This document shows, one piece after another, positions 1-64,000 of a stretch of 64,000 nt of DNA. The DNA lies in the NCBI RefSeq assembly GCF_014697575.1, contig NZ_JACJSC010000008.1, positions 29,075 to 93,074 of the forward strand, in the 5' to 3' direction. How positions within the stretch are numbered: position 1 is the stretch's first letter; every line of letters starts with the position of its first letter. Under the pieces are notes generated by a model, which was given only the letters and a program-made list of their open reading frames with translations, had not been told where the DNA came from and did no database searches. This DNA comes from Planktothrix sp. FACHB-1365 (GTDB taxonomy: Bacteria > Cyanobacteriota > Cyanobacteriia > Cyanobacteriales > Microcoleaceae). The translations under genes were made by a program, and so were the position numbers.

Positions 1-252
1 CTTTTCTGTCAAGTTCTAGCGACGGTGATTATGTTCCATAACCTGAAAAAGTTTTCATCAGGTTTTGTATCTTTATTCCTGTTGCTTGACCCAATTATTA
101 CTGCCATATTAGCCTGGGTAATATTTGCGGAAAAACTCACTATCCTTAACTGGGTAGCGTTTTTCGCCGTGTTGGCTGGGATATATTTAGCTAAATCTGC
201 TCAAGGTTCTCAGAAAGCAGCCATTCAAGAAATTACTGTTGACTCAGACTAA
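1..252 (+). CDS. C-terminal part of an EamA/DMT-family transporter (gene starts upstream of window)
   Basis: Hydrophobic TM-rich tail (…LLLDPIITAILAWVIFAEKLTILNWVAFFAVLAGIYL…) typical of the second EamA repeat. Frame is open to the window edge. Confidence 0.45.
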   Translation, partial: LFCQVLATVIMFHNLKKFSSGFVSLFLLLDPIITAILAWVIFAEKLTILNWVAFFAVLAGIYLAKSAQGSQKAAIQEITVDSD

Positions 253-1375
253 ATATTTTTGTCTCGGCTCCAATGCTAAATCAGTAATAAAAATTAGCAA
301 ATTTCAGCACCCCGTACTCTCTGTTTCTAAACATTCCATGACACCAGAATTAACAACTTGGGTAGCAGACCTAGAAAGATTACTAGGTCAAATTCTTGAA
401 TATTTCCGCAGTCAAATCTTCAATCACCTTAATGGTAGCCGTCGCCTTTATTGGCTATATTTATTAACTTCTTTGTTATTAGCTGGACTGGTTTATTGGC
501 GATCGCAACCTAAGTCTGATCTTAACTTTAAAGGGTTTCTTAATTTTTGCTTCCCCAAAGAAATCTACTTTCATCCTTCAGCCCTGCTAGATTATCAAAT
601 CTTTATCATCAATAATATTCTTGCTCCTGGTAATTTGCGTTTAGCGTGGTTTGAAACATCATTAGTAGCATCTCTAATCAATAATTGGCTGCAAGCAACC
701 TTTGGTCATTTTGGCGGATTCACAACCGAAAACTGGGGATCGCTCGTGATTTTCACCCTCTTATTTGTTGTAGTTTTTGACTTTGCATCTTACCTTAACC
801 ATGCTTGGCATCACCAATATCCTATCCTGTGGCAATTTCACAGTCTACATCATTCCAGCGAAGTCTTGACCCCCATTAGTTTATATCGTTCTCACCCCTT
901 ATATGAACTTAATAAAAAGCTGATTACTACAGCCATCAGCGCTCCTTTACAAGGAATACTGATTTATCTATTTTTTGGTAAAATCCATGTTATAACTCTA
1001 TTTGGTCTGAATTTTTTGGTCGCTCTATATTATATCGCAGGTGGTAATCTTGCCCATTCTCACATCTGGCTTTCTTATGGAAAGATAGGGAACCATATTT
1101 TTATTAGTCCAGTTCTACACCAAATTCATCACAGCATGGCACCCCAACACATTAACAAGAACTACGGGGAGTTTTTGGGAATTTGGGACTGGATGTTTGG
1201 GACTTTATATCTACCCGAAAAAGAGGAAAAATTAGAATTTGGTATTGGCAAAAACCAAACTCAGCCTTATTCAACTTTAACCCAGGCTTATTTAGATCCG
1301 GTAGTCAATGCCATTAATTTACTAATTGCCAAAATTCCTGGAAAAAGTGGAATTAAAACCATTAACTTGGATTAA
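239..1375 (+). CDS. Fatty acid hydroxylase / sterol desaturase superfamily membrane protein
   Basis: His-box motifs HxxHH (HAWHHQY, HSLHHSSE, HQIHHS) and multiple TM segments. True start is probably internal (e.g. Met near 334). Confidence 0.65.
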   Translation: MTQTKYFCLGSNAKSVIKISKFQHPVLSVSKHSMTPELTTWVADLERLLGQILEYFRSQIFNHLNGSRRLYWLYLLTSLLLAGLVYWRSQPKSDLNFKGFLNFCFPKEIYFHPSALLDYQIFIINNILAPGNLRLAWFETSLVASLINNWLQATFGHFGGFTTENWGSLVIFTLLFVVVFDFASYLNHAWHHQYPILWQFHSLHHSSEVLTPISLYRSHPLYELNKKLITTAISAPLQGILIYLFFGKIHVITLFGLNFLVALYYIAGGNLAHSHIWLSYGKIGNHIFISPVLHQIHHSMAPQHINKNYGEFLGIWDWMFGTLYLPEKEEKLEFGIGKNQTQPYSTLTQAYLDPVVNAINLLIAKIPGKSGIKTINLD

Positions 1376-1380
1376 ATATT

Positions 1381-2502
1381 ATGCTATTAACGAAAGGCTT
1401 TGAATTAGAAATATTTCTGGGTACTCCCCAAGGTGATCCGATTCCTTTGGCTGAAAAAATTATCGGCAAAGTGGATAGGTTTATGCAAGAAACAGACGAG
1501 CGCCATATAGAATATACAACTGAACCTCTTGCCAGCTATAGCCAACTTTTAAGTCAATTAATATTACCGCGAATTCAACTCAGAAAATATCTCAAAACCT
1601 TGGGAGAATATACCCTAATTCCTGGAAGTACATTATCATTAGGAGGAAGCGATCGCTTTTATCGTTCAGGAGATACAAATCCTTATTTAGAATACATTGA
1701 GCGCCACCATGGAACTAATGTCGTTACTGCTAGTGTTCATATCAACATTGGTTTTAGTGATCCAGAACTGCTGATCCGAGCTTGTCGGCTGATTAAAATG
1801 GAATCACCCTTATATTTAGCCTTAAGTGCTTCCTCTCCATTTCTTGATAATCAAATTACAGGTTATCATTCTACACGCTGGCATATTTTACCCCATTCTC
1901 AATATCATATTCCCCTATTTGAAAATCACGCCGAATATATTGAATGGGTAGAAGGACATTTAGCCACAGGGACAATGTTTAATGTTCGTCATCATTGGGA
2001 TAATGTTCGACCCAATGGCGATGGCCGACCTTATGATCTGAATCGGCTAGAACTCAGAATTTGTGATTTAGTGACAGATTCTCATTCTCTTCTGGCTATT
2101 ACTGCTTTGTTAGAAGCGCGGCTTTGGCAATTGATTAATGATCCCAGAATTGACCCTTTAGAAATGAGTCAATTACCAGCAACAACCCGGAAACAAGACT
2201 TAATTGATTTAACAAAAGCGAATGAAGCAGCCGTCAAAGTATCCAGTTTAGAAGCTGAGTTAAGACATTGGCAAGACGGTAGAAAAATTCTAGCTCGACA
2301 TTGGATTAATGAAATTTATAATGATGTTCTGCCCTTCGTAAAACAGCAAGGCTTTGATCATTTTCTCTCACCTATACAAACAATTTTACAGGAAGGAAAT
2401 ACTGCACAAAAGTGGTTAAAAATGTATGATCAAGGTGCGGATATTCGCTCAATTATTACCCAAGATATTCAAGAAATGGCCAAGCAAGAACTTGACCATT
2501 AA
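1381..2502 (+). CDS. Glutamate--cysteine ligase family 2 (YbdK/GshA-like carboxylate-amine ligase), putative cyanobacterial GshA
   Basis: ~370 aa, size and overall similarity pattern of GCS2-family cyanobacterial gamma-glutamylcysteine ligases. A glutaredoxin gene diverges from it, and it is tightly coupled to the upstream gene (stop 1375 / start 1381). Confidence 0.5.
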   Translation: MLLTKGFELEIFLGTPQGDPIPLAEKIIGKVDRFMQETDERHIEYTTEPLASYSQLLSQLILPRIQLRKYLKTLGEYTLIPGSTLSLGGSDRFYRSGDTNPYLEYIERHHGTNVVTASVHINIGFSDPELLIRACRLIKMESPLYLALSASSPFLDNQITGYHSTRWHILPHSQYHIPLFENHAEYIEWVEGHLATGTMFNVRHHWDNVRPNGDGRPYDLNRLELRICDLVTDSHSLLAITALLEARLWQLINDPRIDPLEMSQLPATTRKQDLIDLTKANEAAVKVSSLEAELRHWQDGRKILARHWINEIYNDVLPFVKQQGFDHFLSPIQTILQEGNTAQKWLKMYDQGADIRSIITQDIQEMAKQELDH

Positions 2503-2551
2503 GGCAGGTATTTTACATCCCACGCTTGAAAGACGTGGGCTTTGAATACTG

Positions 2552-2809
2552 TTATTGTAAAAGTTCGTCCAGTTTTCCCTGCTTATCTAATGCGGAAATA
2601 TCGTCAAAACCACCAATATGTTGATCATTGATGAAAATTTGAGGAACACTCCGTCTGCCATTAGCTCGTTCTGCCATCTTAGCTCTAGCGTCTTCATCCC
2701 CATCAATAGAGTATTCAGTAAATTCAACCCCTTTCTTCTTAAGTAAGGCTTTGGCTCTAGGGCAAAAAGGGCAATAAGTCCAAGTGTAAATTTCTACTTT
2801 AGCAGTCAT
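2552..2809 (-). CDS. grxC: Glutaredoxin 3
   Basis: 85 aa with active site CPFC (YTWTYCPFCPRAKALL) and the C-terminal GGFDD motif of classical dithiol glutaredoxins. Confidence 0.85.
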   Translation of the reverse strand: MTAKVEIYTWTYCPFCPRAKALLKKKGVEFTEYSIDGDEDARAKMAERANGRRSVPQIFINDQHIGGFDDISALDKQGKLDELLQ

Positions 2810-2847
2810 GGTATGTTTAATCGAGGGATATCGTTTTTTATTTTAGC

Positions 2848-4359
2848 GTGATCAACAAAATGATTAATCAGAATATCGCCTCTCCTCTACAAGTACAGAA
2901 GAGCCATGGCGCGTCTCTATGGCAAAAAATTGCCCCAAAATTTGAGGCGGTTGTAGGTAAAAAAGGAGTTGTCCAACGTCAGGAAGAATTGCTCACCTAT
3001 GAATGTGATAGTTTAACAAGCTATCGTCAACGTCCCGCATTAGTCGTACTACCCCGCACCACTGAACAAGTAGCAGAGGTAGTCAAAATCTGTTATGAAA
3101 ACCAAATTCCTTGGGTGACGCGGGGTGCAGGAACAGGTTTATCTGGAGGTGCACTACCTGTTGAAAATTGTGTTTTAATTGTCACCACCTTAATGAACCA
3201 AATCTTAAAAGTTGACCTAGAAAATCAGCGAATTATTGTGCAAGCTGGTGTAATTAATAATTGGGTGACTCAAGCCATTAGTGGTAAAGGTTTTTATTAT
3301 GCACCAGATCCGTCCAGTCAAACGGTTTGTACAATTGGAGGTAACATTGCGGAGAATGCTGGGGGTATTCATTGCTTGAAATATGGAGTAACAACGAATC
3401 ATGTTTTGGGATTAAAATTGGTAATTCCTGACGGTTCTGTAGTTGATGTTGGGGGAATCATTTCAGAAATGCCCGGTTATGATCTCACGGGTTTATTTAT
3501 CGGTTCAGAAGGCACTCTAGGTATTGCCACAGAAATTACTTTACGCATTATTAAAACACCTGAAGCCATTGGCACTGTTCTAGCAGACTTTACCACTATT
3601 GAAGCCGCAGGTGATACGGTTACTCATATTATTAGTGCTGGAATTATTCCGGCGGCAATGGAATTAATGGATGGGACTACCATTAAAGCGATTGAAGATG
3701 TTATTAATACGGGCTGTTATCCTAGAGATGCTGCGGCAGTTTTGTTGATAGAGGTTGATGGTTTAGCAGTAGAAGTTGAAAGTAGTAAACAGCAGGTTGC
3801 TAAAATTTGCCAACAAAACGGAGCCAGAAATGTAATCATTGCTAGTGACGAACAAAGGCGAATCAAACTTTGGCAAGGACGTAAAACAGCCTTAATTGCA
3901 TTAGGTTATCAAAGTCATTATTTTCTTCAAGATGGAGTGATCCCTCGGACTCAATTAGTCGCTGTTCTTAAGGAAATTTCAGCTTTAGGAAATCAATATG
4001 GGTATTGTATTGCTAATGCCCTTCATGCGGGTGATGGGAACTTACATCCAGTCATTCTTTATGATCATGCCATTCCTGGTGCTTTTAAACAGGTAGAAGA
4101 ATTAAGTGGCGAAATTCTAAAACTTTGTGTGAGAGTGGGTGGAAGTATTTCTGGAGAACATGGTATTGGTGCTGATAAAAAATGTTTGATGCCGGAAATG
4201 TTTAATCATATTGATTTAGATACCATGCAATGGCCGCGCCTAGCTTTTAATCCTCAAGGTTTGGCAAATCCAGGTAAGATGTTTCCCACACCTCCGACTT
4301 GTGGTGAAGCTGCACAGGCTCAAAAAATGGGGCGGTTTTCAGATTTAGAAGTATTTTAG
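2848..4359 (+). CDS. glcD: FAD-linked oxidase, glycolate oxidase subunit GlcD-like
   Basis: FAD-binding PCMH domain motifs (RGAGTGLSGGALP) and C-terminal FAD-oxidase_C domain (HAGDGNLHP…SGEHGIG). Start codon uncertain (N-terminal MINKMINQ). Confidence 0.75.
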   Translation: MINKMINQNIASPLQVQKSHGASLWQKIAPKFEAVVGKKGVVQRQEELLTYECDSLTSYRQRPALVVLPRTTEQVAEVVKICYENQIPWVTRGAGTGLSGGALPVENCVLIVTTLMNQILKVDLENQRIIVQAGVINNWVTQAISGKGFYYAPDPSSQTVCTIGGNIAENAGGIHCLKYGVTTNHVLGLKLVIPDGSVVDVGGIISEMPGYDLTGLFIGSEGTLGIATEITLRIIKTPEAIGTVLADFTTIEAAGDTVTHIISAGIIPAAMELMDGTTIKAIEDVINTGCYPRDAAAVLLIEVDGLAVEVESSKQQVAKICQQNGARNVIIASDEQRRIKLWQGRKTALIALGYQSHYFLQDGVIPRTQLVAVLKEISALGNQYGYCIANALHAGDGNLHPVILYDHAIPGAFKQVEELSGEILKLCVRVGGSISGEHGIGADKKCLMPEMFNHIDLDTMQWPRLAFNPQGLANPGKMFPTPPTCGEAAQAQKMGRFSDLEVF

Positions 4360-4515
4360 TGATCTGGGTTTTGGGGAGTAGGGGGCGAGGCGTTTGTCTA
4401 TGAAGCAGGAGTACCCACTGCCATTAGTGAAACGTTGACAGTGGTACTTCACTTAGGCATTGTAACAATGGTAGTATGTCGTAGATGTGCTGTATATAGC
4501 TTTTGAGTATTAATA

Positions 4516-6261
4516 ATGGGGAAAATAGAAAAAAGGGATTTAACTTTAGTAGAAATACTACGGGATCAGGCCGTTGCTCAACCTCACCAAATAGCATTTA
4601 AGTTTCTTCCAAATGGAGAACAAGAATCAGATCAATTAACCTATCAAGAATTGGATCAAAAAGCCAGAGCAATTGCCTATCAACTGGGTCAGAAAATTAA
4701 TCGGGGCGAAAGAGTATTATTATTATATCCACCCGGTTTAGAATTTATTAGTGCTTTTTTTGGATGTTTATATGCTGATGCGATCGCAGTTCCTGTTAAT
4801 CCCCCTCGACCCAACAGACCAGCAACTCGGCTTTTAACAATCAAATCAGATTCACAAGCAACATTAGCACTAACTACAACATCTTTATTCAGCAAACTCA
4901 AATCACAACTAACTCATTATCCCGAATTAGCAACTTTACCTTTAATGGTTAGTGATGAAATCAGTATTGATCTAGCTTCAAATTGGGAGAAATCAACAAC
5001 AACAATAGATTCTTTAGCTTTTCTCCAATACACATCTGGATCGACAGGAACACCAAAAGGAGTAATGGTAACTCATGGTAATTTACTCCACAATTCGCAG
5101 TATATCAAACAAGCCTTTCAACTGACACAAGACAGTATATCGGTTAGCTGGCTACCCAGTTTTCATGATATGGGTCTAATTGATGGAATTATTCAGCCTT
5201 TGTACACCGGATTTATGGGGGTATTGATGAAACCTGAAAGTTTTATCCAACACCCTTGGCGATGGCTACAGGCAATTACAAACTACAAAGCAACCCACTG
5301 CGGCGGGCCTAATTTTGCCTACGATCTTTGCGTTCAAAAGATTACCAATGAACAACTTGAAACCCTCGACCTCAGTAGCTGGGAAAGTGCTTACAGTGGT
5401 TCTGAACCCGTGCGGAGAGACACTTTAGAGCGTTTTATTGCTAAATTTGCCCCTTGTGGTTTCACGGCTAAGAGTTTTTATCCCTGCTATGGGATGGCTG
5501 AATCTACCTTAATGATTTCAGGGGGACTTGTTCAAGAAGAACCCATTTACTGCACAGTTGCAGCAGAGGCATTAGAGCAAAATGGGGTGACAGAAGCATC
5601 TAAAGACGTTGAAAATGTTAGACATCTCGTTGGATGTGGACGAGCTTGGCTAGATACCCAAATTGTCATCGTTGAACCCGAATCTTTTCAGCAATGTGAT
5701 TCAGGTCAAGTCGGGGAAATCTGGGTATCGGGTGAAAGTGTTGCTCAAGGCTATTGGAACCAACCGGAACTTTCAGAACAAGCTTTTGGAGCTTATCTAA
5801 CAGATCCGCATCAGGGGCCGTTTCTCCGCACTGGGGATCTAGGATTTTTGCGAGAGGGTGAGCTATTCATCACGGGACGGATGAAAGATATGATTATTAT
5901 TAGAGGTCGCAATTATTACCCCCAAGATATTGAAATCACAGTAGAAACTAGCCATCCAGCGTTGCGAGGCAATTGTTGTGCAGCTTTTGCAATAGAAAAA
6001 GACAATACAGAGCAGTTAGTCATAGTAGCTGAAGTCGAACGGACACATTTACGACATCTGAATGTTAAAGAGGTCGTCGCAGAAATCGGCGAAGCCATCA
6101 TGCAGCAACATGAAATCCAGGCTTATGGCACGGTACTGATTAAAACGGGGAGTATTCCTAAAACTTCCAGTGGCAAAATTCAACGGCGTATTTGCAAAGA
6201 AAAGTTTCTATGCGAAACTCTCAATATTGTCGGGGGAAAGATTGGCAAATCGGAGTTATAA
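4516..6261 (+). CDS. Fatty acyl-AMP ligase (FAAL)
   Basis: Adenylation core motifs (LQYTSGSTGTPKGVMVTHGNLL; YGMAESTL; TGDLGF) and the ~581-aa FAAL architecture. N-terminal DLTLVEILRDQA…AFKFL is typical of FAALs rather than acyl-CoA synthetases. Confidence 0.8.
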   Translation: MGKIEKRDLTLVEILRDQAVAQPHQIAFKFLPNGEQESDQLTYQELDQKARAIAYQLGQKINRGERVLLLYPPGLEFISAFFGCLYADAIAVPVNPPRPNRPATRLLTIKSDSQATLALTTTSLFSKLKSQLTHYPELATLPLMVSDEISIDLASNWEKSTTTIDSLAFLQYTSGSTGTPKGVMVTHGNLLHNSQYIKQAFQLTQDSISVSWLPSFHDMGLIDGIIQPLYTGFMGVLMKPESFIQHPWRWLQAITNYKATHCGGPNFAYDLCVQKITNEQLETLDLSSWESAYSGSEPVRRDTLERFIAKFAPCGFTAKSFYPCYGMAESTLMISGGLVQEEPIYCTVAAEALEQNGVTEASKDVENVRHLVGCGRAWLDTQIVIVEPESFQQCDSGQVGEIWVSGESVAQGYWNQPELSEQAFGAYLTDPHQGPFLRTGDLGFLREGELFITGRMKDMIIIRGRNYYPQDIEITVETSHPALRGNCCAAFAIEKDNTEQLVIVAEVERTHLRHLNVKEVVAEIGEAIMQQHEIQAYGTVLIKTGSIPKTSSGKIQRRICKEKFLCETLNIVGGKIGKSEL

Positions 6262-6321
6262 AGTCCTTTAGTTTTAAATTTTCCCCTGCTATTTAAACCT
6301 AGGTAAATTGAGGAAACATCA

Positions 6322-7308
6322 ATGTCTATACCAGTGGATAGCCCAACACCCAATATAAGCCCCAAGATCACCCTAGAAAATGATTATCTTAAATCCCTGC
6401 AACAGCGTTACGCCTTTGCTACTATCTTGATTCCTTTTTTGGGGTTATTAATAGCCATTTATACAACTTTTAAATTCGGGATTAGTTCAGTAGACATTGG
6501 ACTATTTCTGATCATGTATACCTTGACAATGCTGGGAATAACAGTGGGTTTTCACCGACATTTTGCTCACGGTGCTTTTAAGACCAATACAGTCATGAGA
6601 GTCCTGTTGGCAATATTAGGATGTATGTCCGCTCAAGGGCCAGTGATTCAATGGGCAAGTATTCACCGTCGGCATCACAAGTATAGCGATCGCCCAGGCG
6701 ATCCCCACTCCCCCTTAATATACAAAGGAGAAAAATGGGCAACTCTGCGGGGATTGTGGCATGGTCAAGTTGCTTGGATGTTGAACAGTGACGTTACCAA
6801 TACGGTTGTTTTTGCTAAAGACTTGCTCAGAGATCCAATAATTACCAAAGTCAATCGTTTCTATCTGACTTGGGTTATCCTGGGTTTAGCCATTCCGGCA
6901 ATTGTAGACGGACTTCTCACGGGAACTTGGATAGGTATTTTACAAGGATTTCTCTGGGGGGGATTGGTGCGAATCTTTTGTGTTAATCATGCCTTTTGGA
7001 CGATTAACTCCATTGCTCACTGTTATGGACAACGCCCCTTTGATACCGAAGAGCAAAGCCGCAACACATTCTGGCTATCTCTAGCCAACTTTGGAGAAGC
7101 TTGGCATAACAATCATCATGCCTTTCCCCACTCAGCCTTGTTAGGTCTGAAATGGTGGCAAATTGATATTGGTGGTGGGGTGATTCTGGCTCTCCAAAAA
7201 GTAGGTTTAGCTTGGGATCTCAAAACCCCCACAGCAGGGATGATTGCAGAGAAGTTGAAGGTTAACAAACAGTCAGAAAATTTAACAATAGATGCCAGCA
7301 ATTTCTAG
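6322..7308 (+). CDS. Membrane fatty-acid desaturase, delta-9 (DesC/SCD) family, paralog 1
   Basis: Three His boxes HRHFAHGAF / HRRHHKYSD / HNNHHAFPHS with 4 predicted TM helices. Confidence 0.8.
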   Translation: MSIPVDSPTPNISPKITLENDYLKSLQQRYAFATILIPFLGLLIAIYTTFKFGISSVDIGLFLIMYTLTMLGITVGFHRHFAHGAFKTNTVMRVLLAILGCMSAQGPVIQWASIHRRHHKYSDRPGDPHSPLIYKGEKWATLRGLWHGQVAWMLNSDVTNTVVFAKDLLRDPIITKVNRFYLTWVILGLAIPAIVDGLLTGTWIGILQGFLWGGLVRIFCVNHAFWTINSIAHCYGQRPFDTEEQSRNTFWLSLANFGEAWHNNHHAFPHSALLGLKWWQIDIGGGVILALQKVGLAWDLKTPTAGMIAEKLKVNKQSENLTIDASNF

Positions 7309-7378
7309 TAAACTAGACTGAATCTGGATTTTTTGCAGTGCCAACTTTTTCTATTGCGTCATCATGAGGAGTTAGAGA

Positions 7379-8332
7379 ATGACAACACATTGCGATAGTG
7401 CCATACCCAATCAGAAGACAAAGGTTATTAGCAATGACTACATTAAAGGACTGCAATATAAACATTTTTGGTGGTACAATTTCATTCCCTTTTTAGGAAC
7501 AATTGTGGCCATCATTTCGCTGTGGTGGCTACCCATTGGGCCAATCGAGATCGGAATGCTGATTGTGATGTGGGCTTTGACCATGACCGGGGTGAGTGTC
7601 GGTTTTCATCGCTACTATACCCATCGTGCTTTTAAAACTAACCAGAGCATTCGGGTGATATTCGCCATACTGGGTTCTGTAGCTGCCCAAGGGCCCTTAA
7701 TTTCCTGGGTAGCTGTTCATCGTCGCCATCATGAGTGCAGTGATCTACCCGGTGATCCCCATTCCCCTAATCTTCACGGTCAGGGATTTCTCGGAACTCT
7801 CAAGGGATTATGGCATTCCCATGTGGGCTGGCTGATTGATCATGATTATCCTAATCCGGCCTATTATGCCCCCGAACTCCTGCGAGATCAAAGCATATCC
7901 AAAATTAGCCGATTGTATGTAGTTTGGGTGCTTCTGGGTCTAGCGATTCCTACTGTGATCGGCGGACTACTTCATTGGTCCCTAATAGGAGCATTGCAAG
8001 GCTTTCTTTGGGGGGGTGTTGTGCGCCTGTTTATTGTAGATAACATCATATTGAGCGTTAATTCTGTATCTCATCTTTACGGGACTCGTGGTTTTAAGAC
8101 AGGCGATCAAAGCAAGAATAACCCTTGGGTGGCCATCCCAACGTTTGGCGAGTCTTGGCAAAACAATCACCATGCGTTTGAAAGCTCTGCTGCTATCGGT
8201 ATGAAAGGGTGGCAAATTGATATTGGTTATGCAGTAATTTGGATCTTGGAAAAATTAGGCTGGGCTTGGGATGTAAATCTGCCCACCGCCAAGATGATAG
8301 AGGCGAAAACAATTACCCTAGCTCAGGATTAA
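7379..8332 (+). CDS. Membrane fatty-acid desaturase, delta-9 family, paralog 2
   Basis: His boxes HRYYTHRAF / HRRHHECSD / QNNHHAFESS. Box 3 begins with Q rather than H, which is a notable variant. Confidence 0.75.
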   Translation: MTTHCDSAIPNQKTKVISNDYIKGLQYKHFWWYNFIPFLGTIVAIISLWWLPIGPIEIGMLIVMWALTMTGVSVGFHRYYTHRAFKTNQSIRVIFAILGSVAAQGPLISWVAVHRRHHECSDLPGDPHSPNLHGQGFLGTLKGLWHSHVGWLIDHDYPNPAYYAPELLRDQSISKISRLYVVWVLLGLAIPTVIGGLLHWSLIGALQGFLWGGVVRLFIVDNIILSVNSVSHLYGTRGFKTGDQSKNNPWVAIPTFGESWQNNHHAFESSAAIGMKGWQIDIGYAVIWILEKLGWAWDVNLPTAKMIEAKTITLAQD

Positions 8333-8369
8333 AGTCCCGACTACAAAACTTATGTAGGTTGAGCCAACA

Positions 8370-9302
8370 ATGCAAGCAATCACAATTAAAAGCGATCGCC
8401 TGAAAAGACAACAAGAAATTCACGGCATCAGCAATCTCATCATTCCCTTAAGCGGATCTGTAGCAGCAGTAGTCCTGGCTTTTCAGATCGGTGTTAGTGC
8501 CGTAGATATCTGGCTATTGCTGATTATGTATTTTTTAACAGCAATTGGCGTAACAGTAGGGCTGCATAGACACTTTGCCCACTGCGCCTTCGGGGCTAAT
8601 CAGACGGTGAGAATTATCCTGGCTGTCCTGGGTTCTATGGCCGCAGAAGGCCCCCTCAATTATTGGGTAGCCACCCATCGCCGTCACCACAAATACAGCG
8701 ATACCCCTGGAGATCCCCATTCTCCCTTTGTTAAAGAAGATCAAAAATTGGGCTTTTTAGAAGGGTTATGGCATTCTCATGTTGGTTGGACATTCAATCA
8801 TGAACTCACGAACACCTTTGTCTTTGCTAAAGACATGGTGCGAGATCCCATGCTGAACAGAATTAGCCAACTTTATTATTTGTGGCTATTTTTGGGGGTA
8901 GCGATTCCGGGTGTTATTGGTGGAGTAATCACCGGAACTTGGATGGGGGCCTTGACCGGAACATTATGGGGCGGCTTTCTCCGTATCTTCCTTCAACACC
9001 ATTTAGGTTTCTGGACGGTTGGCTCTTTGGCCCATCTCTTAGGAAATCGTCCCTTTGAGACTGACGACTATAGCCGCAATAACCTCTGGGTGGCTTTGTT
9101 CACCTGTGGAGAATGGCACAACAACCACCATGCTTTTCCTTATGCGGCTATTCATAGTTTCCAATGGTGGCAAATCGATGTCGGTGGCTTCGTGATTCGA
9201 CTACTCGAAAAGCTAGGTTGGGTTTGGGACTTGAAAATGCCCACAGCCGAAGCGATCGCCGCTAAAAAAAGAAAGGTTAGTGGTAATGAAGCCTGCAACT
9301 AG
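8370..9302 (+). CDS. Membrane fatty-acid desaturase, delta-9 family, paralog 3
   Basis: His boxes HRHFAHCAF / HRRHHKYSD / HNNHHAFPYA. Confidence 0.8.
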   Translation: MQAITIKSDRLKRQQEIHGISNLIIPLSGSVAAVVLAFQIGVSAVDIWLLLIMYFLTAIGVTVGLHRHFAHCAFGANQTVRIILAVLGSMAAEGPLNYWVATHRRHHKYSDTPGDPHSPFVKEDQKLGFLEGLWHSHVGWTFNHELTNTFVFAKDMVRDPMLNRISQLYYLWLFLGVAIPGVIGGVITGTWMGALTGTLWGGFLRIFLQHHLGFWTVGSLAHLLGNRPFETDDYSRNNLWVALFTCGEWHNNHHAFPYAAIHSFQWWQIDVGGFVIRLLEKLGWVWDLKMPTAEAIAAKKRKVSGNEACN

Positions 9303-9368
9303 CCTTCAAGTTAGGCATTAAACCCAGAAAAGCAATGATTAACCGCAATCATAAACCTAGCTGATCCA

Positions 9369-10334
9369 ATGATTACAGAACCTCTTGTTAATCCAGACAA
9401 AAGACAAAAAACCGTCACAGCCCCTCATCTGACAGTTCCTCAAACCATACACTTCATCTTGTTTGAAGTTGTACCTTTTTTGGGATTCATCACCGCCATT
9501 GTTTTACTATTGTTCGGAATTCCTATGACTTGGGTGGACTTAGGGCTGTTTATCAGTTTGTGGTTCTTAACTCAAATTGGCTTTACTGTGGGTTGGCATC
9601 GCCTTTTTAGCCATAATGCGTTTAAAGCCAATGTCGTTGTTAGAGTGACCTTAGCAATTCTGGGATCTATGGCAGCCCCTGGCCCCTTGCTGTTGGCAGT
9701 AGCCGCCCATCGTCGTCACCATGAATATGCCGATCAACTCGGAGATCCTCATTCTCCCCATCTTTTTGGAGAAGGAGTTACGGATCAGATCAAAGGCTTT
9801 TGGCACGCTCATGATGGCTGGTTAGCGACCAACAGAGAACACCCCAATACCATCCACTATGTTCCAGACTTACTGCGGGACAAAGCCCTAACAACAGTGA
9901 GCCGATATTATTGGCTGTGGGTGATTTTAGGACTGGTCATTCCTGCTATCCTAGGCGGAGTTTTGACAAACTCATGGCTGGGAGCTTTTCAAGGCTTTCT
10001 TTGGGGAGGACTGGTGCGGATGTTCTTTGTCAATAACCTCATCAATGGCGTCAACTCTTTTTGTCATGTCCTTGGCGGTCGCTCCTTTAATACCCCTGAT
10101 CACAGCCGGAACAATCTCTGGCTGGCTCTTCCTTCCTTGGGTGAAGGATGGCACAATAGTCACCATGCTTTTCCGCAATCAGCCATTTTTGGTTTCGACT
10201 GGTGGCAAGTTGATATCGGGGGCTGGGTTGTCCTCATTTTGGAAAAGCTGGGTTTAATTTGGGATGTCAAAATTCCTAAAGCCGATACTATCAAAGCTAA
10301 AAAAGCTTTTTTAGCCGCAAAAAAGGCAACATAG
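9369..10334 (+). CDS. Membrane fatty-acid desaturase, delta-9 family, paralog 4
   Basis: His boxes HRLFSHNAF / HRRHHEYAD / HNSHHAFPQS. Confidence 0.8.
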   Translation: MITEPLVNPDKRQKTVTAPHLTVPQTIHFILFEVVPFLGFITAIVLLLFGIPMTWVDLGLFISLWFLTQIGFTVGWHRLFSHNAFKANVVVRVTLAILGSMAAPGPLLLAVAAHRRHHEYADQLGDPHSPHLFGEGVTDQIKGFWHAHDGWLATNREHPNTIHYVPDLLRDKALTTVSRYYWLWVILGLVIPAILGGVLTNSWLGAFQGFLWGGLVRMFFVNNLINGVNSFCHVLGGRSFNTPDHSRNNLWLALPSLGEGWHNSHHAFPQSAIFGFDWWQVDIGGWVVLILEKLGLIWDVKIPKADTIKAKKAFLAAKKAT

Positions 10335-10511
10335 CAGGATACTAGAATCTATCTCCTGTACTGTCTTAATCCTGAACCTAATTTTCTTGTTTTAGCTTCT
10401 TCCGCAACGAGTGCCCCACGACTGACCCGATAGGGAAGCGTGGGATGAATTGCGGTCAGGGACTAGAATGTTCAATAATTGGTTATAATTAGAAAAAGGG
10501 GGTGATTTAAA

Positions 10512-11723
10512 GTGCTGAAGGCAACAAAAGTTAGGTTATATCCAACATCAGAACAGGAATTGGTATTAGCTAAATCGTTTGGTTGTGCAAGATGGTATTG
10601 GAATTTTGCCTTAAACACCTGTATTCAGCACTATCAAGAAACTGGTAAAAGTTTAAAACTGGCATCCTACAAAGGGATGTTACCTCAACTCAAAAAAGAA
10701 TATCCTTGGCTCAAAGAAGATTGCTATTCATCGGTTCTCCAATGTGTAGCCATAAACTTAGATAGAGCCTACAAAAACTTTTTTGAGGGACGAGCTAAAT
10801 TTCCCAATTTCAAATCTAAACATCACAAACAATCTATCCAATATCCCCAAAGTGTTACTGTTAACGGTGAATATCTAAAAGTCCCTAAGATTGGTGAAAT
10901 CAAAGCAGTATTCCACCGAGAAGTTACGGGAAAGATTAAAACGGTAACAATCTCCAAAACTTCGACTGATAAATATTTTGCTTCAATTTTATGTGAAGTG
11001 GAAGGAACTGAAGTTAAACAGTCGGGAGATCGGATTATTGGGATTGATCTGGGGTTAAAAGATTTCGCAATTACTCATAATGGAGAGAATGCAACTAAAT
11101 ATGCTAACCCTAAACATTTATGTCGTCATCAGAAAAATTTAGCCCGAAAACAGAAAAAACTCTCCCGAAAAACCAAAGGCAGTAAATCGAGAGAGAAGTT
11201 TAGAAAAACTGTAGCTAAGGTTCATGAGAAGATAGCTAATTCCCGCCAAGATTTCTTGCATAAATTATCAAGAAAATTGGTAAACGAAAGCCAAGTGATT
11301 GTCGTTGAAAACCTCAACGTCAAGGGGATGGTTAAGAACCGAAAGTTATCTCAGTCAATATCTGATGTGGGATGGGGAAAATTTGTCAACTTTATTGATT
11401 ACAAGTTGAAGCAAAAAAATGACGAACTTGTAGAAATTGATCGCTTCTTCCCCAGTTCCAAAACCTGCTCCTGTTGTGGTCATATCCTAGATGAGTTACC
11501 TCTGGATATCAGAGAATGGGATTGCCTCAATTGCCATACTCACCATGACCGTGATGAAAACGCTGCATTAAATATCAGGAATGAAGGCATCAGAATATTA
11601 ACTGAAGGCGGAGGGAACCCCGTCTTTGCCGATGGAGGCTGTGTAAGTCCACCTGCTTGTAAAAGTAAGAGGCATCGGTCTGTGAATTCGGAAGCCTACA
11701 CCGACCCGATTAGGGCGGTGTAG
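10512..11723 (+). CDS. tnpB: TnpB (OrfB) RNA-guided endonuclease of IS200/IS605 family
   Basis: N-terminus MLKATKVRLYPTSEQE, RuvC-I GIDLGLKDFA, RuvC-II VVVENLNVKGM, zinc finger CSCCGH…CLNCHTHHDRDENAALNI. GTG start. Confidence 0.9.
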   Translation: MLKATKVRLYPTSEQELVLAKSFGCARWYWNFALNTCIQHYQETGKSLKLASYKGMLPQLKKEYPWLKEDCYSSVLQCVAINLDRAYKNFFEGRAKFPNFKSKHHKQSIQYPQSVTVNGEYLKVPKIGEIKAVFHREVTGKIKTVTISKTSTDKYFASILCEVEGTEVKQSGDRIIGIDLGLKDFAITHNGENATKYANPKHLCRHQKNLARKQKKLSRKTKGSKSREKFRKTVAKVHEKIANSRQDFLHKLSRKLVNESQVIVVENLNVKGMVKNRKLSQSISDVGWGKFVNFIDYKLKQKNDELVEIDRFFPSSKTCSCCGHILDELPLDIREWDCLNCHTHHDRDENAALNIRNEGIRILTEGGGNPVFADGGCVSPPACKSKRHRSVNSEAYTDPIRAV

Positions 11724-11800
11724 GTAGTTCACAAATTTAATGTTCACTCATAAAAACCTAGAAAAAAACCTAGAAATTTAGGTTTATAATTTAGGGAATG
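11680..11800 (+). ncRNA. Putative TnpB omegaRNA/reRNA scaffold (3' end of tnpB plus RE)
   Basis: Established knowledge that TnpB guide RNAs derive from the tnpB 3' end/RE. Sequence shows the RE hairpin at 11694..11723 and the direct repeat aaaacctagaaa x2 at 11752..11775. Boundaries not determinable by eye. Confidence 0.3.
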
Positions 11801-11808
11801 GATTTTTA

Positions 11809-12153
11809 ATGACCCAATCCATTGTTCCCATTTTTGGTGAGCAAAATTTTTATCCCAGACCCATTCAGGAGAAAATTAGCATGGCAATTCAAAATCAAGA
11901 AATCGCTGTTGAAACCCACAAGAACCAATCCGCTATTCAAGGCTGGTTGGTTTCTTATATAGCCCAACTTCTGGAAATTGATCCCAAAGAAGTTGATGTT
12001 AAAGCTTCTTTTGACCGCTATGGCTTGGATTCCTCAGCGACTATTGGATTAACTAGCGATTTAGAGAACTGGTTGGGAGGTTCTATTGATCCAACGATAA
12101 CCTATGATTATCCCTCAATTGAGTCTTTATCAAAACATCTAGCTGGATCATAA
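11809..12153 (+). CDS. Stand-alone acyl carrier protein (PP-binding domain)
   Basis: 114 aa. Phosphopantetheine attachment motif FDRYGLDSSATIGLTSDLENWLG with surrounding helices typical of FAAL-partner ACPs. Confidence 0.6.
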   Translation: MTQSIVPIFGEQNFYPRPIQEKISMAIQNQEIAVETHKNQSAIQGWLVSYIAQLLEIDPKEVDVKASFDRYGLDSSATIGLTSDLENWLGGSIDPTITYDYPSIESLSKHLAGS

Positions 12154-12251
12154 GCTAATTTATTTCTGAAAAAATATTAAACCCCTTGCTATTGGCTAGG
12201 GGTTTAAAAATTAGAGATTTAAAATATTTGTAAAATTATAAATTAACAGAT

Positions 12252-12743
12252 ATGGAAACTATTAATTTCACCGTAAACCACATAAAAGTGTCTTCAGAAA
12301 AATCCTTTGCCCAAGTGACAACGGCTATAGAGTCAATGGTTGGTAAAGCTAATAATCTGATTTTTCAAAAGCTGATCGATGCAAATGCCTCTTTTACAGA
12401 AGTAGAAAATGCAGTTAAATCAATGGTGGGTAAAAATGATTTAATGATTTTTACACACCTTGAATCTGGTAAAGTGCTTTCCTTATGTGGCAAATTTAAA
12501 CAAGCTAAACTTTATATAATGGGTAATCCCCTGATTGCGAATCAAATGTTTGAAGAAGACCCGGCAGTCGGTCTTTACGTTCCCCTGCGATTGTTTGTGT
12601 ATGATGAATATAATGGCAAAACTTATATTACCTATGATCAACCTTCATCTCTATTAGGTAGATTTGAGAATCCGAAAATTTTGAGAGTTGCAGAAATGCT
12701 CGATCAAAAGCTCCAAGAATTAGTTACAATGGCTGTCCAATAG
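12252..12743 (+). CDS. DUF302 domain protein
   Basis: C-terminal segment …YIMGNPLIANQMFEEDPAVGLYVPLRLFVYDEYNGKTYITYDQPSSL matches the DUF302 consensus (FGNP…G…L……lDLPLkvlvwed.dGkv.vsY..P). Confidence 0.5.
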   Translation: METINFTVNHIKVSSEKSFAQVTTAIESMVGKANNLIFQKLIDANASFTEVENAVKSMVGKNDLMIFTHLESGKVLSLCGKFKQAKLYIMGNPLIANQMFEEDPAVGLYVPLRLFVYDEYNGKTYITYDQPSSLLGRFENPKILRVAEMLDQKLQELVTMAVQ

Positions 12744-12875
12744 TATAGCAAAAATTAGAATTAACCCGGAGTTTAGTATTGGTGAACGACCCCTTCTTCA
12801 GTATCCCGGTTAATTGAGGGTTATGTTTACTGTAGAGAGGGTTTAGGAGATCTACACTCAAAAATCTTATATGAA

Positions 12876-13082
12876 TCAACTTTTAGGGGTTGCAAAACCA
12901 GAGTAACGGGGAAGAAAGATTATGGTTCCCCCGTCGATTTGAAAACGGTTTTGTTGTTGAGTGACGGTAGAATTTATCGGTAAGGTTCCATCTGGGATGA
13001 TTTGAGCTTGAACAGAGATAGACGCACTGGTTAGGGTGAAGGCAATCAGACCTAATGGCCATTGGGGGGATGTCATGGGCAC
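12876..13082 (-). pseudogene. Remnant N-terminus of a TpsA/CHAT-type secreted protein (haemagglutination-activity TPS domain)
   Basis: Signal peptide followed by QIIPDGTLPINSTVTQQQNRFQIDGGT, the hallmark start of the TPS domain. The ORF then terminates after 68 aa with no continuation. Confidence 0.45.
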
Positions 13083-13399
13083 AAAAGAGGAACTGAGTTT
13101 AAATTCTCTCTTGAGTATATCAGGAAACTGTCGCGTGCGGTTGTTATCGGAAACAGGACTTACGCAGTGACGCTACAGATATAGCACTACGCATTACAGT
13201 TAGGACATTTCTAAATCCTGAAACCCTTTCACTTCTTACTGTTCGGTGTTCGGTGTTCGGTGTTCCCTCTTCAAGTAGCGCTATAGCGTCACTGGGTAAG
13301 TCCTGAGATGTTAATGGGATAAAGTCGATATCCCTGGAAAATAAGATTTAATTTTATCCTTCATAGTTTTGTAAAGTTAGTAAGGGGTTCACGTTTCTA

Positions 13400-15205
13400 C
13401 TATTTGATGGGGGATAATCCATATAACCAAACGATTAATAATGGGGTAACAATCGTTAGGATTAAATTCAAAGGAGCACCAACCCGGGTAAAGTCGAAAA
13501 ATTTATATCCCCCTGGACTGTAAACCATTGTATTGGTTTGATAGCCAATGGGGGTCATATAACTATTAGAAGCAGCAAAGGTGACAGCATACATAAAGGC
13601 AAAGGGATTTAAGCCTAATGTTACAGCAACTTTTACTGCAATTGGAATCATTAAGACAACGGTTGCATTATTTGATAGAATTTCTGTTAGAAGCGATGTG
13701 GCAATATAGAACAATAATAAAATCCAATAACCGGATAAATTACCCCCAAAACTAACTAACGTATCAGCTAACCATTGAGTGGCGCCCGATTTATCCATTG
13801 CAATTCCTAATGGAATTAATCCTGCTAATAAAAAGATTACATCCCAACGGACAGCGCCATAAATTTCTCCGGGTTTGATACATCCTGTCACAACCATTAA
13901 AATCACACCCGCTAAAGCACTAACTAAAATAGGCATTAAATCAAAAGCGGCGACAACAATAACGCCTAAAATAATAGCCAGTGCGACCCAAGCTTTATCT
14001 TGTCTGAGATTTTCGACATCTCGCTCTTCTAAAACTAACAGTTCTCGTGTAGTTTGTAACCCAATAAAGCTTTGTTTAGGGCCTTGAAGTAATAACAAAT
14101 CCCCAAATCTTAAAGGAACTTTCCCTAATCGTCCTTGGACTAATTCTGAACCTCGACGAATAGCTAAAACCGTTGCGTTATAGCGTTGACGAAATCTTAA
14201 ATCTTTTAAAGTTGTTCCAATTAATCGAGAATTCGATAAAATTAAAACTTCGGCTATTTTTTCTTCTCCTGAACTCAAAACTGTTTCTAAGGATTCTTCT
14301 TTAAACTTAACATCGGGAAGCAGTTCTAAACCTCTCTCATCTCGAATTTTGAGTAAATCTTCTCGACTGCTGCGAACAATTAAAATATCTCCTGCACTTA
14401 ATACTTTATCCCCCAAAGGTTGGGGAAAGCGCATCTTATTTTGAATTAATTCAAGTACATCTAAATCAAATTTGCGTTGTATTTCGCTTTGATTAACGGT
14501 TTGTCCGACTAAGCTAGAACGAGGAGTAACAACCAGTTCACTCACATAATCTTTTAACCCATATTCTTGTTCAAGAATTTCAAAATTTGCGGGTTTGCGG
14601 TCAGGTAAGAGTCGAGGCGCAATAACCGCTAAATAGATGATACCGATAATAAAAGTGATAATCCCTAATGGGGTAAATTGAAATAACTGAAATTCCCCAT
14701 ATCCCATTTGTTTAGAAATTCCACTGGCTAAAACGTTTGTTGAAGTTCCAATGACAGTAATCATCCCCCCTAAAACCGTTGCATACGATAAGGGAATTAA
14801 TAATTTAGAGGGAGAAATTCTTTGTTTGCGACACCAATCTTCAATAATGGGTAAGAAAATTGCCACAACTGCGGTGTTATTAATAAATGCAGTAATGGGG
14901 CCTACAATTAATCCCATGACTAAAATTTGTTGACCTGCCGTTTTTCCGCCCCATTTCACTAACCAATCTCGAACGGTTTGTACAACTCCGGTTTTAGTAA
15001 TTCCCGCACTTAAAATAAACATCGCCATCACCGTAATTGTGGCAGAGTTACCAAACCCCGATATGCCTTCATCCGGTGTGACTAACTTCAAAATCATTAA
15101 CACAACGGTAACGGTGAGGGCGGTTAAATCAACGGGAAGCCACTCAAAAATAAAGGCAATTAAAGCCAGAACAACAATACTAAGAGTTAGAATAATATTA
15201 GTCAT
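13400..15205 (-). CDS. SLC13/DASS-family anion permease with two internal TrkA-C domains
   Basis: N- and C-terminal CitMHS/ArsB-like TM repeats flanking a cytoplasmic region with two TrkA_C-like segments. Start moved to MTNIILTL (the longest ORF begins 48 nt earlier). Confidence 0.7.
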   Translation of the reverse strand: MTNIILTLSIVVLALIAFIFEWLPVDLTALTVTVVLMILKLVTPDEGISGFGNSATITVMAMFILSAGITKTGVVQTVRDWLVKWGGKTAGQQILVMGLIVGPITAFINNTAVVAIFLPIIEDWCRKQRISPSKLLIPLSYATVLGGMITVIGTSTNVLASGISKQMGYGEFQLFQFTPLGIITFIIGIIYLAVIAPRLLPDRKPANFEILEQEYGLKDYVSELVVTPRSSLVGQTVNQSEIQRKFDLDVLELIQNKMRFPQPLGDKVLSAGDILIVRSSREDLLKIRDERGLELLPDVKFKEESLETVLSSGEEKIAEVLILSNSRLIGTTLKDLRFRQRYNATVLAIRRGSELVQGRLGKVPLRFGDLLLLQGPKQSFIGLQTTRELLVLEERDVENLRQDKAWVALAIILGVIVVAAFDLMPILVSALAGVILMVVTGCIKPGEIYGAVRWDVIFLLAGLIPLGIAMDKSGATQWLADTLVSFGGNLSGYWILLLFYIATSLLTEILSNNATVVLMIPIAVKVAVTLGLNPFAFMYAVTFAASNSYMTPIGYQTNTMVYSPGGYKFFDFTRVGAPLNLILTIVTPLLIVWLYGLSPIK

Positions 15206-15285
15206 GAAAAATGTAATAGTGTTTATACGATGTAGGGGCGGGGTCATCCCCACCCATCATCAGTCAGCAGCTACTCTCTCTTGAC

Positions 15286-16797
15286 CTAAGATTTAGGCTT
15301 TTCAGAGGGTGCTGTTGTCGCTTTAGGGGAAGGAGAAGCTTTAGGAGTTGGACTCACCGTCGGTGCAGGGGTTGGAGTGGGTGAAACCGTTGTGTTAGGA
15401 GCCGCAGGGGTGCTAACGGCTGGGGTTGTCGCAGGTTCACCCATAATACTTGGATTTCCATTATCATAGAATCCCGCTAAACAAGCAATCATCATGGTGG
15501 CTAAGGTTCCAGCAAATAAAGCTTTCCAGCCTAATTCGGAAATATCTTTTCGCCGAGAAGGAACTAAACCCACCATTCCGCCAACAAAAATTCCCACTGA
15601 AGCGACATGGGCAAAACCGGATAAAGCATAACTAACAATTAACACCGTTCGAGGTGTAATTAATCCTTCTTTGGCGGCTTCTGCTAAGGCTTGATAGGGA
15701 GGAATTGCTGTTTCTAATAACCGACGACCAATAATTACCGAAGCTGTCCAAGAATCTTCAAAGGGAACTCCGGTTAAAATGGTTAAGGGATAAAATATAA
15801 ATCCCAAAATATTCGCTAAGGTTAGAACTTGAAAAACGTCTCCCACTGGACTCGGTAATAAACCTAACCACCCTGAAAATTGATTGACTAAAGAAACTAA
15901 TCCTAAAATTAAGATCAAAACCGCAGCAATAGCAACGGACATTTTCACCCCATCTAATGCCCCAATAATCGCAGAGTCTAGGGGGCTAACTCGCTCCATC
16001 AATTCACCGCCAACGGTTTCTAAATGGGGTTCTCCGTCTTCATGGGTAATTAAGTTTTCTTCTTTCTTTTCTTCGGGTAATTTTCCTAATGTTAGGGGTT
16101 TATCGGTTTCAGGAACTAAGATTTTAGAAATCACAAAACAGGCTGGAATTGCCATAATAGAAGCAGAGACTAAATGCCCTAAAATATTCGGAAAAACAGG
16201 TCTTAAGAAACTCACATAAATGGCTAAGGTTGAAGAAGCCGCCGTTCCAAAACAACAACTGAGAATCGCACACAGTTCAGAACGGGTCATCTTTTCTAAG
16301 TAGGGTTTAACCACAATGGCGGCTTCAATTCCCACAAAAATATTAGCCGCCCCGCTTAAGGCTTCTGCCCCACTTAAGCGCATCGTTTTATAGAATAACT
16401 TAGCAAAAACATTCGTAACAACTTGAATCACACCTAAGTTATATAACAGTGCCATTAAGCCGGAGAAGAAAATAACGGTTGGTAAGGCTCTAAATGCAAA
16501 AATATAACCTAAATTAACATCAGGAGTTTGCCCAGGAAGGGGAACAATATTTTTTCCAAAAACAAATCGAGCCCCTGTATCTGCGGCTGTAAATAAGCTA
16601 TCGAGAAGGCTACTAAACCATTCTAAAGCCGTTCTGGTGGGTGGGAAAAGAAATACGAAAAAGGCTAAAACCAATTGTAAACCAATCCCTAAACCCATTG
16701 TTCGCCAAGGGATGACTCGTTTATTTTCTGAGAATAACCAAGCTATAAAGCATAAGCCAAAGATTCCCAAAAAAGAAATTAAATTTAGGTAACTCAT
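15286..16797 (-). CDS. Concentrative nucleoside transporter (NupC/CNT family) with Pro/Thr/Ser-rich C-terminal tail
   Basis: CNT-like N-terminal TM region, 'gate' and C-terminal domains (…GIEAAIVVKPY…, …GFAHVASVGIFVGG…). The last ~50 aa are low-complexity PTS-rich (TTPAVSTPAAPNTTVSPTPTPAPTVSPTPKASPSPKATTAPSEKPKS). Confidence 0.65.
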   Translation of the reverse strand: MSYLNLISFLGIFGLCFIAWLFSENKRVIPWRTMGLGIGLQLVLAFFVFLFPPTRTALEWFSSLLDSLFTAADTGARFVFGKNIVPLPGQTPDVNLGYIFAFRALPTVIFFSGLMALLYNLGVIQVVTNVFAKLFYKTMRLSGAEALSGAANIFVGIEAAIVVKPYLEKMTRSELCAILSCCFGTAASSTLAIYVSFLRPVFPNILGHLVSASIMAIPACFVISKILVPETDKPLTLGKLPEEKKEENLITHEDGEPHLETVGGELMERVSPLDSAIIGALDGVKMSVAIAAVLILILGLVSLVNQFSGWLGLLPSPVGDVFQVLTLANILGFIFYPLTILTGVPFEDSWTASVIIGRRLLETAIPPYQALAEAAKEGLITPRTVLIVSYALSGFAHVASVGIFVGGMVGLVPSRRKDISELGWKALFAGTLATMMIACLAGFYDNGNPSIMGEPATTPAVSTPAAPNTTVSPTPTPAPTVSPTPKASPSPKATTAPSEKPKS

Positions 16798-16969
16798 AAG
16801 TGTTTTTGGCTATATTCCTGATTAATTATTTCCCCATTTCCAGCACCCTGGGTTCTCGTCCTGATTCTATGGCGAATGGGGTCAATTGGCAATACTGTTG
16901 AGTGAAACTCACAACACCCACTCGGAAGTTAGGTTCAGGGACGAAACCCAAAAACAACAAACACCGTTT

Positions 16970-17026
16970 AAAAAAAGACAGGGTTAGCTGTGAGTCGTTG
17001 AGTGCAACGCTACCACTAACCCTGTC
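16970..17026 (-). terminator. Rho-independent terminator downstream of the P-type ATPase gene
   Basis: On the minus strand, hairpin gacagggttag…ctaaccctgtc (11-bp stem) is immediately followed by UUUUUUU (plus-strand a7 at 16970..16976). Confidence 0.55.
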
Positions 17027-17099
17027 AAACGTCAATGTCACCAGACCCAAAAACCGAGTTTATAATCGTTATCTTGGGGTTTCAATTCAGAGTTATCCT

Positions 17100-19901
17100 T
17101 TACAAAGTCGGATTTTGACGACGTTGGAAAAACCATCTTTGAACCAGTTTTTCCATTTCAATCCAGACAAACATTAAGGCACTAAAACCTAAACAGATTA
17201 ACAATTCTGTAGATGTTAAAGCGTGAGTTCCAAAGAAACTTTGTAAGGGTGGAACATAAATTAATAGTAATTGAAGAACTGTAGTTAATAAAACCGCAGC
17301 CCAAAGATAAAGATTTGTTGCAGGATTCATTTGTATCGTCAGTTGGTTATCAGAACGCACCGCTAACGCATGACCCATTTGGGCTAAACATAAGGTTGTA
17401 AACACCATTGTTTTCCAGCGTTCAGGATTACCCGCGATTTTAGTATGATCGTAAGCCCAAACCATTAAAACAATCGTTAAAATGGCAAAAATAATCCCAA
17501 TTCTCACCATATATAAGCCTAATCCTCGCGCAAAAATACTTTCACGGGGATTATTAGGAGGACGTTGCATCACCGCAGGTTCGGCGGGTTCCATCGCTAA
17601 GGCTAAAGCCGGTAAACCATCGGTTACAAGGTTCATCCATAAAATTTGTAATGGGGATAAGGGAACGCCCCCTAACCCTAAAATTGGAGAAGATGCAATT
17701 ACTAACACTTCCCCAATATTACTACCGAGAATATATTTAACAAAACGGCGAATATTACTATAAACTACTCGCCCTTCTTCTGTGGCGGCAACAATAGTAG
17801 CAAAGTTATCATCCAACAAAATCATATCACTGGCTTCTTTACTAACATCAGTTCCAGTAATTCCCATCGCAATACCAATATCCGCTTGTTTTAAGGCGGG
17901 AGCATCATTAACTCCATCCCCGGTCATGGCGACAAATTCACCATTCTTTTGTAAGGCTTGAACAATACGAAGTTTATGTTCAGGAGAAACCCTCGCATAA
18001 ACACTGACTTGTTCAACTTCTTGTTCTAATTCGGTTTGAGAAAGTTTCTGTAATTCTTGACCTGTTAAGCTTAAATCATCAGGGGTAGCGATGCCTAAAT
18101 CTTGAGCAATGACTTTCGCGGTTAATTGATGATCTCCGGTAATCATTACTGGACGAATTCCGGCTTCTCGACACCGTTTAACCGCTTCTCGAACTTCAGG
18201 ACGCGGCGCATCTAACATTCCCACTAATCCTAACCAAACTAATTCCTGTTCGGCGGCTTCTTCAGTGCCTTCTTCGGGTAATGTTGTTAAAGAGCGAGTG
18301 GCAAATCCTAAAACTCGTAATCCTTTCCCAGCCATTTCATTATTTTGGTTGAGAATTCGTTGACGGTCAGCTTCAGTTAAAGAAACCGTTTGATTTCCAA
18401 CCAAAACAGAATCACATTGAGCTAAAATCAACTCCGGTGATCCTTTCGTAAACATCGAAAATTTATCATCAGATTGACAAATCACACTCATGCGCTTGCG
18501 TTCTGAAGAGAAAGGAATTTCAGCAAGACGGGGATTTTGTTGATTATGAGTTTCTCTAAATAAACCGACTTTTCCCGCTAACGATAATAACGCTCCTTCT
18601 GTGGGATCTCCTAAAATAATCCATTGATTTTTATCTTGTTGTAATTGAGCATCATTACATAAAACACAGGCTGTTAAAATGGGTTGTAAAACTTCAGCAG
18701 CAGGAGAGAGGGTGCTATTTTCGTCAGAGGTAATCAATCGTAATTCCCCAACGGGATCATATCCTTCTCCGGTGACTTGAAACACTTCATTTAAGGTATA
18801 AACCGATTGCACCACCATTTTATTTTGGGTGAGAGTTCCGGTTTTATCTGAACAAATGGTGGTGACAGAACCCAAGGTTTCTACCGCAGGCAATTTACGA
18901 ATTAACGCATGACGCCGTACCATGCGTTGGGTGCCAATGGCTAAAGTTACCGTTACCACAGCAGGTAAACCTTCGGGAACCACCGCCACCGCCATACTCA
19001 GAGACACTTCTAATAAATCTTCTAAACGGCTAAAACTTCCGGTTCTAATCACACCGCCAATGACCACTAAGGCGACTAAGGCTAAAGACCCACTGACCAA
19101 CACATTCCCTAACTGAGACATTCGTTGCTGGAGAGGCGTCGGTTCACTTTCAACGCCTTGAATCATTTCCGCAATACGTCCCAGTTCCGTTGTCATTCCC
19201 GTATTGGTGACAATTACTTGTCCCCGTCCCTGGACAACTTCTGTCCCCATAAATACCATATTAAGGCGATCGCCTAATGGGGCATCTTCGGGTAATTCCA
19301 CATTGGGCCTTTTAATCACGCCCTCTGCTTCTCCCGTTAAGGCTGCTTCTCGCACTTGCAAATTCTGAGCTTCAATTAAGCGACCATCGGCTGGAATTTG
19401 CACCCCCGCTTCGAGAAACATGATATCCCCTGGAACCAATTCTTTTGCTGAAACTTCCAACAGCTTACCGTCCCGCATCACCCTAACTTTCGGTGAAGAC
19501 ATCCGTTTGAGGGCTGCTAAGGCTTGTTCTGCACGGCTTTCTTGAAAATAGCCTAACATCCCATTCAAAATCACAATCGCAAAAATGGCAACGGCATCCT
19601 TGGGAAAGGCTCCCTTTCGTAAATCGATAAAGGCAGATACAATGGCAACAGCAATCAACATCACGAGCATAATATTCGTGAACTGATCCCATAAAATCTC
19701 CAAGGGACTGCGACCCGCGCCTTCTTCTAATTCATTCAGACCATACTGTTGTTGTCGTTGAGTCACCTGGTGTGGGGTTAACCCGGTTTCGCTATCTGTA
19801 TCGAGTACCTTGAGGGCTTTCTCAGCAGCGAAGCTGTGCCAAGTGGTAATAGGTTTTAAGGTCGAATCAGAAGACATTGATGAGGATTCGGGAGATACCA
19901 T
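17100..19901 (-). CDS. Cation-transporting P-type ATPase, P2 (PacL/Ca2+-ATPase-like)
   Basis: DKTGTLT phosphorylation motif, [28 protein letters not shown], 10 TM topology, 933 aa. Confidence 0.85.
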
Positions 19902-20191
19902 TGTCTACTTCCTAAACGTTCCGGCTAATCTACTCTGATCAAATCATAGGTGATTTGTAGGATGTCTGGAAACCCGCACCCGATCTATTTTGAGGCTAGT
20001 CCAGAGGAATTAATACTTAAAAAGGCATTTTTTTGAGCCATTTATTGTTATTAATCTTTATATCAACAGTCCTCCGTCAACGATCGAGTACAATAGGCGA
20101 CAGAGTTAATCAATTTTGATTTTTTGGCATTAAAACCGTTCCTAGCTTAATTGCATCACCCAGTCAATGTTTTAGAATTTCTAACGTCATA

Positions 20192-20737
20192 ATGCAAATT
20201 GCCAAACTGTTAAATTCAATCTCTCTGCGAGTCGGGTTGACCCTGCTGCTACCCATTGCTTTCGTGAGTAGTTTTGTCACCGATAGCCTAGTGAGTTCCA
20301 CTCCTAGCTATGCCCAAAATGCACCTGCGGCTAAAAACGCTGTGGGACGGGCCATGACCGTTCGGTCTGATATTCAAGAAGCCGATGCTCAGACGGGAAT
20401 TGTTACCGCACGGGGTAACGTCCAGATTAACTATCCCGCCCGCAGTATTCAAGCGACAGCGGCCCAAGCTCAATATTTTAGTCGAGAACGTCGAATTGTC
20501 CTGAGTGGCAATGTGTTTGTTTTGCAAGAAGGCAACACCATTCGAGGGGAAACCGTCACCTATTTGATTGATGAAGGACGATTTATTGCTTTACCTCAAG
20601 GAGGCGGACAAGTAGAATCGATGTATTTAGTCCCCGATGAAAGTGCTAGTCCTAAAAACGCAACGGTAGAACCTTTTAATCCTAAACCTGCGTTTAAAAC
20701 TCCCTTAAGTTCACCTTCAGCACCTCGTAACCCTTAA
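20192..20737 (+). CDS. LptA/OstA-like periplasmic LPS-transport protein
   Basis: Signal peptide plus OstA_N beta-jellyroll repeats (RGNVQINYP…LSGNVFVLQEGNTIRGETVTY). Lies immediately upstream of lptB. Confidence 0.6.
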   Translation: MQIAKLLNSISLRVGLTLLLPIAFVSSFVTDSLVSSTPSYAQNAPAAKNAVGRAMTVRSDIQEADAQTGIVTARGNVQINYPARSIQATAAQAQYFSRERRIVLSGNVFVLQEGNTIRGETVTYLIDEGRFIALPQGGGQVESMYLVPDESASPKNATVEPFNPKPAFKTPLSSPSAPRNP

Positions 20738-20759
20738 GTTATTTCTAACAGATTTCCTT

Positions 20760-21488
20760 ATGAAAATCGTGCTGGAGAATATTCACAAATCCTACCGTAA
20801 ACGCACCGTTGTCAGTCGAGTTAATCTCTCCGTTTCTCAAGGGGAAATTGTGGGATTATTAGGGCCCAATGGTGCAGGGAAAACCACGACATTTTATATT
20901 GCAACGGGGTTAGAAAAACCAACCCAAGGAAATGTTTATCTCAATGAACTTGATATTACCCATTTACCCATTCATCAACGCGCCCAGTTAGGCATTGGTT
21001 ATTTGGCTCAACAAGCGAGTATTTTTCGCCATCTCAGTGTCAGGGATAATATTTTATTGGTTTTACAGCAAACCCGTGTTCCGCGTCATTTATGGCAAAA
21101 ACGTCTCCATACTCTGTTGCGGGAGTTTCGCTTAGAAAAAGTTGCCTCGACTTTAGGCTATCAAGTTTCTGGAGGAGAACGACGACGGACAGAACTAGCC
21201 CGTGCTTTAGCGGCGGGGTTGGAATTGCCTCAGTTTTTACTCTTAGATGAACCTTTTGCTGGAGTTGACCCCATTGCCGTTTCTGAAATTCAAGAAATCG
21301 TGGCTCAATTACGCACTCGTAATCTGGGAATCTTAATTACAGATCATAACGTCCGAGAAACCTTAGCGATTACAGACCGAGCCTATATTATGCGGGATGG
21401 ACAAATTTTTGCATCGGGAACCGCAGAAGAACTCTACAATAACCCCCTAGTGCGGCAGTATTATCTGGGTGACAGTTTTCAATTATGA
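20760..21488 (+). CDS. lptB: LPS export ABC transporter ATP-binding protein LptB
   Basis: Walker A GPNGAGKTT, signature VSGGERRR, Walker B LLLDEPFAGVD. 242 aa, overlapping start of downstream permease. Confidence 0.85.
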   Translation: MKIVLENIHKSYRKRTVVSRVNLSVSQGEIVGLLGPNGAGKTTTFYIATGLEKPTQGNVYLNELDITHLPIHQRAQLGIGYLAQQASIFRHLSVRDNILLVLQQTRVPRHLWQKRLHTLLREFRLEKVASTLGYQVSGGERRRTELARALAAGLELPQFLLLDEPFAGVDPIAVSEIQEIVAQLRTRNLGILITDHNVRETLAITDRAYIMRDGQIFASGTAEELYNNPLVRQYYLGDSFQL

Positions 21489-22663
21489 AAATTACTCTTT
21501 CTAAACCGTTGGGTTCAGGCAAAATTTTCCTGCCCTATCTCTCAATTTTAGATCGATATTTAATCCAAGAAATCATTCCGCCCTTTGTGTTTGGTGTGGG
21601 ATTATTTAGCTCCGTTGCTCTCACGGTCGGAACCGTTTTTGACTTAGTTCGACAAGTGGCAGAATCGGGAATGGCCGTTTCTATTGCTGTGCAGATTTTT
21701 CTATTAAAAATGCCAGAATTCATCGTTTTAGCCTTTCCAATGGCGATGATTTTAAGTGCATTAATGGTTTATGGTCGTTTATCCAGTGATAGTGAATTAA
21801 TTGCCCTCAGAAGTTGTGGGATTAGTTTATATCGCCTGCTGATTCCGACTTTAATTTTTAGTTTTTTGATTACAGGTTTAACCTTTGGTTTTAATGAGGT
21901 GATTGTTCCGGCTGCCAATTATCGAGCCTCTGTCACCTATGAACAAGCATTAAATGAAGGTCAACTTCCGATTCAGGAAGATAATATTTTTTATCCTGAA
22001 TATGATAAAATTGAAATTGAAGGAACGGATAAAAAAATTAGTCGCTTAGTCCGATTGTTTTATGCTGAAAAATTTGATCGAGGTCAAATGTTGGAAGTGA
22101 CGATTTTAGATCGCTCTCAACCGGAATTGACTCAAATTATTTCTTCAAAAAATGCGAATTGGAATTTTTCTAAAAATACCTGGGATTTCTTTAATGGTAC
22201 TATTTATATTGTCAATCCCGATGGTTCCTATCGCAATATTGTTCGATTTGATCATAAACAAATTCAACTGTCCCGCACTCCCCTGGATTTAGCATCCCGA
22301 AAACGAGATTTTGATGAGATGAATATTGCTCAAGCTCAAGATTATTTAAAGTTAATGAAATTGAGCGGTGATCAACAAAGAATTGTTAAAACAAAGGTTA
22401 GAATTCAACAAAAATATGCTCTCCCGTTCTCCTGTGTGGTGTTTGCCTTATTAGGAGTTGCATTAGGCAGTAGACCCCAAAGTACCAGCCGAGCAACCAG
22501 TTTCGGGATTAGCGTTATCGTGATTTTCGGATATTATTTACTCTCGTTTATCACCGGAGCATTAGGTCAAAAAGAAATTCTCACTCCCTTTTTTGCCGCT
22601 TGGTTGCCAACATTTTTAGGCATTGGAATTGCAAGTTTTTTATTAGTTCGTGCTTCTAAGTAG
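21485..22663 (+). CDS. LptF/LptG-family LPS export permease
   Basis: YjgP/YjgQ-type architecture: 3 TM, large periplasmic insert, 3 TM. Translationally coupled to lptB (ATGA overlap). Confidence 0.75.
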   Translation: MKITLSKPLGSGKIFLPYLSILDRYLIQEIIPPFVFGVGLFSSVALTVGTVFDLVRQVAESGMAVSIAVQIFLLKMPEFIVLAFPMAMILSALMVYGRLSSDSELIALRSCGISLYRLLIPTLIFSFLITGLTFGFNEVIVPAANYRASVTYEQALNEGQLPIQEDNIFYPEYDKIEIEGTDKKISRLVRLFYAEKFDRGQMLEVTILDRSQPELTQIISSKNANWNFSKNTWDFFNGTIYIVNPDGSYRNIVRFDHKQIQLSRTPLDLASRKRDFDEMNIAQAQDYLKLMKLSGDQQRIVKTKVRIQQKYALPFSCVVFALLGVALGSRPQSTSRATSFGISVIVIFGYYLLSFITGALGQKEILTPFFAAWLPTFLGIGIASFLLVRASK

Positions 22664-22800
22664 AAATTCGAGGAGATAAATGGGTGTATCGCCAAGAAAG
22701 AGCGATGATTGATATAGCACTACATTTTTTAGTTATAGCAATGATAACTTAGCGTTTAGAATTTCTTTGTGTTCTTTGTATCTTTGTTGTAGAATTATGC

Positions 22801-23406
22801 TTGTCATTTGTAAATACAATAGCGCGAATTTCTATATATTATATTGAGATGGGTGAAAGATTTAATACTGTTAAAACAGAAGTTAAAAACTGGAGAAATT
22901 TTACACTAAATAGTGAAATTTACGATTTATCGCATCTAAATGCCCATTCGGTTGAATATCGTGATGATAGAGACAAAAATAACCTAATTACATATAAATT
23001 TATAGTAACCTATGGCTTACACTGCTTTACAAAAGAATCGGAAGATCTTACAGAGGAAGAATCACAATTATTAATGTATAAGGGGCCAAGAGAGTCCAGA
23101 CCCTTTAATTTGGAGAGATATGACCTATCAAAGCAGTTACCTGAAATTATCAAGGCACTTGGTCAGAGTGCAACCTTAGTCTGTCATGCAGGGTATGGAA
23201 ATTATGCAATTGTGAAAGTTGTGGACTCCAAGGGTGTTAAAGTTGATTATTTTGTTGTTTTTCAAGTATTCAAGGAAAGTAAAAAGCTAAGACTCCATGT
23301 AACAAGTGCATATCCTAAATACGAAGGTATAGGGAAAATAAAGAAAGTCAATTTCTTCGTTATAGCTAAGAATTTATTGAATAATAAGAAACTACCGAAG
23401 CCTTGA
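22801..23406 (+). CDS. Hypothetical protein in a low-GC islet
   Basis: 201-aa ORF with no recognisable motif. Strongly AT-rich codon usage unlike flanking genes. Followed by perfect hairpin aaggctcc-ttaa-ggagcctt (23413..23432). Confidence 0.35.
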   Translation: MSFVNTIARISIYYIEMGERFNTVKTEVKNWRNFTLNSEIYDLSHLNAHSVEYRDDRDKNNLITYKFIVTYGLHCFTKESEDLTEEESQLLMYKGPRESRPFNLERYDLSKQLPEIIKALGQSATLVCHAGYGNYAIVKVVDSKGVKVDYFVVFQVFKESKKLRLHVTSAYPKYEGIGKIKKVNFFVIAKNLLNNKKLPKP

Positions 23407-23652
23407 ATAACAAAGGCTCCTTAAGGAGCCTTCGCCAAAAACTTGTTTATATTTTTGGTATTCAGATCGTCTTTACCGGACTTGCCTCGACCCTAAAGGG
23501 TAACGGGATGTCATGATTATCTCATGTCTGCTGCATCCATACTTCTAGTATAGAGAGTGGTTTTAATCATGTCAAGTCCCGCCTCTAAACCACTGCCACT
23601 ACTAGGCAGAGATCATCGCTGATTTTAACGTTATATTTAATTTAATCAGGAA

Positions 23653-24858
23653 TTAAGGATTGGCAAACGTATTAATTTCCCCCCCGCCAATATAACGACC
23701 TGGAACACGATTGGGAACAGAAAAATTACGTTGAGTTTGACCGATTTGACCCGGTTGTAGGTTGGGATTCATATTACTGGGGGTCATGTAACTATTCGGT
23801 TGAACGGGTTGAACCGTGCTGTAACTCCCTGTATTCGGCGTAACGGAATAGGAGGGTGCAGTGTTATTTATCGGAAGTGAATTGAGGTTAGAATATCCAG
23901 GGTTGGGGGCTGTTCCCGGTGTTACTGGGGGCACGGTGGGAACAACCGGAGGCAGAGTGACGTTGGTTTGGTAGGGATTTGGAGCAGGAAGGGGAACTGT
24001 ACCCACCCCAGGATTAGTATTGGCTCTGGGAACACTCCAACTCGGTTGAATCGTTTGTCCTGTAATGGTGGGAGTTCCTGTAAAAGGTGTTACACCCACT
24101 GGTGTTCCTGAGAGGGGATTTAAGGCGGCGTTGGGATTTGTTAAGGAATTAGGAGAAAGTGTTGATGGCTTGGTTTCTTGGACTTCTGAGGTTGGTGAGG
24201 ATTCAGTCGCCGTGTTAGACGGTACAGCCAGATCTTTATTTTCGGTCTGCTGGGTTTGCAGATAGTTCTGCATCGCTTGTTGTAAAGCCGTGGTTGTCGT
24301 TTGGGGGTTGGTTGTTTCTGCGGATTGATTTAAACCGAAGTTAGGATTGGACTCGGTGGGAGTTGAAGGATTACCAGAACCTGAATTCAGATTGTTAGCA
24401 GGAGTTGAAGTATTCCCCTGTACCGATATTGAGGGTTGAGTTTTGGGGGCTGATTCTGACAGGATAGCGTCTACGAGAGGATTGGAATTCGAGGAGGATT
24501 CCGGCTTTTTAGCAGATTCCTGAGCTTGTTTAAATAAGTCTGTTCCGAGTGAAATTGTTGTATTTAAAGGTGCAAGAAATGAACTATTGCGATTTAACTC
24601 ATCTAATAACACTTTAGAACTATCAATATCCGCCGCAATTGATTGTTCTTCTGGGGTAAGTTGACTCGCGGAGTTGTCAGAATCAAGGGTTGATTCTTGA
24701 TCCAAACTAAACCATTCGGGGTGTTCGGAAAACTGCCAGAAGAAAATTCCCACCACCACCAGCACGCTGACAGAACCCCAAATACGGGGTTGTAGAAGAA
24801 ACTGCAATTCTTCTCCCACAGTACGAATCAATTCAGGAAGTCGTTTATAAATAGACAT
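23653..24858 (-). CDS. Membrane-anchored low-complexity (Pro/Thr/Asn/Ser-rich) protein
   Basis: N-terminal single TM (SVSVLVVVGIFFW) followed by ~330 aa of PT/N/Q-rich low-complexity sequence. Confidence 0.5.
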   Translation of the reverse strand: MSIYKRLPELIRTVGEELQFLLQPRIWGSVSVLVVVGIFFWQFSEHPEWFSLDQESTLDSDNSASQLTPEEQSIAADIDSSKVLLDELNRNSSFLAPLNTTISLGTDLFKQAQESAKKPESSSNSNPLVDAILSESAPKTQPSISVQGNTSTPANNLNSGSGNPSTPTESNPNFGLNQSAETTNPQTTTTALQQAMQNYLQTQQTENKDLAVPSNTATESSPTSEVQETKPSTLSPNSLTNPNAALNPLSGTPVGVTPFTGTPTITGQTIQPSWSVPRANTNPGVGTVPLPAPNPYQTNVTLPPVVPTVPPVTPGTAPNPGYSNLNSLPINNTAPSYSVTPNTGSYSTVQPVQPNSYMTPSNMNPNLQPGQIGQTQRNFSVPNRVPGRYIGGGEINTFANP

Positions 24859-24885
24859 AGCTTACAGACAGCTTATTGCTGCTTT

Positions 24886-24985
24886 GAAAGGAACAGGGGA
24901 AGTCAGGGGATGGGGGACAAGGGGACAAGGGGATGGGGGGACAAGGGAGATTAGGGGATGGGGGATTAGGGGGAAGTCAACTGTT
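24886..24985. repeat. G-rich simple repeat (ggggacaagg / ggggatggggg units) in divergent intergenic region
   Basis: Direct reading: gggaagtcaggggatgggggacaaggggacaaggggatggggggacaagggagattaggggatgggggattagggggaag. Confidence 0.8.
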
Positions 24986-25071
24986 AACTTTCAACATTAA
25001 GCTTAACTGCTGGGCGCTAAACCTCAACCGCGAACGGACAAAACCTCTTATCATTATTGTAGCCTGTTGCT

Positions 25072-25824
25072 TTGATGCCTAAATTAACCTTTGAGGCTAC
25101 CCTAATGGAAAAATTTATAGAAATTCTAGCGAATAAAGAGGAAATCACTCAGCGAGCTTTAGATATTCTTCTCGTTAAAATTAAAGACGCGCTTCAAAGT
25201 CGGGATCAATTTACCATCGCTTTAGCAGGAGGGAGTACCCCTAAACCCTTATATGAAGCGTTAGCTCAACAAGCGTTACCTTGGGATAAAATTCATGTCT
25301 TTTGGGGAGATGAACGTTATGTTCGGTCTGATCATCCCGACAGTAACCAACGCATGGCGCGACAGGCTTGGCTAGATCAAGTCAATTTTCCCGCCACTCA
25401 TCTGCATCCGATGCCAACGGCAGCCAATGACCCCAAGGTTGATGCCGAAACCTACAATCAGGAATTAGCGCAGTTTTTTCATCTCAATGCCGGAGAATTC
25501 CCTGCTTTTGATGTGGTTTTATTGGGGATGGGGGATGATGCTCACACTGCATCGTTATTTCCCCACACCGAAGCCTTAACCGTTCAGGATCGCTTAATTA
25601 CCGTTGGCAATAAAGACGGTCAACCTCGGATTACCTTTACTGTACCCCTAATTAATCACGCTCGCTGTGTGATGTTTTTGGTCACGGGGGCCAATAAACA
25701 GGAACCTTTAGCCCAGGTGTTTGCCTCGGAAGCCGATGCGATCGCTTATCCTAGCCGACTGATTCAACCCGTTGGGGAATTATGGTGGTTATTAGATACC
25801 GCAGCAGGAGCCAATTTAACCTAA
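25072..25824 (+). CDS. pgl: 6-phosphogluconolactonase
   Basis: LAGGSTP…WDKIHVFWGDERYV and later motifs of the 6PGL/NagB family. Real start may be the internal Met at 25105. Confidence 0.8.
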   Translation: MMPKLTFEATLMEKFIEILANKEEITQRALDILLVKIKDALQSRDQFTIALAGGSTPKPLYEALAQQALPWDKIHVFWGDERYVRSDHPDSNQRMARQAWLDQVNFPATHLHPMPTAANDPKVDAETYNQELAQFFHLNAGEFPAFDVVLLGMGDDAHTASLFPHTEALTVQDRLITVGNKDGQPRITFTVPLINHARCVMFLVTGANKQEPLAQVFASEADAIAYPSRLIQPVGELWWLLDTAAGANLT

Positions 25825-25885
25825 AATTTGCCAAAATTAAGCATCTGAACCCTTAATCTAACTCAAATTTTTCCATCAGAATCCT

Positions 25886-26623
25886 ATGATTGTTTGCCCT
25901 AATTGTAATTATCAAAATCCAGAAGGCGCGACCCAATGTGAAGCTTGTTATACGCCTTTGCCTTCGATGACCAGTTGTCCCCATTGTGGGGCGACGGTAC
26001 AAACGGATGCGGCTTTTTGTGGTCAATGTGGGTCGAATTTACAGCCTGCATCTACCCCAACGAATCCCGGTGAAAACGAAGGCTTGATTCCGACTTTGGT
26101 TACCCCCCCCGATGAACCCCTAGCTGAACCTCAGCCTCAACCTGTGCTCAGTTCCGGGCCGAATTTAGAAAAATCTCCGGCTGTTCCGGCGGCGACGGTA
26201 ACGACTCCTCCGGCGGTAGTGACCGTCGGGACGGTTGCAGAACCCCCAGCCAATATAGCTCAAGGTTTTCAGGCGGCGGCGACTCAGTTACAGCGACAGG
26301 CGGCGAAGTTGATTCATGTTCAAACCAATGCCACTGTAGAATTACCTCAAAATGTCTCGGTGATTCATTTAGGAAAACCCAATGATTTAGTGCCCCCGGA
26401 TGTGGATGTTTCGGGATTTCCCAACTCAGAAATTGTTTCTCGCACCCATGCTGATATTCGGATGGAGGGCGATGCGTACTATATTGAAGATGTGGGCAGT
26501 TCCAATGGTACTTATATTAATAATATTTCTCTTCCCAAAGGAAATCGACATCGGTTAAGACCGGGCGATCGCATTTCTTTAGGAAAAGGAGATTTAGTTT
26601 CGTTTATTTTTCAACTGTCCTAG
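25886..26623 (+). CDS. Double zinc-ribbon + FHA domain protein
   Basis: N-terminal CPNC…CEAC and CPHC…CGQC zinc ribbons, Pro-rich linker, C-terminal FHA (…ISRTHADIRMEGDAYYIEDVGSSNGTYINN…). Confidence 0.7.
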   Translation: MIVCPNCNYQNPEGATQCEACYTPLPSMTSCPHCGATVQTDAAFCGQCGSNLQPASTPTNPGENEGLIPTLVTPPDEPLAEPQPQPVLSSGPNLEKSPAVPAATVTTPPAVVTVGTVAEPPANIAQGFQAAATQLQRQAAKLIHVQTNATVELPQNVSVIHLGKPNDLVPPDVDVSGFPNSEIVSRTHADIRMEGDAYYIEDVGSSNGTYINNISLPKGNRHRLRPGDRISLGKGDLVSFIFQLS

Positions 26624-26869
26624 AGGATTCAGAACTCAGAGTACAGGGGCAGAGGGTAGAGGGTCGTTCAGTACAAAATAGTAACGTACCCGTTATCAAT
26701 GAATGCCCAACTGCACGAGAGGTTTTGAAAGCCGGGATTTTTGGATGGTGGGGGGAAATCTTAATCCTGAATCGCCCTATATCCCCATCCAAAATCTGAG
26801 ATTTCCCCTTTAAAATAAGCTTAGGGCGTAGCTGTTGATTGTTAGATTTTGCCAATGTCAGCACCCCGC

Positions 26870-27090
26870 TCTGAAGAGACGGGGCTTCATGCCTCTAACT
26901 TTAGATAACTGACCAGCTATAGCCTAACGGCTACGTTTTCTGGATCATAATACCCACGAATGCGACGCTAGTTTGTGGCTCTATTGTTAACAATTAAACA
27001 GTTTTACGAGGGGTAAGACAGTGTTGTTAGCGCAAAAAGTTCGGAAAACATTGGCGAAGCGAACATTACCCTAGAAATAGGAGTTATTTT
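26870..27090 (+). ncRNA. Putative IscB omegaRNA (non-coding region immediately 5' of iscB)
   Basis: Established knowledge that the IscB omegaRNA is encoded directly upstream of iscB. This ~220-nt region has no ORF and abuts the iscB start. Structure not verified. Confidence 0.35.
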
Positions 27091-28368
27091 ATGTCTAATT
27101 ACGTCTTTGTAATTGATACAAATAAACAGCCTCAAAACCCAGTACATCCTGCTCAAGCTCGATTGTTATTGAATCAAGGTCAAGCTGCGGTTTATCGTCG
27201 TTATCCGTTTACTATTATCTTAAAGGAGTCAAAACCCGAATTAGAAATAGAACAAATCACTCTTAAAATTGACCCCGGTTCAAAAACCACTGGAATTACA
27301 TTAGTTCAAGGAAACAAAGTAATTTGGGGTGCGGAATTAACTCATCGAGGTCAAACAATTAAAATGTCTTTGGAATCTCGATGTTTATTACGTCGCTCCC
27401 GAAGAAATCGTAAAACTAGATATCGTCAACCTCGATTTCTGAACCGAAAACGTTTAGAAGGTTGGTTAGCACCCAGTCTTCAGCATCGAGTAGAAACAAC
27501 TCTAACTTGGGTCAGTAAATTAATTAGGTTTGCACCTATTCGTTCAATCATTCAAGAGTTAGTCAGATTTGACTTACAACAACTTGAAAATCCTGAGATT
27601 TCAGGAATTGAATATCAACAAGGCGAGTTACAAGGATACGAAGTTCGGCAATATTTATTGGAGAAATGGAGTAGAAAATGTGCTTACTGTGGGGTTAAAA
27701 ATACACCCTTAGAAGTGGAACATATTCACCCTAAATCCCAAGGCGGAACTGACCGAATTTCCAATCTTACTGTTGCTTGTCATGACTGTAATCAAAAGAA
27801 AGGAAATCAAGATATTCAAGATTTCCTATCAGGTAAACCTGACTTACTGCCCCGGATTTTGAAACAAGCTAAACAACCGTTAAAAGATGCTACAGCCGTT
27901 AATTCAACCCGATGGTTACTGTTTAATCGCTTAAAAGAAACGGGTTTACCTGTTTCAACTAGCTCCGGTGGTTTAACTAAATTCAATCGCACTCGATTAA
28001 ATCTACCTAAAACCCATTGGCTAGATGCAGCTTGTGTTGGGAAAGTTGAAACTTTAAAGGTGTTAACCAATAAACCTTTATTGATTCTGGCAACAGGACG
28101 TGGCACTCGTCAAATGTGTGGTACAGACAAATACGGATTTCCAACACGACATCGCTCACGAATACAGATTCACAAAGGCTTTCAGACGGGCGATATTGTT
28201 AAAGCTGTTGTTACTAAAGGTAAGAAAATAGGCTTTTATTTAGGTCGAGTTCTTTGTCGCGCATCTGGCAGTTTTGATCTTGTTACTCCTCATGGAAGAG
28301 TAGCAGGAATTAGTCACAAATATTGTCAATCAATTCATAAAAAGGATGGTTATTCTTATGGATTCTAA
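27091..28368 (+). CDS. iscB: IscB RNA-guided nuclease (OMEGA system; RRXRR/HNH/RuvC)
   Basis: PLMP-like N-terminus (…AAVYRRYPFTIIL), RuvC-I KIDPGSKTTGITL, Arg-rich bridge helix RRSRRNRKTRYRQPRFLNRKR, HNH CAYCG…LEVEHIHPKSQGGTDRISNLTVACHDCNQKKGN, RuvC-III HWLDAACVG. 425 aa. Confidence 0.85.
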   Translation: MSNYVFVIDTNKQPQNPVHPAQARLLLNQGQAAVYRRYPFTIILKESKPELEIEQITLKIDPGSKTTGITLVQGNKVIWGAELTHRGQTIKMSLESRCLLRRSRRNRKTRYRQPRFLNRKRLEGWLAPSLQHRVETTLTWVSKLIRFAPIRSIIQELVRFDLQQLENPEISGIEYQQGELQGYEVRQYLLEKWSRKCAYCGVKNTPLEVEHIHPKSQGGTDRISNLTVACHDCNQKKGNQDIQDFLSGKPDLLPRILKQAKQPLKDATAVNSTRWLLFNRLKETGLPVSTSSGGLTKFNRTRLNLPKTHWLDAACVGKVETLKVLTNKPLLILATGRGTRQMCGTDKYGFPTRHRSRIQIHKGFQTGDIVKAVVTKGKKIGFYLGRVLCRASGSFDLVTPHGRVAGISHKYCQSIHKKDGYSYGF

Positions 28369-28394
28369 AAGAACTCAGGCGGTTAAAACCGCTT

Positions 28395-28964
28395 TTGTCC
28401 CGGTTTTCCTCCTCGCTCGCTTATAGACGAGGCTTCCAACCTTCCCATGTTTTTCTTGTGATTAAACTAACATTATTACATCCTCTCCAATCGATTCCTG
28501 TCCGCAGTTGGGTCTTTAAAAAGGACAATGTGATTCGGATTGGGCGATCGCTCAAAAATGATGTTGTTCTCTATAGTGCGGTTGTGTCTCGGTATCATGT
28601 CGAGATTCGTCGCCAAAGTGAAGATTGGGTTGTTGTGAATCTGGGAACTAATGGAACCTATGTTAATGGACAAGCGGTTCAAGAAGTTCCCTTAGTCGAT
28701 GGACAAGTGATTCACTTAGCCATATCGGGGCCCAAAATTCTCTTAAATATTCAACCTGATCCGACAGAATTGATTTTTACTGGAGGAATAGAGGTGCATC
28801 ACTCATCCCAGCAACAGGAACATCAGCCAGAACCCGTGTATTCCGTAGAAGTTTTAACTTCACCCGGAGTTTCCTCTGATCCATTGTTTCCCAGTCACAC
28901 GGAAGAGACAACGGAGGTTGATCTGCGTAAACAATTGATGCTTCCTACCAATTACCCGGTCTAA
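28395..28964 (+). CDS. FHA domain protein (start uncertain)
   Basis: FHA core VIRIGRSLKNDVVLYSAVVSRYHVEI…NGTYVNGQAV. The 5' end overlaps sequence adjacent to the IscB element, so the true start is unclear. Confidence 0.5.
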   Translation: MSRFSSSLAYRRGFQPSHVFLVIKLTLLHPLQSIPVRSWVFKKDNVIRIGRSLKNDVVLYSAVVSRYHVEIRRQSEDWVVVNLGTNGTYVNGQAVQEVPLVDGQVIHLAISGPKILLNIQPDPTELIFTGGIEVHHSSQQQEHQPEPVYSVEVLTSPGVSSDPLFPSHTEETTEVDLRKQLMLPTNYPV

Positions 28965-29553
28965 CAGGATACCACAATAAGCGAGTCAGTGCGATTCCTG
29001 TCATCCCGGCAACGATTGTCCAAACCAGGACTAAACCCAACACATCTCCCAGAAAAAAACTTGTCCCCTGACGTAGAATTCCCCCAAACATCCAACCGAT
29101 GGGTAATGCTATCCCCCACGACAGTATACTAGCTACGATCCATCGCCAGGGTTTCAAGACTTCGGTGCGTAAGACCCACCATTGTCCAAGGCTTAAACAT
29201 AGTCCTAATTTAACTCCCTCGATAACACCATAAATAATTCGAGGGGTAAGATTTAAGGTTCGGGGAACCACCCAACCCAAGAGTCCTATTGGAGTGAACG
29301 CAATGATTGTCCAGATTAAAACATGGACGAAAATCCATCGCCAACTCTGGGAAATATGGTCTTTGAGAACAAACCATTGAGACACACTGATAATTAATCC
29401 GCCAATGGCTCCTTCTAAAGCTCCTAAATCGGGTCTTTCTCCAATTTCTATCCAAATTAAACTGACTAAAAATCCCACCTGTGTTACAACTATCCACTGG
29501 ATGATAAACCCTAGGTCGGTTTCTAAATCCCAATTTTTATAGACCCATTTCAT
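28945..29553 (-). CDS. Trp-rich polytopic membrane protein, unknown function
   Basis: ~6 predicted TM helices with many W residues. No recognisable motif. Confidence 0.4.
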   Translation of the reverse strand: MKWVYKNWDLETDLGFIIQWIVVTQVGFLVSLIWIEIGERPDLGALEGAIGGLIISVSQWFVLKDHISQSWRWIFVHVLIWTIIAFTPIGLLGWVVPRTLNLTPRIIYGVIEGVKLGLCLSLGQWWVLRTEVLKPWRWIVASILSWGIALPIGWMFGGILRQGTSFFLGDVLGLVLVWTIVAGMTGIALTRLLWYPVRPGNW

Positions 29554-29639
29554 AAGGATTTTATAGCAGGGAACAGGGAACAGGGAACAGTAAGAAGTGA
29601 AAGGGTTTCAGCTTTCTATATATCTGATAATTTTAGCTT

Positions 29640-30731
29640 TTAGGGTTGAAAGCGATCGCTTCTAAAATGATTTAATAAAGGATCATATTGTTGGTCTAAA
29701 ACCCAATTAGAAATTAATTCAGCCGTAACCGGAGCCAATAAAATTCCATTGCGATAATGACCGACGGCTAAGGTTAAATTTTCCCAAGAACTCGGCCCTA
29801 ATATGGGTAATAAATCTGGCGTTTCCGGTCGAAATCCCCACCAAAATTCTTGAAGGGGAAACTCTTTTAAAATCGGATATAATCCCATCGCTCCTGAGAG
29901 TAAGGTTTCAATACCATTGGGGGTTAAACCGCAGGTAAATCCAACATCTTCTGATGTTGCTCCAATCACAATTAAACCATCTCGACGGGGGACAATATAA
30001 ATATTAGAACCGAATAAAACCTGTTTCAAAGGTAAGGGTTCAAAATCATCAGGAACTCGAACGGATAACATTTGTCCCTTGCGGGGATATACAGGAATTG
30101 ATAATAATTCTCCAGCCCAAGCTCCCGTTGTTAAAATATAATGATCGGCTTTAAAATTACCTTGATTGGTGATAATTTTTGTTACCTTTTCTGGGGAAGT
30201 TACTAAGGTTTTGACTGTGATTTCTTCTATAATTTTAACCCCTAATTCCTGAGCCGCCCTGTACAAGGTTTTGACTAACCCCCGACGGTTATCGACTTGA
30301 CCATCCTGGGGAAACCACCATCCTCCCACAACGTCATCCCCTAACCCCGGTTGCTGCTGTAAAATTGCTTCTCGTTCAAGCCAGTAACTCGGTGTGTCTG
30401 GGGTTTGGGGTAAGATGATACAGTCGGGACGTTCGTAGACGGGGGCTAAAATCCCACAGGGCCAATATCCAGTTTCTAACCCCGTGAGTTCCTCCAGTTT
30501 GCGTGTCCAATCGTTATAGAGGGCGCGACTGCGTAAACATAAGTCTAGCATGGGGCCAGGAGGAATTTGTTCGGCTTGGGGGGCTAACATTCCGGCCCCT
30601 ACAATACCCGCCGCTTCCTGTTGATTTCGACTTAGAACAGTTACCGTTGCCCCTCGTAATTTTAACTCAACGGCTAGGGATAATCCGATTAAACCGCCTC
30701 CGATTAAAATAATTTCATTTTCTGGTTTCAT
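29640..30731 (-). CDS. FAD-dependent oxidoreductase, DAO/ThiO (glycine oxidase)-like
   Basis: N-terminal Rossmann IILIGGGLIGLSLAVEL and DAO-family length (363 aa). Confidence 0.55.
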   Translation of the reverse strand: MKPENEIILIGGGLIGLSLAVELKLRGATVTVLSRNQQEAAGIVGAGMLAPQAEQIPPGPMLDLCLRSRALYNDWTRKLEELTGLETGYWPCGILAPVYERPDCIILPQTPDTPSYWLEREAILQQQPGLGDDVVGGWWFPQDGQVDNRRGLVKTLYRAAQELGVKIIEEITVKTLVTSPEKVTKIITNQGNFKADHYILTTGAWAGELLSIPVYPRKGQMLSVRVPDDFEPLPLKQVLFGSNIYIVPRRDGLIVIGATSEDVGFTCGLTPNGIETLLSGAMGLYPILKEFPLQEFWWGFRPETPDLLPILGPSSWENLTLAVGHYRNGILLAPVTAELISNWVLDQQYDPLLNHFRSDRFQP

Positions 30732-30771
30732 AACGGCTAAATATTGATCTAATTAATTCTATTTTAACAGT

Positions 30772-32574
30772 TTAGGGTTTCTTTTTGGGTTTAACCGTCA
30801 CATAATTTTCACCGTTTAATTGAATAAATTGTTGACGTTTGGGGTCATAAACCCAGGCTTTAATCTTGTTCTCGCCTACAGGAAGAGATTCTCCTGAAAA
30901 AACAACTTGCCATCCGGCTCTTGTATAGGATTTCGATTTTAATAATTCAGCAATATCAGGTCTAGCCACTGTAATATAAGCATTGGCAAAAAATGATTTT
31001 TGATTGTTATAGGACAGAAAAATAAGATTAGGTTGTTGCTGGGAATCTGGGAGAATTGCCCACCCGCTTAAACTCATTGGCATTTTGCGGCGAATGACTA
31101 AAGGCTCATTATTGGGTAAAGGATGAAGATAACCATATTTTAAATTAGGGTCAGATACAAAAGGAATTGTTTCAGCAAAAGTTCTTAATTGTAAGGTTTT
31201 TAGTCTTTTTACCTCCTGTCTTAAAAAGGCAACATCAGGATAAATTCTGACTAAACAACTGTCTACTGAAGTGTTCAGAAAAGGAGAATCTTCCAGATAA
31301 TCAATCAGTGTTAAACAGGTTTGACCACTCTTTAAGAAAAAACTTAAATCCGTTGCTTGAATGACTGCATATTCTCCTCTCAATATTGTTAAACTCCCTA
31401 AAATACCGACTAACACACCATAAGTTAGGACAGTATTAATTCCCTGATTTTTTAATAATTCTAAAGCAGAAATTTTGAAGCGCACCCAAATCAAACTCAG
31501 TTGAAAGATAGCGACCAATAATAGTAAAGTATGAGTAGTAAAGCGAGAACTTTGTAGAATACCATAGTCGGCGCCTAAATAATAACGTCCCTTAGCAATT
31601 AGAACACTGGAAAGCAAGCCAAATAACCCAATGGATATCCAAGGAAAAGCGAAAGAATAGAGATGAGGATTTTTAATTAATAGTTCATAGAGGAGATAAA
31701 AGAAATAGCAAAGGATGATCAAACCCAAAACCCAAGACCATTGCAGGGAACCGATTAAGGGAGAAGCAATAATATTAAATAGAAAATGAATTAAAAATAA
31801 AGTAGGATTTTGAGCTAAATCAGGATTATTTTTAAACGCATCATTTTTTAACGCTTCATCAGGTTGATAACCTAAAAAATATATATAGGCAGAAATTAAA
31901 AATAATAAAATCCAAACTAAGAGACGCTTTCTTCGTTGAGTCAAACTTCCTTCTAACCCTAAAACACAAGGAATTAAAGCCAACCAAGATGCTAAACCTT
32001 GAGCCGAAGAAAAACTAGCAATTCCGCATAAAATAGCCGAGCCAATATATTGCCATTTAGTTGATAAAAACTTAGGGTAAGATAATATTAAACAAGCAGA
32101 AATAGTACAAAAATTAATTAAAAATATAGCAACCTGAAATCCCCAAAGCCAATTTTGATATTGAATCCAAGAAAAAAAGACTAAACTGGTTAGCAGGTTT
32201 GTTAGATGAAACAAGTTATCTTGTTGCTCAGGGTTTGTAAGTCGGGAGAGTTGATAAAGGCCTAAAAAGGTTAGAATTGCTAGTAAAAAGCTGCAAATTA
32301 GCTCTGCATAAATATTCCAGTTCAAAGTTAACCCTAAACCTAAAAAAATCAACTTCGGGAAGATTAATCGATGATAATTATGTAAATTAAATAAATCAAT
32401 AAATTGTAAAGTTCCGCTTTTAAAATTCTCGAATAAACTAGGTAATATCCATTGATCATGATAAGGGACATCCACTCCATAATCAAGAATAAACCAAGCC
32501 GTTGCCAAGGGAGGGATTAGATATAAAATAATTAAAGGAATCTGAGCATAAATAGATGATGCACGTAGGTTCAT
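30772..32574 (-). CDS. Large polytopic membrane protein with C-terminal soluble domain (possible GT-C/YfhO-like glycosyltransferase)
   Basis: More than 12 TM segments followed by a ~150-aa hydrophilic C-terminal domain. Family assignment is inference from architecture and neighbourhood only. Confidence 0.35.
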   Translation of the reverse strand: MNLRASSIYAQIPLIILYLIPPLATAWFILDYGVDVPYHDQWILPSLFENFKSGTLQFIDLFNLHNYHRLIFPKLIFLGLGLTLNWNIYAELICSFLLAILTFLGLYQLSRLTNPEQQDNLFHLTNLLTSLVFFSWIQYQNWLWGFQVAIFLINFCTISACLILSYPKFLSTKWQYIGSAILCGIASFSSAQGLASWLALIPCVLGLEGSLTQRRKRLLVWILLFLISAYIYFLGYQPDEALKNDAFKNNPDLAQNPTLFLIHFLFNIIASPLIGSLQWSWVLGLIILCYFFYLLYELLIKNPHLYSFAFPWISIGLFGLLSSVLIAKGRYYLGADYGILQSSRFTTHTLLLLVAIFQLSLIWVRFKISALELLKNQGINTVLTYGVLVGILGSLTILRGEYAVIQATDLSFFLKSGQTCLTLIDYLEDSPFLNTSVDSCLVRIYPDVAFLRQEVKRLKTLQLRTFAETIPFVSDPNLKYGYLHPLPNNEPLVIRRKMPMSLSGWAILPDSQQQPNLIFLSYNNQKSFFANAYITVARPDIAELLKSKSYTRAGWQVVFSGESLPVGENKIKAWVYDPKRQQFIQLNGENYVTVKPKKKP

Positions 32575-32623
32575 TCGGGATTATGATCAAAACATTGCCA
32601 GATTTTAAATGAAGTAAGCCAGA

Positions 32624-32989
32624 TTGTCAACTATGATTCAACACCTGTTTGTGAATACTGTCTCTGCGTTGTGTTATTCTTTAATTGATCAGCGTTTTCC
32701 ATCCGATTTTACTCCCCTAAAATTTCCCCATAATTCTGTTGTTAAGTTTGTTTTAGAGCAACAGAATCGAATGCCAGATTATCTCCAATTTCCCCTATTT
32801 TTATTAACGTTAATTTTTGATTTTTGGGGTTTGCTTCGTCGAGGTTCCTTTTTTCATTGTCAGTCTCCATCTAGTCGTCAACTTCAAGTTAAAGCTTGGA
32901 AAAATTCACCCTTCCAAGTTTGTCGAGATGTGATGCGATTTTATGAAAGTCTAGTGGTATTATATTGGCAATCTGATTCAATTCATTGA
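32624..32989 (+). CDS. Hypothetical small protein upstream of GMC oxidoreductase
   Basis: 121-aa ORF, no motif. Could be a small accessory subunit. Weak. Confidence 0.25.
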   Translation: MSTMIQHLFVNTVSALCYSLIDQRFPSDFTPLKFPHNSVVKFVLEQQNRMPDYLQFPLFLLTLIFDFWGLLRRGSFFHCQSPSSRQLQVKAWKNSPFQVCRDVMRFYESLVVLYWQSDSIH

Positions 32990-33012
32990 TAAACTGACTT
33001 ATTATTAATCCT

Positions 33013-34470
33013 ATGCTTCAACCCTCAGAATCTGATTTAAAAGTTGAAATTGCTATCATTGGTTCTGGCCCTGGAGGAGCGATTACCGCCTGTTTATTGG
33101 CTGAAGCCGGACGGGATGTTTTATTAATAGAAGAAGGCGACGATTTACCCTTAGAATCCTGTCAACCCTTTTCCGTTGAAGAAATGGTGCAAAAATACCG
33201 AAATGGAGGGTTAACCGCAGCCTTTGGTCAACCCAAAATTCAATATGTGGAAGGTCGATGTGTCGGGGGAGGAAGTGAAATCAATAGCGGACTTTATCAT
33301 CGAACACCCTCGAATATTTTAGAACAATGGCGCACAGAATTTGAAGTAGACGCTTTAACCGAAGTTGATTTAATTCCTCATTTTGAAGCTTGTGAACAAG
33401 CGGTTAACGTCTGTTATTTACCAGGGAAAGCTCCAACAGCATCTTTAAAATTACACGAAGGTGCGATACGTTTAGGTTGGCAATCTTTAGAAGTTCCTCG
33501 ATGGTTTCGTTATGAAGAATCTGATGAAACTTCCGTTCCCAAAGGAACTCGACAATCGATGACAAAAACCTTTATTCCTAGAGCGTTAAAAGCGGGATGT
33601 AAACTCTTAGCAAACACTCGGATTAACAGTCTTCAACAAACGGATAAAACTTGGATTTTAACAGGAACTCGTCAAGGGAATAATATCCCCGAAAATTCGA
33701 TTAAAATTCAAGCCGAAACCGTATTTGTTTGTTGTGGTGCGATTCAAACTCCAGCCTTATTAAGACGAAGTGGAATTAAAAATAATATTGGTAATTCATT
33801 AAGAACGCACCCAACTGTTAAAATAATTGCTCAATTTAATGAGGATATTAACGCCTTAGATATGGGGGTTCCTGTCCATCAAGTCAAAGAATTTTCACCT
33901 CGATTTAGTTTCGGATGTTCGATTAGTTCTCCTCCCTATTTATCGGTGGGAATGACTGACCATCCTCAATATACAGAAACCGTTGAAAAACAGTGGCAAA
34001 ACATGGCAATTTATTATGCTATGATTACTGGGGAAGGTTCGGGTACAGTCAGAAATATTCCCTTTTATCAAAATCCTTTTGTTCGCTATAAACTAACCTC
34101 TCAAGATTTAAAAGATTTATCAGAAGCGTTACAAAAATTAGCGTTATTATTGTTTGAAGCGGATGCAAAAATTCTCTATCCTAGTATTTCTAATACTTCT
34201 CCCTTGACCCATCCTCAAGATTTAAGTACAATAGCAGAAAAACTTCCGGTCAAACAAACAAATTTAATGACCGTTCATGTTTTTTCCTCCTGTCCAATGG
34301 GAGAAAATTTACAAAAATGTGCTGTTAATTCCTTTGGTCAAGTTCATGGATTCAATAATTTATATATTGCGGATGCTAGTTTACTTTGTACCGCACCAGG
34401 GGTCAATCCTCAAGGTTCAATTATGGCGATCGCTCGTCGAAATGCGTTAAAATTTTTAGATAAACTTTAA
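33013..34470 (+). CDS. GMC-family FAD oxidoreductase (choline dehydrogenase-like)
   Basis: N-terminal IIGSGPGGAITACLLAEAG…LLIEEG and C-terminal GMC_oxred_C signature FGQVHGFNNLYIADASLL…PQGSIMAIA. Confidence 0.8.
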   Translation: MLQPSESDLKVEIAIIGSGPGGAITACLLAEAGRDVLLIEEGDDLPLESCQPFSVEEMVQKYRNGGLTAAFGQPKIQYVEGRCVGGGSEINSGLYHRTPSNILEQWRTEFEVDALTEVDLIPHFEACEQAVNVCYLPGKAPTASLKLHEGAIRLGWQSLEVPRWFRYEESDETSVPKGTRQSMTKTFIPRALKAGCKLLANTRINSLQQTDKTWILTGTRQGNNIPENSIKIQAETVFVCCGAIQTPALLRRSGIKNNIGNSLRTHPTVKIIAQFNEDINALDMGVPVHQVKEFSPRFSFGCSISSPPYLSVGMTDHPQYTETVEKQWQNMAIYYAMITGEGSGTVRNIPFYQNPFVRYKLTSQDLKDLSEALQKLALLLFEADAKILYPSISNTSPLTHPQDLSTIAEKLPVKQTNLMTVHVFSSCPMGENLQKCAVNSFGQVHGFNNLYIADASLLCTAPGVNPQGSIMAIARRNALKFLDKL

Positions 34471-34610
34471 GGTAATGAACTAAATTAACCCCTTAACTCA
34501 GGAGTTTTACAAATGTCATCGCCGGACAAGCTGTTCCAATGGATTATAACCAATTATGAAGTCTTGTGTAATTAATTTTGTTGACCTACTTAATGCGGAA
34601 TAATAAAATT

Positions 34611-35675
34611 ATGGAATTAAAAACTAACCTTATTTTAGTTACAGGTGCATTAGGGTGGTTAGGAATTCGTTTAGTCGAATCATTGGTTAAAGGATTACCC
34701 GATTTTGACCCCCTGAATCAACCTCAAAATAACTTAAAAATTCGGTGTTTAATTTTACCAGAACAAGATGCAACCCTATTGCAAAGAATATCGGATAAAA
34801 TTGAAATTTATCAAGGAGATTTAAGAAACCCTCAAGATTGTGATCGCTTTTGTGAAAATGCCGAAAATGCTATTTTATTTCATACGGCTGGAATTATTCA
34901 CCCACAAAAAGTATCAGACTTTTATCAAATTAATGTAGAAGGAACAAAAAATCTATTAAATTCTGCGGTTTCTGCTAAGGTAAAACGAGCTATTATTGTA
35001 TCCTCTAATTCTCCCTGTGGTTGTAATCCCCATCCTGATCATTTATTCGATGAAATCTCTCCTTATCATCCCTATATGAACTATGGACGATCAAAAATGT
35101 TGATGGAATTGGCGGTTAAAAACTATCAGCAACAGGGAAAAATTGAAACCGTTGTTATCCGTCCGCCTTGGTTTTATGGCCCCCATCAACCTCAACGCCA
35201 AACCCTGTTTTTTAAAATGATTCGAGATGGAAAAGGGCCGATTGTTGGCGATGGAAATAATCTCCGGTCAATGGCTTATGTCGATAATCTTTGTCAAGGA
35301 TTATTATTAGCCGCTATCACGGAAAAAGCCAACGGAGAAACCTATTGGGTTGCTGATAAACGACCCTACTCTATGAATGAGATTATTGATACCGTTGAAC
35401 GATTATTAGAAACAGAATTTCAACAAAATTGTGTTCATAAACGATTAAAATTACCGGGATTAGCCAGTGAAGTTGCTTTAGTTGTTGATGGAACATTACA
35501 AGCTCTAGGATTCTATCATCAAAAAATTCATGTTCTCTCAGAAATGAATAAAACCATTGCTTGTTCGGTTGCTAAAGCTCAACGAGAATTAGGTTATCGC
35601 CCTACAATTTCCTTAGAAGAAGGAATGCGAAGAAGCTTAACCTGGATTTTTGAAAATTATGGAGGATTAGATTAA
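34611..35675 (+). CDS. NAD-dependent epimerase/dehydratase (extended SDR)
   Basis: ILVTGALGWLGIRLVESL Rossmann motif and the SDR catalytic YxxxK region (YGRSK). Start set at MELK (the longest ORF begins at 34578). Confidence 0.75.
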   Translation: MELKTNLILVTGALGWLGIRLVESLVKGLPDFDPLNQPQNNLKIRCLILPEQDATLLQRISDKIEIYQGDLRNPQDCDRFCENAENAILFHTAGIIHPQKVSDFYQINVEGTKNLLNSAVSAKVKRAIIVSSNSPCGCNPHPDHLFDEISPYHPYMNYGRSKMLMELAVKNYQQQGKIETVVIRPPWFYGPHQPQRQTLFFKMIRDGKGPIVGDGNNLRSMAYVDNLCQGLLLAAITEKANGETYWVADKRPYSMNEIIDTVERLLETEFQQNCVHKRLKLPGLASEVALVVDGTLQALGFYHQKIHVLSEMNKTIACSVAKAQRELGYRPTISLEEGMRRSLTWIFENYGGLD

Positions 35676-35677
35676 TC

Positions 35678-36256
35678 ATGGTTAGCCATATTGTTGTCAC
35701 AGAAGGATTAGTTTATCGGGAAGATTTTGCTCAATACTACTTTTTATCAAATTATTTTGAAGCGGTTTTACAACAAGTTTTAAAGCAGGTTCCTGTTGAG
35801 GAAAAAGTATTTATTTCTCCGGGTAATTCCTTTGATTGTCCTGAATCAGAAGAACAGTGTGCTGCAAAATATCTTTTACATTACCGTCCTGAACTCCAAG
35901 TTATTGTTCCTGACAATGTTAAAGATCGTCCCTATTTAGATACGTTTGATAATGCTAGATTATTAAAAAAATGGCTAGAACAACAGGAACAATGGCCTTT
36001 AGGAGAAGTGATTTTATATTGTAATCAACCCCATGCTTTACGAAGTCAGTTAATGTTTAAGCTGTGTGGTTATAACGTCCAAGAAGTTATTACTTCTTAT
36101 CCTGAACTTGCAAATAGAACGATGCCACTACGTCTTATTTATTATCATTATTTACCTGCTAATTTGATTTACGAAGCGATTGCTTTAGTCTATGATTTAA
36201 TTAAGGTGTTTCACTGGATTATTTGTTATAAAAACCTCTATCTATTAAAACCATGA
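35678..36256 (+). CDS. Hypothetical protein
   Basis: 192-aa ORF, Cys/Tyr-rich, no recognisable motif. Translationally coupled to the downstream GT-C gene (ATGA overlap at 36253). Confidence 0.35.
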   Translation: MVSHIVVTEGLVYREDFAQYYFLSNYFEAVLQQVLKQVPVEEKVFISPGNSFDCPESEEQCAAKYLLHYRPELQVIVPDNVKDRPYLDTFDNARLLKKWLEQQEQWPLGEVILYCNQPHALRSQLMFKLCGYNVQEVITSYPELANRTMPLRLIYYHYLPANLIYEAIALVYDLIKVFHWIICYKNLYLLKP

Positions 36257-37899
36257 TTAAAAAAGGCTACTTCCTAGGAATTTTAATTGTTTCTATTGTT
36301 CTGAGTGTTATTATTTACTTTCCGATTATCAATTCTTTTTTTCTATCCGATGATTTTACCTGGATTTATCAAATTCAAACTCAAGGAATATTTGGAGTAT
36401 GGACAACTGCACCCGATGTTTTTTTTAGACCGATAATTTCCATCCTTTTATTTTTAGATTATCAAATTTGGGGCTTAAATCCTGTAGGTTATCATCTGAC
36501 TAATATTATCTTTCATGGAATCTGTAGTTTTTTTGTCTATTTGATTTCCTCTCAGCTATTAGTTCATAGTCATTTCTCTAAAAAAACAAGCCAATCCATT
36601 TCTATAATTGCAGGTTTTTTATTTCTAGTTTTACCCAGTCATGTAGAAGCAGTTACTTGGATTTCTGCACGTTCCGATGTAGTAGCAACTTGTTTTTTTC
36701 TAGCCGCCTTCAATAGCTATTTATATTACAAACATAACTCTAATAAGTTCTGGCTACTCAGTTCTTATGTCTGGTTTATATTCGCTTTACTTTCCAAAGA
36801 ATCAGTCATTATCTATCCTGGATTAATTTTAGGGTATGAAATTTATCAATTTTTTCAAAATAAAAAACCTCTAAAGCAGCTTTATAAGGTGATGATTTTA
36901 CCAATATTAATGGCTTCTATTTTTCCGATTTATTTAGGAATGAGATATTTAGGATTAAAGCAATTATTAGGTGGATATGGATCTCAAACTCATCTTAATT
37001 TTTCTGTCCCAATTATACTCAGGGGACTTGCTAGTAGCCTTAGAATTATCATACCTCCATTACCTCAATCTGGAGAAGTTCAATGGCAATGGTGTTTTCT
37101 CATCTTCATCAGTTTAGTTACGATTTTTGTGATTCAATATTTTCGGTTAGGGGGGATTTACCGAGAACAAGCTAAGTTATTGCTATTTCTAATCTATGCC
37201 TTTTTAATCTCAATGTTTCCCGTGATTAATATTAGAGTTTCACTGGGGGATACACAAGCTGAAAGAATTCTTTATTTACCGTCTGTTTTTTTCGTAATTC
37301 TACTGGTATTTATTATCAGTTTTCTGGTTAAAAAGAAACATACTATTATTTTTTTAGCAGTAATTTTTTCAATATTTTTGATAAAAAATATCTATATCGC
37401 TAATAAAAATTGGCAGATAGCTAGTCAAATTTCTCATCAGTTGATTAAAAGCATTAATGATCAGAGGGGAAATCAACCCGGATTACTTATTATTAATGTT
37501 CCCGATAATTTTAAAGGAGCTTACATTTATAGAAACGGTATTTATCACGCAGCACAACTATTTTCTATTCATAACATTAAGATAAAATTTTTGAATATTG
37601 CATCGTTTCACAATCTGCTGAGTCCTGAAAACCAACTCAAAGTTGCAGAAATTGAGCCCTATACTTATCAAATTCAATTAGTCGGTGAAGGAATTTATTT
37701 TATGAATGTTAGTTTACCTTTAGAACAAACGTTTAAACGAAAAAAATTTACTATTGAAAATTTTAATTTTAAAACTCATCAATCTTATCAAATTAAAATT
37801 AAAAACAATATTCCCATTGAGCAAATTTTCTATTATTCTCAAGGTCAACTTTTACCTGTTCCACACCGCAAGCTAAGTTCAACCTTTACGAATGGGTAA
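36253..37899 (+). CDS. GT-C-fold membrane glycosyltransferase (PMT/TMTC/ArnT-like)
   Basis: N-terminal polytopic region with the …FFRPIISILLFLDYQIWGLNPVGYHLTNIIFHG… motif characteristic of GT39/TMTC-type GT-C enzymes. C-terminal hydrophilic domain. Confidence 0.55.
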   Translation: MIKKGYFLGILIVSIVLSVIIYFPIINSFFLSDDFTWIYQIQTQGIFGVWTTAPDVFFRPIISILLFLDYQIWGLNPVGYHLTNIIFHGICSFFVYLISSQLLVHSHFSKKTSQSISIIAGFLFLVLPSHVEAVTWISARSDVVATCFFLAAFNSYLYYKHNSNKFWLLSSYVWFIFALLSKESVIIYPGLILGYEIYQFFQNKKPLKQLYKVMILPILMASIFPIYLGMRYLGLKQLLGGYGSQTHLNFSVPIILRGLASSLRIIIPPLPQSGEVQWQWCFLIFISLVTIFVIQYFRLGGIYREQAKLLLFLIYAFLISMFPVINIRVSLGDTQAERILYLPSVFFVILLVFIISFLVKKKHTIIFLAVIFSIFLIKNIYIANKNWQIASQISHQLIKSINDQRGNQPGLLIINVPDNFKGAYIYRNGIYHAAQLFSIHNIKIKFLNIASFHNLLSPENQLKVAEIEPYTYQIQLVGEGIYFMNVSLPLEQTFKRKKFTIENFNFKTHQSYQIKIKNNIPIEQIFYYSQGQLLPVPHRKLSSTFTNG

Positions 37900-37951
37900 A
37901 TTTCGTTTATGATACGACAAAACAAATGGTGTTGAGGACAAACAGAACTTT

Positions 37952-38977
37952 ATGAAGCACTTAATTACGGGAGGATCGGGGTTTTTAGGAAATTTAATTG
38001 CCCGTCGATTATATGAACGGGGAGAAGACGTTAAAATTTTAGATATTTGGGAAGATCCGACCCGTCCCCCAGAAATTGAATTTATTAACTGTGATATTTG
38101 CGATCGCACTGGGGTTGCAAAAGCGATGGAAGATATTGATATTGTCCATCATAATGTGGCTTTAGTTCCCTTAACAAAATCTGGTAATAAATTCTGGGAA
38201 GTCAACGTTGAAGGAAGCAAAATCGCCGCCGAAGAAGCGGTAAAAGCCGGAGTCAAAAGCTTTATTCACATGAGTTCTAGCGCTTTATTTGGTGAGGCTG
38301 AATGTCCGATTACAAATGATACCCCGACAAAAGCTGTTGAGATTTATGGACGAGCAAAATTAGCTGGAGAATTAGCAGTTAGAGACATTTGTGATCAAGC
38401 GGGTTTACCCTTAATTGTGATTCGTCCCCGGACAATTTTAGGAGAAGGCAGATTAGGAATTTTTCAGATATTATTTGAATGGATTCAAGAAGAAAAAAAC
38501 GTTTATGTAATTGGGAGTGGGAACGTTAAATTTCAGTTTGTTCATGCTCATGATTTAATGGATGCCTATCTTCTAGCCCTTGATTTAGGTCAACCCGGAA
38601 TCTATAATGTCGGAACCGATCGCTTTGGCACGTTACGAGAAGGATTAGAACATTTAATTGAATATGCAGGAACAGAGTCTCAAGTTAAAAGTTTACCCAC
38701 TGGATTAACCATTGGAACCTTACAACTGTTAGACTGGATGGGGTTAAGTCCTCTCGCCCCTTGGCATTATTTAACCTATCACAAAGAATTTTATTTTGAT
38801 GTAGATCCCCTGCTAAAATTAGGCTGGAAACCAAAATATTCTAATGATGAAATGTTCCGAGAAAGTTATGATTGGTTTCAAAAGAACTATAATCAACTGC
38901 AAGCGGAAAAAGCAGGTTCAGCCCATCGGCGCCCCGTCAAAGAAAAATTACTTTGGGTGTTAAAACAACTCTCCTAA
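37952..38977 (+). CDS. NAD-dependent epimerase/dehydratase (UDP-sugar 4-epimerase-like)
   Basis: ITGGSGFLGNLIARRL Rossmann motif and YGRAK catalytic motif. 341 aa. Confidence 0.8.
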   Translation: MKHLITGGSGFLGNLIARRLYERGEDVKILDIWEDPTRPPEIEFINCDICDRTGVAKAMEDIDIVHHNVALVPLTKSGNKFWEVNVEGSKIAAEEAVKAGVKSFIHMSSSALFGEAECPITNDTPTKAVEIYGRAKLAGELAVRDICDQAGLPLIVIRPRTILGEGRLGIFQILFEWIQEEKNVYVIGSGNVKFQFVHAHDLMDAYLLALDLGQPGIYNVGTDRFGTLREGLEHLIEYAGTESQVKSLPTGLTIGTLQLLDWMGLSPLAPWHYLTYHKEFYFDVDPLLKLGWKPKYSNDEMFRESYDWFQKNYNQLQAEKAGSAHRRPVKEKLLWVLKQLS

Positions 38978-39070
38978 CTTAATGGTAGGGTGCGTAAGCC
39001 CAGCGCACGCGCCATCTAACATTTTAAGGATGATTAAGAATAATTCAATCTCCTATTCTAATAACAAATC

Positions 39071-39433
39071 GTGAACAATATCAACTCAGCTAATTGGATT
39101 TCATGGAGTTTAGTTTTAATTGCGGCTATGAACACAGGAATTGGCAATTTATTGCTTAAAAAATCTCGACTAGAAGCTCCTGATCCCAGTATACTCACTC
39201 TATTATTATCTCCTTGGTTTATGGCAGCAATCCTAGTCTATGGAATTAACTTAATTGTCTTTGCTAAAGCCTTAGATCGCTTACCTGTTTCCATTGCTTA
39301 TCCTGTCTTTGCTGCCATTGGTTTTAGCTTAGTTGCATTGATGGGAAGCTTATTTTTAGGAGAGCGTGTTGGATTAAATCAAATGATAGGATTAAGCTTT
39401 ATTGTGGCTGGAATTGTGATTATGTCTCGTTAA
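39071..39433 (+). CDS. 4-TM SMR/EamA-like protein resembling ArnE/ArnF polyprenyl-phosphate-sugar flippase subunit
   Basis: 120 aa, 4 TM. The C-terminal half LDRLPVSIAYPVFAAIGFSLVALMGSLFLGERV…GIVIMS matches the ArnE-type pattern. Confidence 0.5.
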   Translation: MNNINSANWISWSLVLIAAMNTGIGNLLLKKSRLEAPDPSILTLLLSPWFMAAILVYGINLIVFAKALDRLPVSIAYPVFAAIGFSLVALMGSLFLGERVGLNQMIGLSFIVAGIVIMSR

Positions 39434-39487
39434 AATCAAAAATACTGTTGAACTCATTAGACTAAACTGTGAGGAGTTAAACCATTC

Positions 39488-40567
39488 ATGAAACCAGCAA
39501 ATCAAGACCATTATTCGGGTGATTCTACTTCTGTATTAGAGACAATTTCTGAGACGACTGATCCTTTATTTAAACCAACTCCATCTAAAACTATTCCCCC
39601 CCTAATTAAACTTCTGCGTCCCCACCAATGGACAAAAAATTTATTCTGTTTAGCCGGACTTTTGTTTGGGGGTAGACTATTACAACCCCAGAGCATTTTG
39701 CTATCAGGATTAACGGTAATTTTTTTCTCAGCAATGGCATCAGCCATTTATATTTTTAATGATATTCAAGATCGAGAACGCGATCGCCAGCATCCGAAAA
39801 AAAAGTATCGTCCCCTTGCGAGTGGTCAAGTTTCAGTTAAAATGGGGTTAGCGATCGCAATTCCTTTAGCAATCATTTCCCTATGGGGTGCATATTTTTT
39901 AGGAATTCCCACATTAATTTGCATTTTACTTTACGCTATTAACAATATTGCTTATTCTCTCAAACTCAAAAATATAGCTTTATTTGATGTTAATTGTATT
40001 GCCTTTGGATTTGTATTAAGGCTATTAGCCGGAATTTATGCGTTAGGAGATATGCCGACGGCTTGGATTGTTTTATGTACCTTTTTTCTAACTTTATTTT
40101 TAGGGTTTTCTAAACGGCGTTCTGAACTTTTATCTCTCTTGCATTTTCAAAACCATCAAGACAGTTTAGAGTCTGAAAACCTAACTCAAGACAATGTAAA
40201 ATCAGCACCGTTAGAACGCTCTTATTTACACTTATTTTATCAACGGGGAAGAAAAAACCAACAACGTCCAGTTCTCTCTCAATACACCTTACCTTATTTA
40301 GATTCTCTGCTCAATAGCACAGCAACAATGACCATTATGTGCTATGCTTTATTTACAATAACATCAGGTAAAAATCCTTCTTTAGTGATTACTGTTCCGA
40401 TTGTTTATTATGCCGTAATGCACTATAAATGGTTAGTTACAGTTTTAGCTGAGGGAGAAGAACCCAGCCGTATTTTAATTCAAGATCCTACGATTAAATG
40501 GAGTTTATTAATTTGGTTAATTTCTTATTTAGCAATCCTGTATTTTAAGATTGATTTATTTCATTAA
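39488..40567 (+). CDS. UbiA-family prenyl-phosphate phosphoribosyltransferase (decaprenyl-phosphate 5-phosphoribosyltransferase, Rv3806c-like)
   Basis: LRPHQWTKNLFCLAGLL…NDIQDRERDRQHPKKKYRPLASG closely parallels the mycobacterial DPPR synthase motifs (NDxxDxxxD…HPxKRxRPxAxG). Second Asp-rich motif and 8-9 TM. Confidence 0.7.
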   Translation: MKPANQDHYSGDSTSVLETISETTDPLFKPTPSKTIPPLIKLLRPHQWTKNLFCLAGLLFGGRLLQPQSILLSGLTVIFFSAMASAIYIFNDIQDRERDRQHPKKKYRPLASGQVSVKMGLAIAIPLAIISLWGAYFLGIPTLICILLYAINNIAYSLKLKNIALFDVNCIAFGFVLRLLAGIYALGDMPTAWIVLCTFFLTLFLGFSKRRSELLSLLHFQNHQDSLESENLTQDNVKSAPLERSYLHLFYQRGRKNQQRPVLSQYTLPYLDSLLNSTATMTIMCYALFTITSGKNPSLVITVPIVYYAVMHYKWLVTVLAEGEEPSRILIQDPTIKWSLLIWLISYLAILYFKIDLFH

Positions 40568-40633
40568 TTTGATGACAATCGATCCAAATACTATCTCTGA
40601 ATAATAAAAGTCGATCAGACATTAAAACAAAAT

Positions 40634-41074
40634 TCAAATTCTTAAATAACTGGCTGTAGGACTCAGTGGCAAAAGCACGAGAGTTTGTTTCTGCAAATCT
40701 AATTCAATACCCAAAGCTTCTAAGGGGATAACGCCCAATAACGGATCTGCTCCTGCGGGCAATTCTATGCACTCAAAAGTTGCGTCTCTTCCCATTAATG
40801 AAATTTTTGCATCTTCAAAAATGCGTGCCGTACCGATACCAGTTGTCGTTGCTACAGGTACTGTTTTCAGAAGTTTTAAACCGAGTTGAGCGATCGCATC
40901 CTGCGGCAAGCATAAAGTAGTTGCTCCCGTATCTACCAGCACATCTTTTATTGTAATAGAACGGACTCGATCAGCAGGAATTAGATTATCTTCCGCCTTA
41001 CCTTGGTCTAGCCGATTTGTGATTGTCAACGTTGTGGTAATTTTTCCCATTGGTTCTTTGATAGTTGATGTCAT
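40634..41074 (-). CDS. Retropepsin-like (clan AA) aspartic protease
   Basis: Catalytic VLVDTGATTLCLP motif. ~145 aa from internal Met MTSTIKEP. Confidence 0.55.
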   Translation of the reverse strand: MTSTIKEPMGKITTTLTITNRLDQGKAEDNLIPADRVRSITIKDVLVDTGATTLCLPQDAIAQLGLKLLKTVPVATTTGIGTARIFEDAKISLMGRDATFECIELPAGADPLLGVIPLEALGIELDLQKQTLVLLPLSPTASYLRI

Positions 41075-41176
41075 GATTATATCTCTCGGTAGCATTTTAG
41101 ATTGATTACAACTTTCACGGAAAAGAGCGATCACGCCCGATTGAACATCATTTTACCATATCTATTGTACCTAGCC

Positions 41177-41421
41177 TGTAGGGGCGGGTTCGCCTGAATA
41201 TTTGACAGCCATCAACAAATTATAAAAACCCGCCCCAACCCCACCGAAAAATTAACAATTAATTCAATTTAATGGTTATTCAGTGATAGTGATTTGGGAT
41301 TATTTTTTGGATGGGGGCGGGTTTATTAAGATTATCGGTGGGTGACATAATTTATCGGTGGGGGCGGGTTTATTAAGGTTATCGGTGGGTGACATAATTT
41401 ATCGGCGAACCCGCCCCTACA
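41177..41421. mobile_element. MITE-like non-autonomous element with perfect 18-bp terminal inverted repeats
   Basis: tgtaggggcgggttcgcc at 41177..41194 and its exact reverse complement ggcgaacccgcccctaca at 41404..41421. Interior holds a 49-bp tandem duplication (gggggcgggtttattaag…ttatcggtgggtgacataatttatcgg x2), an inverted copy of the gcggg core, and no ORF. Confidence 0.5.
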
Positions 41422-41449
41422 AATTTTACCCATTACCCATTACCCATTA

Positions 41450-41599
41450 TTACCGTAGACGTTTTTCATCTTCTCTACGTCTGCGATCGCGCCATTCTGC
41501 GAGGGTTAAATAAATCACACCCCCGGTAAAAATTAGCAGCAGCGAGAAAGCAACCAGTACCAAAATATCAACAATTGTCAACTGTTGTAAAACTTCCAT
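41450..41599 (-). CDS. Unannotated 49-aa single-TM protein
   Basis: ORF MEVLQQLTIVDILVLVAFSLLLIFTGGVIYLTLAEWRDRRRREDEKRLR, below the 60-aa cutoff of the ORF track. Hydrophobic helix plus basic tail. No SD checked. Confidence 0.3.
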   Translation of the reverse strand: MEVLQQLTIVDILVLVAFSLLLIFTGGVIYLTLAEWRDRRRREDEKRLR

Positions 41600-41710
41600 A
41601 GGTCAATTCAAAAAGCAGTTTTTATCTATTTTAATTCAAAATGTAGGATAGATGACATCAGTTTATTGATAATCACCCCTCCTACACCCCAGAAACCGAG
41701 TTTTTACTGT

Positions 41711-43414
41711 TTAAACCGCAGGTAACTCATCTAAAATGGTAAACCGAACATGATTAATGGCTAAGGTTCCCACAGAGACTTTTTCTCGGTCAACATCAAC
41801 CCCTTGATTTGTTAATCGTTGAAAGCGGATTCCTTTGCCAATTTCAATATGATACCAAGCTAATCCCATAAAAAACCGCAACGGATAGGGCCCTCCTTCT
41901 TGAATATCATCCGGGTTTGATTCCATGGGAACCCAACCGAAACCCGGAATATAAAATTCCAACCAAACATGATTATATTCAGGTTCTAAAGAAACCCCTC
42001 GACGGTCAGCAAATTGCGGACATTTATACCGTCCAATGGTGCGACAAGCAATGCCATTTAATCGGGCTAAAGCTAATAAAACCCCCACATATTCCCCACA
42101 AGAACCAATCCCTCGCTTCAAAACCACATCAGGATTTTCAATCTTAGAAGTCAGACTATAGGATAACTGATCATAAACATAATTGCGAATACTTAAAAGT
42201 TGCCGTAAAAAATTTGTTTCATGGCGAATCGCAGCTTGTGCTGCTTCTTGAACAATAGCCGTATTCATCGCTAAATGATCATCATCGACTAAATATTTTT
42301 GGGGGAAATCCGGTGACAAACGAGGAATATTTTCCACCTGACGAGGATTAATTTGATATTTAATACTTCTAACTTCCAACACAGCTTTCCAACCAAAAAT
42401 TAAACGTTCTGTTGAAGTTAACGGATTAAATCGGAAAACCGCGACTTTTTCCCCCTCTTCAATTTCTTCCCTAAAGGGAATCCCTATATAAGATACCTGT
42501 AAAACTTTTTGCCGTTTCGTATTAGACGGTAAGGCAATTCGCCATTCCAAATCTTCAATGTAAACCGCATCTAACGGTTCTAACTCTTCTACATAAGACA
42601 TCTCGATCAAATAGCCATTAGATGTGGCATAATGCTCAGATTCATTATAATAGAAAGATAAGGGATGAATAAACGTGCGATCGCGTCTTGCTAATTCAAA
42701 TTGTTCATAGGAACTGGGATTATCTCGAATATAAAGCTCATCCCCAGCATAGGCAACATAAAGAACTTCCTCACCCGTTTCAGGATCAGTATAAAAGGTT
42801 AATCCCGTGGGAGATTCAAAGGGCGTTAATACACTAAATCGCGTTTCTCCCGTTCCCCGTTCTAAACAATAAACCGTTTGTTCTTCTCGATCACAAACCC
42901 ATAATTCCTCATTTTTAATCGTGAGATTTTCCACCCCAATTCCTGGGGAATGGAAGCGGGTAATTTCCTGTCGGGTATTGCGACTATAAACTAAAATAGA
43001 AGCCAGTCGATCACAAGCTAAATAAAGGGTAGATTCCCAAACCGCAATTCCGGTGACAGCATCAGGTAATTCCAAAAACAATTTAGGCTCAAGATTAACA
43101 ATAGAATTCCCTGCAATCACCTGGGGAGCATAATAAACTTCTCGACCGCGAGTAAACCACAACGTATTATCCCAAAAAGCTAAACCTGTAACATCTCTAA
43201 ATGCTAAAGTTAAATCAGGATTAACCACCGTTGCATTATCGGTTTTGGGGTCAATTTTAAGTAAAAATCCCCGTAAGGTATCAACGGCAAATAAGGAATT
43301 TTCTACCCCAATTAACCCATATAAAGCAGAAACCCCCATCGGTCGAATTGTCCGGGGTTTAAAACCCGTATTTTGCCCCAAAGTTGGTGAGTTAAGATTC
43401 ATAGAAATTGTCAT
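41711..43414 (-). CDS. Transglutaminase-like cysteine protease domain protein with N-terminal beta-rich domain
   Basis: Transglutaminase core Cys-His-Asp region (GIGSCGEYVGVLLALARLNGIACR…YNHVWLEFYIPGFGWVPMESNPDD). Confidence 0.7.
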   Translation of the reverse strand: MTISMNLNSPTLGQNTGFKPRTIRPMGVSALYGLIGVENSLFAVDTLRGFLLKIDPKTDNATVVNPDLTLAFRDVTGLAFWDNTLWFTRGREVYYAPQVIAGNSIVNLEPKLFLELPDAVTGIAVWESTLYLACDRLASILVYSRNTRQEITRFHSPGIGVENLTIKNEELWVCDREEQTVYCLERGTGETRFSVLTPFESPTGLTFYTDPETGEEVLYVAYAGDELYIRDNPSSYEQFELARRDRTFIHPLSFYYNESEHYATSNGYLIEMSYVEELEPLDAVYIEDLEWRIALPSNTKRQKVLQVSYIGIPFREEIEEGEKVAVFRFNPLTSTERLIFGWKAVLEVRSIKYQINPRQVENIPRLSPDFPQKYLVDDDHLAMNTAIVQEAAQAAIRHETNFLRQLLSIRNYVYDQLSYSLTSKIENPDVVLKRGIGSCGEYVGVLLALARLNGIACRTIGRYKCPQFADRRGVSLEPEYNHVWLEFYIPGFGWVPMESNPDDIQEGGPYPLRFFMGLAWYHIEIGKGIRFQRLTNQGVDVDREKVSVGTLAINHVRFTILDELPAV

Positions 43415-43611
43415 GGTGATAAAATAGCGATCTTCAGTGCGTGTATGAGGTCAAACTTCAGATTAACCATCGGAAACAAAACCAAGCCTTTCCTCAAATC
43501 CGATTTCACCTCAAACATTTAAGATTAAGCACAGATTTTGACAACTTTCGCAGGAACATTGGATACAATAGTTCTGTCAAGAAATGCTACTCTGCTAATC
43601 GGTGAGCTTCA

Positions 43612-44505
43612 TTGATTATGGCTAGGCCAATGTTTTTCCTCCACCGTGCAACACTTGGACTAACGTTACTGTTGCAAATCATTTTGGGCAATAGTTTAAT
43701 TGTACCCATCGCCCATTCAGCATCTTTACCTCCTATTGAGGGAGATGGACAGCAGGGAATCACTCGCCGACAGGGGGACAGGGCTCAGAACTCTGAACCC
43801 TCCTCGCCCACGGGTAATTCACCCTTTACGAATTGGAATGCCTTTACCCCACCCCAACGGGGTGTACCGGGGCGTCGGGAAGGGGGTGGAACTCGGGGTG
43901 GAGATTGTCCCAGTCCAGTGACTGCCTTAATTCCAGAGTCTACAATGGGGCGCACCGCGTCGAAGCAACCTGCCTTTTTTCTTTATATTCCAGGGACACT
44001 CGATCAAAAGGTAACTGAATTTGAAATTACTGATGAAACCGATAAAACCCTCTATAAAACCACCTTTTCCCTCAATATTGATCGCCCTGGAATTGTGGGA
44101 ATTCAATGGTCTCCTAACTCTAAATTTATTACTTTAGAAGACAATAAAAATTATCGCTGGTATCTGACTATTAAATGTGATGTCAGTGATTCTTCAAAAG
44201 ATATTCTTGTAAGTGGATGGATTAATTCAGCCACTTTAACGAATGAGCAAAAACGTCAATTAGAAGAAACTCAAGATCCCTTAGAAAAGCTTAAAATCTA
44301 TGTTCAACAGGGGCTTTGGTATGAAACAATGGCAACTTTAGCTACCTTACGATTGGAACAATCCAGAGATGTAGTGATTAAAAATCAATGGAATCAACTC
44401 TTACAATCTATTGGTTTTGATCCGGCTTTAAAAGAAACTCAAAATGAAAAAAATAAAGCTCAGACAATTCTTGATGCGCCTATTTTAAAAATTCAAATCA
44501 ATTAA
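43612..44505 (+). CDS. DUF928 domain secreted protein
   Basis: Signal peptide, Pro/Gly-rich segment with GTRGG, then ~200-aa conserved domain (…IQWSPNSKFITLEDNKNYRWYLTIKCD…). Sits upstream of a TpsB gene, as DUF928 genes typically do in cyanobacteria. Confidence 0.55.
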   Translation: MIMARPMFFLHRATLGLTLLLQIILGNSLIVPIAHSASLPPIEGDGQQGITRRQGDRAQNSEPSSPTGNSPFTNWNAFTPPQRGVPGRREGGGTRGGDCPSPVTALIPESTMGRTASKQPAFFLYIPGTLDQKVTEFEITDETDKTLYKTTFSLNIDRPGIVGIQWSPNSKFITLEDNKNYRWYLTIKCDVSDSSKDILVSGWINSATLTNEQKRQLEETQDPLEKLKIYVQQGLWYETMATLATLRLEQSRDVVIKNQWNQLLQSIGFDPALKETQNEKNKAQTILDAPILKIQIN

Positions 44506-44715
44506 TTCAGACTCTCTTTAAAAACCGGGATTTTGACTCTAATTTTAGAGAGAAAAATTCAGATATTTTTTCAGAAGCCCGATTTTTGGGGGATTGTGTG
44601 TATTAATCCCGACCGTATTAAGTTTTACTCCTATTCACTTTTGCCTGTTTTCTAATCTAAACTAGACTAACCTAGTTAGCCACCAACTCCATCGTTCACC
44701 AAAAGTAGGCATTTT

Positions 44716-46734
44716 ATGGGTAGGAGTGAAAATCTGATTCATTTTCGTCAGTGTGGAGTGATTTTAACCAGTACCCTATTGCTGGTTTTATCCCTATTTT
44801 CTCGTCAAGGTCTTTCTCAAAATTCTTCAGTGTTAACCTCGGTTTCAGAGGAAACCCCAGATTCTCTAACAACCGATAACCAGATCATATCGGTTAAATC
44901 AACTGCATTCCTTCGCCCTTCAACCCTGACTTTCTCTGAACTCGCTTATGTCCCTCCACTTCCTCCGTTAAAACCCTTAAATTGGGGAGAAGTCTCAACA
45001 CAAAGTGATCATTCTCGTTCCTTTGCTACGACTGGGGAGTTGTGCGATCGCCAAAATTGTCCGACTTTGGCCCAAGGCGGATCAATTAATATTCCGCCCC
45101 AAGTTCCCCAACCCGATCCCAACAAAGATCGATTTTTACCACGACCTCCCATTCCGCCTAAACCGGAACCCCCCAATAACCCAGAGTTACAACCCACTCC
45201 CACTCCTAGCCCAACGCCGAACCCACCCACAGATGAAACCCCCATTCCCGTTCAAAAAATTAACGTTACAGGGAGCACAATTCTCACTTCAGAGGAAATT
45301 CAAACCTTAGTTACCCCCCTAGAAAATCGTTCTGTGACTCTGACGGAACTGCGGGAACTCGCCGATAAAATTACAGCGATTTATTTAGAACGAGGTTACA
45401 TTACCTCTAGGGCTATTGTTCCTGAACAAACCATTAACAATGGCATTGTTGAGATTCAGGTGATTGAAGGAACCTTAGAAAATATTGAAGTTGAAGGAAT
45501 CAAACGCCTCCATCCCTCTTATATCACCAGTCGCATTCGTTTAGGTGCGGAAAAACCCCTCAGTACCGCCGCCTTAGAAGATCAATTGCGACTGTTACGG
45601 ATTAATCCCTTATTTGAAAGCGTAGAAGCCAGTTTAAGGGCGGGAACCCAAGAAGGCCAAAGTATTCTAATTGTTCGAGTTGTGGAAGCACCGCCTTTCG
45701 GGGTGAGTCTGAATATTGATAACTATTCCCCCCCCAGCATTGGTTCTGAGCGTATGGGAATTAGTGTGCGTCATCTTAACCTAACAGGTCGGGGAGACTT
45801 TCTGGGACTATCCTACAATACGACTCGCTTAATTGCGGATGGTGAATCAGATATTATCGACGCTTTGTATAGTATTCCCATCAACCCCATGAACGGAACG
45901 ATACAATTGCGAGTCCAACCTTACCAAAACCGCATTATTCAAGATCCGTTTGATGCGTTGAATATTGAAGGAAAATCTCAACGTTATGAAATTAGTTATC
46001 GTCAGCCGATTATTCGTAACCCTATCACCGAATTTGCGTTATCCTTTGGTTTTGCCTATCAAGATAGTCAAACCCTTTTAGATAATAACGGAGAACCTTT
46101 TGCATCCGGGCCAGATAGTAACGGGTATACGCGCACCAGTGTTTTGAAGTTTGGACAAGATTATGTAATTCGAGATACGGAAGGGGCTTGGGCTTTGCGA
46201 TCGCAATTTAACCTGGGTTTAGATATTCTCGGCGCTACGGATGTGAGTACACCCAATGCTTCCTTTTTGAGTTGGTTAGGTCAAGTCCAACGAGTACAAC
46301 GACTAGGGGAAGATAATCTATTAATTGCTCAAGGAGATATTCAACTATCGGCTGATCCGTTATTTCCTTCCCAACAATTTGTGATTGGAGGAGCTTTATC
46401 TTTAAGAGGATATCGTCAAAATGTCCGGGCTGGGGATAATGGCTTTCGGATTTCCCTCGAAGATCGAATTACCCTGGATCGAAATCAAGACTCTGAACCT
46501 GTGTTTCAACTGGCGCCCTTTATTGATTTTGGTGGGGTTTGGAACAATGACAGAAATCCCAACCGCATTATTGGTAAAACCTTTTTAGCAGGTGCAGGAT
46601 TAGGTGTAATTTGGGAACCCGTTTCAGGGTTAAATCTCCGCCTTGATTATGGTCTTCCCCTCATTGGTATCAATGATCGAGGCAATAATATTCAAGATGA
46701 TGGAATTTATTTTAGTGTTATTTATACCCCTTAA
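44716..46734 (+). CDS. ShlB/FhaC/HecB-family two-partner-secretion outer-membrane transporter (TpsB)
   Basis: Pro-rich linker, POTRA region (INVTGSTILTSEEIQTLVTPLENRSVTLTELRELADKITAIYLERGYITSRAIVPEQ…VIEGTL) and C-terminal beta-barrel ending with aromatic residues. Confidence 0.8.
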   Translation: MGRSENLIHFRQCGVILTSTLLLVLSLFSRQGLSQNSSVLTSVSEETPDSLTTDNQIISVKSTAFLRPSTLTFSELAYVPPLPPLKPLNWGEVSTQSDHSRSFATTGELCDRQNCPTLAQGGSINIPPQVPQPDPNKDRFLPRPPIPPKPEPPNNPELQPTPTPSPTPNPPTDETPIPVQKINVTGSTILTSEEIQTLVTPLENRSVTLTELRELADKITAIYLERGYITSRAIVPEQTINNGIVEIQVIEGTLENIEVEGIKRLHPSYITSRIRLGAEKPLSTAALEDQLRLLRINPLFESVEASLRAGTQEGQSILIVRVVEAPPFGVSLNIDNYSPPSIGSERMGISVRHLNLTGRGDFLGLSYNTTRLIADGESDIIDALYSIPINPMNGTIQLRVQPYQNRIIQDPFDALNIEGKSQRYEISYRQPIIRNPITEFALSFGFAYQDSQTLLDNNGEPFASGPDSNGYTRTSVLKFGQDYVIRDTEGAWALRSQFNLGLDILGATDVSTPNASFLSWLGQVQRVQRLGEDNLLIAQGDIQLSADPLFPSQQFVIGGALSLRGYRQNVRAGDNGFRISLEDRITLDRNQDSEPVFQLAPFIDFGGVWNNDRNPNRIIGKTFLAGAGLGVIWEPVSGLNLRLDYGLPLIGINDRGNNIQDDGIYFSVIYTP

Positions 46735-46786
46735 TCCCCGTAGGGGCGGGGTTTCCCCAGCCTAACTCAGCTATCAGATGATTAAG

Positions 46787-46969
46787 CTATTTTCTCAATT
46801 GATTAAATTCTGCTTCACTAATTCCCATTTGCTTCAAAATTTGGGACAATAGCCAACCACCTATTTCAGTATTCCCATGAATTGGGATTGTTGTTGCTCG
46901 TCCATCTGGATGTTGCCAACGAGCATGACTTCCTTTGGGCTCTCCTGTACTTAGGGTGATAACGCACGC
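46787..46969 (-). pseudogene. HicA-like mRNA-interferase toxin fragment (N-terminally truncated)
   Basis: In-frame translation …GEPKGSHARWQHPDGRATTIPIHGNTEIGGWLLSQILKQMGISEAEFNQLRK* matches the HicA core (KGSH…HPDGR…TIP.H…G.L..ILKQ.G). It lacks the N-terminal ~20 aa and a start codon, and no hicB is adjacent. Confidence 0.4.
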
Positions 46970-47724
46970 TTATAATCCCGTCCTGTAAAGCTTTCCAGCC
47001 TTCATGATGGGAAAAAATTGTATCATAAAATACTTTTTACACCCTGCATTCGGGAGAGCCAACCTGAGCCAGTTTTATTGGCTCAGATTTTGGCAAGGAT
47101 TAGCTGTCTGGGTCGTGTTCATCAGACTCCGGTTTCTTCTACTCCTTCCTAAAATTGGCGAAGGTATTGTTCAAGAAACCGGGTTTTTGATCCTCTGGTG
47201 ATCTGATAATTTTGCAAAAATTAACATTTAACGGGGTGAGTTTTGATCCAGGGGTTTTTGATGGTTTTTCCTGAAAATAATCCGTACAATTGCTTAGTGT
47301 TTTTTTGAAAAAATTCCTCAATTACACCCGAAAGATTTAATATTCATCAAAATTTTACCCAAGGAAACCCTTGGTTAAGACTCCTAACCCTCTTGGATCT
47401 GGGGTGATCATTGGGGGTAACTTTTTTACCGTTGCAGACACTTCTATTTTATTTTTTTGCTTATTGTAACTATTTTTATAAAAATAGTTGTATAAAATAA
47501 AAAATATTTTTCAAATAAAGCTTGAACCTGATTCTGAGTTGATTAAATTAAAATAATTTTTTAATAAACGATAAAGCTTGATTTTATAGCTCAATCCATT
47601 AAACTTGCCCCTTTATTTTCTGGGGTAGTTATGCCAATAATGGCTGTATCGAACCAGAAAACCCACTGCTCCAGCAGTCAACCGTCAACAGTTTTTAATA
47701 AAAACCGATTAAGGAGAAGCCAGC

Positions 47725-48591
47725 GTGAAATTAGCAGTCTACGGTAAAGGCGGAATTGGTAAATCAACCACAAGCTGTAATATCTCAGCCGCTTTAGCCA
47801 AACGAGGTAAAAAAGTCCTGCAAATTGGCTGCGATCCCAAACACGACAGCACCTTTACCCTCACAGGATTTTTAATCCCCACGATTATTGATACCTTGCA
47901 AGAAAAAGACTTTCATTACGAAGATATTTGGCCAGAAGACGTGATTTATAAAGGCTATGGGGGTGTCGATTGCGTAGAAGCAGGTGGCCCTCCAGCAGGT
48001 GCAGGATGTGGCGGTTACGTTGTGGGAGAAACCGTCAAACTCCTCAAAGAACTCAACGCCTTTGACGAATACGATGTAATTCTGTTTGACGTCTTAGGGG
48101 ACGTGGTTTGTGGTGGGTTTGCTGCCCCTCTCAACTATGCCGACTATTGCGTCATTGTCACCGATAATGGCTTTGATGCCCTATTTGCTGCCAACCGCAT
48201 CGCTGCCTCAGTCCGCGAAAAATCCCGTACCCACCCTTTACGATTAGCAGGATTAATCGGAAATCGCACCTCCAAACGGGATTTGATTGAAAAATATATT
48301 GAATCCGTTCCCATGCCTGTTTTAGAGGTATTACCCTTAATCGAGGACATTCGGGTGTCCCGCGTTAAAGGAAAAACCTTATTTGAGATGGCCGAAAGTG
48401 ATCCATCCCTCAACTACGTTTGTGATTATTATCTGAATATTGCCGATCAACTGCTGTCACAACCCGAAGGAGTAGTTCCTCAAGACGCGCCAGATCGGGA
48501 TTTATTCACCTTGTTATCAGATTTTTATCTAAATCCGACTCAACCCCTTGTTCAAAGTCAGGAAGATGAGCTAGACCTGATGATGGTTTAA
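47725..48591 (+). CDS. chlL: Light-independent protochlorophyllide reductase iron-sulfur ATP-binding protein ChlL
   Basis: GTG start. [24 protein letters not shown] Walker A, NifH-like Cys ligands. 288 aa. Confidence 0.95.
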
Positions 48592-48627
48592 TATGTCTAG
48601 CTATCTCAGGATGAGGATATAGAGGTT

Positions 48628-50127
48628 ATGGCTTTCTTCAAAGACTTTACCACCGCGCTTAAAGATAAGTGGTTGCAATATTACCAAGCCAATCGAGAGT
48701 GGCTGGTACTGCAAATGGATTTGAATTCAATACCGACCCCCGATGGGGGTCGAAGACCCGCCTCCTCCCTCATTTTGGGAACGATCAACGCGCTTGACCC
48801 AGAGGCAGCCCAACTCATGTTGCCCTTTTCTAAACTCAATCCAGATCCTGAAAAACTGATTGATGTTTTAGGGCTGAATTTTGATCCCGATATAGCGTTG
48901 GACATTAGGCCTACCCCAGGAGAATCTCCAACGGTAGTTGTTCCAACGCCAACTCCGGTTCCTCCGGCCCCTCCAGAGACACTGAATTTAGAGGAGGAAG
49001 TGACTCTGGTAGAACAACCCAATATAGCGGGTGCTGCCGTGGCCGTTGCCAGTGCTGCCGCTGTTGTTGGAGGGGCTGCGGTGATTGCCGATACCCTGGA
49101 TGACTCCGATGAACTCGAGCTTGATACCGAAGAAGAAATCACCATCGATGAGATGGGCCTGGATGATTCCGGCATGGATGATGATTTCGGAATGGATGAT
49201 CTGGATGCAGAGGCAATGGAGGACACTGATGTCGATGGGGATCTGGATTTAGATATCGACACAGAGACGGCTAGCGTAGCCGAGGAAGACTTTGATCTAG
49301 GGTTGGAGGATGAATCAGAAGCCGTCGGTGCTGATGACCTAGACATGGGCTTAGATTCCGATGAGATGGGTGCTGATGACCTGGACATGGGTTTAGACTC
49401 CGATGAGATGGGTGCTGATGACCTAGACATGGGCTTAGATTCCGATGAGATGGGTGCTGATGACCTAGACATGGGTTTAGATTCCGATGAGATGGGTGCT
49501 GATGACCTAGACATGGGTTTAGATTCCGATGAGATGGGTGCTGATGACCTGGACATGGGTTTAGACTCCGATGAGATGACATCCGATGATTTCGATTTGA
49601 GCTTAGATTCGCAAACGGAATCGGCTGAATTAGACATTGATACCGAATCTGATGTCTGGGACGACAACGTTAATACGGAACTGGGTGAAGACACGGAGAC
49701 AAGCGATGATATCGATTTTGGTTTGGAATCCTCCGATGATCTGGGTTCAGATGGAATGGACGATCTCAGCTTAGAGTCGGAAGTTTTAGCCGCAGATGAC
49801 TTGGATGGAGAAATCAGCCTAGAAGCTGACGACCTTGGTTCTGATGATTTAGGAGGGTTGGAATTAGAAGATACAGATTCAAGTCTGGATGATGATTTGG
49901 GTGATTTAGGATTGGAAGATAACTCTTCCGATGGCCTGGATCTCGATACCGGAGATAATTTAGACGATTTAGGATTAGGGGATGATGATTTTTCATCCGA
50001 TGATTTAGGGGATTTTAATCTCGACGATATGGGTGATTTAACAACTGGAGATATGGACGATATTGATATCGACGGATTAACCGGTTCTTCAGATGATGAC
50101 GAAATTTCCCTGTCGGATTTTAAATAA
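48628..50127 (+). CDS. Highly acidic repeat protein encoded between chlL and chlN
   Basis: ~90-aa conserved N-terminal domain (MAFFKDFTTALKDKWLQYYQANREWLVLQMDLNS…). The rest is Asp/Glu-rich, including six tandem 14-aa repeats DDLDMGLDSDEMGA. Confidence 0.6.
   Translation: MAFFKDFTTALKDKWLQYYQANREWLVLQMDLNSIPTPDGGRRPASSLILGTINALDPEAAQLMLPFSKLNPDPEKLIDVLGLNFDPDIALDIRPTPGESPTVVVPTPTPVPPAPPETLNLEEEVTLVEQPNIAGAAVAVASAAAVVGGAAVIADTLDDSDELELDTEEEITIDEMGLDDSGMDDDFGMDDLDAEAMEDTDVDGDLDLDIDTETASVAEEDFDLGLEDESEAVGADDLDMGLDSDEMGADDLDMGLDSDEMGADDLDMGLDSDEMGADDLDMGLDSDEMGADDLDMGLDSDEMGADDLDMGLDSDEMTSDDFDLSLDSQTESAELDIDTESDVWDDNVNTELGEDTETSDDIDFGLESSDDLGSDGMDDLSLESEVLAADDLDGEISLEADDLGSDDLGGLELEDTDSSLDDDLGDLGLEDNSSDGLDLDTGDNLDDLGLGDDDFSSDDLGDFNLDDMGDLTTGDMDDIDIDGLTGSSDDDEISLSDFK
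49329..49580 (+). repeat. Six tandem 42-bp in-frame repeats (gctgatgacctagacatgggcttagattccgatgagatgggt)
   Basis: Read directly. Units at 49329, 49371, 49413, 49455, 49497 and 49539 differ by a few synonymous/wobble changes. Confidence 0.85.
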
Positions 50128-50235
50128 TTTCCCGGTTTAGTTTCCCTAATTCTTAATCGAGATTAGACTTTGAATCCGCAGGATTTTAAGTCATGGATAG
50201 TCTTGTCAAATTTTGATTCACTAACATTCGATTAA

Positions 50236-51654
<1,419 letters not shown>

Positions 51655-51684
51655 TTGCTTTAGACAATGGATTAGTATAATAAA

Positions 51685-51720
51685 AAGGGTGATCGAATGC
51701 GATCGCCCTTTTTGTTGTTT
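51685..51720 (+). terminator. Rho-independent terminator after chlN
   Basis: Hairpin gggtgatcg-aatg-cgatcgccc followed by tttttgttgttt. Confidence 0.5.
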
Positions 51721-51760
51721 ATAATAAAAATATTCATATCCTTAAAAAAATAGATCAATT

Positions 51761-52966
51761 ATGACAAATTCTCCAAATGAAAAACTAAAATTGAATAATG
51801 AAAAGGATGGTATTCAAGATGAGACAGATATTGATTTAGAAGATTTTGATGATGACAATATAATTGAAGCAGATGATGAAGGAATTAATGAACCATTTGA
51901 TCCAACTAAAATTAGAGTTGATACTCGACCAATGACCATCGACCTTATGCTCAACCGAATTAAACATGGAGAGCTTGAACTTTCACCTGATTTTCAGCGT
52001 AAAGAAGTTTGGACTGATGTTGCTAAAAGTAAATTGATTGAGTCTATTCTGATTCGTATTCCTTTACCTGCTTTTTATATTGATGCTACTAATGAAGATA
52101 AATGGATAGTTATAGACGGATTACAACGATTAACAGCACTAAAACAATTTATCCTAGAACCTGATTCTAATGATAATCAATTAGGGAAAAATAAATTAAA
52201 GTTAACTAAGCTAGATTATCTAAAAGATCTTGAATGCAAAACTTATGATGAACTTCCTCGTAAATATCAGCGTCGTATCCTTGAAACTCAGTTACTATTA
52301 TATGTGATTGAAGAAGGTACACCTACTGAAGTTAAGTACAGTATATTTAGACGAATTAATACGGGTGGAGTTCCTCTATCACCCCAAGAACTTCGCAACG
52401 CACTTAATCAAGGAAAAGCCACTAAATTATTAGCTAAATTAACGGCAATAGACGAGTTTAAAAAAGTTACAAAACTCGATCAATCTAAAAGGCAACAAAG
52501 AATGATTGATCAGGAGTTTGTCTTGGGATTTTTAGCCTATACACTCAATAATTATTATGATTTTCCTAAATCAAAAAGTAGAGATGAATTTTTTCATAAA
52601 ACAATGGAGAAGATTAATAAAACTTTATCAGAGAATCAGATCAAGGAGATCGAATTTAATTTTAAACGTGCGATGGTTGCAGCTTATGATATTTTTGGAG
52701 AAGGAGCTTTTCGGAAAAAACCTAAAAGTGGTTCTAAGCATAACCCCATTAACCAGGCTTTATTTGAAGTTTGGTCTGTCAGTCTCAGTCAACTTAGTAA
52801 CTTGGATTTAGAAAAACTTAAAGAAAGAAAAGAAATTTTAATCAATCAATTTATTAATCTAGTAGAAAATGATTCTGAGTTTTTTAGATCAATTTCTCAA
52901 GCTGCTGAAAAAGTAACAGTTAGGTTTAGTAAAGTAGAACAATTAATTCAAGAGGTACTAGGATGA
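51761..52966 (+). CDS. DUF262 (ParB/Srx-like, GmrSD N-terminal-type) domain protein with acidic N-terminus
   Basis: …FQRKEVWTDVAKSKLIESILIRIPLPAFYIDATNEDKWIVIDGLQRLTALKQF matches the DUF262 core including the DGQQR-type motif (DGLQRLT). No DUF1524/HNH tail visible. AT-rich codon usage. Confidence 0.7.
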   Translation: MTNSPNEKLKLNNEKDGIQDETDIDLEDFDDDNIIEADDEGINEPFDPTKIRVDTRPMTIDLMLNRIKHGELELSPDFQRKEVWTDVAKSKLIESILIRIPLPAFYIDATNEDKWIVIDGLQRLTALKQFILEPDSNDNQLGKNKLKLTKLDYLKDLECKTYDELPRKYQRRILETQLLLYVIEEGTPTEVKYSIFRRINTGGVPLSPQELRNALNQGKATKLLAKLTAIDEFKKVTKLDQSKRQQRMIDQEFVLGFLAYTLNNYYDFPKSKSRDEFFHKTMEKINKTLSENQIKEIEFNFKRAMVAAYDIFGEGAFRKKPKSGSKHNPINQALFEVWSVSLSQLSNLDLEKLKERKEILINQFINLVENDSEFFRSISQAAEKVTVRFSKVEQLIQEVLG

Positions 52967-54075
52967 TTCATTCCCTAAAGTTGGAAAATTTTAAATGTTT
53001 TCAAGAACAATCACTTCAGTTTAAATCTTTGACGCTACTTTCGGGTCTGAATAGCACTGGTAAATCGTCTGTGTTACAGTCCTTACTACTTTTACGCCAA
53101 TCTTATCAACAAGATTTATTACCCGAAAAAGGATTAGCATTGAATGGAGATTTAGTATGTATAGGTACAGCCAAAGATGCTTTATTCGAGGATGCAGAAG
53201 AAGATGCAATTGGTTTTACAATTACCTGGAATAATGAACTTCAAGGAAAGTGGCATTTTAATTATAATGAAGTTGCAGATGTTCTCGATTTAACTTCATC
53301 TGAAGTGACTTCTGAAATTTATCAATCCAATCTGTTTAATGACAATTTTCACTATCTACAAGCTGAACGTATTGGCCCTCGTGCCTATTTAGAAATGTCA
53401 GACTTTCAGGTGCAAATACATAAGCAAATTGGTACTAGAGGCGAATATACAGCACATTTTTTAGCTCTCTATAAGTCTGATTCTATTCCTAATAGTGTGC
53501 TTAGTCATCCATCTGAACAATCATCAAAACTAGGATTTCAGGTTCAAGCATGGATGGGAGAAGTTAGCCCTGGAACACAAATTACAATTAATAATAATCC
53601 ACAACTAGATTTAATTAATTTACAATATTCTTATGACCTGAGTAATCAACGTCGTGCTACTAACGTAGGTTTTGGAATTAGTTATGTTTTACCAATTCTT
53701 GTAGCTATATTATCCTCCAAACCGGGTACATTAATATTAATAGAAAACCCTGAAGCTCATCTTCATCCTAAAGGACAAGCAAAAATGGGTGAATTATTAG
53801 CTTTAGCGGCAAGTTGTGGGGTTCAAATTGTTATAGAAACCCATAGTGATCATATTGTCAATGGGGTTCGCCTTGCTGTTCATGATGGTAAAATTAAACC
53901 AGAAGATTTTCAGTTACACTATTTTCAACGACAAGATAAAAATGGAGCATTTATGACAGAAGTAATATCTCCAAGAATTGATCGTAATGGCAGTTTCGAT
54001 GAATGGCCAGATGGCTTTCTCGATCAGTGGGAACAAAGTTTAATTGCTTTACTTAAACCCAGGAGTGTGTCATAG
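52963..54075 (+). CDS. ABC-type AAA ATPase (AAA_15/21-like) with DUF3696-like C-terminal tail
   Basis: N-terminus IHSLKLENFKCF…LTLLSGLNSTGKSSVLQSL (Walker A). Walker B/D-loop and H-loop LILIENPEAHLHPKGQAKM…VIETHSDHIV. C-terminal FDEWPDGFLDQWEQ. Start overlaps upstream stop (ATGA). Confidence 0.7.
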   Translation: MIHSLKLENFKCFQEQSLQFKSLTLLSGLNSTGKSSVLQSLLLLRQSYQQDLLPEKGLALNGDLVCIGTAKDALFEDAEEDAIGFTITWNNELQGKWHFNYNEVADVLDLTSSEVTSEIYQSNLFNDNFHYLQAERIGPRAYLEMSDFQVQIHKQIGTRGEYTAHFLALYKSDSIPNSVLSHPSEQSSKLGFQVQAWMGEVSPGTQITINNNPQLDLINLQYSYDLSNQRRATNVGFGISYVLPILVAILSSKPGTLILIENPEAHLHPKGQAKMGELLALAASCGVQIVIETHSDHIVNGVRLAVHDGKIKPEDFQLHYFQRQDKNGAFMTEVISPRIDRNGSFDEWPDGFLDQWEQSLIALLKPRSVS

Positions 54076-55017
54076 ATGAATCTGGAAATGGTATTAAATG
54101 AACTATCCCTGAAAAATCGTGCTGATAGTATTCAGGAAGCTCAAGAATGGATCTTAAATTTAGTAAATACCGCACTACTAGCGATTGATATTTCTGGTAT
54201 GACTAAGGGGGTACTTCGCGCTGATCAAAATTCATATACAAGTTTAATAGCCGATAATTATTCTATACTAAATTGGTGTGCTGATAAAAGCGTAGACCCC
54301 ACTAAAAGAGTTTTTCTTCTCAGTTCTATTAAAATCCCTTTTGAAGCTGAAATCAATAATCCAGACATTCAATCAAAACAATTAAGTTCAGAGTTTTTTT
54401 ATGAAGAAGAATCCTCTAAAGGTCTGGGATGGGCTTTTCTTCTGGATACACTTGCTGTTAGTTTACCTTCTGATGGAAGATGGAAAAATAGCCATTTAAA
54501 ATTAGTAGTTGAAGAATTAGATGATAGTGACAATCTGATTTCAACAACTGTTGATGTTATTCATGCTAGTCAAATTAGTCATGTTATTGGTCACACTACT
54601 TGGTTACAAAAACGTCTTGAATTAAGTGTAAGTAGTAGCGAAGAGCTTTGGGAACGTAAAGATGAGTTATTCCCTCATCTAAAATTTTGTGATCACGTTG
54701 AGCAACAAATCAAAACTCTTTTAGTGGGTGATCCAATGTTTAAACAAGTTAAGAAGAAGTTATTTGAGCTTGAAGAAGCTGCTAACAATTGGAAAGAAGG
54801 TTTTTTTGATTACGATAATCTTCCAAGTAAAGCGTCTCCAGAAAGTGAATCTAGGTTAAATAAATTTGAGAAAGAACTGACTTTTAGGTGTCCTGATCAT
54901 ACAAAAAAAACTTTTACTTTGCACCTTAGAATGACACCTGGTGATTGGAGGCTCTATTTTTTTCCTTCTAAACTTGGACAAATCCTTATTGGATATATTG
55001 GGCGTAAAATACAGTAA
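54076..55017 (+). CDS. Hypothetical protein, third gene of the DUF262/ATPase cassette
   Basis: 313-aa ORF starting 1 nt after the ATPase stop. No recognisable motif. Same low-GC composition. Confidence 0.5.
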   Translation: MNLEMVLNELSLKNRADSIQEAQEWILNLVNTALLAIDISGMTKGVLRADQNSYTSLIADNYSILNWCADKSVDPTKRVFLLSSIKIPFEAEINNPDIQSKQLSSEFFYEEESSKGLGWAFLLDTLAVSLPSDGRWKNSHLKLVVEELDDSDNLISTTVDVIHASQISHVIGHTTWLQKRLELSVSSSEELWERKDELFPHLKFCDHVEQQIKTLLVGDPMFKQVKKKLFELEEAANNWKEGFFDYDNLPSKASPESESRLNKFEKELTFRCPDHTKKTFTLHLRMTPGDWRLYFFPSKLGQILIGYIGRKIQ

Positions 55018-55058
55018 TAATTAATTTAGCCAAATAACTTTATTTAAGCGGTTAAGAA

Positions 55059-55241
55059 ATGATCCAAGAATTTAATGTACTTATTGAGAAAGATTCAGAT
55101 GGTTATTTTGTGGCATCAGTTCCTACTTTAAAAGGTTGTCACACACAAGCAAAATCTTTAGATGAGCTTAGGTCACGAATTCAAGCAGCAATAGAACTTT
55201 GCTTAGAATTTGATAACACTGAACATGAACTCTTAATTTAA
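55059..55241 (+). CDS. HicB-like (UPF0150) antitoxin-fold small protein, no adjacent HicA
   Basis: 60 aa: …EKDSDGYFVASVPTLKGCHTQAKSLDELRSRIQAAIELCLE matches the HicB N-terminal domain consensus (G.y.a..P.lpGc.tqG.t.eEa..n..eAi.l.le). Confidence 0.55.
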   Translation: MIQEFNVLIEKDSDGYFVASVPTLKGCHTQAKSLDELRSRIQAAIELCLEFDNTEHELLI

Positions 55242-55243
55242 GA

Positions 55244-55990
55244 TTACTCAACTTTAACTAAAAATTCATATTCAAACCCTTTATAATTAGAATCTAGTTG
55301 TAACGTATATTCTCCGGTTAGGAGAAGTTTATTAGAAAAAACTTTTGTATCGGGTGTAATACCCAGATTATCTGTTAATAATTCACCATTGGGACTCATT
55401 ACCATTGGGAAGACAGATTTATAATTTTCAATCGTTAAAGTTTGACCTGCGATCGCTGTAATTTTATAATTGTGACTTCCGCCGCCAATAATTTTTCCCT
55501 GAACTAACGCTGCATTTCCACCGGGTAAAAACTCAATATTTTTTTCCACTATCGAACAACTGCTCTCGGTGCGACTTTTTGCAATCCATCCACTCACAGG
55601 ATTATTAATTTTAAACCATCCGTTTTTTTCTTCAATTACAAAAACAAAAGTATTATTATTCAATTGACCAACAATATTACCCTCTGTTACTTCTGGTGTT
55701 GAACGAACGTTCAATGGTGCATCCGGGTCTTTGACAACGGCTGTGCTAATTTTGCAACCCTCCACAGGGGGTTTAATAATAGCAATCGGAGGTGTTTCCG
55801 ATGGTGGTGATGTGTTGGGAACGGATGCGGGAACGGAGGTAATGGGGGGTTCAGAAGGTCGAGGAGACTCGGTTTGAGGGGTTGGGGACGATTTCGATGA
55901 GGGAGACTGAACCGTCATCACAGCAATTGTGACTCCAGCAATTACCCCAGCTACACCTGCTATAATCAGTTGGCTAGGTTTAATGGACAT
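55244..55990 (-). CDS. Membrane-anchored protein with Pro-rich linker and bacterial SH3-like domain
   Basis: N-terminal TM (IIAGVAGVIAGVTIAVM), PSTE-rich linker, then DAPLNVRSTPEVTEGNIVGQLNNNTFVFVIEEKNGWFKI (SH3b-like). Confidence 0.45.
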   Translation of the reverse strand: MSIKPSQLIIAGVAGVIAGVTIAVMTVQSPSSKSSPTPQTESPRPSEPPITSVPASVPNTSPPSETPPIAIIKPPVEGCKISTAVVKDPDAPLNVRSTPEVTEGNIVGQLNNNTFVFVIEEKNGWFKINNPVSGWIAKSRTESSCSIVEKNIEFLPGGNAALVQGKIIGGGSHNYKITAIAGQTLTIENYKSVFPMVMSPNGELLTDNLGITPDTKVFSNKLLLTGEYTLQLDSNYKGFEYEFLVKVE

Positions 55991-56129
55991 ATCGGTTAAC
56001 CTCGTTTGTAGCGAATAGCGATCGCATAATCCTTAAGGAATATCTCTGATAGAATAGCTAAAATTACGGATTTTAATGTGATTTTTGAGGATATCCCGAT
56101 CAATTTCAGCTTCTAACAGAGAAAATCTT

Positions 56130-57140
56130 CTAGGGATTTAGATTGTATTTTTGCCGGGATAAACTCGACTGTCGGGCCGCCTCAGCCACTTTTAGACTAT
56201 ATAAACTGGCTTCTGGCGTTATATAAAGGGGAGTTCCTTGGTAGAGACAATCTAAAACCATTTGGGTATCTTTAACAAATAATCCTCGACGAGAAGCAAC
56301 TTCAAGGGTTTGAATGGTATCGTTTTGAATCAGTTGGCCCTTTTCGGGAGTAAAAATTAATGTTCCCTGTTCTCCATAGAGGGTAAACGTATTCTCCGAC
56401 TGCCAAAAAACCTCCCCTTTACCATAAACCGATTCTCCCAGGATGCCATTATTAAAGGTTAACTGGGTATGACATAAACAAGCTTTGTAGAGATCGGGTT
56501 CAATTTCCCAATATTGATTTTGACAGTTAACACTGGCTACGGTTCCAAATAAATCTGTAAACCGATGCAAACGGGATAAAGCTCCACTCAGGGGAAACCC
56601 AAATAAAGACGGTTGATATGTCCATTTCCGAGAGGCTGGATGTTGGGGGTTAAACGTGACATAGCGAACATAAAACACTTGACCAATAGCCGCTAGGGAC
56701 GCTTTGATGGCGTTGTGCAGTCCCCCCAAAAGTTCAATATGTTCAACATGGAGGAGTTTATTTTTCTCTTGGGCGAGGGTAATTAAAGATTCTGCTTCCT
56801 GGGGATCTAAACTCAGGGGATATTCGACAACGACGTGTTTACCGTGTTCTAAAGCGTGACGAGCGATCTGGCCATGATCTCGATTAATCGTACAAATCAC
56901 GACCAAATCAATATCCGGTCGTTGGACTAAATCTGTCCAAGATGCTGATACCGTCACATCAAATTCTTGACTGAAAGCAATCGTTGAAGCGGAAGTATAA
57001 CCCGAAATGGCCACAAGTTGCGATCGCTCATCGGCTTTTAAAGCTGTTGCTCGCATTTTCGCTGCATATCCTGTCCCAACAATACCCACTCCTAGGGGTT
57101 GAGAAACCTTACCCCAAGATAAATCTAAAGATTGACTCAT
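56130..57140 (-). CDS. Gfo/Idh/MocA-family NAD(P)-dependent oxidoreductase
   Basis: N-terminal Rossmann GVGIVGTGYAAKMRATAL and GFO_IDH_MocA C-terminal domain. ATG at 57140 preferred over the TTG at 57149 used by the ORF track. Confidence 0.75.
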   Translation of the reverse strand: MSQSLDLSWGKVSQPLGVGIVGTGYAAKMRATALKADERSQLVAISGYTSASTIAFSQEFDVTVSASWTDLVQRPDIDLVVICTINRDHGQIARHALEHGKHVVVEYPLSLDPQEAESLITLAQEKNKLLHVEHIELLGGLHNAIKASLAAIGQVFYVRYVTFNPQHPASRKWTYQPSLFGFPLSGALSRLHRFTDLFGTVASVNCQNQYWEIEPDLYKACLCHTQLTFNNGILGESVYGKGEVFWQSENTFTLYGEQGTLIFTPEKGQLIQNDTIQTLEVASRRGLFVKDTQMVLDCLYQGTPLYITPEASLYSLKVAEAARQSSLSRQKYNLNP

Positions 57141-57448
57141 GATCACCAACTCCTGATCTCAAATATTCATCCGACTTAATACCCTACACCCACTTAACCA
57201 GCAACTAAAACCCCATCTGTCCCATTCTCCCCTGATTTCTCTACACCTGCCCTTCTCCCTGGGACACAGAGACTAGATATAAGTAATCAAGATGTAATTA
57301 GAAAAATTTATAATAAATCCCTTTCAAAAGGTCGCTTAACAAGGTTTTACATTCTTCACTTTTTCTTCTAATATCGAGAGGTAAAATAAATCGGCGATGC
57401 AAACGAAGGCTAATTAACGCTTTTGATTTGCATAAGTGATTTTTATAG

Positions 57449-57769
<321 letters not shown>

Positions 57770-58162
57770 TCCTTGGGTTAGGGTTCAGAGTTTAAGGTTG
57801 ATCCATCTGACTCAACATTAAGCTTTGATCTCCTAATGGGCAAAGGACTTCAATGAATTGAAAGGCTGAAGTCAAGGTCTAGGGAAGAAAAATTGAGAGT
57901 TTGGACTGCCACTGACCTAGCTTCATGCCTTTCTCACAGCCTTGAATTGAGATAATTCCAAGGTCAAGCATACAAGGGTGAAATATAAGCAATTAAGATA
58001 TAATTAGAAAAGTTTATAATAAATCCCATTCAAATTTAGCTTAACAAGGTTTTACATCTTTCACTTTTTCTCTTAATATCAAAAGGGGAAAAAAATCTGT
58101 AATGCAAACAAAAGCCCACTCACGCTTTTGTTAAGCATAAACGATTTTTCTAATATTCTTGA

Positions 58163-58480
<318 letters not shown>

Positions 58481-58496
58481 TGATGAGTTTTTGATT

Positions 58497-58547
58497 CCAA
58501 GTTCAGCGTTGAAAGATATCTTTCAACGTTGAACTTGGAGTTTTTGT
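58497..58547 (+). terminator. Rho-independent terminator after second petF
   Basis: Near-perfect 20-bp hairpin ccaagttcagcgttgaaaga / tctttcaacgttgaacttgg followed by agtttttgtt. Confidence 0.55.
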
Positions 58548-60178
58548 TATTGTCCCAACTGCATCGCAGTATTAAACGGTTGTAGTTGGGTTCCAGGGAA
58601 GTAAAAGTTTAAAATTTTCTCGCTTGACCATCCCAATTTAGCCAAGTGATAGGAGCCCGTTTGACTCATACCCACCCCATGTCCATAACCACCCCCAACA
58701 AAAACATAGCCTTTTAAGGTTTTGTTGGGATTAAAAACGGGATCAATATAAAATAACGTACTAATCGGGGGTAAAAAAGCACTTTGGATTTCATCTTTGG
58801 AAATTTCTAACACCCCTTGATCCGTCGTTACCGTCATTTTCAAAACTCGTCCCGTTGGCGATCGCTCTACAATCTCAACCTTTTGAATATTCTTAAAATT
58901 AGAATTAGGCAAATTGCGGCGTTTCAAGTAAAGACGCAAATGGGCTGCCATTGATTCTAACGTTGTTTCTTCTCGCCAACGAAAGTCATATTCTCCGGTT
59001 TCATTAAATCCCTTTTGCAAATTCATAAACCGTCGAAAATTTTGTTCTGATGCTAAATTTTGTTGAGATAAATCCCAAATTTTATTCGGAGCATCAATTA
59101 CGCCTTTTAAATAAGGTCGCGGTTCCCCATTCCAAATATCATTATAATTGGCTGTAACTCCCCCACTGGTGGAAAAATAAACCGCATCCGTCAATTGATT
59201 GTTATAGGTTAAAACTAAACCGTTTGTAACATTAATCGCTTGATCCGTACTGGGATAAACTTCTGTTAACCCTTTATACACTTGACAGTCCGTATTAGCA
59301 CAGAGATGATAATTATCTGCTTCAAATCGTCGCAGATTTCGTAACGCATAGGTTCGCGCTAAAACCGCTTGGGCTTCGATCGACGCATCGGGGGGCCAAG
59401 CTCCAATTTCATGAGGCACGACACCCCGTAAATAAGTCTCTAAGGGCACGTTATTAACCAGGGTGTAGGTTCCATAAGCATCCGGTTGCAGTTGTAAACT
59501 TCCCCCATAAACCAAAGGTTGGGGATCATTCGGTTTTTGACTCACTTGAATCACATTCTGGGGGGTTGTAATCTCCAGTTGATTACGGTTGTAGCGATAT
59601 CCTGCGGCTGTCCAATAGGGGGTACGTTTTTGGGTAAGCACTTGAGTTTCTAACCGAGGAATTTTATGGCCTTGGGCTTGTAAACTATCGATTAACCAAC
59701 GTCGCAGCAGGGGGGTATTATAGATGCTACGTTTCGCCCAAACTTGCCAGCGATCCGGTTGAGCTAATTCTACTTCTAAACCGAGCGATCGCCATTTTTG
59801 AGCGTCTTCTTCAGCATTTTCATAGCTGCGGTGGGTACTCAAAACCACCCTTTCCTCAACTTCCGGTTCAGGAAGGGGTTCAACGCCGATTTTCAGAATC
59901 ACCGTCTCCGTATGCAGTTCTTTGTTTCCTTGGGGCGTTTGAAACTCTAGGGTTAAGTGATCTCCGGGTTGAGCTTTGAGAATGAGTTGATCCGTGGGTT
60001 TTTGCCCAAAGTGTTGCACCACCCCTATTTTGAGGGGGATGTTCATGTCTTTGGGTTCCCGTTCTTGGGCGACGGTTAGCTTGGGAGAAAAAACGAGTAA
60101 AGAAAAGAAAATTAAGCTGGAAACGGTAAATTTTGCTGACTGAGTGCTTGTCCGAGATAAAAGTTTTGAAGTTCTCAT
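58547..60178 (-). CDS. SpoIID/LytB domain protein
   Basis: C-terminal signature …GGGYGHGVGMSQTGSYHLAKLGWSSEKILNFYFPGT. N-terminal signal peptide. Confidence 0.8.
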   Translation of the reverse strand: MRTSKLLSRTSTQSAKFTVSSLIFFSLLVFSPKLTVAQEREPKDMNIPLKIGVVQHFGQKPTDQLILKAQPGDHLTLEFQTPQGNKELHTETVILKIGVEPLPEPEVEERVVLSTHRSYENAEEDAQKWRSLGLEVELAQPDRWQVWAKRSIYNTPLLRRWLIDSLQAQGHKIPRLETQVLTQKRTPYWTAAGYRYNRNQLEITTPQNVIQVSQKPNDPQPLVYGGSLQLQPDAYGTYTLVNNVPLETYLRGVVPHEIGAWPPDASIEAQAVLARTYALRNLRRFEADNYHLCANTDCQVYKGLTEVYPSTDQAINVTNGLVLTYNNQLTDAVYFSTSGGVTANYNDIWNGEPRPYLKGVIDAPNKIWDLSQQNLASEQNFRRFMNLQKGFNETGEYDFRWREETTLESMAAHLRLYLKRRNLPNSNFKNIQKVEIVERSPTGRVLKMTVTTDQGVLEISKDEIQSAFLPPISTLFYIDPVFNPNKTLKGYVFVGGGYGHGVGMSQTGSYHLAKLGWSSEKILNFYFPGTQLQPFNTAMQLGQ

Positions 60179-60313
60179 TGATGTTGGGAAAATTAAAACA
60201 ATCTGGTATTGAGTCTTGAGTCGTTCAAGTTGATGACTATGGTAGCAGGTCAGTTCGTTGTTCGGGGAAAGGATGAGGGTTGATTTAGGAATAAGCTGAG
60301 AATTGAGTCAGTT

Positions 60314-60800
60314 TTATTCAAAGTTGAAATTTTTCCATTTACGATCAGGAGTTTTTACTTCAAAAAATAATTCTATACTGTCTCGTTCTTGTTGATTACA
60401 ATCACTTCTCAGTCGCTGCATGAAAGCATCGCTTATCCTTTTATTTGCCTGTTTAACCATACTGTGCATTCGTTTTGCCAATTCATAAATAAAATTGTTC
60501 TTGAAAATTATATTTTTTCCTGCAAAATCATTTAACCTTTGTACTTTTTGTGCATCTGGCTTAGTGAGAGTTGCAGCAGTATGAACAATTGAATGCCTTA
60601 ATTGCCAAAAGCATTCTAAATCTTTTTTATCGTTATTTGAAAAAAAAAATCAGTTTTAAATCCGAATGATTTCATATATCTATTGACTATTTCAGGATTG
60701 TGCCAATCTTTCAACGTATCAGCTAATATAATTCCCGTTGTAACTGCACTTTCTCCTCTATATCCGAGTAAATGAATTGACTTAATTTCTAATATTCCCT
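60314..60800 (-). pseudogene. Frameshifted gene remnant (HEPN-like Rx4-6H motif) disrupted at an A10 homopolymer
   Basis: Two consecutive minus-strand frames joined at the a10 run (60640..60649) give …EIKSIHLLGYRGESAVTTGIILADTLKDWHNPEIVNRYMKSFGFKTDFFF / SNNDKKDLECFWQLRHSIVHTAATLTKPDAQKVQRL…KWKNFNFE*. Neither half has a usable start of 60 aa or more. Confidence 0.35.
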
Positions 60801-61120
60801 ATTTAAAACCTAAGCTATTAAAAGTTGTTTTTACAATATTCAATAGAGTCTTTTGCACTGACACAGAACGTCAGAAATGCGCTTGCAGGGCAATTAATAT
60901 ATTCATCATGTGTTGGATGACCTACAACTGTATCAGAATTTGGGAATAAATATTCTTCTACTTCAAACATACTATATCTCTTGTGTCTGGGTATATAGAT
61001 TTATTATATTACAGCTTATAGACTGAATCATTATTAAGTCTCAATCATGTCAATCTTGACAAGACAATGTAATTGCATTACCTTAGAAATACAGTTTAAT
61101 CCATCGGTTTAGAGGTCGCT

Positions 61121-61453
61121 ATGACTGTAAAACCCGCCCCATGCTCAGAATCTACTCTCACAGATCGTTATCAGACTACAATTCCTGAGCCGATTCGCAA
61201 AGCTCTGGGCTTGAATAAACGTGATAAAATTTGCTACACCCTCCAGTCTGACGGTCAAGTCGTCATTTCTCGTACTGACACAACAGAAAATGATCCAATA
61301 CTTGGAGAATTTCTGAATTTTCTAGCACAAGATATTAAAAACAATCCTCAGCACTTAGAAACACTTAGCTCTGATTTAGTCAACCGTGTTCAGTCGTTGG
61401 TTTCTGATGTTGATCTGGATCTGGATGCACCACTTTTGGATGAGGATGAGTAA
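61121..61453 (+). CDS. PrlF/SohA-family (AbrB/SpoVT fold) antitoxin
   Basis: TTIPEPIRKALGLNKRDKICYTL swapped-hairpin motif and acidic C-terminal tail. Immediately upstream of the YhaV-like gene. Confidence 0.6.
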   Translation: MTVKPAPCSESTLTDRYQTTIPEPIRKALGLNKRDKICYTLQSDGQVVISRTDTTENDPILGEFLNFLAQDIKNNPQHLETLSSDLVNRVQSLVSDVDLDLDAPLLDEDE

Positions 61454-61455
61454 GT

Positions 61456-61914
61456 GTGTTTGTCAATCAACCGCTTGTCATTAATGGGTGGAATCTATTT
61501 GCTCATCCTCTATTTCTTAACCAGTTTGAAGAACTTCTGACCCAGGTTGAACAGTTGCGCCAGAAGTATCCTCAAGACTACAAAAAGAAAAACGCTACAA
61601 AGCGTCTAGCAGCGATCGCAAAGTTAGCATTTGATACTATTCCTCAAGATCCAACCCGTAGCGAGTATCGTCAAGGGAGTACCCTTGGAGATGATTACAA
61701 ACACTGGTTTAGAGCAAAATTTTTTCAACAATATCGGTTGTTCTTTCGATTTCATCAAGAAAGCAAAATAATTGTCTACGCTTGGGTTAACGATGAAAAC
61801 TCTAAACGAGCTTACGATAGTAATACAGACGCTTATCGAGTTTTTAAGAAAATGCTTGACAGTGGCTATCCTCCTGATAATTGGGATGATTTACTCAAAG
61901 AGGCAACTAGCTAG
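61456..61914 (+). CDS. YhaV-family toxin (RelE/ParE-superfamily ribonuclease)
   Basis: …AWVNDENSKRAYDSNTDAYRVFKKMLDSGYPPDNWDDLL and HWFRAKFFQQYRLFFRF match YhaV conserved blocks. GTG start 3 nt after the antitoxin stop. Confidence 0.6.
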   Translation: MFVNQPLVINGWNLFAHPLFLNQFEELLTQVEQLRQKYPQDYKKKNATKRLAAIAKLAFDTIPQDPTRSEYRQGSTLGDDYKHWFRAKFFQQYRLFFRFHQESKIIVYAWVNDENSKRAYDSNTDAYRVFKKMLDSGYPPDNWDDLLKEATS

Positions 61915-62004
61915 CGAAACGAATCGTTTGGAGAAAGCAGCTAACATAGAGATTTAGTAAGGTGGAAATATAAAGGCAAATATGGATTAAAAATCTGATG
62001 CTGA

Positions 62005-62250
62005 ACCTCTTTAGAAATATTAATGCCATTATCAGCGATCGCAATTTCCAACCAATGGTTTAAAGCGGTGGTAGCTCTCAGAAAGAAATTGATTTCTTTT
62101 GGAAAATTATTCATTGCTAACCCTGATTTACCTGAACGTTTGGCAACAGATGCTGCTTTTAATACTCCTGATTTTGCAACGTTTTACGGCAAAGGAGATC
62201 AGAATTTAGAGAAAGGTTACACCGATTATCTATTTTTAACGGCGAGTTAG
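62005..62250 (+). pseudogene. C-terminal remnant of an Old-Yellow-Enzyme (NADH:flavin oxidoreductase/NemA) gene
   Basis: …LISFGKLFIANPDLPERLATDAAFNTPDFATFYGKGDQNLEKGYTDYLFL matches the OYE C-terminus (…FGR.FIANPDLP.R……FYGGG..GYTDYP.L). Frame opens only at 62005, so the N-terminal ~280 aa are absent. Confidence 0.55.
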
Positions 62251-62347
62251 CAAGGGGAATTATAAGACCAATTCTGTTAAAATCCGGTAATCCTTGACCC
62301 TTCAAGATCAAAGACACCGGATCAAATCAATATTAAGCAATTAACGA

Positions 62348-62932
62348 TTAATTACTAGGGGTTTGTTGCTGCCATCCCATCCAGCGAGGATAACCCTTTT
62401 CATCCCGTAATTGTAAGGTTTGATTTCCTTTTTTAATTTCTCCGACCATTAAAGTTTGTTGTCCTCCCCAATTCACTCGCGTTCCCGTAACTTCTAGGGT
62501 ATCATTGGGTTGAATTTGAAAGTTTTGTTGATCTAAATACCACACTGGCCCAACATGAAGTCCGAGGGTTTCTGTATTCGTTTTAATCAGTAAATACATC
62601 CCGTGAGGCATTCGATTTCCACGATTTCCGCCTTGTATTTCTGTAACGGTTCCTTGAATTGTTTCTACACGACTCGGATCATACATCGAACGGGAATATT
62701 GACCTTTTGCACCGGAAGCATTTCCCCGCCAACCTTGACCCATCATGGGATGATTTTGCCCCATAAGTTGCTGACAAGGGGGATAAAAATTATTTCCATT
62801 ATTAGGGATAGGTTGGGGAGAATTTGGGTTAGACTGAGCAAATAAAGGATGGGAATAACCCAGAGAAATCAACGCAATACCTGTGGCGATCGCAAATCCT
62901 TTAATCTGAGTATGAGATCGGTTAATTTTCAT
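62348..62932 (-). CDS. Secreted protein with Met-rich segment and OB-fold (BOF/YgiW-like) pattern
   Basis: Signal peptide, Met/Gly-rich region (MGQNHPMMGQGW), then IQGTVTEI…MYLLIKTNTETLGLHVGP…TLEVTGTRVNW resembling OB-fold periplasmic proteins. Adjacent to a sensor kinase. Confidence 0.35.
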   Translation of the reverse strand: MKINRSHTQIKGFAIATGIALISLGYSHPLFAQSNPNSPQPIPNNGNNFYPPCQQLMGQNHPMMGQGWRGNASGAKGQYSRSMYDPSRVETIQGTVTEIQGGNRGNRMPHGMYLLIKTNTETLGLHVGPVWYLDQQNFQIQPNDTLEVTGTRVNWGGQQTLMVGEIKKGNQTLQLRDEKGYPRWMGWQQQTPSN

Positions 62933-63064
62933 GATCTATTTCCTCTGATCAATTTAACATTTCTATTAATAGTTCTAGTATAAAGTCTCCAGTTACTGGA
63001 GAGTCTAGATCAAGTTTAGAAAACTTTAGAAAAAATAGCAAATGTTTATAATCTAACCAGAAAA

Positions 63065-64000
63065 TTATCCTGATGCTTTCCCCTTAGAATAAGAGACAAG
63101 GGGTGCAGTTGGCTTCAAAGGTAATCGAATGGTAAAGGTACTACCGATTCCGGGTTGACTTTCTACCTCAATACTACCACGATGCGCTTGAACAATGGCT
63201 TGAACAATGGCTAATCCTAAGCCTGATCCTCCGGTTTTGCGAGAGCGATCGCTATGTACCCGATAAAATCGATCAAATATTCGAGATTGTTCGGTTAAAG
63301 GAATACCAATTCCTGTATCTTTGACTTGAATAATAGCTTGTTGATGACTAGAATTTAAACTTAAAATAATCTCACCGCCAGGGGGAGTATATTGAATTGC
63401 ATTAATGGCTAAATTAAAAATAACTCGATAGAGTTGTTCTTCATTTCCTAGAATATAAACGGGTTGTTTTTCTCGGATATCTGTAGTTACAAATAATTCA
63501 GAATTTAATACTATTACAGCGATCTCTTCTTCAAGATCACTGATTAAATCATTTAAACAGCATAATTTTTTAGGCAGAGGTAAAGCATCTTGATCCATAC
63601 GAGATAATAATAATAAATCCTTGACTAATTGGGAAAGTCTATAATTTTGCCTGTCTACAATTTTTAACGTTTCTTTGGCTTCAATTTCGGTCAAAGGTTC
63701 GAGTTTTATTGTGGATTCTACAGTAGCACGAATGGCGGCTAAAGGTGTTCTTAATTCGTGGGCTGCATCGGCGGTAAATTGTTGAATTTGTTGGTAAGAA
63801 TAATAAATGGGTTGCATGGCAATTCCGGCTAATTTCCAACTCGCAAACCCTACTAATATTAACGCTAAAGGTAAACCGATGACTACAATTAAGGTTACAA
63901 CATTCATATATTGATCAAAATCTTGTAGCGATCGCCCTAATTGTAAAATTCCCCAATTTTGTTGAGTTCGAGTGTGTAAAATTAAAGAATATTGACGATA
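63065..64000 (-). CDS. Sensor histidine kinase (partial; N-terminus beyond window end)
   Basis: HisKA (AAHELRTPLAAI) and HATPase_c (…GGSGLGLAIVQAIVQAHRGSIEVES). The reading frame stays open upstream to position 64000. Confidence 0.75.
   Translation of the reverse strand, partial: YRQYSLILHTRTQQNWGILQLGRSLQDFDQYMNVVTLIVVIGLPLALILVGFASWKLAGIAMQPIYYSYQQIQQFTADAAHELRTPLAAIRATVESTIKLEPLTEIEAKETLKIVDRQNYRLSQLVKDLLLLSRMDQDALPLPKKLCCLNDLISDLEEEIAVIVLNSELFVTTDIREKQPVYILGNEEQLYRVIFNLAINAIQYTPPGGEIILSLNSSHQQAIIQVKDTGIGIPLTEQSRIFDRFYRVHSDRSRKTGGSGLGLAIVQAIVQAHRGSIEVESQPGIGSTFTIRLPLKPTAPLVSYSKGKASG

What the first reader, a model, noticed from the sequence alone, without database searches (positions are those of the whole stretch)
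4516..12153. FAAL + four tandem divergent delta-9-family desaturases + stand-alone ACP: putative polyunsaturated-acyl biosynthetic cassette split by an IS element
A fatty acyl-AMP ligase is followed on the same strand by four consecutive ~310-330-aa membrane desaturases. Each has the HRxxxH / HRRHH / (H/Q)NxHH boxes of the acyl-CoA/acyl-lipid delta-9 family. The four are clearly diverged from one another (different N-termini and box variants, e.g. QNNHH in paralog 2), so the duplications are old rather than a recent amplification. Downstream, after a TnpB IS insertion, lies a 114-aa ACP with a GLDSS phosphopantetheine site. FAAL plus ACP is the canonical fatty-acid loading pair for secondary lipid or lipopeptide pathways. 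Four dedicated desaturases between them suggest sequential or regio-specific desaturation of an ACP- or lipid-bound chain. No PKS/NRPS is present in the window, so the product class is unknown.
Basis: partly seen in the sequence, partly recalled or inferred. Interest (0 to 1): 0.75.

Follow-up and report, generated by a model that had tools for sequence, protein, structure and literature searches.

The report
Four-desaturase alkyne-type lipid gene cluster
This is the fatty-acid loading and desaturating half of an uncharacterised cyanobacterial natural-product gene cluster: one of its four desaturases is the counterpart of JamB, the enzyme known to make a terminal triple bond. Its partner polyketide synthase lies just outside the window, so the product is probably an alkyne-bearing, highly unsaturated lipid that nobody has described yet.

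Summary
A fatty acyl-AMP ligase (FAAL), four intact SCD1-type membrane desaturases, a TnpB insertion element and a carrier protein with a GLDSS serine lie on one strand. There are three corrections:

- The ACP is 90 aa (11881-12153), not 114.
- The IS is exactly 10396-11732 and is a recent, strain-specific insertion. *Planktothrix tepida* PCC 9214, at 97.8% nucleotide identity, has the empty site.
- A partner PKS does exist, with domain order KS-AT-ACP-flavin monooxygenase-TE. It starts about 1.2 kb left of the window and directly follows the ACP in a metagenomic relative.

The four desaturases are old paralogs. Each forms a 100%-supported orthogroup in *Planktothrix*, *Anabaena* and a Xenococcaceae genome, with dN/dS of 0.09-0.15. 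Des2 is 70% identical to authentic JamB, the hex-5-enoyl-ACP acetylenase, and shares its QNNHH box.

The cluster therefore works like JamABC and the bacterial polyyne pathways. It is not a member of the polyyne family: it has no delta-12-type desaturase, no rubredoxin and no discrete thioesterase.

The same 14-gene set, about 20 kb, is shared at 83-88% DNA identity between *Planktothrix* and Nostocales of the *Anabaena*/*Aphanizomenon* group. That implies horizontal transfer.

The product is unknown, and I found no paper on this cluster. I rate it a new variant of a known kind, of moderately high interest.

The parts
1..249 (+). 3' end of an EamA-family transporter gene, the putative exporter of the cluster. 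The partner PKS starts about 1.2 kb further left, outside the window.
   Evidence: The last 83 residues are 96% identical to the L081 EamA protein. In L081, L096 and L094 this EamA gene sits next to the PKS start. In L085 it follows the PKS.
239..1375 (+). Protein of the fatty-acid hydroxylase superfamily (di-iron). It always travels with the gene set; its role is unknown.
   Evidence: PF04116 at 2e-20, with only a weak OlsE-like NCBIfam match. It lies next to EamA in L001, L005, L081, L094, L096 and L098.
1381..2502 (+). gshA (cyanobacterial glutamate-cysteine ligase), co-inherited with the cluster.
   Evidence: TIGR02048 scores 547 bits, above its cutoff of 249. dS against *Anabaena* UHCC 0187 is 0.40, like the cluster genes.
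2552..2809 (-). Glutaredoxin, co-inherited with the cluster.
   Evidence: PF00462 at 2e-24. It is 96% identical to the *Anabaena* UHCC 0187 copy.
2848..4359 (+). GlcD-like FAD-linked oxidase, co-inherited with the cluster.
   Evidence: Matches FAD_binding_4 and FAD-oxidase_C. TIGR00387 scores 558.8 bits, just under its cutoff of 567.9. dS is 0.50.
4516..6261 (+). Fatty acyl-AMP ligase (JamA-type loader).
   Evidence: Pfam and NCBIfam. Best PDB matches are 7R7E-G at E = 2e-184, then 3KXW, FadD32, FadD23 and FadD28. Identity to orthologues is 81% in *Anabaena* and 67% in Xenococcaceae.
6322..7308 (+). Des1: membrane desaturase in a clade of FAAL/ACP/PKS-linked desaturases (HNNHH).
   Evidence: Its orthogroup has 100% support. 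It is 62% identical (alignment; 63% by BLASTP) to the *Moorena producens* PAL desaturase, which sits in a FAAL-Des-ACP-PKS locus.
7379..8332 (+). Des2: orthologue of JamB (hex-5-enoyl-ACP acetylenase) with a QNNHH third box.
   Evidence: It is 70% identical to P0255, the JamB of *M. producens* JHB in the jamA-E locus L090. The clade has 93% support, and 16 of its 18 members carry QxxHH.
8370..9302 (+). Des3: a paralog with GS..H where SCD1 has N265.
   Evidence: Motifs. Its orthogroup has 100% support. dN/dS is 0.11.
9369..10334 (+). Des4: a paralog (HNSHH) that pairs with the Des2 orthogroup in the trees made before authentic JamB was added.
   Evidence: Motifs. The Des2+Des4 grouping had 96% support and 72%, but fell to 13% once JamB-clade sequences were added. 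dN/dS is 0.09.
10396..11732 (+). TnpB-only IS200/IS605-family element (tnpB 10512-11723), inserted in the Des4-ACP spacer in the same orientation as the operon.
   Evidence: TnpB domains. The exact empty site is seen in L081 and L096, and there is no target duplication. It is the only copy in the window.
11881..12153 (+). Dedicated acyl carrier protein (JamC-type, 90 aa) with phosphopantetheine serine in GLDSS.
   Evidence: PF00550 at 1e-13. Orthologues are called at 90 aa. The serine is conserved in the alignment.
12252..12743 (+). DUF302 protein. It travels with the cassette in *Planktothrix* and the Nostocales copies but is absent between the ACP and the PKS in L085. Its role is unknown.
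   Evidence: PF03625. The only weak PDB matches are to uncharacterised proteins. Synteny.

Best explanation
The region is the lipid-loading and desaturating half of a biosynthetic gene set of about 20 kb and 14 genes. Steps are marked as shown or inferred.

**Proposed pathway**
1. The FAAL adenylates a free fatty acid and transfers it to the dedicated 90-aa ACP. This is inferred from homology to JamA/JamC and PgnD/PgnG.
2. Four membrane di-iron desaturases of the SCD1/JamB family act on the ACP-tethered chain.
3. Des2 is the JamB orthologue, so it most likely converts a terminal alkene to a terminal alkyne. Des1, Des3 and Des4 add further double or triple bonds. The homology is shown; the chemistry is inferred.
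4. The unsaturated acyl-ACP passes to a KS-AT-ACP-LLM-TE polyketide synthase encoded just left of the window. That enzyme would add one C2 unit, oxygenate through its MupA-family flavin monooxygenase domain, and release the product through its thioesterase. The domain order is shown; the order of reactions is inferred.
5. The adjacent EamA transporter would export the product (inferred).

**Other features**
- There is no rubredoxin. Ferredoxin is the usual electron donor for cyanobacterial acyl-lipid desaturases (established knowledge), so I infer it serves here.
- The TnpB element between Des4 and the ACP is a recent insertion private to this strain. It may lower ACP expression but breaks no coding sequence.
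- The whole gene set, including gshA, grx and a GlcD-like oxidase, was exchanged horizontally between *Planktothrix* and the *Anabaena*/*Aphanizomenon* group.
For: **Domains and motifs**
- Domain assignments.
- His boxes are intact in all four desaturases. Des1 matches SCD1 at 2e-31.
- The FAAL matches solved FAAL structures at 2e-184.
- The ACP serine is conserved with a JamC-type ACP (*Moorena* PAL cassette) and a polyyne ACP.

**Link to JamB and the polyyne pathways**
- Des2 is 70% identical to JamB, which UniRef names 'Hex-5-enoyl-[acyl-carrier protein] acetylenase' and which sits in the jamABCDE locus.
- Des2 and JamB share a clade with 93% support, marked by QxxHH.
- JamB acts on acyl-JamC (PMC8341276, PMC10088813).
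- Polyyne formation is thiotemplated and needs a FAAL, an ACP, several desaturases and a TE (PMC9828172).

**Conservation of the four paralogs**
- Four orthogroups, each with 100% support, occur in three lineages.
- dN/dS is 0.09-0.15.

**Synteny**
- The PKS directly follows the ACP in L085 and L086.
- It is within about 6 kb of the cassette in L001, L005, L081, L096 and L094/L098.
- Window 1-249 is the EamA 3' end.

**IS and horizontal transfer**
- The empty site is present in genomes 95-98% identical.
- DNA identity of 83-88% to Nostocales copies is confined to the gene set.
- dS is 0.40-0.59 for cluster genes and for gshA and glcD alike, although the hosts belong to different orders.
Against: - No product is known and no expression data exist.
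- Sequence cannot separate a desaturase from an acetylenase. The QxxHH correlation rests on one characterised enzyme.
- In *Planktothrix* the PKS is on the opposite strand, separated from the FAAL by five genes, so coupling rests on co-inheritance only.
- The AT domain has GYS/CxGE instead of GHSxGE and could be atypical.
- The IS could silence the ACP in this strain.
- Chain length is unknown: JamA uses C6, TtuA C10 and the polyyne FAAL PgnD C14-C18.
- The trees are neighbour-joining only, the deep nodes are weak (7-69%), and no Cay or confirmed Pgn desaturase was available for them.
Confidence: 0.7

Rival explanations
1. The architecture is the same, but the four desaturases install only double bonds, conjugated or skipped. 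The product would be a polyene lipid without triple bonds, and Des2 would have diverged in function from JamB.
For: Most members of the SCD1 family are plain desaturases. Cyanobacterial lipopeptides such as the anabaenolysins carry polyunsaturated acyl chains attributed to a desaturase (PMC10088813). Only one enzyme of the JamB clade has been characterised.
Against: Des2 is 70% identical to JamB, shares its QNNHH box and sits in the same FAAL/ACP context. Multi-desaturase FAAL/ACP cassettes characterised so far make polyynes (PMC8406139, PMC9828172).
Confidence: 0.2
2. The four genes are ordinary housekeeping DesC-type membrane-lipid desaturases that merely happen to sit next to a FAAL and an ACP.
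For: Public annotation calls them 'acyl-CoA desaturase' or 'stearoyl-CoA desaturase'. They belong to the delta-9 superfamily.
Against: - Des2 orthologues at 77% identity or more occur in only 5 of about 185,000 species representatives.
- In four of those five they sit in the FAAL-Des1-4-ACP order. The fifth (L003) is a remnant beside another FAAL/ACP cluster.
- All four group with FAAL/ACP-linked desaturases, including JamB.
- The set is mobile between orders.
- No cyanobacterial DesC sequence was available for a direct comparison.
Confidence: 0.02
3. In this particular strain the pathway is switched off or decaying. The IS uncouples the ACP from the operon, and the gene set has been rearranged, so the cassette is a relic here.
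For: The IS lies in the Des4-ACP spacer. A second segment of 596 bp is present only in this strain. A different TnpB copy lies between the PKS and EamA in PCC 9214. IS200/IS605 is the most abundant IS family in *Planktothrix* and rearranges its BGCs (PMC9366434).
Against: All open reading frames are full length. The ACP keeps its ribosome-binding site and start codon. The IS has the same orientation as the operon, and no terminator-like site was found inside it. The insertion is too recent for decay to be visible.
Confidence: 0.15

Closest known systems
JamABC terminal-alkyne cassette (jamaicamide, *Moorena producens* JHB); also CamABC and TtuABC
   Same: It has a FAAL-type loader, a membrane desaturase/acetylenase and a dedicated ACP on one strand, feeding a type I PKS. 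Des2 is 70% identical to JamB and carries the same QNNHH box. The ACP motif FDRYGLDSS is identical to that of the JamC-type ACP in the *Moorena* PAL cassette.
   Different: This cluster has four desaturases rather than one, and three of them fall outside the JamB clade. The PKS is a single KS-AT-ACP-LLM-TE module, not a long PKS/NRPS line. The substrate chain length is unknown.
Bacterial polyyne clusters (cay, pgn, ccn, col; seven-gene core of Mullins et al. 2021), seen here in a *Streptomyces goshikiensis* plasmid (L088)
   Same: Both use thiotemplated multi-desaturation: a FAAL, an ACP, three or more desaturases, and release by a thioesterase activity (PMC8406139, PMC9828172). One polyyne desaturase also carries QxxHH, together with GS..H, the variant seen in Des3.
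   Different: - This cluster has no delta-12-type third desaturase (BLAST E > 0.008).
- It has no rubredoxin.
- Its TE is a PKS domain, not a separate gene.
- The four paralogs arose by duplication inside the cyanobacterial JamB-like radiation (74% support for a cyanobacterial clade), not from the polyyne DesA/DesB pair.
Other cyanobacterial cassettes with a JamB-clade desaturase (*Merismopedia glauca* L091, L092, L093) and the *Burkholderia gladioli* plasmid clusters L083/L084
   Same: Most have a FAAL, two desaturases and an ACP, often with a KS/PKS and a TE. L093 has a single desaturase with a FAAL, an ACP, a CylC-like halogenase and a PKS-NRPS.
   Different: They carry one or two desaturases and different tailoring genes (methyltransferase, P450, CylC-type halogenase, NRPS). 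All are likewise uncharacterised.

Membership tests
JamABC-type alkyne starter cassette | FAAL/acyl-ACP synthetase gene adjacent to the desaturase | tested here: met
   The FAAL at 4516-6261 lies 60 bp upstream of Des1.
JamABC-type alkyne starter cassette | Desaturase belonging to the JamB clade | tested here: met
   Des2 is 70% identical to JamB (P0255). The clade has 93% support and both carry QNNHH.
JamABC-type alkyne starter cassette | Dedicated stand-alone ACP with the phosphopantetheine serine | tested here: met
   The ACP at 11881-12153 matches PF00550, and its GLDSS aligns with JamC-type ACPs.
JamABC-type alkyne starter cassette | Hand-over to a PKS/NRPS | tested here: inconclusive
   The PKS is contiguous in L085/L086 and nearby in all other copies. 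It lies outside the window, and transfer is not shown.
JamABC-type alkyne starter cassette | Acetylenase activity on acyl-ACP | not testable with these tools
   This needs biochemistry or metabolite analysis.
Bacterial polyyne BGC (seven-gene core, PMC8406139) | jamABC homologues plus two further desaturases | tested here: met
   There are three further desaturases: Des1, Des3 and Des4.
Bacterial polyyne BGC (seven-gene core, PMC8406139) | One desaturase of the delta-12 (CayE/PgnH) type | tested here: not met
   The delta-12-type desaturase of the canonical L088 core has no significant similarity to any of the four (best E = 0.008).
Bacterial polyyne BGC (seven-gene core, PMC8406139) | Discrete thioesterase gene | tested here: not met
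   None appears among the called genes of the window, L081, L085 or L096. A TE exists only as the C-terminal PKS domain.
Bacterial polyyne BGC (seven-gene core, PMC8406139) | Rubredoxin gene | tested here: not met
   The 64-kb window has no rubredoxin motif, and the related loci have no rubredoxin Pfam match.
Bacterial polyyne BGC (seven-gene core, PMC8406139) | Desaturases inside the monophyletic polyyne clade | tested here: inconclusive
   The four group with cyanobacterial JamB-like proteins, apart from the actinobacterial polyyne DesA/DesB. No Cay or confirmed Pgn sequence was included, and the tree is neighbour-joining only.
SCD1-type (delta-9 superfamily) membrane desaturase | Three His boxes, the NS..H motif and hydrophobic segments in the SCD1-like pattern | tested here: met
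   The boxes are intact in all four. Des3 has G for N, and Des2 has Q for the first His of box 3. Des1 aligns to 4YMK. Hydrophobic segments lie near residues 25-110 and 165-225; in Des3 a single long N-terminal stretch (17-67) stands in for the first group.
IS200/IS605 TnpB-only element | TnpB with HTH, OrfB and TNB domains; no TnpA; insertion without target duplication | tested here: met
   Domains. The empty-site comparison shows a clean 1337-bp insertion. No Rfam match was found for an end-associated RNA.

The most novel reading that the evidence does not exclude
**The most novel reading not excluded.**
- This is the first cyanobacterial conjugated-polyyne pathway.
- It was built independently of the proteobacterial and actinobacterial desaturase triad, by fourfold expansion of the JamB family coupled to a minimal PKS-monooxygenase-TE.
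- The glutathione genes (gshA, grx) that always travel with it would protect the producer against its own electrophilic product.
- The island moves between bloom-forming genera (*Planktothrix*, *Aphanizomenon*, *Dolichospermum*, *Anabaena*).

Together these would make it an unrecognised bloom-associated allelochemical or toxin locus.
Probability: 0.25. Interest if true: 0.85.

Novelty: new variant of a known kind. Interest (0 to 1): 0.62.

Why it matters
- **Rarity of the chemistry.** Only two polyynes (fischerellins A and B) were known from cyanobacteria as of 2021, and their genes had not been identified (PMC8406139).
- **What the locus offers.** A conserved four-desaturase cassette that includes a JamB orthologue is a concrete, testable candidate for new alkyne or polyyne chemistry. 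It occurs in culturable, bloom-forming cyanobacteria.
- **Enzymology.** It provides a natural set of four related enzymes in which to ask what separates a desaturase from an acetylenase. The Q-for-H and G-for-N substitutions at metal-site positions are split across two paralogs here.
- **Ecology.** Proteobacterial polyynes kill algae and fungi (PMC8379975, PMC9098870). A similar compound exchanged between *Planktothrix* and the *Anabaena*/*Aphanizomenon* group could matter for bloom ecology.
- **Applied use.** Terminal-alkyne cassettes are used to tag natural products for click chemistry.

Tried and rejected
- **JamB assignment.** My first trees lacked authentic JamB and made Des1 look like the JamB equivalent. 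The Des2 search retrieved JamB itself and showed that Des2 is the orthologue.
- **IS boundaries.** I first placed them at 10341-11803 by comparison with the distant copies L001 and L002. Comparison with the 95-98% identical relatives L081 and L096 gave 10396-11732.
- **'Housekeeping' genes.** I first read gshA, grx and glcD as housekeeping genes splitting the cluster. Their dS equals that of the cluster genes between two cyanobacterial orders, and they travel with the set through every rearrangement. They are co-inherited, though their function in the pathway is unproven.
- **Searches that led nowhere.**
  - The Rfam scan for an IS-associated RNA found nothing.
  - The promoter and terminator scan found fewer promoter-like sites than the shuffled-sequence control and about as many terminator-like sites, so it was uninformative.
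  - No inverted repeats flank the cassette.
  - In the plasmid collection the IS has only a 74% match, to a *Nostoc* tnpB.
- **DUF302.** Only weak matches to uncharacterised structures turned up.
- **LLM-TE search.** It returned no characterised homologue, only 'natural product biosynthesis luciferase-like monooxygenase' annotations.
- **Literature.** Ten full-text searches found no description of this cluster.
- **Not done.** I ran no maximum-likelihood tree, because no such program was installed.

Full report
**1. What is in the sequence**

The ORF list and Pfam/NCBIfam give this gene order:

| Coordinates | Strand | Gene |
|---|---|---|
| 239-1375 | + | fatty-acid hydroxylase superfamily protein |
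| 1381-2502 | + | gshA |
| 2552-2809 | - | glutaredoxin |
| 2848-4359 | + | GlcD-like FAD oxidase |
| 4516-6261 | + | FAAL |
| 6322-7308 | + | Des1 |
| 7379-8332 | + | Des2 |
| 8370-9302 | + | Des3 |
| 9369-10334 | + | Des4 |
| 10512-11723 | + | TnpB |
| ends at 12153 | + | PP-binding protein (ACP) |
| 12252-12743 | + | DUF302 protein |
| from 13400 | - | transporters |

- The FAAL's best solved relatives are FAAL structures: 7R7E-G at E = 2e-184, then 3KXW, FadD32, FadD23 and FadD28.
- Des1 aligns to mouse SCD1 (4YMK) at E = 2e-31.
- All four desaturases keep HRxxxH, HRRHH, the NS..H motif and (H/Q)NxHH. There are two departures: Des2 has QNNHH, and Des3 has GS..H.
- Hydrophobic segments fall where the SCD1 transmembrane helices lie, although Des3 shows one long N-terminal stretch rather than separate segments.
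- The paralogs are 46-50% identical to one another.

**2. Corrections to the observation**

*ACP length.* The 114-aa ORF over-extends. Orthologues are 90 aa. Sequence shared with the nostocalean copies resumes at 11842, and AGGAG precedes the ATG at 11881. The serine in FDRYGLDSS is conserved in every ACP aligned, including a JamC-type ACP from a *Moorena* cassette and a *Streptomyces* polyyne ACP.

*IS boundaries.* The window is 97.8% identical over positions 1-10395 to *Planktothrix tepida* PCC 9214 (L096), and 95% identical to a second *Planktothrix*-type contig (L081). Both carry an uninterrupted Des4-ACP spacer. The element is exactly window 10396-11732 (1337 bp), inserted at TTGTTTTAG|AAATTTAATG with no target duplication. 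It is the only copy in the window. IS200/IS605 is the most abundant IS family in *Planktothrix* (PMC9366434).

**3. The cassette recurs without the IS**

A scan of one genome per species found Des2 orthologues at 77% identity or more in only five species. Four of them have the order FAAL-Des1-Des2-Des3-Des4-ACP:
- *Anabaena* sp. UHCC 0187
- *Dolichospermum* sp. LEGE 00240
- a Xenococcaceae MAG
- an uncultured cyanobacterium

Cluster look-ups add *P. mougeotii*, *P. tepida*, *P. pseudagardhii*, *Planktothrix* sp. FACHB-1365 and *Aphanizomenon* sp. CS-733/32.

Each of Des1 to Des4 forms an orthogroup with 100% bootstrap support across *Planktothrix*, *Anabaena* and Xenococcaceae. dN/dS is 0.09-0.15 against *Anabaena* and 0.08-0.15 against Xenococcaceae. 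So the four are old, individually conserved paralogs, not a recent amplification.

**4. Relation to known enzymes**

- The Des2 search returned P0255 from *Moorena producens* JHB. UniRef names it 'Hex-5-enoyl-[acyl-carrier protein] acetylenase', and it is 70% identical to Des2.
- Its locus is jamA-jamB-jamC, then a 683-aa gene and a PKS, so it is authentic JamB. Its third box is QNNHH, as in Des2.
- In a 74-sequence neighbour-joining tree, Des2 and JamB share a clade with 93% support. Sixteen of its 18 members have QxxHH.
- Des1 lies in a different group of desaturases that sit between a FAAL and an ACP upstream of PKS genes. Examples are *Moorena producens* PAL and *Nostoc* L008; the PKS match in these loci, and in *Tolypothrix* L006, is.
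- Des3 and Des4 have no close single-copy relatives in my sample.
- JamB desaturates and then acetylenates an acyl chain held on JamC (PMC8341276, PMC10088813).

**5. Relation to polyyne clusters**

[quoted passage not shown] Polyyne formation is thiotemplated and needs all three desaturases (PMC9828172). One of them, CayE/PgnH, is delta-12-like.

I found a copy matching that published core on a *Streptomyces goshikiensis* plasmid: FAAL, Des, Des, ACP, fatty acid desaturase, alpha/beta hydrolase, rubredoxin, P450. Compared with that core:
- Its delta-12-type desaturase has no significant similarity to any of the four here.
- No rubredoxin motif occurs in the 64-kb window or among the called genes of related loci.
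- No discrete thioesterase gene is present.
- The four paralogs group with cyanobacterial JamB-like proteins (74% support), apart from the actinobacterial polyyne pair.

The cluster therefore works like a polyyne or alkyne system but fails several defining features of that family. It looks like an independent expansion.

**6. The missing PKS**

In two metagenomic contigs (L085, L086; Des1 79% identical) the ACP is followed on the same strand by a 1712-aa protein and then an EamA transporter. Its domains, from Pfam and NCBIfam, are:
- KS, with DTACSS
- AT
- ACP
- a MupA/Atu3671-family luciferase-like monooxygenase (TIGR04020, 495 bits against a cutoff of 244)
- TE

Orthologues 72-81% identical lie within about 6 kb of the cassette in *Anabaena* UHCC 0187, the uncultured cyanobacterium and the *Planktothrix*-type contig L081. 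PKS genes with the same domain set are called at the corresponding position in *P. tepida* and *Aphanizomenon*.

Window 1-249 encodes the last 83 residues of that EamA protein at 96% identity. The PKS gene therefore begins about 1.2 kb left of the window, on the opposite strand. The AT nucleophile motif is GYSLGE or GYCIGE rather than GHSxGE.

**7. A co-inherited, mobile gene set**

The same 14 genes occur together in every complete copy, in different orders. The set is PKS, EamA, the hydroxylase-family gene, gshA, grx, glcD-like, FAAL, Des1-4, ACP and DUF302. Arrows show gene direction.

| Genome | Order |
|---|---|
| *Planktothrix* | PKS< EamA> ... glcD> FAAL> ... DUF302> |
| *Anabaena* UHCC 0187 | FAAL> ... 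DUF302> <glcD ... <EamA PKS> |
| *Aphanizomenon* | Des2> ... DUF302> <glcD ... <EamA PKS> FAAL> Des1> |

- The *Aphanizomenon* order is a circular permutation of the *Anabaena* order.
- DNA identity between *Planktothrix* and the nostocalean copies is 83-88% and stops at the edges of these genes.
- dS is 0.40-0.59 for cluster genes and for gshA and glcD alike.
- The hosts belong to Oscillatoriales and Nostocales.

From established knowledge of how deeply those orders diverge, I infer horizontal transfer of the whole set. I did not test whether gshA, grx and glcD take part in the chemistry.

**8. Mechanism proposed**

*Shown:* gene content, motifs, orthology of Des2 to JamB, the PKS domain order, co-inheritance, and the recent IS insertion.

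*Inferred:*
1. The FAAL loads a fatty acid on the ACP.
2. The four desaturases act on the tethered chain, with Des2 making a terminal alkyne.
3. The PKS extends the chain once, oxygenates it and releases it.
4. EamA exports the product.
5. Ferredoxin supplies electrons.

I put 0.7 on thiotemplated multi-desaturation feeding the PKS. I put about 0.5 on at least one triple bond and about 0.25-0.35 on a conjugated polyyne.

**9. Novelty**

- Ten full-text searches found no paper on this cluster.
- *Anabaena* UHCC 0187 is reported to encode 'no known BGCs' (PMC7232259).
- Orphan PKS-like clusters PPL2 and PPL3 are listed for PCC 9214 (PMC5259702), and one of them may be this PKS.
- Cyanobacterial polyynes (the fischerellins) had no assigned genes as of 2021 (PMC8406139).

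I rate this a new variant of a known kind: an uncharacterised JamB-family four-desaturase cluster.

Noticed in passing
window 12800-13395: This 596-bp segment between DUF302 and the CitMHS transporter is absent from both close relatives (L081, L096). It contains a 25-nt inverted repeat (13154-13178 and 13281-13305, 92% complementary) and about four tandem GTGTTCG units. A 41-nt piece recurs at window 29571-29611. It may be a small non-autonomous mobile element.
   Followed up: partly
window 6322-10334; also L001, L004, L085: The four desaturase genes have third-position GC of 0.42-0.47. The FAAL and ACP of the same operon have 0.31, and flanking genes 0.26-0.34. A weaker form of the same trend appears in the *Anabaena*, Xenococcaceae and metagenomic copies. 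The cause is unknown.
   Followed up: partly
L098 + L094 (*Aphanizomenon* sp. CS-733/32, JAQMSE010000054.1); also L097, L099: The gene set is circularly permuted relative to *Anabaena* UHCC 0187. FAAL-Des1 follow the PKS, while Des2-Des4-ACP-DUF302 lie at the other end. This hints at excision as a circle and re-integration, or at a tandem duplication that was later resolved.
   Followed up: partly
L096 1414-2649 (*P. tepida* PCC 9214): A different TnpB gene (411 aa) sits between the PKS and EamA in PCC 9214, where L081 has none. TnpB elements have therefore hit this cluster at least twice in *Planktothrix*.
   Followed up: no
L003 (*Nostoc* sp. P3034 MAG) 2104-11131: A Des2 orthologue (84% identical, but with HNNHH instead of QNNHH) follows a 61-residue Des1 fragment. 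It lies beside a different cluster: FAAL, acyl-CoA dehydrogenase, Des, ACP, acyl-CoA dehydrogenase, Des, ACP. It looks like a remnant of the four-gene set.
   Followed up: partly
L004 3503-7075 (Xenococcaceae MAG): An NRPS-like protein (formyltransferase, C, A and PCP domains; 1190 aa) lies directly upstream of the FAAL in the Xenococcaceae copy. The contig ends just after the ACP, so the downstream partner there is unknown.
   Followed up: no
L085 PKS residue 627; L081 PKS residue 624: The AT domain has GYCIGE (L085) or GYSLGE (L081) where PKS acyltransferases normally have GHSxGE, and DIAFHS in place of SHAFHS. This AT may be atypical.
   Followed up: no
window 12172-12212: An 18-nt inverted repeat with a 5-nt loop (AAATATTAAACCCCTTGC / GCTAGGGGTTTAAAAATT) lies just after the ACP stop codon. 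It may be a transcript-end or processing hairpin between the ACP and DUF302.
   Followed up: no
L083, L084 (*Burkholderia gladioli* BSR3 plasmids): Both conjugative plasmids carry uncharacterised clusters with a FAAL, two desaturases, an ACP and a methyltransferase. L083 adds a PKS, a second ACP, a P450 and an alpha/beta hydrolase. L084 adds an amidohydrolase, a PaaI-family thioesterase and an alpha/beta hydrolase, and has no PKS or P450. Neither has the gene content of the published polyyne core (no rubredoxin, no delta-12-type desaturase).
   Followed up: no
alignment (desaturase metal-site positions): The actinobacterial polyyne 'DesB' proteins carry both QxxHH and GS..H. In the cyanobacterial set these two substitutions are split between Des2 (Q) and Des3 (G). 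They may mark acetylenase-type chemistry; I did not test this.
   Followed up: partly

Follow-up and report, generated by a model that had tools for sequence, protein, structure and literature searches.

At positions 27091 to 28368 the window, that is, the whole 64-kb stretch of DNA analysed here, holds an unbroken reading frame of 425 codons lying between two genes for FHA-domain proteins. The original prediction had taken this frame for an IscB nuclease accompanied by an upstream omegaRNA, and had suggested that the copy is domesticated or non-autonomous. The question is whether the locus is a mobile element, a nuclease recruited by the host, a stranded remnant or an endonuclease of another kind that works without an RNA guide. 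The reading preferred here, to which a probability of about 0.9 is given, is that positions 26857-28457 of the forward strand are a non-autonomous ISC2 insertion sequence (IS200/IS605 superfamily) encoding IscB and its omegaRNA (HEARO), in a Planktothrix genome near P. tepida. The copy is apparently an ordinary, seemingly intact example of a well-known cyanobacterial mobile element.

The iscB gene and its product

27091..28368 (+): iscB gene, 425 aa; Pfam, NCBIfam and PDB matches, conserved catalytic and zinc-binding residues

The frame bears the sequence blocks on which the original prediction was based, namely YRRYPFTIIL, IDPGSKTTG, the bridge helix RRSRRNRKTRYRQPRF, the HNH motif CAYC...H211...N225...CHDCN and HWLDAAC; the HNH motif was correctly recognized, except that its tail reads H-x-C-N and not H-x2-C-N. 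The domains follow one another in the order of IscB proteins: a PLMP-like N-terminus, RuvC-I (D61), the arginine-rich bridge helix, RuvC-II (E156), an HNH insert (C197/C200/H211/N225/C230/C233/N234), RuvC-III (H309/D312) and a C-terminal beta-rich region. Pfam RRXRR (PF14239) was matched with an E-value of 1.4e-73 (246.9 bits against a cutoff of 25) and Pfam HNH (PF01844) with 3.7e-13 over residues 197-240. The NCBIfam equivalog NF040563, 'RNA-guided endonuclease IscB', scored 473.2 bits against a cutoff of 175 and was covered over positions 1-314 of its 314 positions. The best matches in the PDB were solved IscB structures (TbaIscB 4.7e-45, HfmIscB 2e-29 and OgeuIscB 7.6e-25). The reading frame and its family scores are far beyond chance, as is the HEARO score given below. 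The expectation that annotation would name such a gene solely 'HNH endonuclease' is outdated, since both NF040563 and the NCBI records of close homologs say 'RNA-guided endonuclease IscB'; several sources use 'HNH endonuclease' or 'McrA'.

None of the catalytic D/E/H residues is missing in the comparison with OgeuIscB, the catalytic residues of which are listed in PMC9640706: D61, E156, H211, H309 and D312 align with its D61, E193, H247, H340 and D343, and all five are thus kept. Each catalytic or zinc-binding residue is either invariant among 47 relatives or kept in at least 90% of them, with the zinc cysteines C197, C200, C230 and C233 invariant, and all invariant residues of the family are present in the frame. 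Residues 4-45 align with the PLMP region of TbaIscB, HfmIscB and OgeuIscB, the motif itself being PQNP here versus PLxP in the family consensus. The protein is predicted to be an active nuclease preferring RTGA as its target-adjacent motif (TAM).

For the C-terminal region, in which WED and TAM-interacting (beta-barrel) domains are expected of an IscB, comparison of the family profile with PDB sequences gave no match past residue ~318-343. The AF2 model, built from 55 database homologs that are all at least 72% identical, was poor (pLDDT 52, pTM 0.24); within it, residues ~360-415 are beta-rich and reach a pLDDT of 72-81. The top Foldseek matches of this model were IscB structures with a TM of only ~0.2, which is no more than weakly supportive. 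Exact-sequence look-ups returned no record for the IscB protein or for the upstream FHA protein, and a ThiO-like neighbour was matched exactly on two short Logan contigs only.

Two other types of effector were considered and rejected. A Cas9/type II effector does not fit scores of 22.8 bits for TIGR01865 (cutoff 100) and 44.7 for Cas9d NF049971 (cutoff 375), both in the HNH region only, nor a length of 425 aa without a REC lobe, a window without any CRISPR or tracrRNA Rfam family and FHA genes as neighbours. IsrB, the HNH-less OMEGA nickase, was set aside as well, the HNH insert being present and the IsrB structure 8dmb matching residues 7-167 only.

The omegaRNA and small hairpins

26857..27069 (+): omegaRNA scaffold, Rfam HEARO RF02033; cmscan 155.3 bits against a gathering threshold of 83, E=5e-34, model positions 1-211 of 211
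26841..26856 (+): predicted omegaRNA guide segment GTTAGATTTTGCCAAT; host flank directly 5' of the element, the 16-nt length being assumed from OgeuIscB work
27070..27090 (+): linker from the end of the Rfam model to the iscB start, with hairpin CCTA-GAAA-TAGG over an AGGAG Shine-Dalgarno sequence at 27079-27083; read from the sequence
28378..28392 (+): conserved hairpin GGCGGTTAAAACCGC just past the iscB stop codon; same place in many family copies

The presumed upstream omegaRNA was recovered by the covariance-model scan as a full HEARO match, starting 13 nt 5' of position 26870, from which it had been supposed to extend. This is the sole Rfam match in the 64-kb window, and the family was reportedly first described mostly from cyanobacteria. 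The match lies on the same strand as iscB, ends 21 nt ahead of its ATG and has a 5' end that coincides with the end of the transposon (5'-GTCAGC). In an alignment of 18 family copies, double compensatory changes were observed for 25 of the 45 predicted pairs. According to Meers et al. (preprint), the right end (RE) of the transposon bounds the omegaRNA; a guide length of ~16-17 nt is given in PMC9640706 for OgeuIscB. In the empty sites of P. tepida and P. serta described below, the predicted guide segment GTTAGATTTTGCCAAT runs directly into GTGA.

Two smaller hairpins accompany the gene. In the linker, both sides of the stem differ in other copies (CCCG..CGG, CCAA..TTGG), as judged by eye in the alignment. 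The hairpin behind the stop codon shows compensatory stem changes in family copies, e.g. GGCGACTGAAGTCGC and GGGGACTAAAGTCCC; a role as a weak terminator or in RNA stability is conceivable, and it fell short of the criteria of the terminator scan. The promoter and terminator scan yielded nothing above shuffled expectation, and no sigma-70-like promoter stands out upstream. The omegaRNA is predicted to be transcribed and processed.

Ends of the element and the empty site

26857..28457 (+): whole ISC2 element, ~1601 bp; flank-to-flank alignment with the insertion-free loci L083 and L084, family similarity limits concur
26864..26884 (no strand): subterminal imperfect hairpin CCCCG-C-TCT GAAG AGA-CGGGG at the omegaRNA end; DNA fold
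28411..28432 (no strand): subterminal imperfect hairpin CCTCG-C-TC ... GA-CGAGG at the other end ('left end' by the IS200/IS605 convention); DNA fold
28433..28457 (+): terminal 25 nt CTTCCAACCTTCCCATGTTTTTCTT with a T-rich run at the end; similarity to L085 and L001 halts at GTGA
28458..28461 (+): GTGA, transposon target and predicted TAM; empty sites and flanks of 64 copies

The limits of the element were set from 80 related loci and two insertion-free Planktothrix genomes. Comparison of the copies showed that family similarity opens at GTCAGC (26857) and closes at ...TTTCTT ahead of RTGA, while the sequence 5' of 26857 is unrelated in every family copy and holds no conserved motif. Empty sites were found in P. 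tepida PCC 9214 and P. serta PCC 8927, the flanks of which are 94-96% identical to this locus. Both read ...GCCAAT|GTGATTAAAC..., with GTGA present once and no target duplication. Because the empty sites carry a single GTGA, this tetranucleotide is host sequence; since TGT is present at both joints, the element junction is uncertain by 1-2 nt. Joining the 16 nt 5' of the element to GTGA gives the unoccupied site of P. tepida and P. serta, as the restorative-homing model demands. In 64 copies the flank 3' of the element reads R-T-G-A (A in 59/64), and the next base is A in 39/64.

The hairpin at 26864-26884 marks the 'right end' by the IS200/IS605 convention and doubles as the first stem of the omegaRNA. 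Both subterminal bulged hairpins are similar in architecture, and GGCTTC follows each. The left-end stem co-varies in the tails of family members, e.g. CCCTGCGC..GCGACAGGG and CCCCATGTC..GCCAGGGG. Its loop is GCTTATA here versus TGAAGA in the closest relative (L085, 93% identical), and TGAAGA is the loop at the other end of the present element; the terminal sequences are the same in both copies. Subterminal hairpins of this kind are binding sites of the Y1 transposase (Kapitonov 2016), and GTCA termini, GT|GA and N|ATGA targets and insertion without target duplication have been described for ISC2 (Kapitonov et al. 2016).

The locus shows features of the ISC2/IS200-IS605 group: its termini are defined, each end has a subterminal hairpin, and terminal inverted repeats are absent. 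The insertion is polymorphic, being present here and absent from two Planktothrix genomes. The 64-kb window holds one copy only, related cyanobacteria carry several copies per genome, and the closest copy sits in an unrelated context. Some family members, L038 and L080, are plainly pseudogenes.

Neighbouring genes and proposed mechanism

25886..26623 (+): host zinc-ribbon and FHA gene, upstream; Pfam FHA, DZR and Zn_Ribbon_1; co-directional with the omegaRNA and iscB
28458..28964 (+, ORF from 28395): host FHA-domain gene, downstream, intact and outside the element; Pfam FHA 5e-18

The presence of two flanking FHA genes, noted before, was borne out by Pfam matches on both sides. The downstream FHA protein is 96% identical to its P. 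tepida ortholog over 100% of the query, and P. tepida and P. serta share the FHA-FHA gene order. Because the site is empty in these two species, the linkage of the FHA genes is older than the insertion. No Y1 transposase gene (tnpA) was found among the neighbouring genes or the stand-alone ORFs of at least 100 aa in the 64-kb window, as had been observed previously; iscB is rarely located beside tnpA, ~98.5% of iscB genes being without a nearby copy (Meers et al. preprint).

From this arrangement a cycle of restorative homing can be proposed. Because the omegaRNA scaffold starts at the first base of the element, the host flank (about 26841-26856) would supply the 5' guide; its transcription would probably come from the upstream FHA gene, which points the same way, as read-through, or from another promoter. 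TnpA provided in trans would excise the element, and the flanks would be rejoined as ...GTTAGATTTTGCCAAT-GTGA..., that is, as a 16-nt guide match followed by the target-adjacent motif GTGA. IscB with its omegaRNA would then cut the rejoined site by means of the HNH and RuvC domains, and recombination with a sister chromosome that still bears the element would restore the copy. It has been reported that the TAM of IscB is that of TnpA (Meers et al.). By this scheme the present copy may be mobile today.

Alternative interpretations

The lack of tnpA in the 64-kb window and the position of the element between two functionally related FHA genes could also be read as signs that nuclease and RNA were immobilized and recruited for a host role, such as RNA-guided regulation or defence tied to FHA signalling genes, and TnpB nucleases, which are related, have reportedly been domesticated into regulators (PMC10705468). 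This is highly improbable, however, since the two nearest genomes compared lack the insertion and the FHA-FHA linkage predates it, since both transposon ends with their hairpins are intact, and since the lineage is found at many unrelated sites. Moreover, the catalytic residues are intact, unlike those of nuclease-dead domesticated forms, the guide is plain flank sequence equal to the empty site, as in mobile copies, and absence of tnpA is normal for iscB. Of the earlier wording 'domesticated or non-autonomous', the second term is therefore retained; nothing was found that points to domestication. A copy that looks intact may nevertheless be immobile or nuclease dead, for want of a compatible TnpA or on account of the changed left-end loop or a diverged PLMP region. 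The loop GCTTATA in place of the TGAAGA of the 93%-identical relative, PQNP at the PLMP position, the single copy without tnpA in 64 kb and the existence of pseudogenes in the family would agree with such a state. It is nonetheless considered unlikely, as the frame of 425 codons is uninterrupted and keeps every invariant residue of the family, the omegaRNA scores far over its threshold, the hairpin stems are kept and the terminal sequences equal those of the closest relative.

A stand-alone restriction or defence endonuclease of the HNH/McrA type (e.g. Septu PtuB-like), acting without an RNA guide, is suggested by the names 'HNH endonuclease' and 'McrA' given to homologs and by PADLOC PtuB models, which match residues ~175-245. 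This interpretation was discarded. The PtuB/McrA-type matches span just the ~60-residue HNH insert, whereas the remaining protein matches RRXRR, the IscB equivalog end to end and solved IscB structures, and the cognate omegaRNA lies directly upstream.

Insertion at start codons

In 26 of the 64 related copies (41%), an intact host gene has the RTG of the RTGA target as its start codon. The expectation is ~7% when insertions are spread across all non-disruptive RTGR sites, which corresponds to a roughly six-fold enrichment. For this count the terminal RTGA was located by an anchor on the motif behind the hairpin, with manual correction of 8 loci, and the statistics do not include ~15 loci that end in another, short tail (..TTAGAGGCGTAGCGATCGC..). 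At the present locus the GTG at 28458 is probably the start codon of the downstream FHA gene, with the element inserted exactly there; its homologs from other genera begin with M/V-I-K/T-LTLLHP. Copies at start codons did not have a Shine-Dalgarno-like motif in their left end significantly more often than the other copies (12/26 versus 9/38, Fisher p=0.10), and the left end of the copy in this window has none.

It is conceivable, though the odds are judged to be somewhat against it, that the cyanobacterial ISC2/IscB lineage resides preferentially and exactly at host translation starts, in a manner that minimizes cost and possibly rewires genes. At a start codon the element takes the place of the whole 5' UTR and promoter-proximal region of the gene. 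If the preference is true, expression of the host gene (here for an FHA signalling protein) would hinge on read-through from iscB, the T-rich and sometimes GGAG-containing left end would act as a surrogate translation-initiation region, and the omegaRNA guide would always equal the former 5' UTR of the host gene. Kapitonov 2016 makes no mention of a relation between targets and start codons, and no description of such a preference was found in the literature examined; Weinberg 2009 and Altae-Tran 2021 may mention it. The observation may be new. It could matter more than the identification of the element itself: if the preference is real, both transcription and translation of host genes would be tied to a selfish element, and it would show how the target motif of a transposon can minimize the cost of insertion.

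Comparison with known systems

The main finding by itself matters little: filamentous cyanobacteria hold thousands of IscB/HEARO elements, current NCBI models name them automatically, and their structures have been solved and a biological model of them tested. The value of this copy lies mainly in its being a clean natural example, in which the ends are exact, two sister species show the empty site and the guide plus TAM rebuild that site; it also offers a compact IscB of 425 aa with a predicted RTGA(A) TAM. For AwaIscB/KraIscB with ATGA, no match was found in the literature examined.

With the OgeuIscB-omegaRNA complex (7xht, 7utn, 8csz) the system has in common the order of domains, the catalytic residues, the arginine-rich bridge helix, a large omegaRNA encoded on the 5' side and a 5' guide. 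The protein is shorter (425 versus 496 aa), is without ~36 residues of the REC-linker region (Ogeu ~116-143) and has a C-terminal region of ~108 residues with no detectable sequence similarity to OgeuIscB; its predicted TAM is RTGA(A), whereas that of OgeuIscB is NWRRNA/NNRR. The RNA matches HEARO (RF02033; Weinberg et al. 2009) over its full length and with the same stems. The Rfam model omits 3' structural elements (Meers et al.), and in this copy a small hairpin overlapping the ribosome-binding site of iscB comes after the end of the model.

Restorative homing was described for GstIscB of Geobacillus stearothermophilus (Meers et al. 2023), a system that shares with the present one its non-autonomous IS200/IS605 nature, an RE-bounded omegaRNA, a guide drawn from the flank, a TAM identical with the site that the transposase targets at the opposite end and an orientation agreeing with that of the gene upstream. 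The TAM of GstIscB is AT-rich (TTCAT-like), in contrast to RTGA here, and the mechanism was established experimentally for GstIscB, whereas for the present copy it is proposed from sequence comparison. A close correspondence is with the ISC2 transposons of cyanobacteria (Kapitonov, Makarova & Koonin 2016, J Bacteriol), which likewise consist of one iscB with an HNH insert, measure ~1.3-1.7 kb, lack tnpA, begin with 5'-GTCA, carry subterminal imperfect hairpins and insert at GT|GA or N|ATGA without target duplication. ISC2 families were described from Geitlerinema sp. PCC 7105 and Coleofasciculus chthonoplastes PCC 7420 (Kapitonov et al. 2016), and one of the related loci compared here (L018) comes from the genome of the former strain. 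No structural difference from ISC2 was detected, and the copy described here represents a new insertion site of this element type in a Planktothrix genome.

Protein, omegaRNA and element boundaries

The element and its parts occupy the following positions of the window:

26857-28457, (+): whole element, about 1601 bp, from end comparison and empty sites
26857-27069, (+): HEARO (RF02033) match
27091-28368, (+): iscB, 425-aa open reading frame
26864-26884 and 28411-28432: subterminal hairpins of the same bulged architecture, each followed by GGCTTC
26841-26856: predicted guide, host flank
28458-28461: GTGA target, host sequence

The 425-aa ORF of the original prediction is real and contains every IscB motif quoted for it. 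Pfam assigned RRXRR (PF14239, E=1.4e-73) to residues 5-178 and HNH (PF01844) to residues 197-240. The match to NF040563, the NCBIfam equivalog model for 'RNA-guided endonuclease IscB', spans the whole profile and reaches 473 bits (threshold 175). In comparisons with the PDB the top matches were all IscB proteins (TbaIscB, 4.7e-45; HfmIscB, 2e-29; OgeuIscB, 7.6e-25), followed by far weaker matches to IsrB and Cas9d. The RuvC and HNH catalytic residues of OgeuIscB, D61, E193, H247, H340 and D343 (Kato et al., PMC9640706), were aligned at residue level with D61, E156, H211, H309 and D312, so that all five are present. Across 47 aligned family members the first four never vary, nor do the four zinc-binding cysteines of the HNH domain, and D312 is kept in at least 90%. 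The exact protein sequence had no record in the large protein collection searched.

The probable omegaRNA upstream of iscB was confirmed by the proposed covariance-model scan and RNA folding, and begins 13 nt further 5′ than originally placed. HEARO, the RNA later identified as the IscB omegaRNA (literature including Meers et al.), was the sole Rfam match across the whole 64-kb window and was matched at full length, over all 211 model positions, with 155.3 bits (gathering score 83; E=5e-34); in the consensus structure from 18 family copies, 25 of the 45 pairs stay paired via two-sided changes. A small hairpin, CCTA-GAAA-TAGG (27070-27083), follows the HEARO match and precedes the iscB ATG, overlapping the AGGAG ribosome-binding site; it is kept in other family copies with two-sided changes (CCCG..CGG, CCAA..TTGG) and may represent the 3′ part of the omegaRNA that the Rfam model lacks according to Meers et al., or may control iscB translation.

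For the determination of the element ends, 331 loci encoding IscB relatives were found in a genome scan and the best 80 were kept; these share 62-78% protein identity, 79 carry a cyanobacterial label or stem from uncultured MAGs, the exception being a Ktedonobacteraceae MAG, and several genomes hold more than one copy. Nucleotide similarity to the window starts abruptly at 26856-26857 and every family copy starts with GTCAGCACCCC; the 60 nt upstream are unrelated between copies and showed no conserved motif. The iscB stop codon is followed by a conserved tail: first a small hairpin, next a bulged one with GCTTCC behind it, then about 20 nt that finish in a T-rich run, and finally RTGA, past which the similarity ceases. 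The closest copy found (protein P0121, 93% identical), which has an unrelated gene neighbourhood, aligns over 26854-28461 and not beyond. In Planktothrix tepida PCC 9214 and P. serta PCC 8927 the two FHA genes adjoin with no iscB between them, and the joined window flanks (left to 26856, right from 28458) correspond to the sequence of these genomes, TTGTTAGATTTTGCCAAT directly followed by GTGATTAAACTAAC, with no duplicated base. Because of the family ends, the P0121 alignment and the empty-site junction, the element was delimited as 26857-28457, with a junction ambiguity of 1-2 nt due to TGT at both joints.

Ten of the related copies (L056, L059, L061, L063, L064, L068, L071 and L073-L075) have no canonical left-end hairpin tail and end, shortly past the iscB stop, in ..TTAGAGGCGTAGCGATCGC.., a sequence that includes the HIP1 palindrome of cyanobacteria, GCGATCGC; their ends may be truncated or immobilised, or of a different type. 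Two relatives are pseudogenes: in L038 (6001-7761) the matched region is interrupted by 11 stops or an insertion, and in L080 (6001-7278) a stop falls 3 codons before the end.

Host context

The genes on both sides carry FHA domains according to Pfam, as originally described. Since DNA identity to the P. tepida chromosome is 94-96% on both sides of the element and the product of the downstream FHA gene shares 96% identity with a protein of P. tepida PCC 9214 and 83% with one of P. serta PCC 8927, the Planktothrix of the window is close to P. tepida. The region between the FHA genes varies in length at about 26751-26760, roughly 100 nt upstream of the insertion site, with about 25 extra nt in P. 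tepida and about 130 in P. serta.

A variable islet at 22666-23617 (750-2664 in the P. tepida locus L083) separates otherwise syntenic genomes. Its 201-aa ORF (22801..23406) gave no Pfam or PADLOC match; P. tepida has instead an AAA_15/AAA_21 ATPase (PADLOC HEC-01A/AriA-like, E=3e-23), a 198-aa partner weakly matching HEC-01B and a 52-aa gene, and the ATPase and the 198-aa partner look like a candidate defence pair. Elsewhere in the window (61121-61914) a PrlF antitoxin (110 aa, E=2e-42) adjoins a YhaV toxin (152 aa, E=1e-64).

Guide, target and mobility

The element and the omegaRNA scaffold begin at the same base; a 5′ guide must therefore come from the adjoining host DNA. For a length of about 16 nt, as known from OgeuIscB (PMC9640706), the predicted guide is GTTAGATTTTGCCAAT. 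The guide match and GTGA are adjacent in both empty genomes, and this guide-plus-TAM geometry is present at the locus. TnpA acting in trans would excise the element and rejoin the flanks into this arrangement; IscB-omegaRNA would then recognise and cut the rejoined site, in which RTGA would be the TAM on the 3′ side of the target, and recombination would put the element back, a reinstatement demonstrated for Geobacillus elements (Meers et al.). Here we infer the expression and processing of the omegaRNA, the cleavage and the TAM preference of the protein. The promoter scan for the omegaRNA gave no convincing candidate; the transcript would most simply arise by read-through from the upstream FHA gene, which runs in the same direction.

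No Y1 transposase was found among the neighbouring genes, among the thirteen stand-alone ORFs of 100-210 aa within the window or in the syntenic P. tepida annotation, in agreement with the original prediction, which had taken the lack of tnpA to suggest a domesticated or non-autonomous copy. Non-autonomous ISC elements normally lack tnpA; the copy is read as one of these, and its lack of tnpA does not speak for domestication.

The copy could, with low probability, be stranded or inactive. Its PLMP motif reads PQNP, and neither direct comparison nor a family profile matched the C-terminal 108 residues to the sequence of a solved IscB. WED and TAM-interacting domains are plausible there; the AlphaFold model is poor (pLDDT 52), with moderate confidence solely for a beta-rich block at about 360-415, and its best Foldseek hits are IscB structures at a TM of about 0.2. 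Moreover, the loop of the left-end hairpin (28418-28424) is GCTTATA, unlike the TGAAGA of the closest copy; the stems are kept, and TGAAGA is also the loop at the other end of the window element.

Association of the target with start codons

The GTG of the target is in frame with the downstream FHA gene and coincides with the start of the Lyngbya and Microcoleus homologs (MI[KT]LTLLHP); Planktothrix annotations start the gene at a TTG six codons upstream, which would place the insertion after codon 6. The FHA frame extends 21 codons back into the element tail, to a TTG at 28395, and gene callers may report a 189-aa chimeric product with a transposon-derived N-terminus.

In 26 of the 64 copies with a canonical tail, counted with crude gene calling and manual corrections, the terminal RTG opens an ORF of at least 100 codons. 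These are the window copy (28458-28461) and the family loci L005, L013, L017, L021-L023, L025, L026, L029, L031, L032, L036, L041, L044, L045, L049-L054, L062, L067, L077 and L079. All ten ORFs sampled are real genes with the first Pfam domain at the N-terminus, among them GlgC, a succinyl-CoA-ligase-type CoA-binding protein and DICT and CHASE3 histidine kinases. RTGR sites in the host flanks of the same loci served as controls.

Expected frequencies at control RTGR sites
Opening any ORF of at least 100 codons: 18%
At the head of an ORF of at least 100 codons: 1.7%
Start-codon sites among 'tolerated' sites (intergenic or start codon): 7%

The observed 41% differs from the 7% null with a binomial p of about 5e-14, a value to be read with the fact that some copies are orthologous (e.g. 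L022 and L041) and not independent. The flank logo is R-T-G-A (A in 59/64), with A as the next base in 39/64. In the Microcoleus subfamily the effect was seen in only 1 of 15 copies, and copies at start codons did not differ significantly from the others in carrying a Shine-Dalgarno-like motif in the left end (p=0.10). No prior description of the association was found in a literature search that was itself incomplete for two key papers. The association is the sole part that might repay further work; the main claim is of low interest, and current pipelines would annotate the element correctly.

Comparison with known systems

According to Meers et al. only about 1.5% of iscB genes adjoin tnpA, and IscB elements tend to run in the same direction as the gene before them; the window locus agrees on both points. 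ISC2 transposons, including cyanobacterial ones, have a 5′-GTCA terminus, subterminal hairpins, GT|GA or N|ATGA targets and no target duplication (Kapitonov et al. 2016). The window element matches this anatomy in terminus, hairpins, targets and absent duplication, and is an ordinary new insertion of a well-described element family.

Follow-up and report, generated by a model that had tools for sequence, protein, structure and literature searches.

A putative lipid-linked pentofuranose glycosylation cluster with a flavoprotein/SDR tailoring module in Planktothrix

Described pentofuranose donor systems and the Planktothrix locus

The three-component design of glycosylation combines a lipid-sugar synthase, a flippase and a GT-C transferase. 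Systems in which a polyprenyl-phosphate 5-phosphoribosyltransferase (PPPRS) works with a flippase, a GT-C enzyme and auxiliary epimerases have been described (Kelly et al., PNAS 2024; PMC11127046); the auxiliary epimerases are the SDR ORF13 for xylofuranose (Xylf) and DprE1/E2 for arabinofuranose (Araf), and ORF15 of Citrobacter youngae is a biochemically proven HAD(PRP)-UbiA fusion. The NDxxDxxxD and RxxE motifs are essential in both ORF15 and mycobacterial Rv3806c, and the paper on Rv3806c states that the phosphoribose-contact residues are not conserved between this enzyme and the UbiA superfamily.

In the window (the whole 64,000-nucleotide stretch of Planktothrix DNA that was analysed), positions 30772-40567 carry nine genes (Table 1). 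All seven ORFs named in an earlier sequence-only reading were found in place; the other two encode a 121-aa orphan protein (S121) and a DUF218-like protein. M600 runs divergently from the other eight genes, and gene spacing suggests an operon. The cluster most likely builds a pentose on a lipid carrier, remodels it, flips it and transfers it to a molecule of the cell surface. The best interpretation remains, much as proposed in the sequence-only reading, a pathway that supplies lipid-linked pentose for a glycan of the periplasm or surface. Because of the identity of the UbiA protein, the GT-C folds, the ArnE-like SMR protein and the co-conservation described below, we interpret the nine genes, with a probability of roughly 0.7, as a self-contained periplasmic glycosylation system using a lipid-linked pentofuranose, in which the three-component design of Kelly et al. 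(2024) is joined to a new sugar-tailoring module. This kind of system has been known since 2024 (PMC11127046), while the present remodelling module has no prior description.

Table 1. Features of the Planktothrix cluster, with positions in the window.
Protein	Assignment	Coordinates	Strand	Basis
M600	Predicted GT-C-fold glycosyltransferase, about 11-13 TM helices	30772..32574	-	model
S121	Orphan 121-aa protein, obligate partner of the GMC flavoprotein	32624..32989	+	
GMC	GMC-family FAD oxidoreductase, N and C domains	33013..34470	+	PF00732, 107.8 bits; PF05199, 65.8 bits
SDR1	Extended short-chain dehydrogenase/reductase	34578..35675	+	PF01370, 108 bits
DUF218	DUF218-like protein	35678..36256	+	PF02698, 27.1 bits, just below cut-off 27.6
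M548	Predicted GT-C glycosyltransferase, PMT_2/TMTC-like YHLTN type, 548 aa	36253..37899	+	
SDR2 (type 2a)	Second extended SDR	37952..38977	+	PF01370, 137 bits
SMR	SMR-family 4-TM protein, ArnE-like	39071..39433	+	PF00893, 47.4 bits
UbiA	Predicted UbiA-fold polyprenyl-phosphate 5-phosphoribosyltransferase (PPPRS/DPPRS type)	39488..40567	+	PF01040

Predicted donor synthase, flippase and glycosyltransferases

By sequence, the UbiA protein groups with the Rv3806c-type polyprenyl-phosphate phosphoribosyltransferases and not with the chlorophyll/quinone prenyltransferases. Its best NCBIfam models are both for decaprenyl-phosphate phosphoribosyltransferase (NF008977 with 227.7 bits, just under the cut-off of 234, and a second DPPRS model with 186.6 bits against a cut-off of 207), compared with 28-37 bits for the ChlG, UbiA and heme O synthase models and 17-39 bits for the prenyltransferase models overall. 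The sole PDB sequence match is Rv3806c (8j8j, E=1.5e-31). The NDxxDxxxD and RxxE motifs are kept, and N91, D92, D95, D99, R210/R211 and E213 are invariant. Nearly all PRPP contacts of Rv3806c are present (R44, K50, Y88, N91, D95, K105, R108, N153, Y156, K161 and F175 in the window protein), including those for the ribose, 5'-phosphate and pyrophosphate moieties. In the alignment, Pro261 takes the place of K208 of Rv3806c, with the invariant R260 beside it. The protein carries an inserted loop of about 35 residues (about 218-252) that is specific to its lineage, and homologues free of this insertion bear the NCBI name decaprenyl-phosphate phosphoribosyltransferase. These conserved catalytic and PRPP-contact residues suggest that the enzyme would transfer phosphoribose from PRPP to a lipid carrier. 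The sequence-only reading had named two results that would speak against it, a UbiA homologue grouping with chlorophyll/menaquinone prenyltransferases and genes lacking co-transcription or co-conservation; since the UbiA protein is of the DPPR type and the genes are co-directional and strongly co-conserved, neither was obtained.

The next step would be removal of the 5'-phosphate, and here the scheme has a gap: Pfam and NCBIfam searches recognised no 5'-phosphatase in the window cluster. In relatives there is either a divergent PAP2 or a HAD domain, the latter fused or encoded alongside. The DUF218-like protein, whose stop codon overlaps the M548 start by 4 bases and whose gene occurs in 18 cyanobacterial loci and is absent from the non-cyanobacterial ones, is a speculative candidate for this missing step or for one related to the lipid carrier; a housekeeping enzyme may also serve.

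The SMR protein had been read as an ArnE-like flippase subunit, a predicted function which agrees with its PF00893 match and with ArnE as its best NCBIfam match (38.7 bits, under the cut-off of 92). Its TM2-4 align with EmrE (E=5e-7), and TM1 (residues 9-30) holds no Asp or Glu. The SMR gene adjoins that of UbiA in 22 of the 28 well-covered loci of the same UbiA clade, and we propose it as the flippase for the polyprenyl-P-pentose, which an SMR dimer would move to the periplasm.

Both M548 and M600 model confidently as GT-C glycosyltransferases; the sequence-only reading had named at least one clear GT-C enzyme and another large polytopic membrane protein. The polytopic M548 carries the FRP...YHLTN..H motif and has no Pfam match. 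Its AF2 model (pLDDT 91.8) has GT-C enzymes exclusively as its leading matches, Foldseek giving PglB, STT3, ArnT, DPY19, ALG12 and Pmt4 with probability 1.0 and TM-scores of 0.40-0.46; AftA and AftB are also found among the structural matches of the cluster's GT-C proteins. Among 46 M548 homologues, named at source 'protein O-mannosyl-transferase' or 'RgtA/B/C/D-like', D33 is invariant and D34 is present in 45, and R59, H81, H88, H130, E132, R338 and Y341 are invariant in all 46. A conserved Asp follows TM1 in both M548 and M600, and each ends in a C-terminal domain, beta-rich in M548 (about residues 410-535) and a beta-sandwich in M600 (about residues 480-600). Their fold suggests that the two enzymes would pass the sugar to one or more envelope acceptors, their periplasmic beta-rich domains assisting the transfer. 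The link of M600 to the donor is weaker than that of M548, because P. agardhii and P. rubescens, neither of which is among the UbiA matches listed, also have paralogues of M600. Several related Planktothrix loci have a seven-gene core without an adjacent GT-C gene, and modules of other lineages carry different GT-C proteins (PMT_2, GT87).

The proposed tailoring module and the identity of the pentose

The S121-GMC-SDR1-SDR2 module accompanies the UbiA clade in Oscillatoriales cyanobacteria, Verrucomicrobiota, Binatia, Chloroflexota, Acidobacteriota and others, and is thus not limited to cyanobacteria. When genome loci with at least 6 kb on both sides were counted, S121, GMC and SDR1 occurred together in 23 of the 28 whose UbiA protein had at least 43% identity, versus 1/16 with a more distant one. 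Among 26 well-covered S121 loci from metagenomes, SDR1 was found in 24, a second SDR in 22 and UbiA in 19; in many non-cyanobacterial loci the UbiA beside S121 is a HAD(PRP)-UbiA fusion. The flanks are unrelated between genera while the same genes recur together, a grouping that is far beyond chance.

S121 has no Pfam or PDB match, profile search included, and is represented by 462 sequences among 1.84 billion proteins, with the invariant motifs RMPD(Y/F)L and RDxxxFYE(S/T). GMC lies directly downstream of it in all 62 metagenome loci with room for it, and in-frame S121-GMC fusions exist (P0412; L135, 1313-3163); S121 may be a membrane-association or substrate-presenting subunit. The sequence-only reading's GMC oxidoreductase and two epimerase-type SDRs are borne out by their Pfam domains. 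GMC has no signal peptide, fits no curated NCBIfam family (best match MftG, 68.8 bits versus a cut-off of 400) and has only distant relatives among solved GMC enzymes. GSGPGG (17-22), H422 and N465 are invariant among its orthologues. It is proposed to oxidise a sugar hydroxyl on polyprenyl-P-ribofuranose. GMC enzymes oxidise primary or secondary alcohols, and because they also act on primary ones the oxidation site is not fixed.

The TGxxGxxG and YxxxK motifs are intact in both SDRs, reading TGALGWLG (residue 22) and YGRSK (residue 169) in SDR1 and TGGSGFLG (residue 6) and YGRAK (residue 132) in SDR2. SDR1, which probably begins a few codons after the TTG, has SSNS in place of the 4,6-dehydratase Asp-Glu pair and is proposed as the ketoreductase partner of GMC. 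SDR2, with an HpnA-like best NCBIfam match, shows 82-97% identity among cyanobacteria, more than any other protein of the cluster. The second SDRs of the different modules form two classes (64-97% and 43.7-46.5% identity) with a gap between them, whereas GMC and SDR1 vary continuously in identity (56 to 90% for SDR1). From enzyme class and strict co-conservation, the cytoplasmic S121-GMC flavoenzyme would turn a ribose hydroxyl into a ketone and SDR1 would reduce it from the opposite face, yielding an epimer as a functional analogue of DprE1/DprE2; SDR2 is proposed to add a second stereochemical or redox change to the lipid-linked pentose, for example a further epimerisation.

The sequence-only reading had specified the product as polyprenyl-P-D-arabinofuranose, with GMC in the DprE1 role (2'-OH to 2'-keto), one SDR in that of DprE2, and the other SDR redundant, regulatory or for another substrate, which we consider possible but doubtful. 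A flavoprotein oxidase with an NAD(P)H reductase fits the DprE1/DprE2 logic, and known non-mycobacterial Araf-adding PPPRS systems carry an oxidase/reductase pair (PMC11127046); the cluster lacks a VAO-type DprE1, which GMC could have displaced, and at loci L005 and L052 a PF12831 flavoprotein and an SDR flank a close UbiA homologue, which suggests that such pairing is recurrent. GMC and one SDR would indeed suffice for a C2 inversion of ribose to arabinose, but the second SDR and S121 are then unexplained, the second SDR is as conserved as the first (22/26 loci), which a dispensable role would not predict, and nothing fixes oxidation at C2. No mention of D-Araf in these cyanobacteria came up in a literature search. 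The suggested mimicry of DprE1/DprE2 would hold as analogous logic but not as homology, and the flavoprotein/SDR module would stand in their place as an analogue.

A different pentofuranose, either xylofuranose (C3 inversion), lyxofuranose (inversion at both C2 and C3) or an oxidised derivative, for example a keto- or uronic pentose, can be put forward only tentatively. A single epimerisation would not require the three redox proteins that each module has, GMC chemistry would allow attack on either type of alcohol, and the bimodal second SDR would fit classes 2a and 2b specifying different end products, although two SDRs might act as a heteromer on one step. The single SDR ORF13 turns undP-Ribf into undP-Xylf, and auxiliary epimerases diversify the pentose, but lyxofuranose has yet to be found in a solved glycan (PMC11127046). 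That UbiA is a conventional prenyltransferase whose product, a prenylated small molecule or membrane lipid of quinone-, eboC- or hopanoid-like type, is tailored by GMC and the SDRs, the membrane proteins being unrelated, is very improbable: UbiA-family enzymes mostly prenylate aromatic acceptors, the SDRs' best NCBIfam matches include the lipid-acting OleD, HpnA and SdmB, and GMC enzymes include cholesterol and fatty-alcohol oxidases, but the corresponding prenyltransferase models score far below those for DPPRS, phosphoribose-contact residues are conserved, relatives are fused to a phosphoribose-phosphatase HAD domain, and SMR and GT-C genes recur in the module across phyla.

Comparison with known systems

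Read as a three-component pentofuranose system with its own tailoring module, the cluster resembles four described pathways. With the ArnT/ArnE/ArnF lipid A aminoarabinose system it would share an SMR-type flippase for an undecaprenyl-P-pentose and a GT-C transferase, ArnT being among the structural matches. The Arn donor, however, comes from a nucleotide sugar via a GT-2 enzyme and that of the window would come from PRPP via a UbiA-fold enzyme; instead of a pair of SMR genes there is just one in the window, and it scores far below the ArnE cut-off.

The D-Araf pilin glycosylation of Pseudomonas aeruginosa Pa5196/PA7 (PPPRS, DprE1/E2 homologues, TfpW GT-C) is likewise a PPPRS-based Gram-negative donor pathway, its GT-C acting on a protein, but it has true DprE1/E2 homologues, unlike the cluster. 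No pilus genes were found near the window cluster; the related module L135 adjoins a PilC-like and a prepilin-type gene.

In the mycobacterial decaprenyl-phospho-arabinose pathway (Rv3806c, Rv3807c, DprE1, DprE2, Rv3789, Emb/Aft GT-Cs) the first enzyme is homologous, with conserved PRPP contacts; flavoprotein oxidation followed by SDR reduction is the likely common logic, and both have a small 4-TM flippase candidate and GT-C transferases. Mycobacteria use a VAO-fold DprE1 and a classical-SDR DprE2 where the window has a GMC-fold flavoprotein, S121 as its small obligate partner, and two extended SDRs; the window cluster lacks the PAP2 phosphatase, and its carrier is presumably C55-P and not C50-P.

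The C. youngae O1/O2 system (ORF15-ORF14-ORF12, with ORF13 as epimerase) has in common with the window a PRPP-using UbiA-fold PPPRS with NDxxDxxxD and RxxE, a small or secondary transporter as putative flippase (SMR in the window, MATE in C. youngae), a GT-C with a C-terminal beta-rich domain, and lipid-linked ribose that would be tailored in the cytoplasm before export. The HAD(PRP)-UbiA fusion of ORF15 and many module relatives contrasts with a window UbiA that lacks the PRP domain. Where C. youngae tailors its pentose with a single SDR, the Planktothrix cluster would employ S121-GMC and two extended SDRs.

Layout and genomic setting of the cluster

An ORF scan placed nine ORFs within 30772-40567, eight of them on the forward strand, with spacing that ranges from a 4-base overlap to a gap of about 107 bases, and one, encoding the 600-aa membrane protein M600, on the opposite strand and divergent across an intergenic region of 49 bp. 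A family could be assigned to six of the nine ORFs with Pfam and NCBIfam, and M600, the membrane protein M548 (548 aa) and the small protein S121 (121 aa) were left without a family match in these collections. The flanking genes are not related to the cluster: a ThiO gene lies on one side, and an aspartyl-protease-like gene, a transglutaminase-like gene, a DUF928 gene and a ShlB-type transporter are found downstream. The G+C content falls to 0.30-0.38 over the cluster, with its minimum at M548, compared with 0.40-0.47 in the surroundings, which, together with the absence of Planktothrix agardhii and P. rubescens from the UbiA matches listed, suggests an accessory module that was possibly acquired horizontally. 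Identity to P. mougeotii proteins is 99% for M600 and 96% for the UbiA-family protein, and M548 has a 100% identical counterpart in Planktothrix sp. FACHB-1365. A promoter and terminator scan of 30500-41300 returned the same counts as expected from shuffled sequence and is uninformative on operon structure.

Features of the window, with strand and basis of assignment
Feature	Position	Strand	Basis
IscB-omegaRNA (OMEGA) element	26857-28368	+	RNA plus RRXRR/HNH ORF
HEARO/omega RNA, full-length	26857-27069	+	RF02033, 155 bits
425-aa RRXRR and HNH ORF	27091-28368	+	
ThiO	29640-30731		
M600, GT-C-fold protein	30772-32574	-	structure prediction
S121, orphan protein	32624-32989	+	
GMC oxidoreductase	33013-34470	+	Pfam/NCBIfam
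SDR1, extended SDR	34578-35675	+	Pfam/NCBIfam
DUF218, weak match	35678-36256	+	Pfam/NCBIfam
M548, GT-C-fold protein	36253-37899	+	structure prediction
SDR2 (type 2a), extended SDR	37952-38977	+	Pfam/NCBIfam
SMR protein	39071-39433	+	Pfam/NCBIfam
UbiA-family protein	39488-40567	+	Pfam/NCBIfam
ChlL	47725-48591		
ChlN	50248-51654		
GmrSD_N-domain protein, then AAA_15/DUF3696 ATPase	51761-54075		

Two further features of the window were recorded. The OMEGA element, in which the RRXRR/HNH ORF follows directly 3' of the RNA, sits between two FHA-domain genes at about 2.4 kb from the cluster. In the region 47725-54075, a DUF5331 ORF (499 aa) is located between ChlL and ChlN, and the GmrSD_N-domain protein and the ATPase that come after ChlN look like a defence pair.

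The UbiA-family protein and its membrane partners

Three of the four best NCBIfam matches of the UbiA protein are decaprenyl-phosphate phosphoribosyltransferase (DPPRS) models (227.7, 186.6 and 130.6 bits), and its only PDB match, obtained with phmmer, is the mycobacterial DPPRS Rv3806c (E=1.5e-31). The models for chlorophyll synthase, 4-hydroxybenzoate prenyltransferase and heme O synthase all scored below 40 bits, so that the protein does not group with the chlorophyll or quinone prenyltransferases; EboC was likewise ruled out by the NCBIfam scores. The curated equivalog cut-offs are narrowly missed (227.7 versus 234 for NF008977 and 186.6 versus 207 for NF008978), because a hydrophilic stretch of some 35 residues (approximately 218-252), inserted where the two halves of the UbiA fold meet, interrupts the match. 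This insertion is found only in the Planktothrix, Lyngbya-group and Microcoleus homologues, and the homologues free of it are named DPPRS by NCBI.

In a 10-sequence alignment, the loop II motif N-D-x-x-D-x-x-x-D (N91, D92, D95 and D99) and the loop IV motif R-x-x-E (R210/R211 and E213) are invariant; both motifs are needed for activity in Rv3806c and in ORF15, the polyprenyl-phosphate phosphoribosyltransferase (PPPRS) of Citrobacter youngae (PMC11127046). The PRPP contacts described from the cryo-EM structure of Rv3806c were transferred to the UbiA protein through an HMMER alignment. Residues R22, K28, Y70, N73, D77, K87, R90, Y138 and K143 of Rv3806c correspond to the identical residues R44, K50, Y88, N91, D95, K105, R108, Y156 and K161; Q135 is changed to N153 and Y157 to F175, a Phe variant that also occurs in mycobacteria, and the sole contact lost is K208, which aligns with P261 next to an invariant R260. 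Among the contacts kept are those to the ribose and its 5'-phosphate and, since the UbiA superfamily does not, according to the Rv3806c paper, share the phosphoribose-binding sites of Rv3806c, PRPP is the likely donor. The UbiA protein is thus likely to be an Rv3806c-type phosphoribosyltransferase, in agreement with the sequence-only reading, which had proposed a DPPR-synthase homolog.

The neighbouring SMR protein matches PF00893 with 47.4 bits, over the cut-off of 23.7, and its TM2-4 align with EmrE (E=5e-7). Its best NCBIfam match is ArnE, with 38.7 bits versus a cut-off of 92, and on these profile scores it is classed as a putative member of the SMR family, not as an ArnE equivalog. EmrE-type proton-coupled exporters depend on an essential Glu in TM1; TM1 of the SMR protein has no acidic residue.

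M548 and M600, which have no sequence match in Pfam or PDB, were resolved by structure prediction alone, from alignments of 46-48 homologues. Both models are confident (pLDDT 91.8 for M548 and 93.7 for M600), and the best Foldseek matches of M548 are PglB, STT3, ArnT, DPY19, ALG12 and Pmt4 (probability 1.0, TM-score 0.40-0.46). Both proteins display the polytopic fold and the acidic residue in the periplasmic loop after TM1 by which the GT-C superfamily is recognized, this residue being a conserved Asp directly after TM1 (D33/D34 in M548, D40 in M600); an Arg-aromatic pair near residue 340 is also conserved in both, and both end in a beta-rich domain, which in M600 resembles the FN3/Ig-like modules of glycoside hydrolases. 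The models therefore identify M548 and M600 as predicted GT-C glycosyltransferases. As judged from its published description, a similar layout (Asp after TM1, R-Y pair at about 340-350, C-terminal beta domain) is found in C. youngae ORF12, the founder of GT136, with Asp31, R349/Y350 and a C-terminal carbohydrate-binding module (PMC11127046); in C. youngae this transferase can use more than one pentofuranose donor. Relatives of M548 are annotated in their sources as protein O-mannosyltransferase-like. Some Planktothrix relatives carry a seven-gene core with no GT-C gene alongside, and M600 paralogues are present in P. agardhii and P. rubescens, the two species that do not appear among the UbiA matches listed; the GT-C component is thus variable, as in serotype-specific Gtr systems.

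The proposed tailoring genes and their co-conservation

S121 has no relative among Pfam, NCBIfam or PDB sequences, profile search included, and its family comprises 462 cluster representatives among 1.84 billion proteins. In the 618-aa protein P0412 an in-frame fusion joins it to the FAD-dependent GMC oxidoreductase (46% identity to S121 over residues 9-114 and 59% to GMC over residues 139-618), and a second, independent in-frame fusion is encoded at metagenome locus L135 (1313-3163; 616-aa ORF with GMC domains at 201-605). In view of these fusions, the most plausible role of S121 is that of a subunit of the GMC flavoenzyme. Another protein, P0487, combines S121 with a PMT_2-like GT-C, an arrangement that may be a gene-call merge.

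The N- and C-terminal GMC domains are well supported (PF00732, 107.8 versus a cut-off of 23 bits; PF05199, 65.8 versus 24.6 bits), and the search revealed neither a curated NCBIfam family nor a close solved structure for this protein. Its FAD motif GxGxxG (G17-G22) is invariant among orthologues, as are H422 and, some 43 residues further, N465, the presumed catalytic pair. SDR1 and SDR2 both keep the TGxxGxxG and YxxxK motifs. A 4,6-dehydratase-like role for SDR1, whose best PDB match is DesIV, was rejected, the catalytic Asp-Glu pair being replaced by Asn-Ser. No signal peptide was found in S121, GMC, SDR1 or SDR2, so tailoring is expected to occur in the cytoplasm, with flipping to follow; Kelly et al. 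likewise argued that the SDR epimerase ORF13 of C. youngae acts in the cytoplasm before flipping (PMC11127046).

Conservation was surveyed from the UbiA gene in one genome per species, by tblastn with the nine window proteins, counting loci that had a UbiA homologue of at least 43% identity and 6 kb or more of sequence on each side (n=28), next to a set of loci with distant UbiA homologues (n=16). S121, GMC and SDR1 occurred together in 23 of the 28 counted loci, which contained a second SDR in 24 cases and SMR in 22, and in only one of the 16 distant loci, whose UbiA is 42.9% identical. The cyanobacterial carriers belong to Planktothrix, Limnospira/Arthrospira, Limnoraphis, Lyngbya, Capilliphycus, Oscillatoria and Spirulina subsalsa, and further carriers are metagenome-assembled genomes (MAGs) of Verrucomicrobiales, Binatia, Pseudomonadales, Limnocylindria, Acidobacteriaceae and a deltaproteobacterium. 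Since the flanking genes vary among genera, the block acts as a module in its own right.

When metagenomes were searched with an S121 profile, GMC was located directly 3' of S121 in 62/62 loci with room for it; of the 26 well-covered loci, 24 had SDR1, 22 a second SDR and 19 a UbiA homologue. UbiA is, in many of the metagenome loci, the gene immediately 5' of S121 and has a HAD domain (DLDGTL motif) at its N-terminus. The tailoring genes are thus tied to two different PPPRS architectures, which is strong evidence, from gene context, that they act on the PPPRS product, and the counts show the cluster genes to be co-conserved; a lack of co-conservation had been named in the sequence-only reading as evidence against it. 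Clustering of the neighbours of the distant UbiA homologues (below 43% identity), for which ORFs were called naively and included spurious antisense ORFs in high-GC contigs, yielded no shared flavoprotein as a DprE1/DprE2-type partner.

Across 54 complete modules (among L001-L085 and L086-L165), the identity of the second SDR to SDR2 of the window is bimodal, with 64-97% in 38 loci, 43.7-46.5% in 16 and none between, while GMC and SDR1 display a continuous spread. Either type of second SDR (2a or 2b) is found both with a stand-alone UbiA and with a HAD-fused UbiA. This pattern suggests an invariant trio of S121, GMC and SDR1 with an exchangeable second SDR.

Some loci depart from this arrangement. 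At L005 (8852-12583) and L052, one of which is a Gemmataceae MAG, an SDR gene lies beside a close UbiA homologue (50-51% identity), and at L005 at least a 568-aa FAD_oxidored (PF12831) flavoprotein takes the place of S121-GMC; these loci may represent another flavoprotein/SDR variant. Lyngbya sp. PCC 8106 and L. aestuarii (L020 and L046) encode SMR-UbiA alone within 10 kb, and a Lyngbya-like metagenome contig (L093) carries M600-S121-GMC-SDR1-DUF218-SDR2 without UbiA, so that the cluster appears to be split over two loci in the Lyngbya lineage. At L150 a GT87 gene follows the module.

Neither a HAD nor a PAP2 domain was detected with Pfam and NCBIfam in the nine window proteins, and a gene outside the cluster may provide the 5'-phosphatase. 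In ORF15, whose HAD-UbiA architecture has been biochemically characterized, the HAD domain removes the 5'-phosphate (PMC11127046). HAD is fused to UbiA in the soil-type loci, the verrucomicrobial loci L038, L042, L047, L048 and L050 possess a stand-alone HAD hydrolase gene, mostly directly beside UbiA, and the UbiA locus of a Pseudomonadales MAG (L044, 10917-11357) contains a DUF212 (divergent PAP2) gene. At a comparable place the cyanobacteria have DUF218 (18 loci) or nothing (Oscillatoria). Given this complementary distribution, one may speculate that DUF218 is a candidate 5'-phosphatase.

Predicted pathway and comparison with known systems

We put the probability that the cluster encodes a lipid-linked pentose donor pathway of three-component design at about 0.72. 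The gene set noted in the sequence-only reading is confirmed and enlarged, and the pathway with oxidation-reduction tailoring that this reading outlined stands in kind; its comparison with DprE1/DprE2 holds at the level of function at most. DprE1 is a VAO-type protein (FAD_binding_4) and DprE2 a classical SDR, whereas the proteins found here have a GMC fold and are extended SDRs (PF01370), and by their domain families they are functional analogues at most, not homologues. Enzyme class and context, not family membership, are what support a DprE1/DprE2-like mechanism, which is accordingly an analogy.

Each candidate sugar taken singly, the proposed arabinose included, is rather unlikely as the end product. 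A flavoprotein and one reductase would be enough for Araf; the conservation of the second SDR argues for further tailoring or for a heteromeric reductase. A more far-reaching reading, which we consider improbable, is that S121-GMC, SDR1 and SDR2 form a new and widespread route for remodelling polyprenyl-phosphate-ribofuranose, in which multiple stereocentres are inverted or the sugar is oxidized, leading to a pentofuranose unrecorded in glycans, such as D-lyxofuranose, with the SDR2 classes setting different sugars. The double epimer Lyxf is, per Kelly et al., unknown in glycans (PMC11127046). If this reading were true, that pentofuranose would decorate the envelopes of Oscillatoriales cyanobacteria and of many soil and aquatic Verrucomicrobiota, Acidobacteriota, Chloroflexota and Binatia.

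Lipid-linked pentofuranose donors were long held to be a mycobacterial speciality and were recognized as a general bacterial strategy only in 2024. The carriers of the module include bloom-forming and commercially grown filamentous cyanobacteria (Planktothrix, Limnospira/Arthrospira, Lyngbya) as well as several poorly studied phyla. If its role holds, the module would stand for a new enzymology comparable with that of the drug target DprE1, provide a function for the orphan S121 family and point to a new component of cyanobacterial envelopes or sheaths. In the incompletely covered literature we found no publication joining GMC enzymes with PPPRS or DprE1, or the PPPRS pathway with cyanobacteria, and for the GMC/S121/two-SDR tailoring neither a curated family nor a publication was found.

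On L135 (5273-9688), a HAD-UbiA, the S121-GMC fusion, SDR1, SDR2b and a 745-aa polytopic protein are followed by a PilC-like T2SS-F protein and a prepilin-type protein with a prepilin N-methylation motif. This neighbourhood recalls the D-Araf pilin glycosylation of Pseudomonas aeruginosa Pa5196 and hints that some modules may glycosylate type IV pilins; near the cluster in the window, no pilus genes were found.

The system of Kelly et al. (PNAS 2024) relies on three components, a PPPRS, a flippase and a GT-C, for the periplasmic addition of alpha-linked pentofuranose side chains (PMC11127046). Counterparts of all three, namely UbiA, SMR and two GT-C folds, are encoded together here in one 9.8-kb block, and this set is co-conserved across genera. 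The present cluster differs in that its putative flippase is of the SMR type instead of a MATE transporter, its GT-Cs are different, a recognizable phosphatase is lacking, and a GMC/S121/SDR/SDR module takes the place of the known epimerases. The combination of a GMC flavoprotein, an obligate small partner and two extended SDRs suggests a third way of tailoring the donor.

Follow-up and report, generated by a model that had tools for sequence, protein, structure and literature searches.

The window, by which we mean the whole 64-kb stretch of Planktothrix sp. FACHB-1365 DNA analyzed here, has 39.7% G+C and 31 HIP1 sites (GCGATCGC), which mark it as cyanobacterial, and carries a 245-bp element at 41177–41421. 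On one side of the element lies a minus-strand retropepsin-like ORF (40634–41074), which scores 28.0 bits on the Pfam gag-asp_proteas model, just below the cutoff of 28.2, and on the other a minus-strand ORF of 49 aa (41450–41599). An earlier annotation made from the letters alone (the sequence-only reading) had named these neighbors as a retropepsin-like gene and a small transmembrane ORF, and both are where it placed them. A heptamer array, (TTACCCA)3.4 at 41426–41449, abuts the right-hand end of the element and lies outside the repeat proper. This array is hypervariable between orthologous loci and exceeds 25 copies in one of them (L025).

The element is delimited by a perfect 18-nt inverted repeat, with TGTAGGGGCGGGTTCGCC at 41177–41194 and its exact reverse complement at 41404–41421, spaced by 209 nt; in this the 245-bp element with perfect inverted ends was read correctly. 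When up to three mismatches are allowed, the 18-mer matches the window three times against 0.03 expected, a number reached in none of 100 shuffles. The core GGGGCGGG occurs eight times in the window, where 1.0 occurrence is expected. Five of the eight fall within the element, consistent with the additional core copies noted there previously, and the rest are at 15235, 46743 and 61133, the last being ORF-internal and compatible with chance. Coding content is limited to ORFs of 31–51 aa that are encoded by the repeat itself, and the description of the interior as non-coding stands.

The inverted symmetry of the element extends far beyond 18 nt. Its ends are imperfect inverted copies of one another over approximately 75 nt (inverted repeat I1, 71% over 38 nt), and each end additionally forms a hairpin of its own, GT[AG]GGGGCGGGTT–36/37 nt–AACCCGCCCC[AT]AC (inverted repeats I7 and I8). 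The element therefore consists of two stem-loop modules with their heads outward. What had looked like a terminal inverted repeat is the head of a module of about 62 nt, composed of (T)GTAGGGGCGGGTTCGCC, a loop of about 36 nt and AAACCCGCCCC. Between the two modules are a centre of about 70 nt and a duplicate of the tail and loop of the right-hand module.

Module A (41178–41239, plus strand) opens with the head GTAGGGGCGGGTTCGCC at 41178–41194. Its stem pairs GGGGCGGGTT (41181–41190) with AACCCGCCCC (41227–41236) around a 36-nt loop and ends in the 3' foot AAC, such that the feet read GTAG...CAAC; it folds at -12.5 kcal/mol (z = -3.3). Module B (41358–41420, minus strand) runs from GTAGGGGCGGGTTCGCC through its loop to AAACCCGCCCCCAC, has the double foot GTAG...CCAC and folds at -10.4 kcal/mol (z = -1.75). 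The loops of the two modules differ. The centre (41240–41311) begins with CCCACCGAAAAATTAACAATTAATTCAATTTAATGG and is common to other doublets of the family, and its motif AAATTAACAATTAATT[CG]AATTTAA[CT]GG recurs at loci L023, L036, L072, L076, L078, L093 and L101. The tail and loop of module B are tandemly duplicated at 41312–41405 with a period of 47 nt (TRF, 2.0 copies, 97% matches), rather than the 49 bp given in the sequence-only reading. Without this 47-nt duplication, the whole doublet (41177–41421) measures 196–198 bp. As single-stranded DNA, the complete element folds at -51.6 kcal/mol (z = -6.05) with its termini paired.

Two related solo motifs lie elsewhere in the window. The string GTAGGGGCGGG, which marks four heads in the 64 kb, occurs at 15232 and 46740, and both sites had been picked out before as kin of the element, the first near a NupC stop and the second right after a TpsB stop. 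The first solo (15232–15255, plus strand) reads GTAGGGGCGGGG-TCAT-CCCCACCC, that is, GTAG followed by GGGCGGGG, TCAT and CCCCACCC. It folds at -8.7 kcal/mol (z = -3.4) and occupies a gap of about 80 nt between two minus-strand ORFs. The second (46740–46762, plus strand) reads GTAGGGGCGGGG-TTT-CCCCAGCC, with the same GTAG foot and GGGCGGGG strand, shows a weak fold of -6.2 kcal/mol (z = -1.5) and begins 6 nt past the stop of the TpsB-like ORF (44716–46734). Both are extragenic and each is just 3' of a gene. Because the GTAG foot and the GGGCGGG stem are common to solos and element, we regard them as akin.

The short form is widespread. The pattern GTAGGGGCGGGG-N3-4-CCCCA[CG]CC was present in at least 120 metagenome stretches with a G+C content of 33–73%. 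Among the matches listed, the short form usually ends in ...CCCCACCC(CTAC) and has a conserved C/A mismatch in mid-stem. Seven of 120 listed metagenome loci carry a RAYT-like gene (REP-associated tyrosine transposase), a proportion that far exceeds expectation for a single-copy gene, and in three of them the gene is less than 200 nt from the REP. The solos are accordingly double-foot REPs in short form, belong to the same broad class of RAYT-linked repeats, and are related to the doublet arms through foot and stem. They may be either collapsed modules or the ancestral form. Heads with GTAGGGGCGGG in Oscillatoriales loci are nearly all of the long type, and a metagenome scan with a subfamily-specific 20-mer gave no match.

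To define the family of long modules, species-representative genomes were searched for the 17-mer head GTAGGGGCGGGTTCGCC, which is matched exactly at least 142 times, in no fewer than 120 stretches. Of the 120 stretches listed, 108 trace to cyanobacterial genomes, about 46 in number and nearly all of them Oscillatoriales; the genera among the matches listed include Microcoleus, Tychonema, Kamptonema, Planktothrix, Oscillatoria, Lyngbya and Symploca. The dispersed small-repeat family that the sequence-only reading had supposed is thus real, and at least 17 or so exact heads occur in a single MAG (Prado104) among the matches listed. The remaining 12 listed stretches are from G+C-rich organisms outside the cyanobacteria. 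The tail AACCCGCCC follows at +48 to +50 after 115 of 116 evaluable cyanobacterial heads listed, and at exactly +49 after 70. Since the tail formed no part of the search pattern, its presence establishes the module of about 62 nt as a real repeated unit. The same tail is at +48 to +50 in only 1 of the 12 listed non-cyanobacterial matches, which we take as chance matches. Viral contigs yielded four head matches, none with a +49 tail, and hence no link to phage. Among PLSDB plasmids, blastn detected nothing similar to the 245-bp element.

Loops keep the same length, give or take 1 nt (36 +/- 1 nt), and vary widely in sequence between subfamilies. The base 5' of GTAG is T in 85 of 116 listed heads. 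An alignment of 74 unique modules, analyzed by Alifold and pair counts, gave just an invariant 9-bp stem with no covariation, an invariance due in part to the search itself having selected for the stem. A possible inner helix of 4 bp (positions 24–27 with 39–42) is paired in 64–76% of sequences and shows little covariation.

A convergent partner is present for 48 of the 116 listed heads (about 40%), with a modal doublet length of 192–196 bp, and the other 68 are single modules. After removal of its internal duplication, the window element aligns along its entire length, at 76–87% identity, with 22 doublets of 190–196 bp from at least 12 genomes. The flanks of these 22 doublets are mutually unrelated, and 21 lack a target-site duplication (TSD), as judged by the absence of any direct repeat of 2 nt or more. 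The window copy, flanked by ...TAGCCT on the left and AAATTTT on the right, likewise has none. Outside the doublet ends, the palindrome continues weakly for about 6 nt, with AA[AT][CT]CT preceding GTAG and [AG][AG]ATTT following CTAC. Across 805 kb of examined loci, GTAGGGGCGGG occurs 190 times, and copies are found in both orientations and in contexts that have nothing in common, some of them arrayed in tandem or nested within other repeats. Modules also sit at the centre of unrelated palindromic carriers, whose arms may enclose other hairpins as well. Comparison of L014 with L017 and of L040 with L020 revealed presence or absence of such carrier-plus-module elements, not of doublets.

Orthologous loci provide a history for the window copy. 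In USR001 (L072), the retropepsin-like gene is found together with a doublet, at 89–90% identity to the window; this doublet measures 194–197 bp, according to how its ends are placed, and has no 47-nt duplication. A tie between the retropepsin-like gene and the repeats was considered and rejected, since no locus other than the window and its USR001 counterpart combines the two. Three further loci, Planktothrix PCC 11201 (L078), L023 and L025, show about 80% nucleotide identity on the transglutaminase side. In each, family members adjoin the 49-aa transmembrane ORF, and each is remodeled: the L078 centre has received an insertion sequence (DDE_5) and two small ORFs, the left half of the L023 doublet is tandemly duplicated (117 nt), and L025 has a lone left module that abuts its TTACCCA repeats. 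In the closest relative found (L131/L132, 96–97% nucleotide identity), homology stops at 41429, with other genes beyond. Because this end of homology is 8 nt outside the element, it is a breakpoint and not an empty site, and no clean empty site for the doublet was found among the relatives' loci. Given the copies at the same junction with the transmembrane ORF, the doublet is old. The window copy has been locally remodeled and is situated at a synteny breakpoint, as opposed to being a clean recent insertion.

No RAYT gene was detected in the 64-kb window by tblastn, and the gene associated with the family was identified in relatives. Y1 transposase probe sequences had a sole match among the loci, a minus-strand ORF of 186 aa (L108, 942–1499). 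Examined independently of the probes, this ORF scores 83.7 bits on the NCBIfam model NF047646 (REP_Tyr_transpos, REP-associated tyrosine transposase; cutoff 80), 33.5 bits on Pfam Y1_Tnp and 20.6 bits on the IS200 model, far below its cutoff of 55. Doublets of the window family bracket the gene. Two lie 3' of its stop, the nearer one 12 nt away, and one and a half lie on the 5' side, with a head 45 nt from the ATG. A homologue search returned thousands of Y1_Tnp proteins, and orthologs with 70–96% identity are present in Oscillatoriales, Planktothrix and Limnoraphis, several of them named RayT by JGI. The genome of CG2_30_40_61 (L025), which is syntenic with the window, encodes such a RAYT (P0011). 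An exact-protein lookup gave no record for the window's 567-aa protein or for P0091.

Five more RAYT loci, carrying four different RAYT proteins, were examined for the same arrangement. A head is 40–50 nt upstream of the ATG in all five Oscillatoriales loci (L108, L125/L126, L127, L128 and L129), with CCCGCCCCTAC at this distance in the last four, and a GTAGGGGCGGG head is 5–14 nt past the stop in four of the five, L125/L126 being the exception. The more distant Rivularia RAYT (L130, 59% identity) has GTAAGGGCGGGTTAACC modules within about 250 nt on both sides. The window has approximately one head per 16 kb; at that density, the placement of a head at every RAYT locus is beyond chance. Doublets adjacent to RAYT genes are 77–81% identical to the window element. 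The relatives' loci thus have the organization of a REPtron, in which a RAYT gene is flanked by the same REPs or REPINs.

An alignment of 19 homologues shows N80, H81, H83, W124, Q125, Y145, N149 and P150 to be invariant and I146 nearly so. The motifs are NHxH, WQ and YIxNNP, represented in the 186-aa protein by NHFH, WQ and YIINNP. When the family profile was compared with PDB, E. coli TnpA_REP (4ER8, E = 5.8e-6) ranked first and ISDra2 TnpA (2XM3, E = 0.006) lower. Phmmer with a single RAYT sequence retrieved nothing from PDB at E <= 0.01; the RAYT is so far from 4ER8 that a profile was needed. Translations of GGGGCGGG...AAACCCGCCCC correspond to the REP-in-RAYT peculiarity reported for subclass 2.4. 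By its motifs and its length of 186 aa, the associated protein is assigned to TnpA_REP subclass 2.4, or RAYT Group 4.

Collectively, these data make it very likely that the element is a REPIN-like doublet of inverted, long double-foot REPs, one arm of which is partly duplicated, and that it is the cognate repeat of subclass 2.4 / Group 4 RAYTs. Each of the two arms and each solo has GTAG immediately 5' of the stem GGGGCGGGTT, as in REPs of the GTAG super-family, and the two arms form a single hairpin (inverted repeat I2 and the doublet fold), as in a REPIN. The repeats are very probably mobile and non-autonomous, and we infer that the RAYT spreads them. For catalysis, the moving unit and present-day activity, we reason from the biochemistry of E. 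coli TnpA_REP and of IS608/ISDra2. By analogy, a Y1 HUH enzyme would bind the hairpin extruded on single-stranded DNA, with the GTAG foot serving as guide and cleavage determinant. The G+C-rich stem of 9–10 bp directly 3' of GTAG (GGGGCGGGTT paired with AACCCGCCCC) closes a loop of about 36 nt that is fixed in length and free in sequence. Single strands would be cut and rejoined, allowing REPs or doublets to spread without TSDs. In the window copy, one doublet arm was duplicated in part, in tandem, at a later stage, and if the copy influences the genes on either side, that influence would be incidental.

The alternative that fares best, albeit an unlikely one, is a functional structured element maintained by selection at each site, which might terminate transcription, stabilize mRNA as a hairpin, bind a protein or act as a small RNA. 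Such a role would suit the strong folds (z = -6), the solos just 3' of genes and a loop whose length is conserved despite its free sequence, and there is precedent in E. coli, where REPs stabilize mRNA and bind gyrase and IHF (work cited in the text of PMC6006769). Selection per site is nonetheless difficult to reconcile with copies that occur in either orientation and in unrelated surroundings, that form tandem arrays or lie inside other repeats, with stems that do not covary, and with the tight linkage of the repeats to a transposase gene. Furthermore, the scan of 40000–42500 produced no Rfam family, only sub-threshold miRNA and CRISPR noise, and a promoter and terminator scan placed no site inside the element, with the one regional terminator match outside it. 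Function is compatible with a secondary, exapted role and not with the origin of the family.

The sequence-only reading had called the element MITE-like. A classical MITE would be a deletion derivative of an insertion sequence, mobilized in trans by a DDE transposase with specificity for the 18-bp termini and with TSDs as its product, and this explanation is very improbable. The perfect 18-nt terminal inverted repeats of a small, non-coding, multi-copy element agree with it, and Nezha and similar MITEs are known from cyanobacteria (PMC3184786). What survives of the label is a non-autonomous dispersed repeat with inverted ends; the mechanism does not. The TSDs for which that reading proposed to search are missing at the window copy and at 21 of its 22 relatives. 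The autonomous partner it envisaged, with the same termini, is also lacking from the loci examined: the 805 kb around 190 heads contain no such insertion sequence, and clustering of ORFs of at least 100 aa (1537 ORFs from 120 listed loci) revealed no recurrent transposase beside the heads, the clusters being just generic multi-copy families. The only DDE gene seen, the DDE_5 gene of L078, belongs to an insertion into the element and has its own ends. Moreover, most listed heads (68 of 116) are single modules rather than paired termini. The GTAG foot, in conjunction with the RAYT as the only consistently bracketed gene, points to a Y1 enzyme. That reading had also held that an element with neither further copies nor TSDs would be just a local palindrome. 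TSDs are absent, yet copies are dispersed in relatives; RAYT and IS200-type elements are not known to make TSDs, and a refutation based on TSDs is for this reason inapplicable.

Also highly improbable is descent from an ordinary IS200/IS605 element as a PATE-like derivative whose LE and RE hairpins are moved by a multi-copy TnpA(Y1) and possibly TnpB: protein fold and chemistry are alike and the family profile also matches ISDra2 TnpA, but the protein is above the cutoff for the RAYT equivalog and far below that for IS200, its tyrosine motif YIxNNP is of the RAYT type and not Y...Q (per the table of PMC6006769), no tnpB adjoins the gene at the examined RAYT loci, and the repeats flank the gene in inverted orientation, in the manner of a REPtron, and are vastly more numerous than it. 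A likeness of the loops to a tRNA T-arm, a G-quadruplex or CAST/Tn7 TnsB sites was considered and dropped as unsupported.

Returning to the REPIN-like doublet and its RAYT, a broader proposal can be made tentatively. Group 4 (subclass 2.4) RAYTs have been credited with small repeat families at most, and those of Oscillatoriales could possibly maintain full REPIN populations of about 10^2 copies per genome in a three-level hierarchy, which would comprise the short double-foot REP, the module of about 62 nt, and, at the third level, doublets of about 195 bp together with modules at the apex of unrelated palindromic carriers. Were this hierarchy true, the Y1 enzyme would be expected to prefer the single-stranded tips of extruded hairpins, and some protein would measure the loop. 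Within the same tentative scheme, such doublets also fall where synteny breaks between strains of 96% identity.

The findings bear on annotation: intergenic palindromes of this sort in Planktothrix, Microcoleus and Tychonema-type genomes are better annotated as REPs or REPINs than as MITEs, and TSD tests are unsuited to them. Copies also mark local instability, in the form of tandem duplications, insertion of an insertion sequence and synteny breaks, and are relevant to assembly and comparison of repeat-rich genomes. Moreover, the family offers a system where short REPs, long REPs and doublets coexist. The window element, as a REPIN-like REP doublet, is of a known kind. The class was described between 2013 and 2018 and will not surprise specialists. 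A full-text literature search for the core strings retrieved no cyanobacterial paper.

Several known systems invite comparison. Nezha and other cyanobacterial MITEs of 130–170 bp are, like our element, small, non-coding and multi-copy in filamentous cyanobacteria, with inverted termini and stable folds (PMC3184786). Nezha, however, has TSDs in the form of direct repeats and terminal inverted repeats in common with the insertion sequence ISNpu3 (Zhou et al. 2008, as related in PMC3184786), whereas the element described here has neither TSD nor insertion sequence partner and is tied to a RAYT. Nearer in kind are the GTAG-12, GTAG-15 and GTAG-16 REP families of filamentous and unicellular cyanobacteria, described from Anabaena, Nostoc and Cyanothece, which are often dimers (Di Nocera et al. 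2013, PMC3733652). According to that account, GTAG-15 has large loops and resides inside longer palindromes that have no empty copies, and our modules are similarly nested in longer palindromes. Compared by description, consensus aside, the families differ in host, those of the earlier work being outside the Oscillatoriales, and the string GTAGGGG is absent from the available supplementary text of PMC3733652.

The E. coli REP-BIME/TnpA_REP system (4ER8) and Pseudomonas REPINs (Bertels & Rainey 2011, PMC3116915) share with our family a GTAG foot 5' of a hairpin in multi-copy, apparently extragenic repeats. Also in common are the frequency of inverted doublets, each foldable as a single long hairpin, the lack of TSDs, a Y1/HUH gene bracketed by inverted repeats as a REPtron, and long residence at orthologous sites. 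Unlike these systems, the host is a cyanobacterium of the Oscillatoriales and not a gammaproteobacterium, and well-documented REPIN-like doublets with a bracketed RAYT are now extended to bloom- and mat-forming cyanobacteria. The RAYT is of another group than E. coli TnpA_REP, and arms A and B of the doublet have different loops. Because the REP is long (about 62 nt, with a loop of about 36 nt), the doublet reaches about 195 bp, as opposed to about 100 bp in E. coli and Pseudomonas.

REPs are classically 20–40 nt. Our solos measure 23–24 nt, and the long modules, at about 62 nt, are at the upper end of the 21–65 nt range given in PMC6006769. Group 4 RAYTs are described as common in cyanobacteria and linked to only modestly abundant 16-mers, and are not counted among the groups with large REPIN populations in the account of Bertels et al. 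(2017, PMC5581495). The passages of PMC6006769 and PMC5581495 that describe the class give neither this Oscillatoriales family nor doublets of about 195 bp. In the classification of Quentin et al. (2018, PMC6006769), TnpA_REP subclass 2.4 equals Bertels Group 4, is abundant in Cyanobacteria, has the motifs NH[IFV]H, WQ and YIxNNP and a median length of about 194 aa, and is associated with REPs whose long hairpins have a stem closed at its bottom by three G-C pairs, or that have the double foot GT[AG]G...C[TC]AC. The Oscillatoriales system resembles it in each respect, with a protein of about 186–194 aa, the same motifs, the three G-C pairs and GT[AG]G...C[TC]AC feet.

The REP doublet of the window (41177-41421), a REPIN-like pair of inverted long modules with heads outward, marks a synteny breakpoint. 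From 46604 down to 41429 the window is collinear with a relative at 96–97% nucleotide identity, and beyond 41429, 8 nt outside the doublet, divergence is complete. The junction is at position 5037 of locus L131 of this relative (further loci, L132 and L134); there, the 49-aa ORF (window 41450-41599, minus strand) is followed by another small palindrome, CACGGATTTAA...TTAAATCCGTG, and then by HTH_VMAP-M9 and HemolysinCabind genes, neither of which is found in the window. A heptamer repeat, (TTACCCA)n, adjoins the doublet. It counts 3.4 copies in the window (41426-41449), and the orthologous array of L025 (~4830-4990) has more than 25. The TpsB-like ORF (44716-46734) carries an in-frame stretch of 192 nt (44822-45013) that is absent from L131 and present in Planktothrix sp. 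PCC 11201 (L078). Elsewhere in the window, a 42-nt tandem repeat (49327-49610; 6 copies, 95% matches) nested within a 126-nt period is presumably a coding repeat.

On the other side of the doublet, the retropepsin-like gene (40634-41074, minus strand) and the doublet are shared with Oscillatoriales USR001 at 89–90% identity (window 40629-41358 versus L072 135-864), and this homology ends 5 nt beyond the stop codon of the gene. Identity is only 65% between the transglutaminase-like protein encoded near the doublet and its USR001 homolog P0167. The small segment of retropepsin-like gene plus doublet may have a separate history; alternatively, P0167 could be paralogous to the window protein.

In L078, the ortholog of the window doublet is interrupted at its centre by ~2.3 kb (1452-3755). 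This insert, an example of a REP serving as an IS target, encodes a 444-aa transposase of the DDE_5 (IS701-like) type; it also contains two small ORFs that overlap each other and for which Pfam returned no match. Columns ~100-145 of alignment A3 of RAYT homologs (REP-associated tyrosine transposases) hold, in P0055, P0117 and P0119, translated REP sequence, GGGGCGGG...AAACCCGCCCC, from a REP that has inserted into the RAYT gene itself. Homologs with REP insertions include deltaproteobacterial members (Geothermobacter, Desulfuromonadaceae), and a RAYT-like gene of metagenome locus L194 has two REP heads inside. The short REP, GTAGGGGCGGGG-N3-4-CCCCACCC(CTAC), was found in metagenome contigs of 33–73% G+C (listed matches, L136-L255) and is therefore probably present in several phyla. 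Among these matches the mid-stem C/A mismatch is the same in all short REPs.

Tandem arrays of 3–4 units are common for REP modules and doublets, with periods of 96, 172–192, 138 and ~305 nt in examples (arrays at L011 5513-5900, L128 3575-4200, L092 4139-4550 and L021 5451-6816). The 47-nt duplication of the window and the 117-nt duplication of L023 look like a first step toward such arrays.

A palindromic carrier repeat (copies at L069 1459-1590, L092 4139-4550, L076, L088, L103 and L111) has arms GAGATCTTGCACCATTCTCAA... and a central sequence that varies from copy to copy. The centre is occupied by the GTAGGGGCGGG module, by two paired hairpins, GAACAGGC...GCCTGTTC, or by hairpins of the AGAAACCCGGTTTCT kind. 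One repeat here sits inside another, as is reportedly also the case for Elhai's SDRs. The nesting in carriers resembles what the GTAG-15 portion of Di Nocera's account (PMC3733652) describes.
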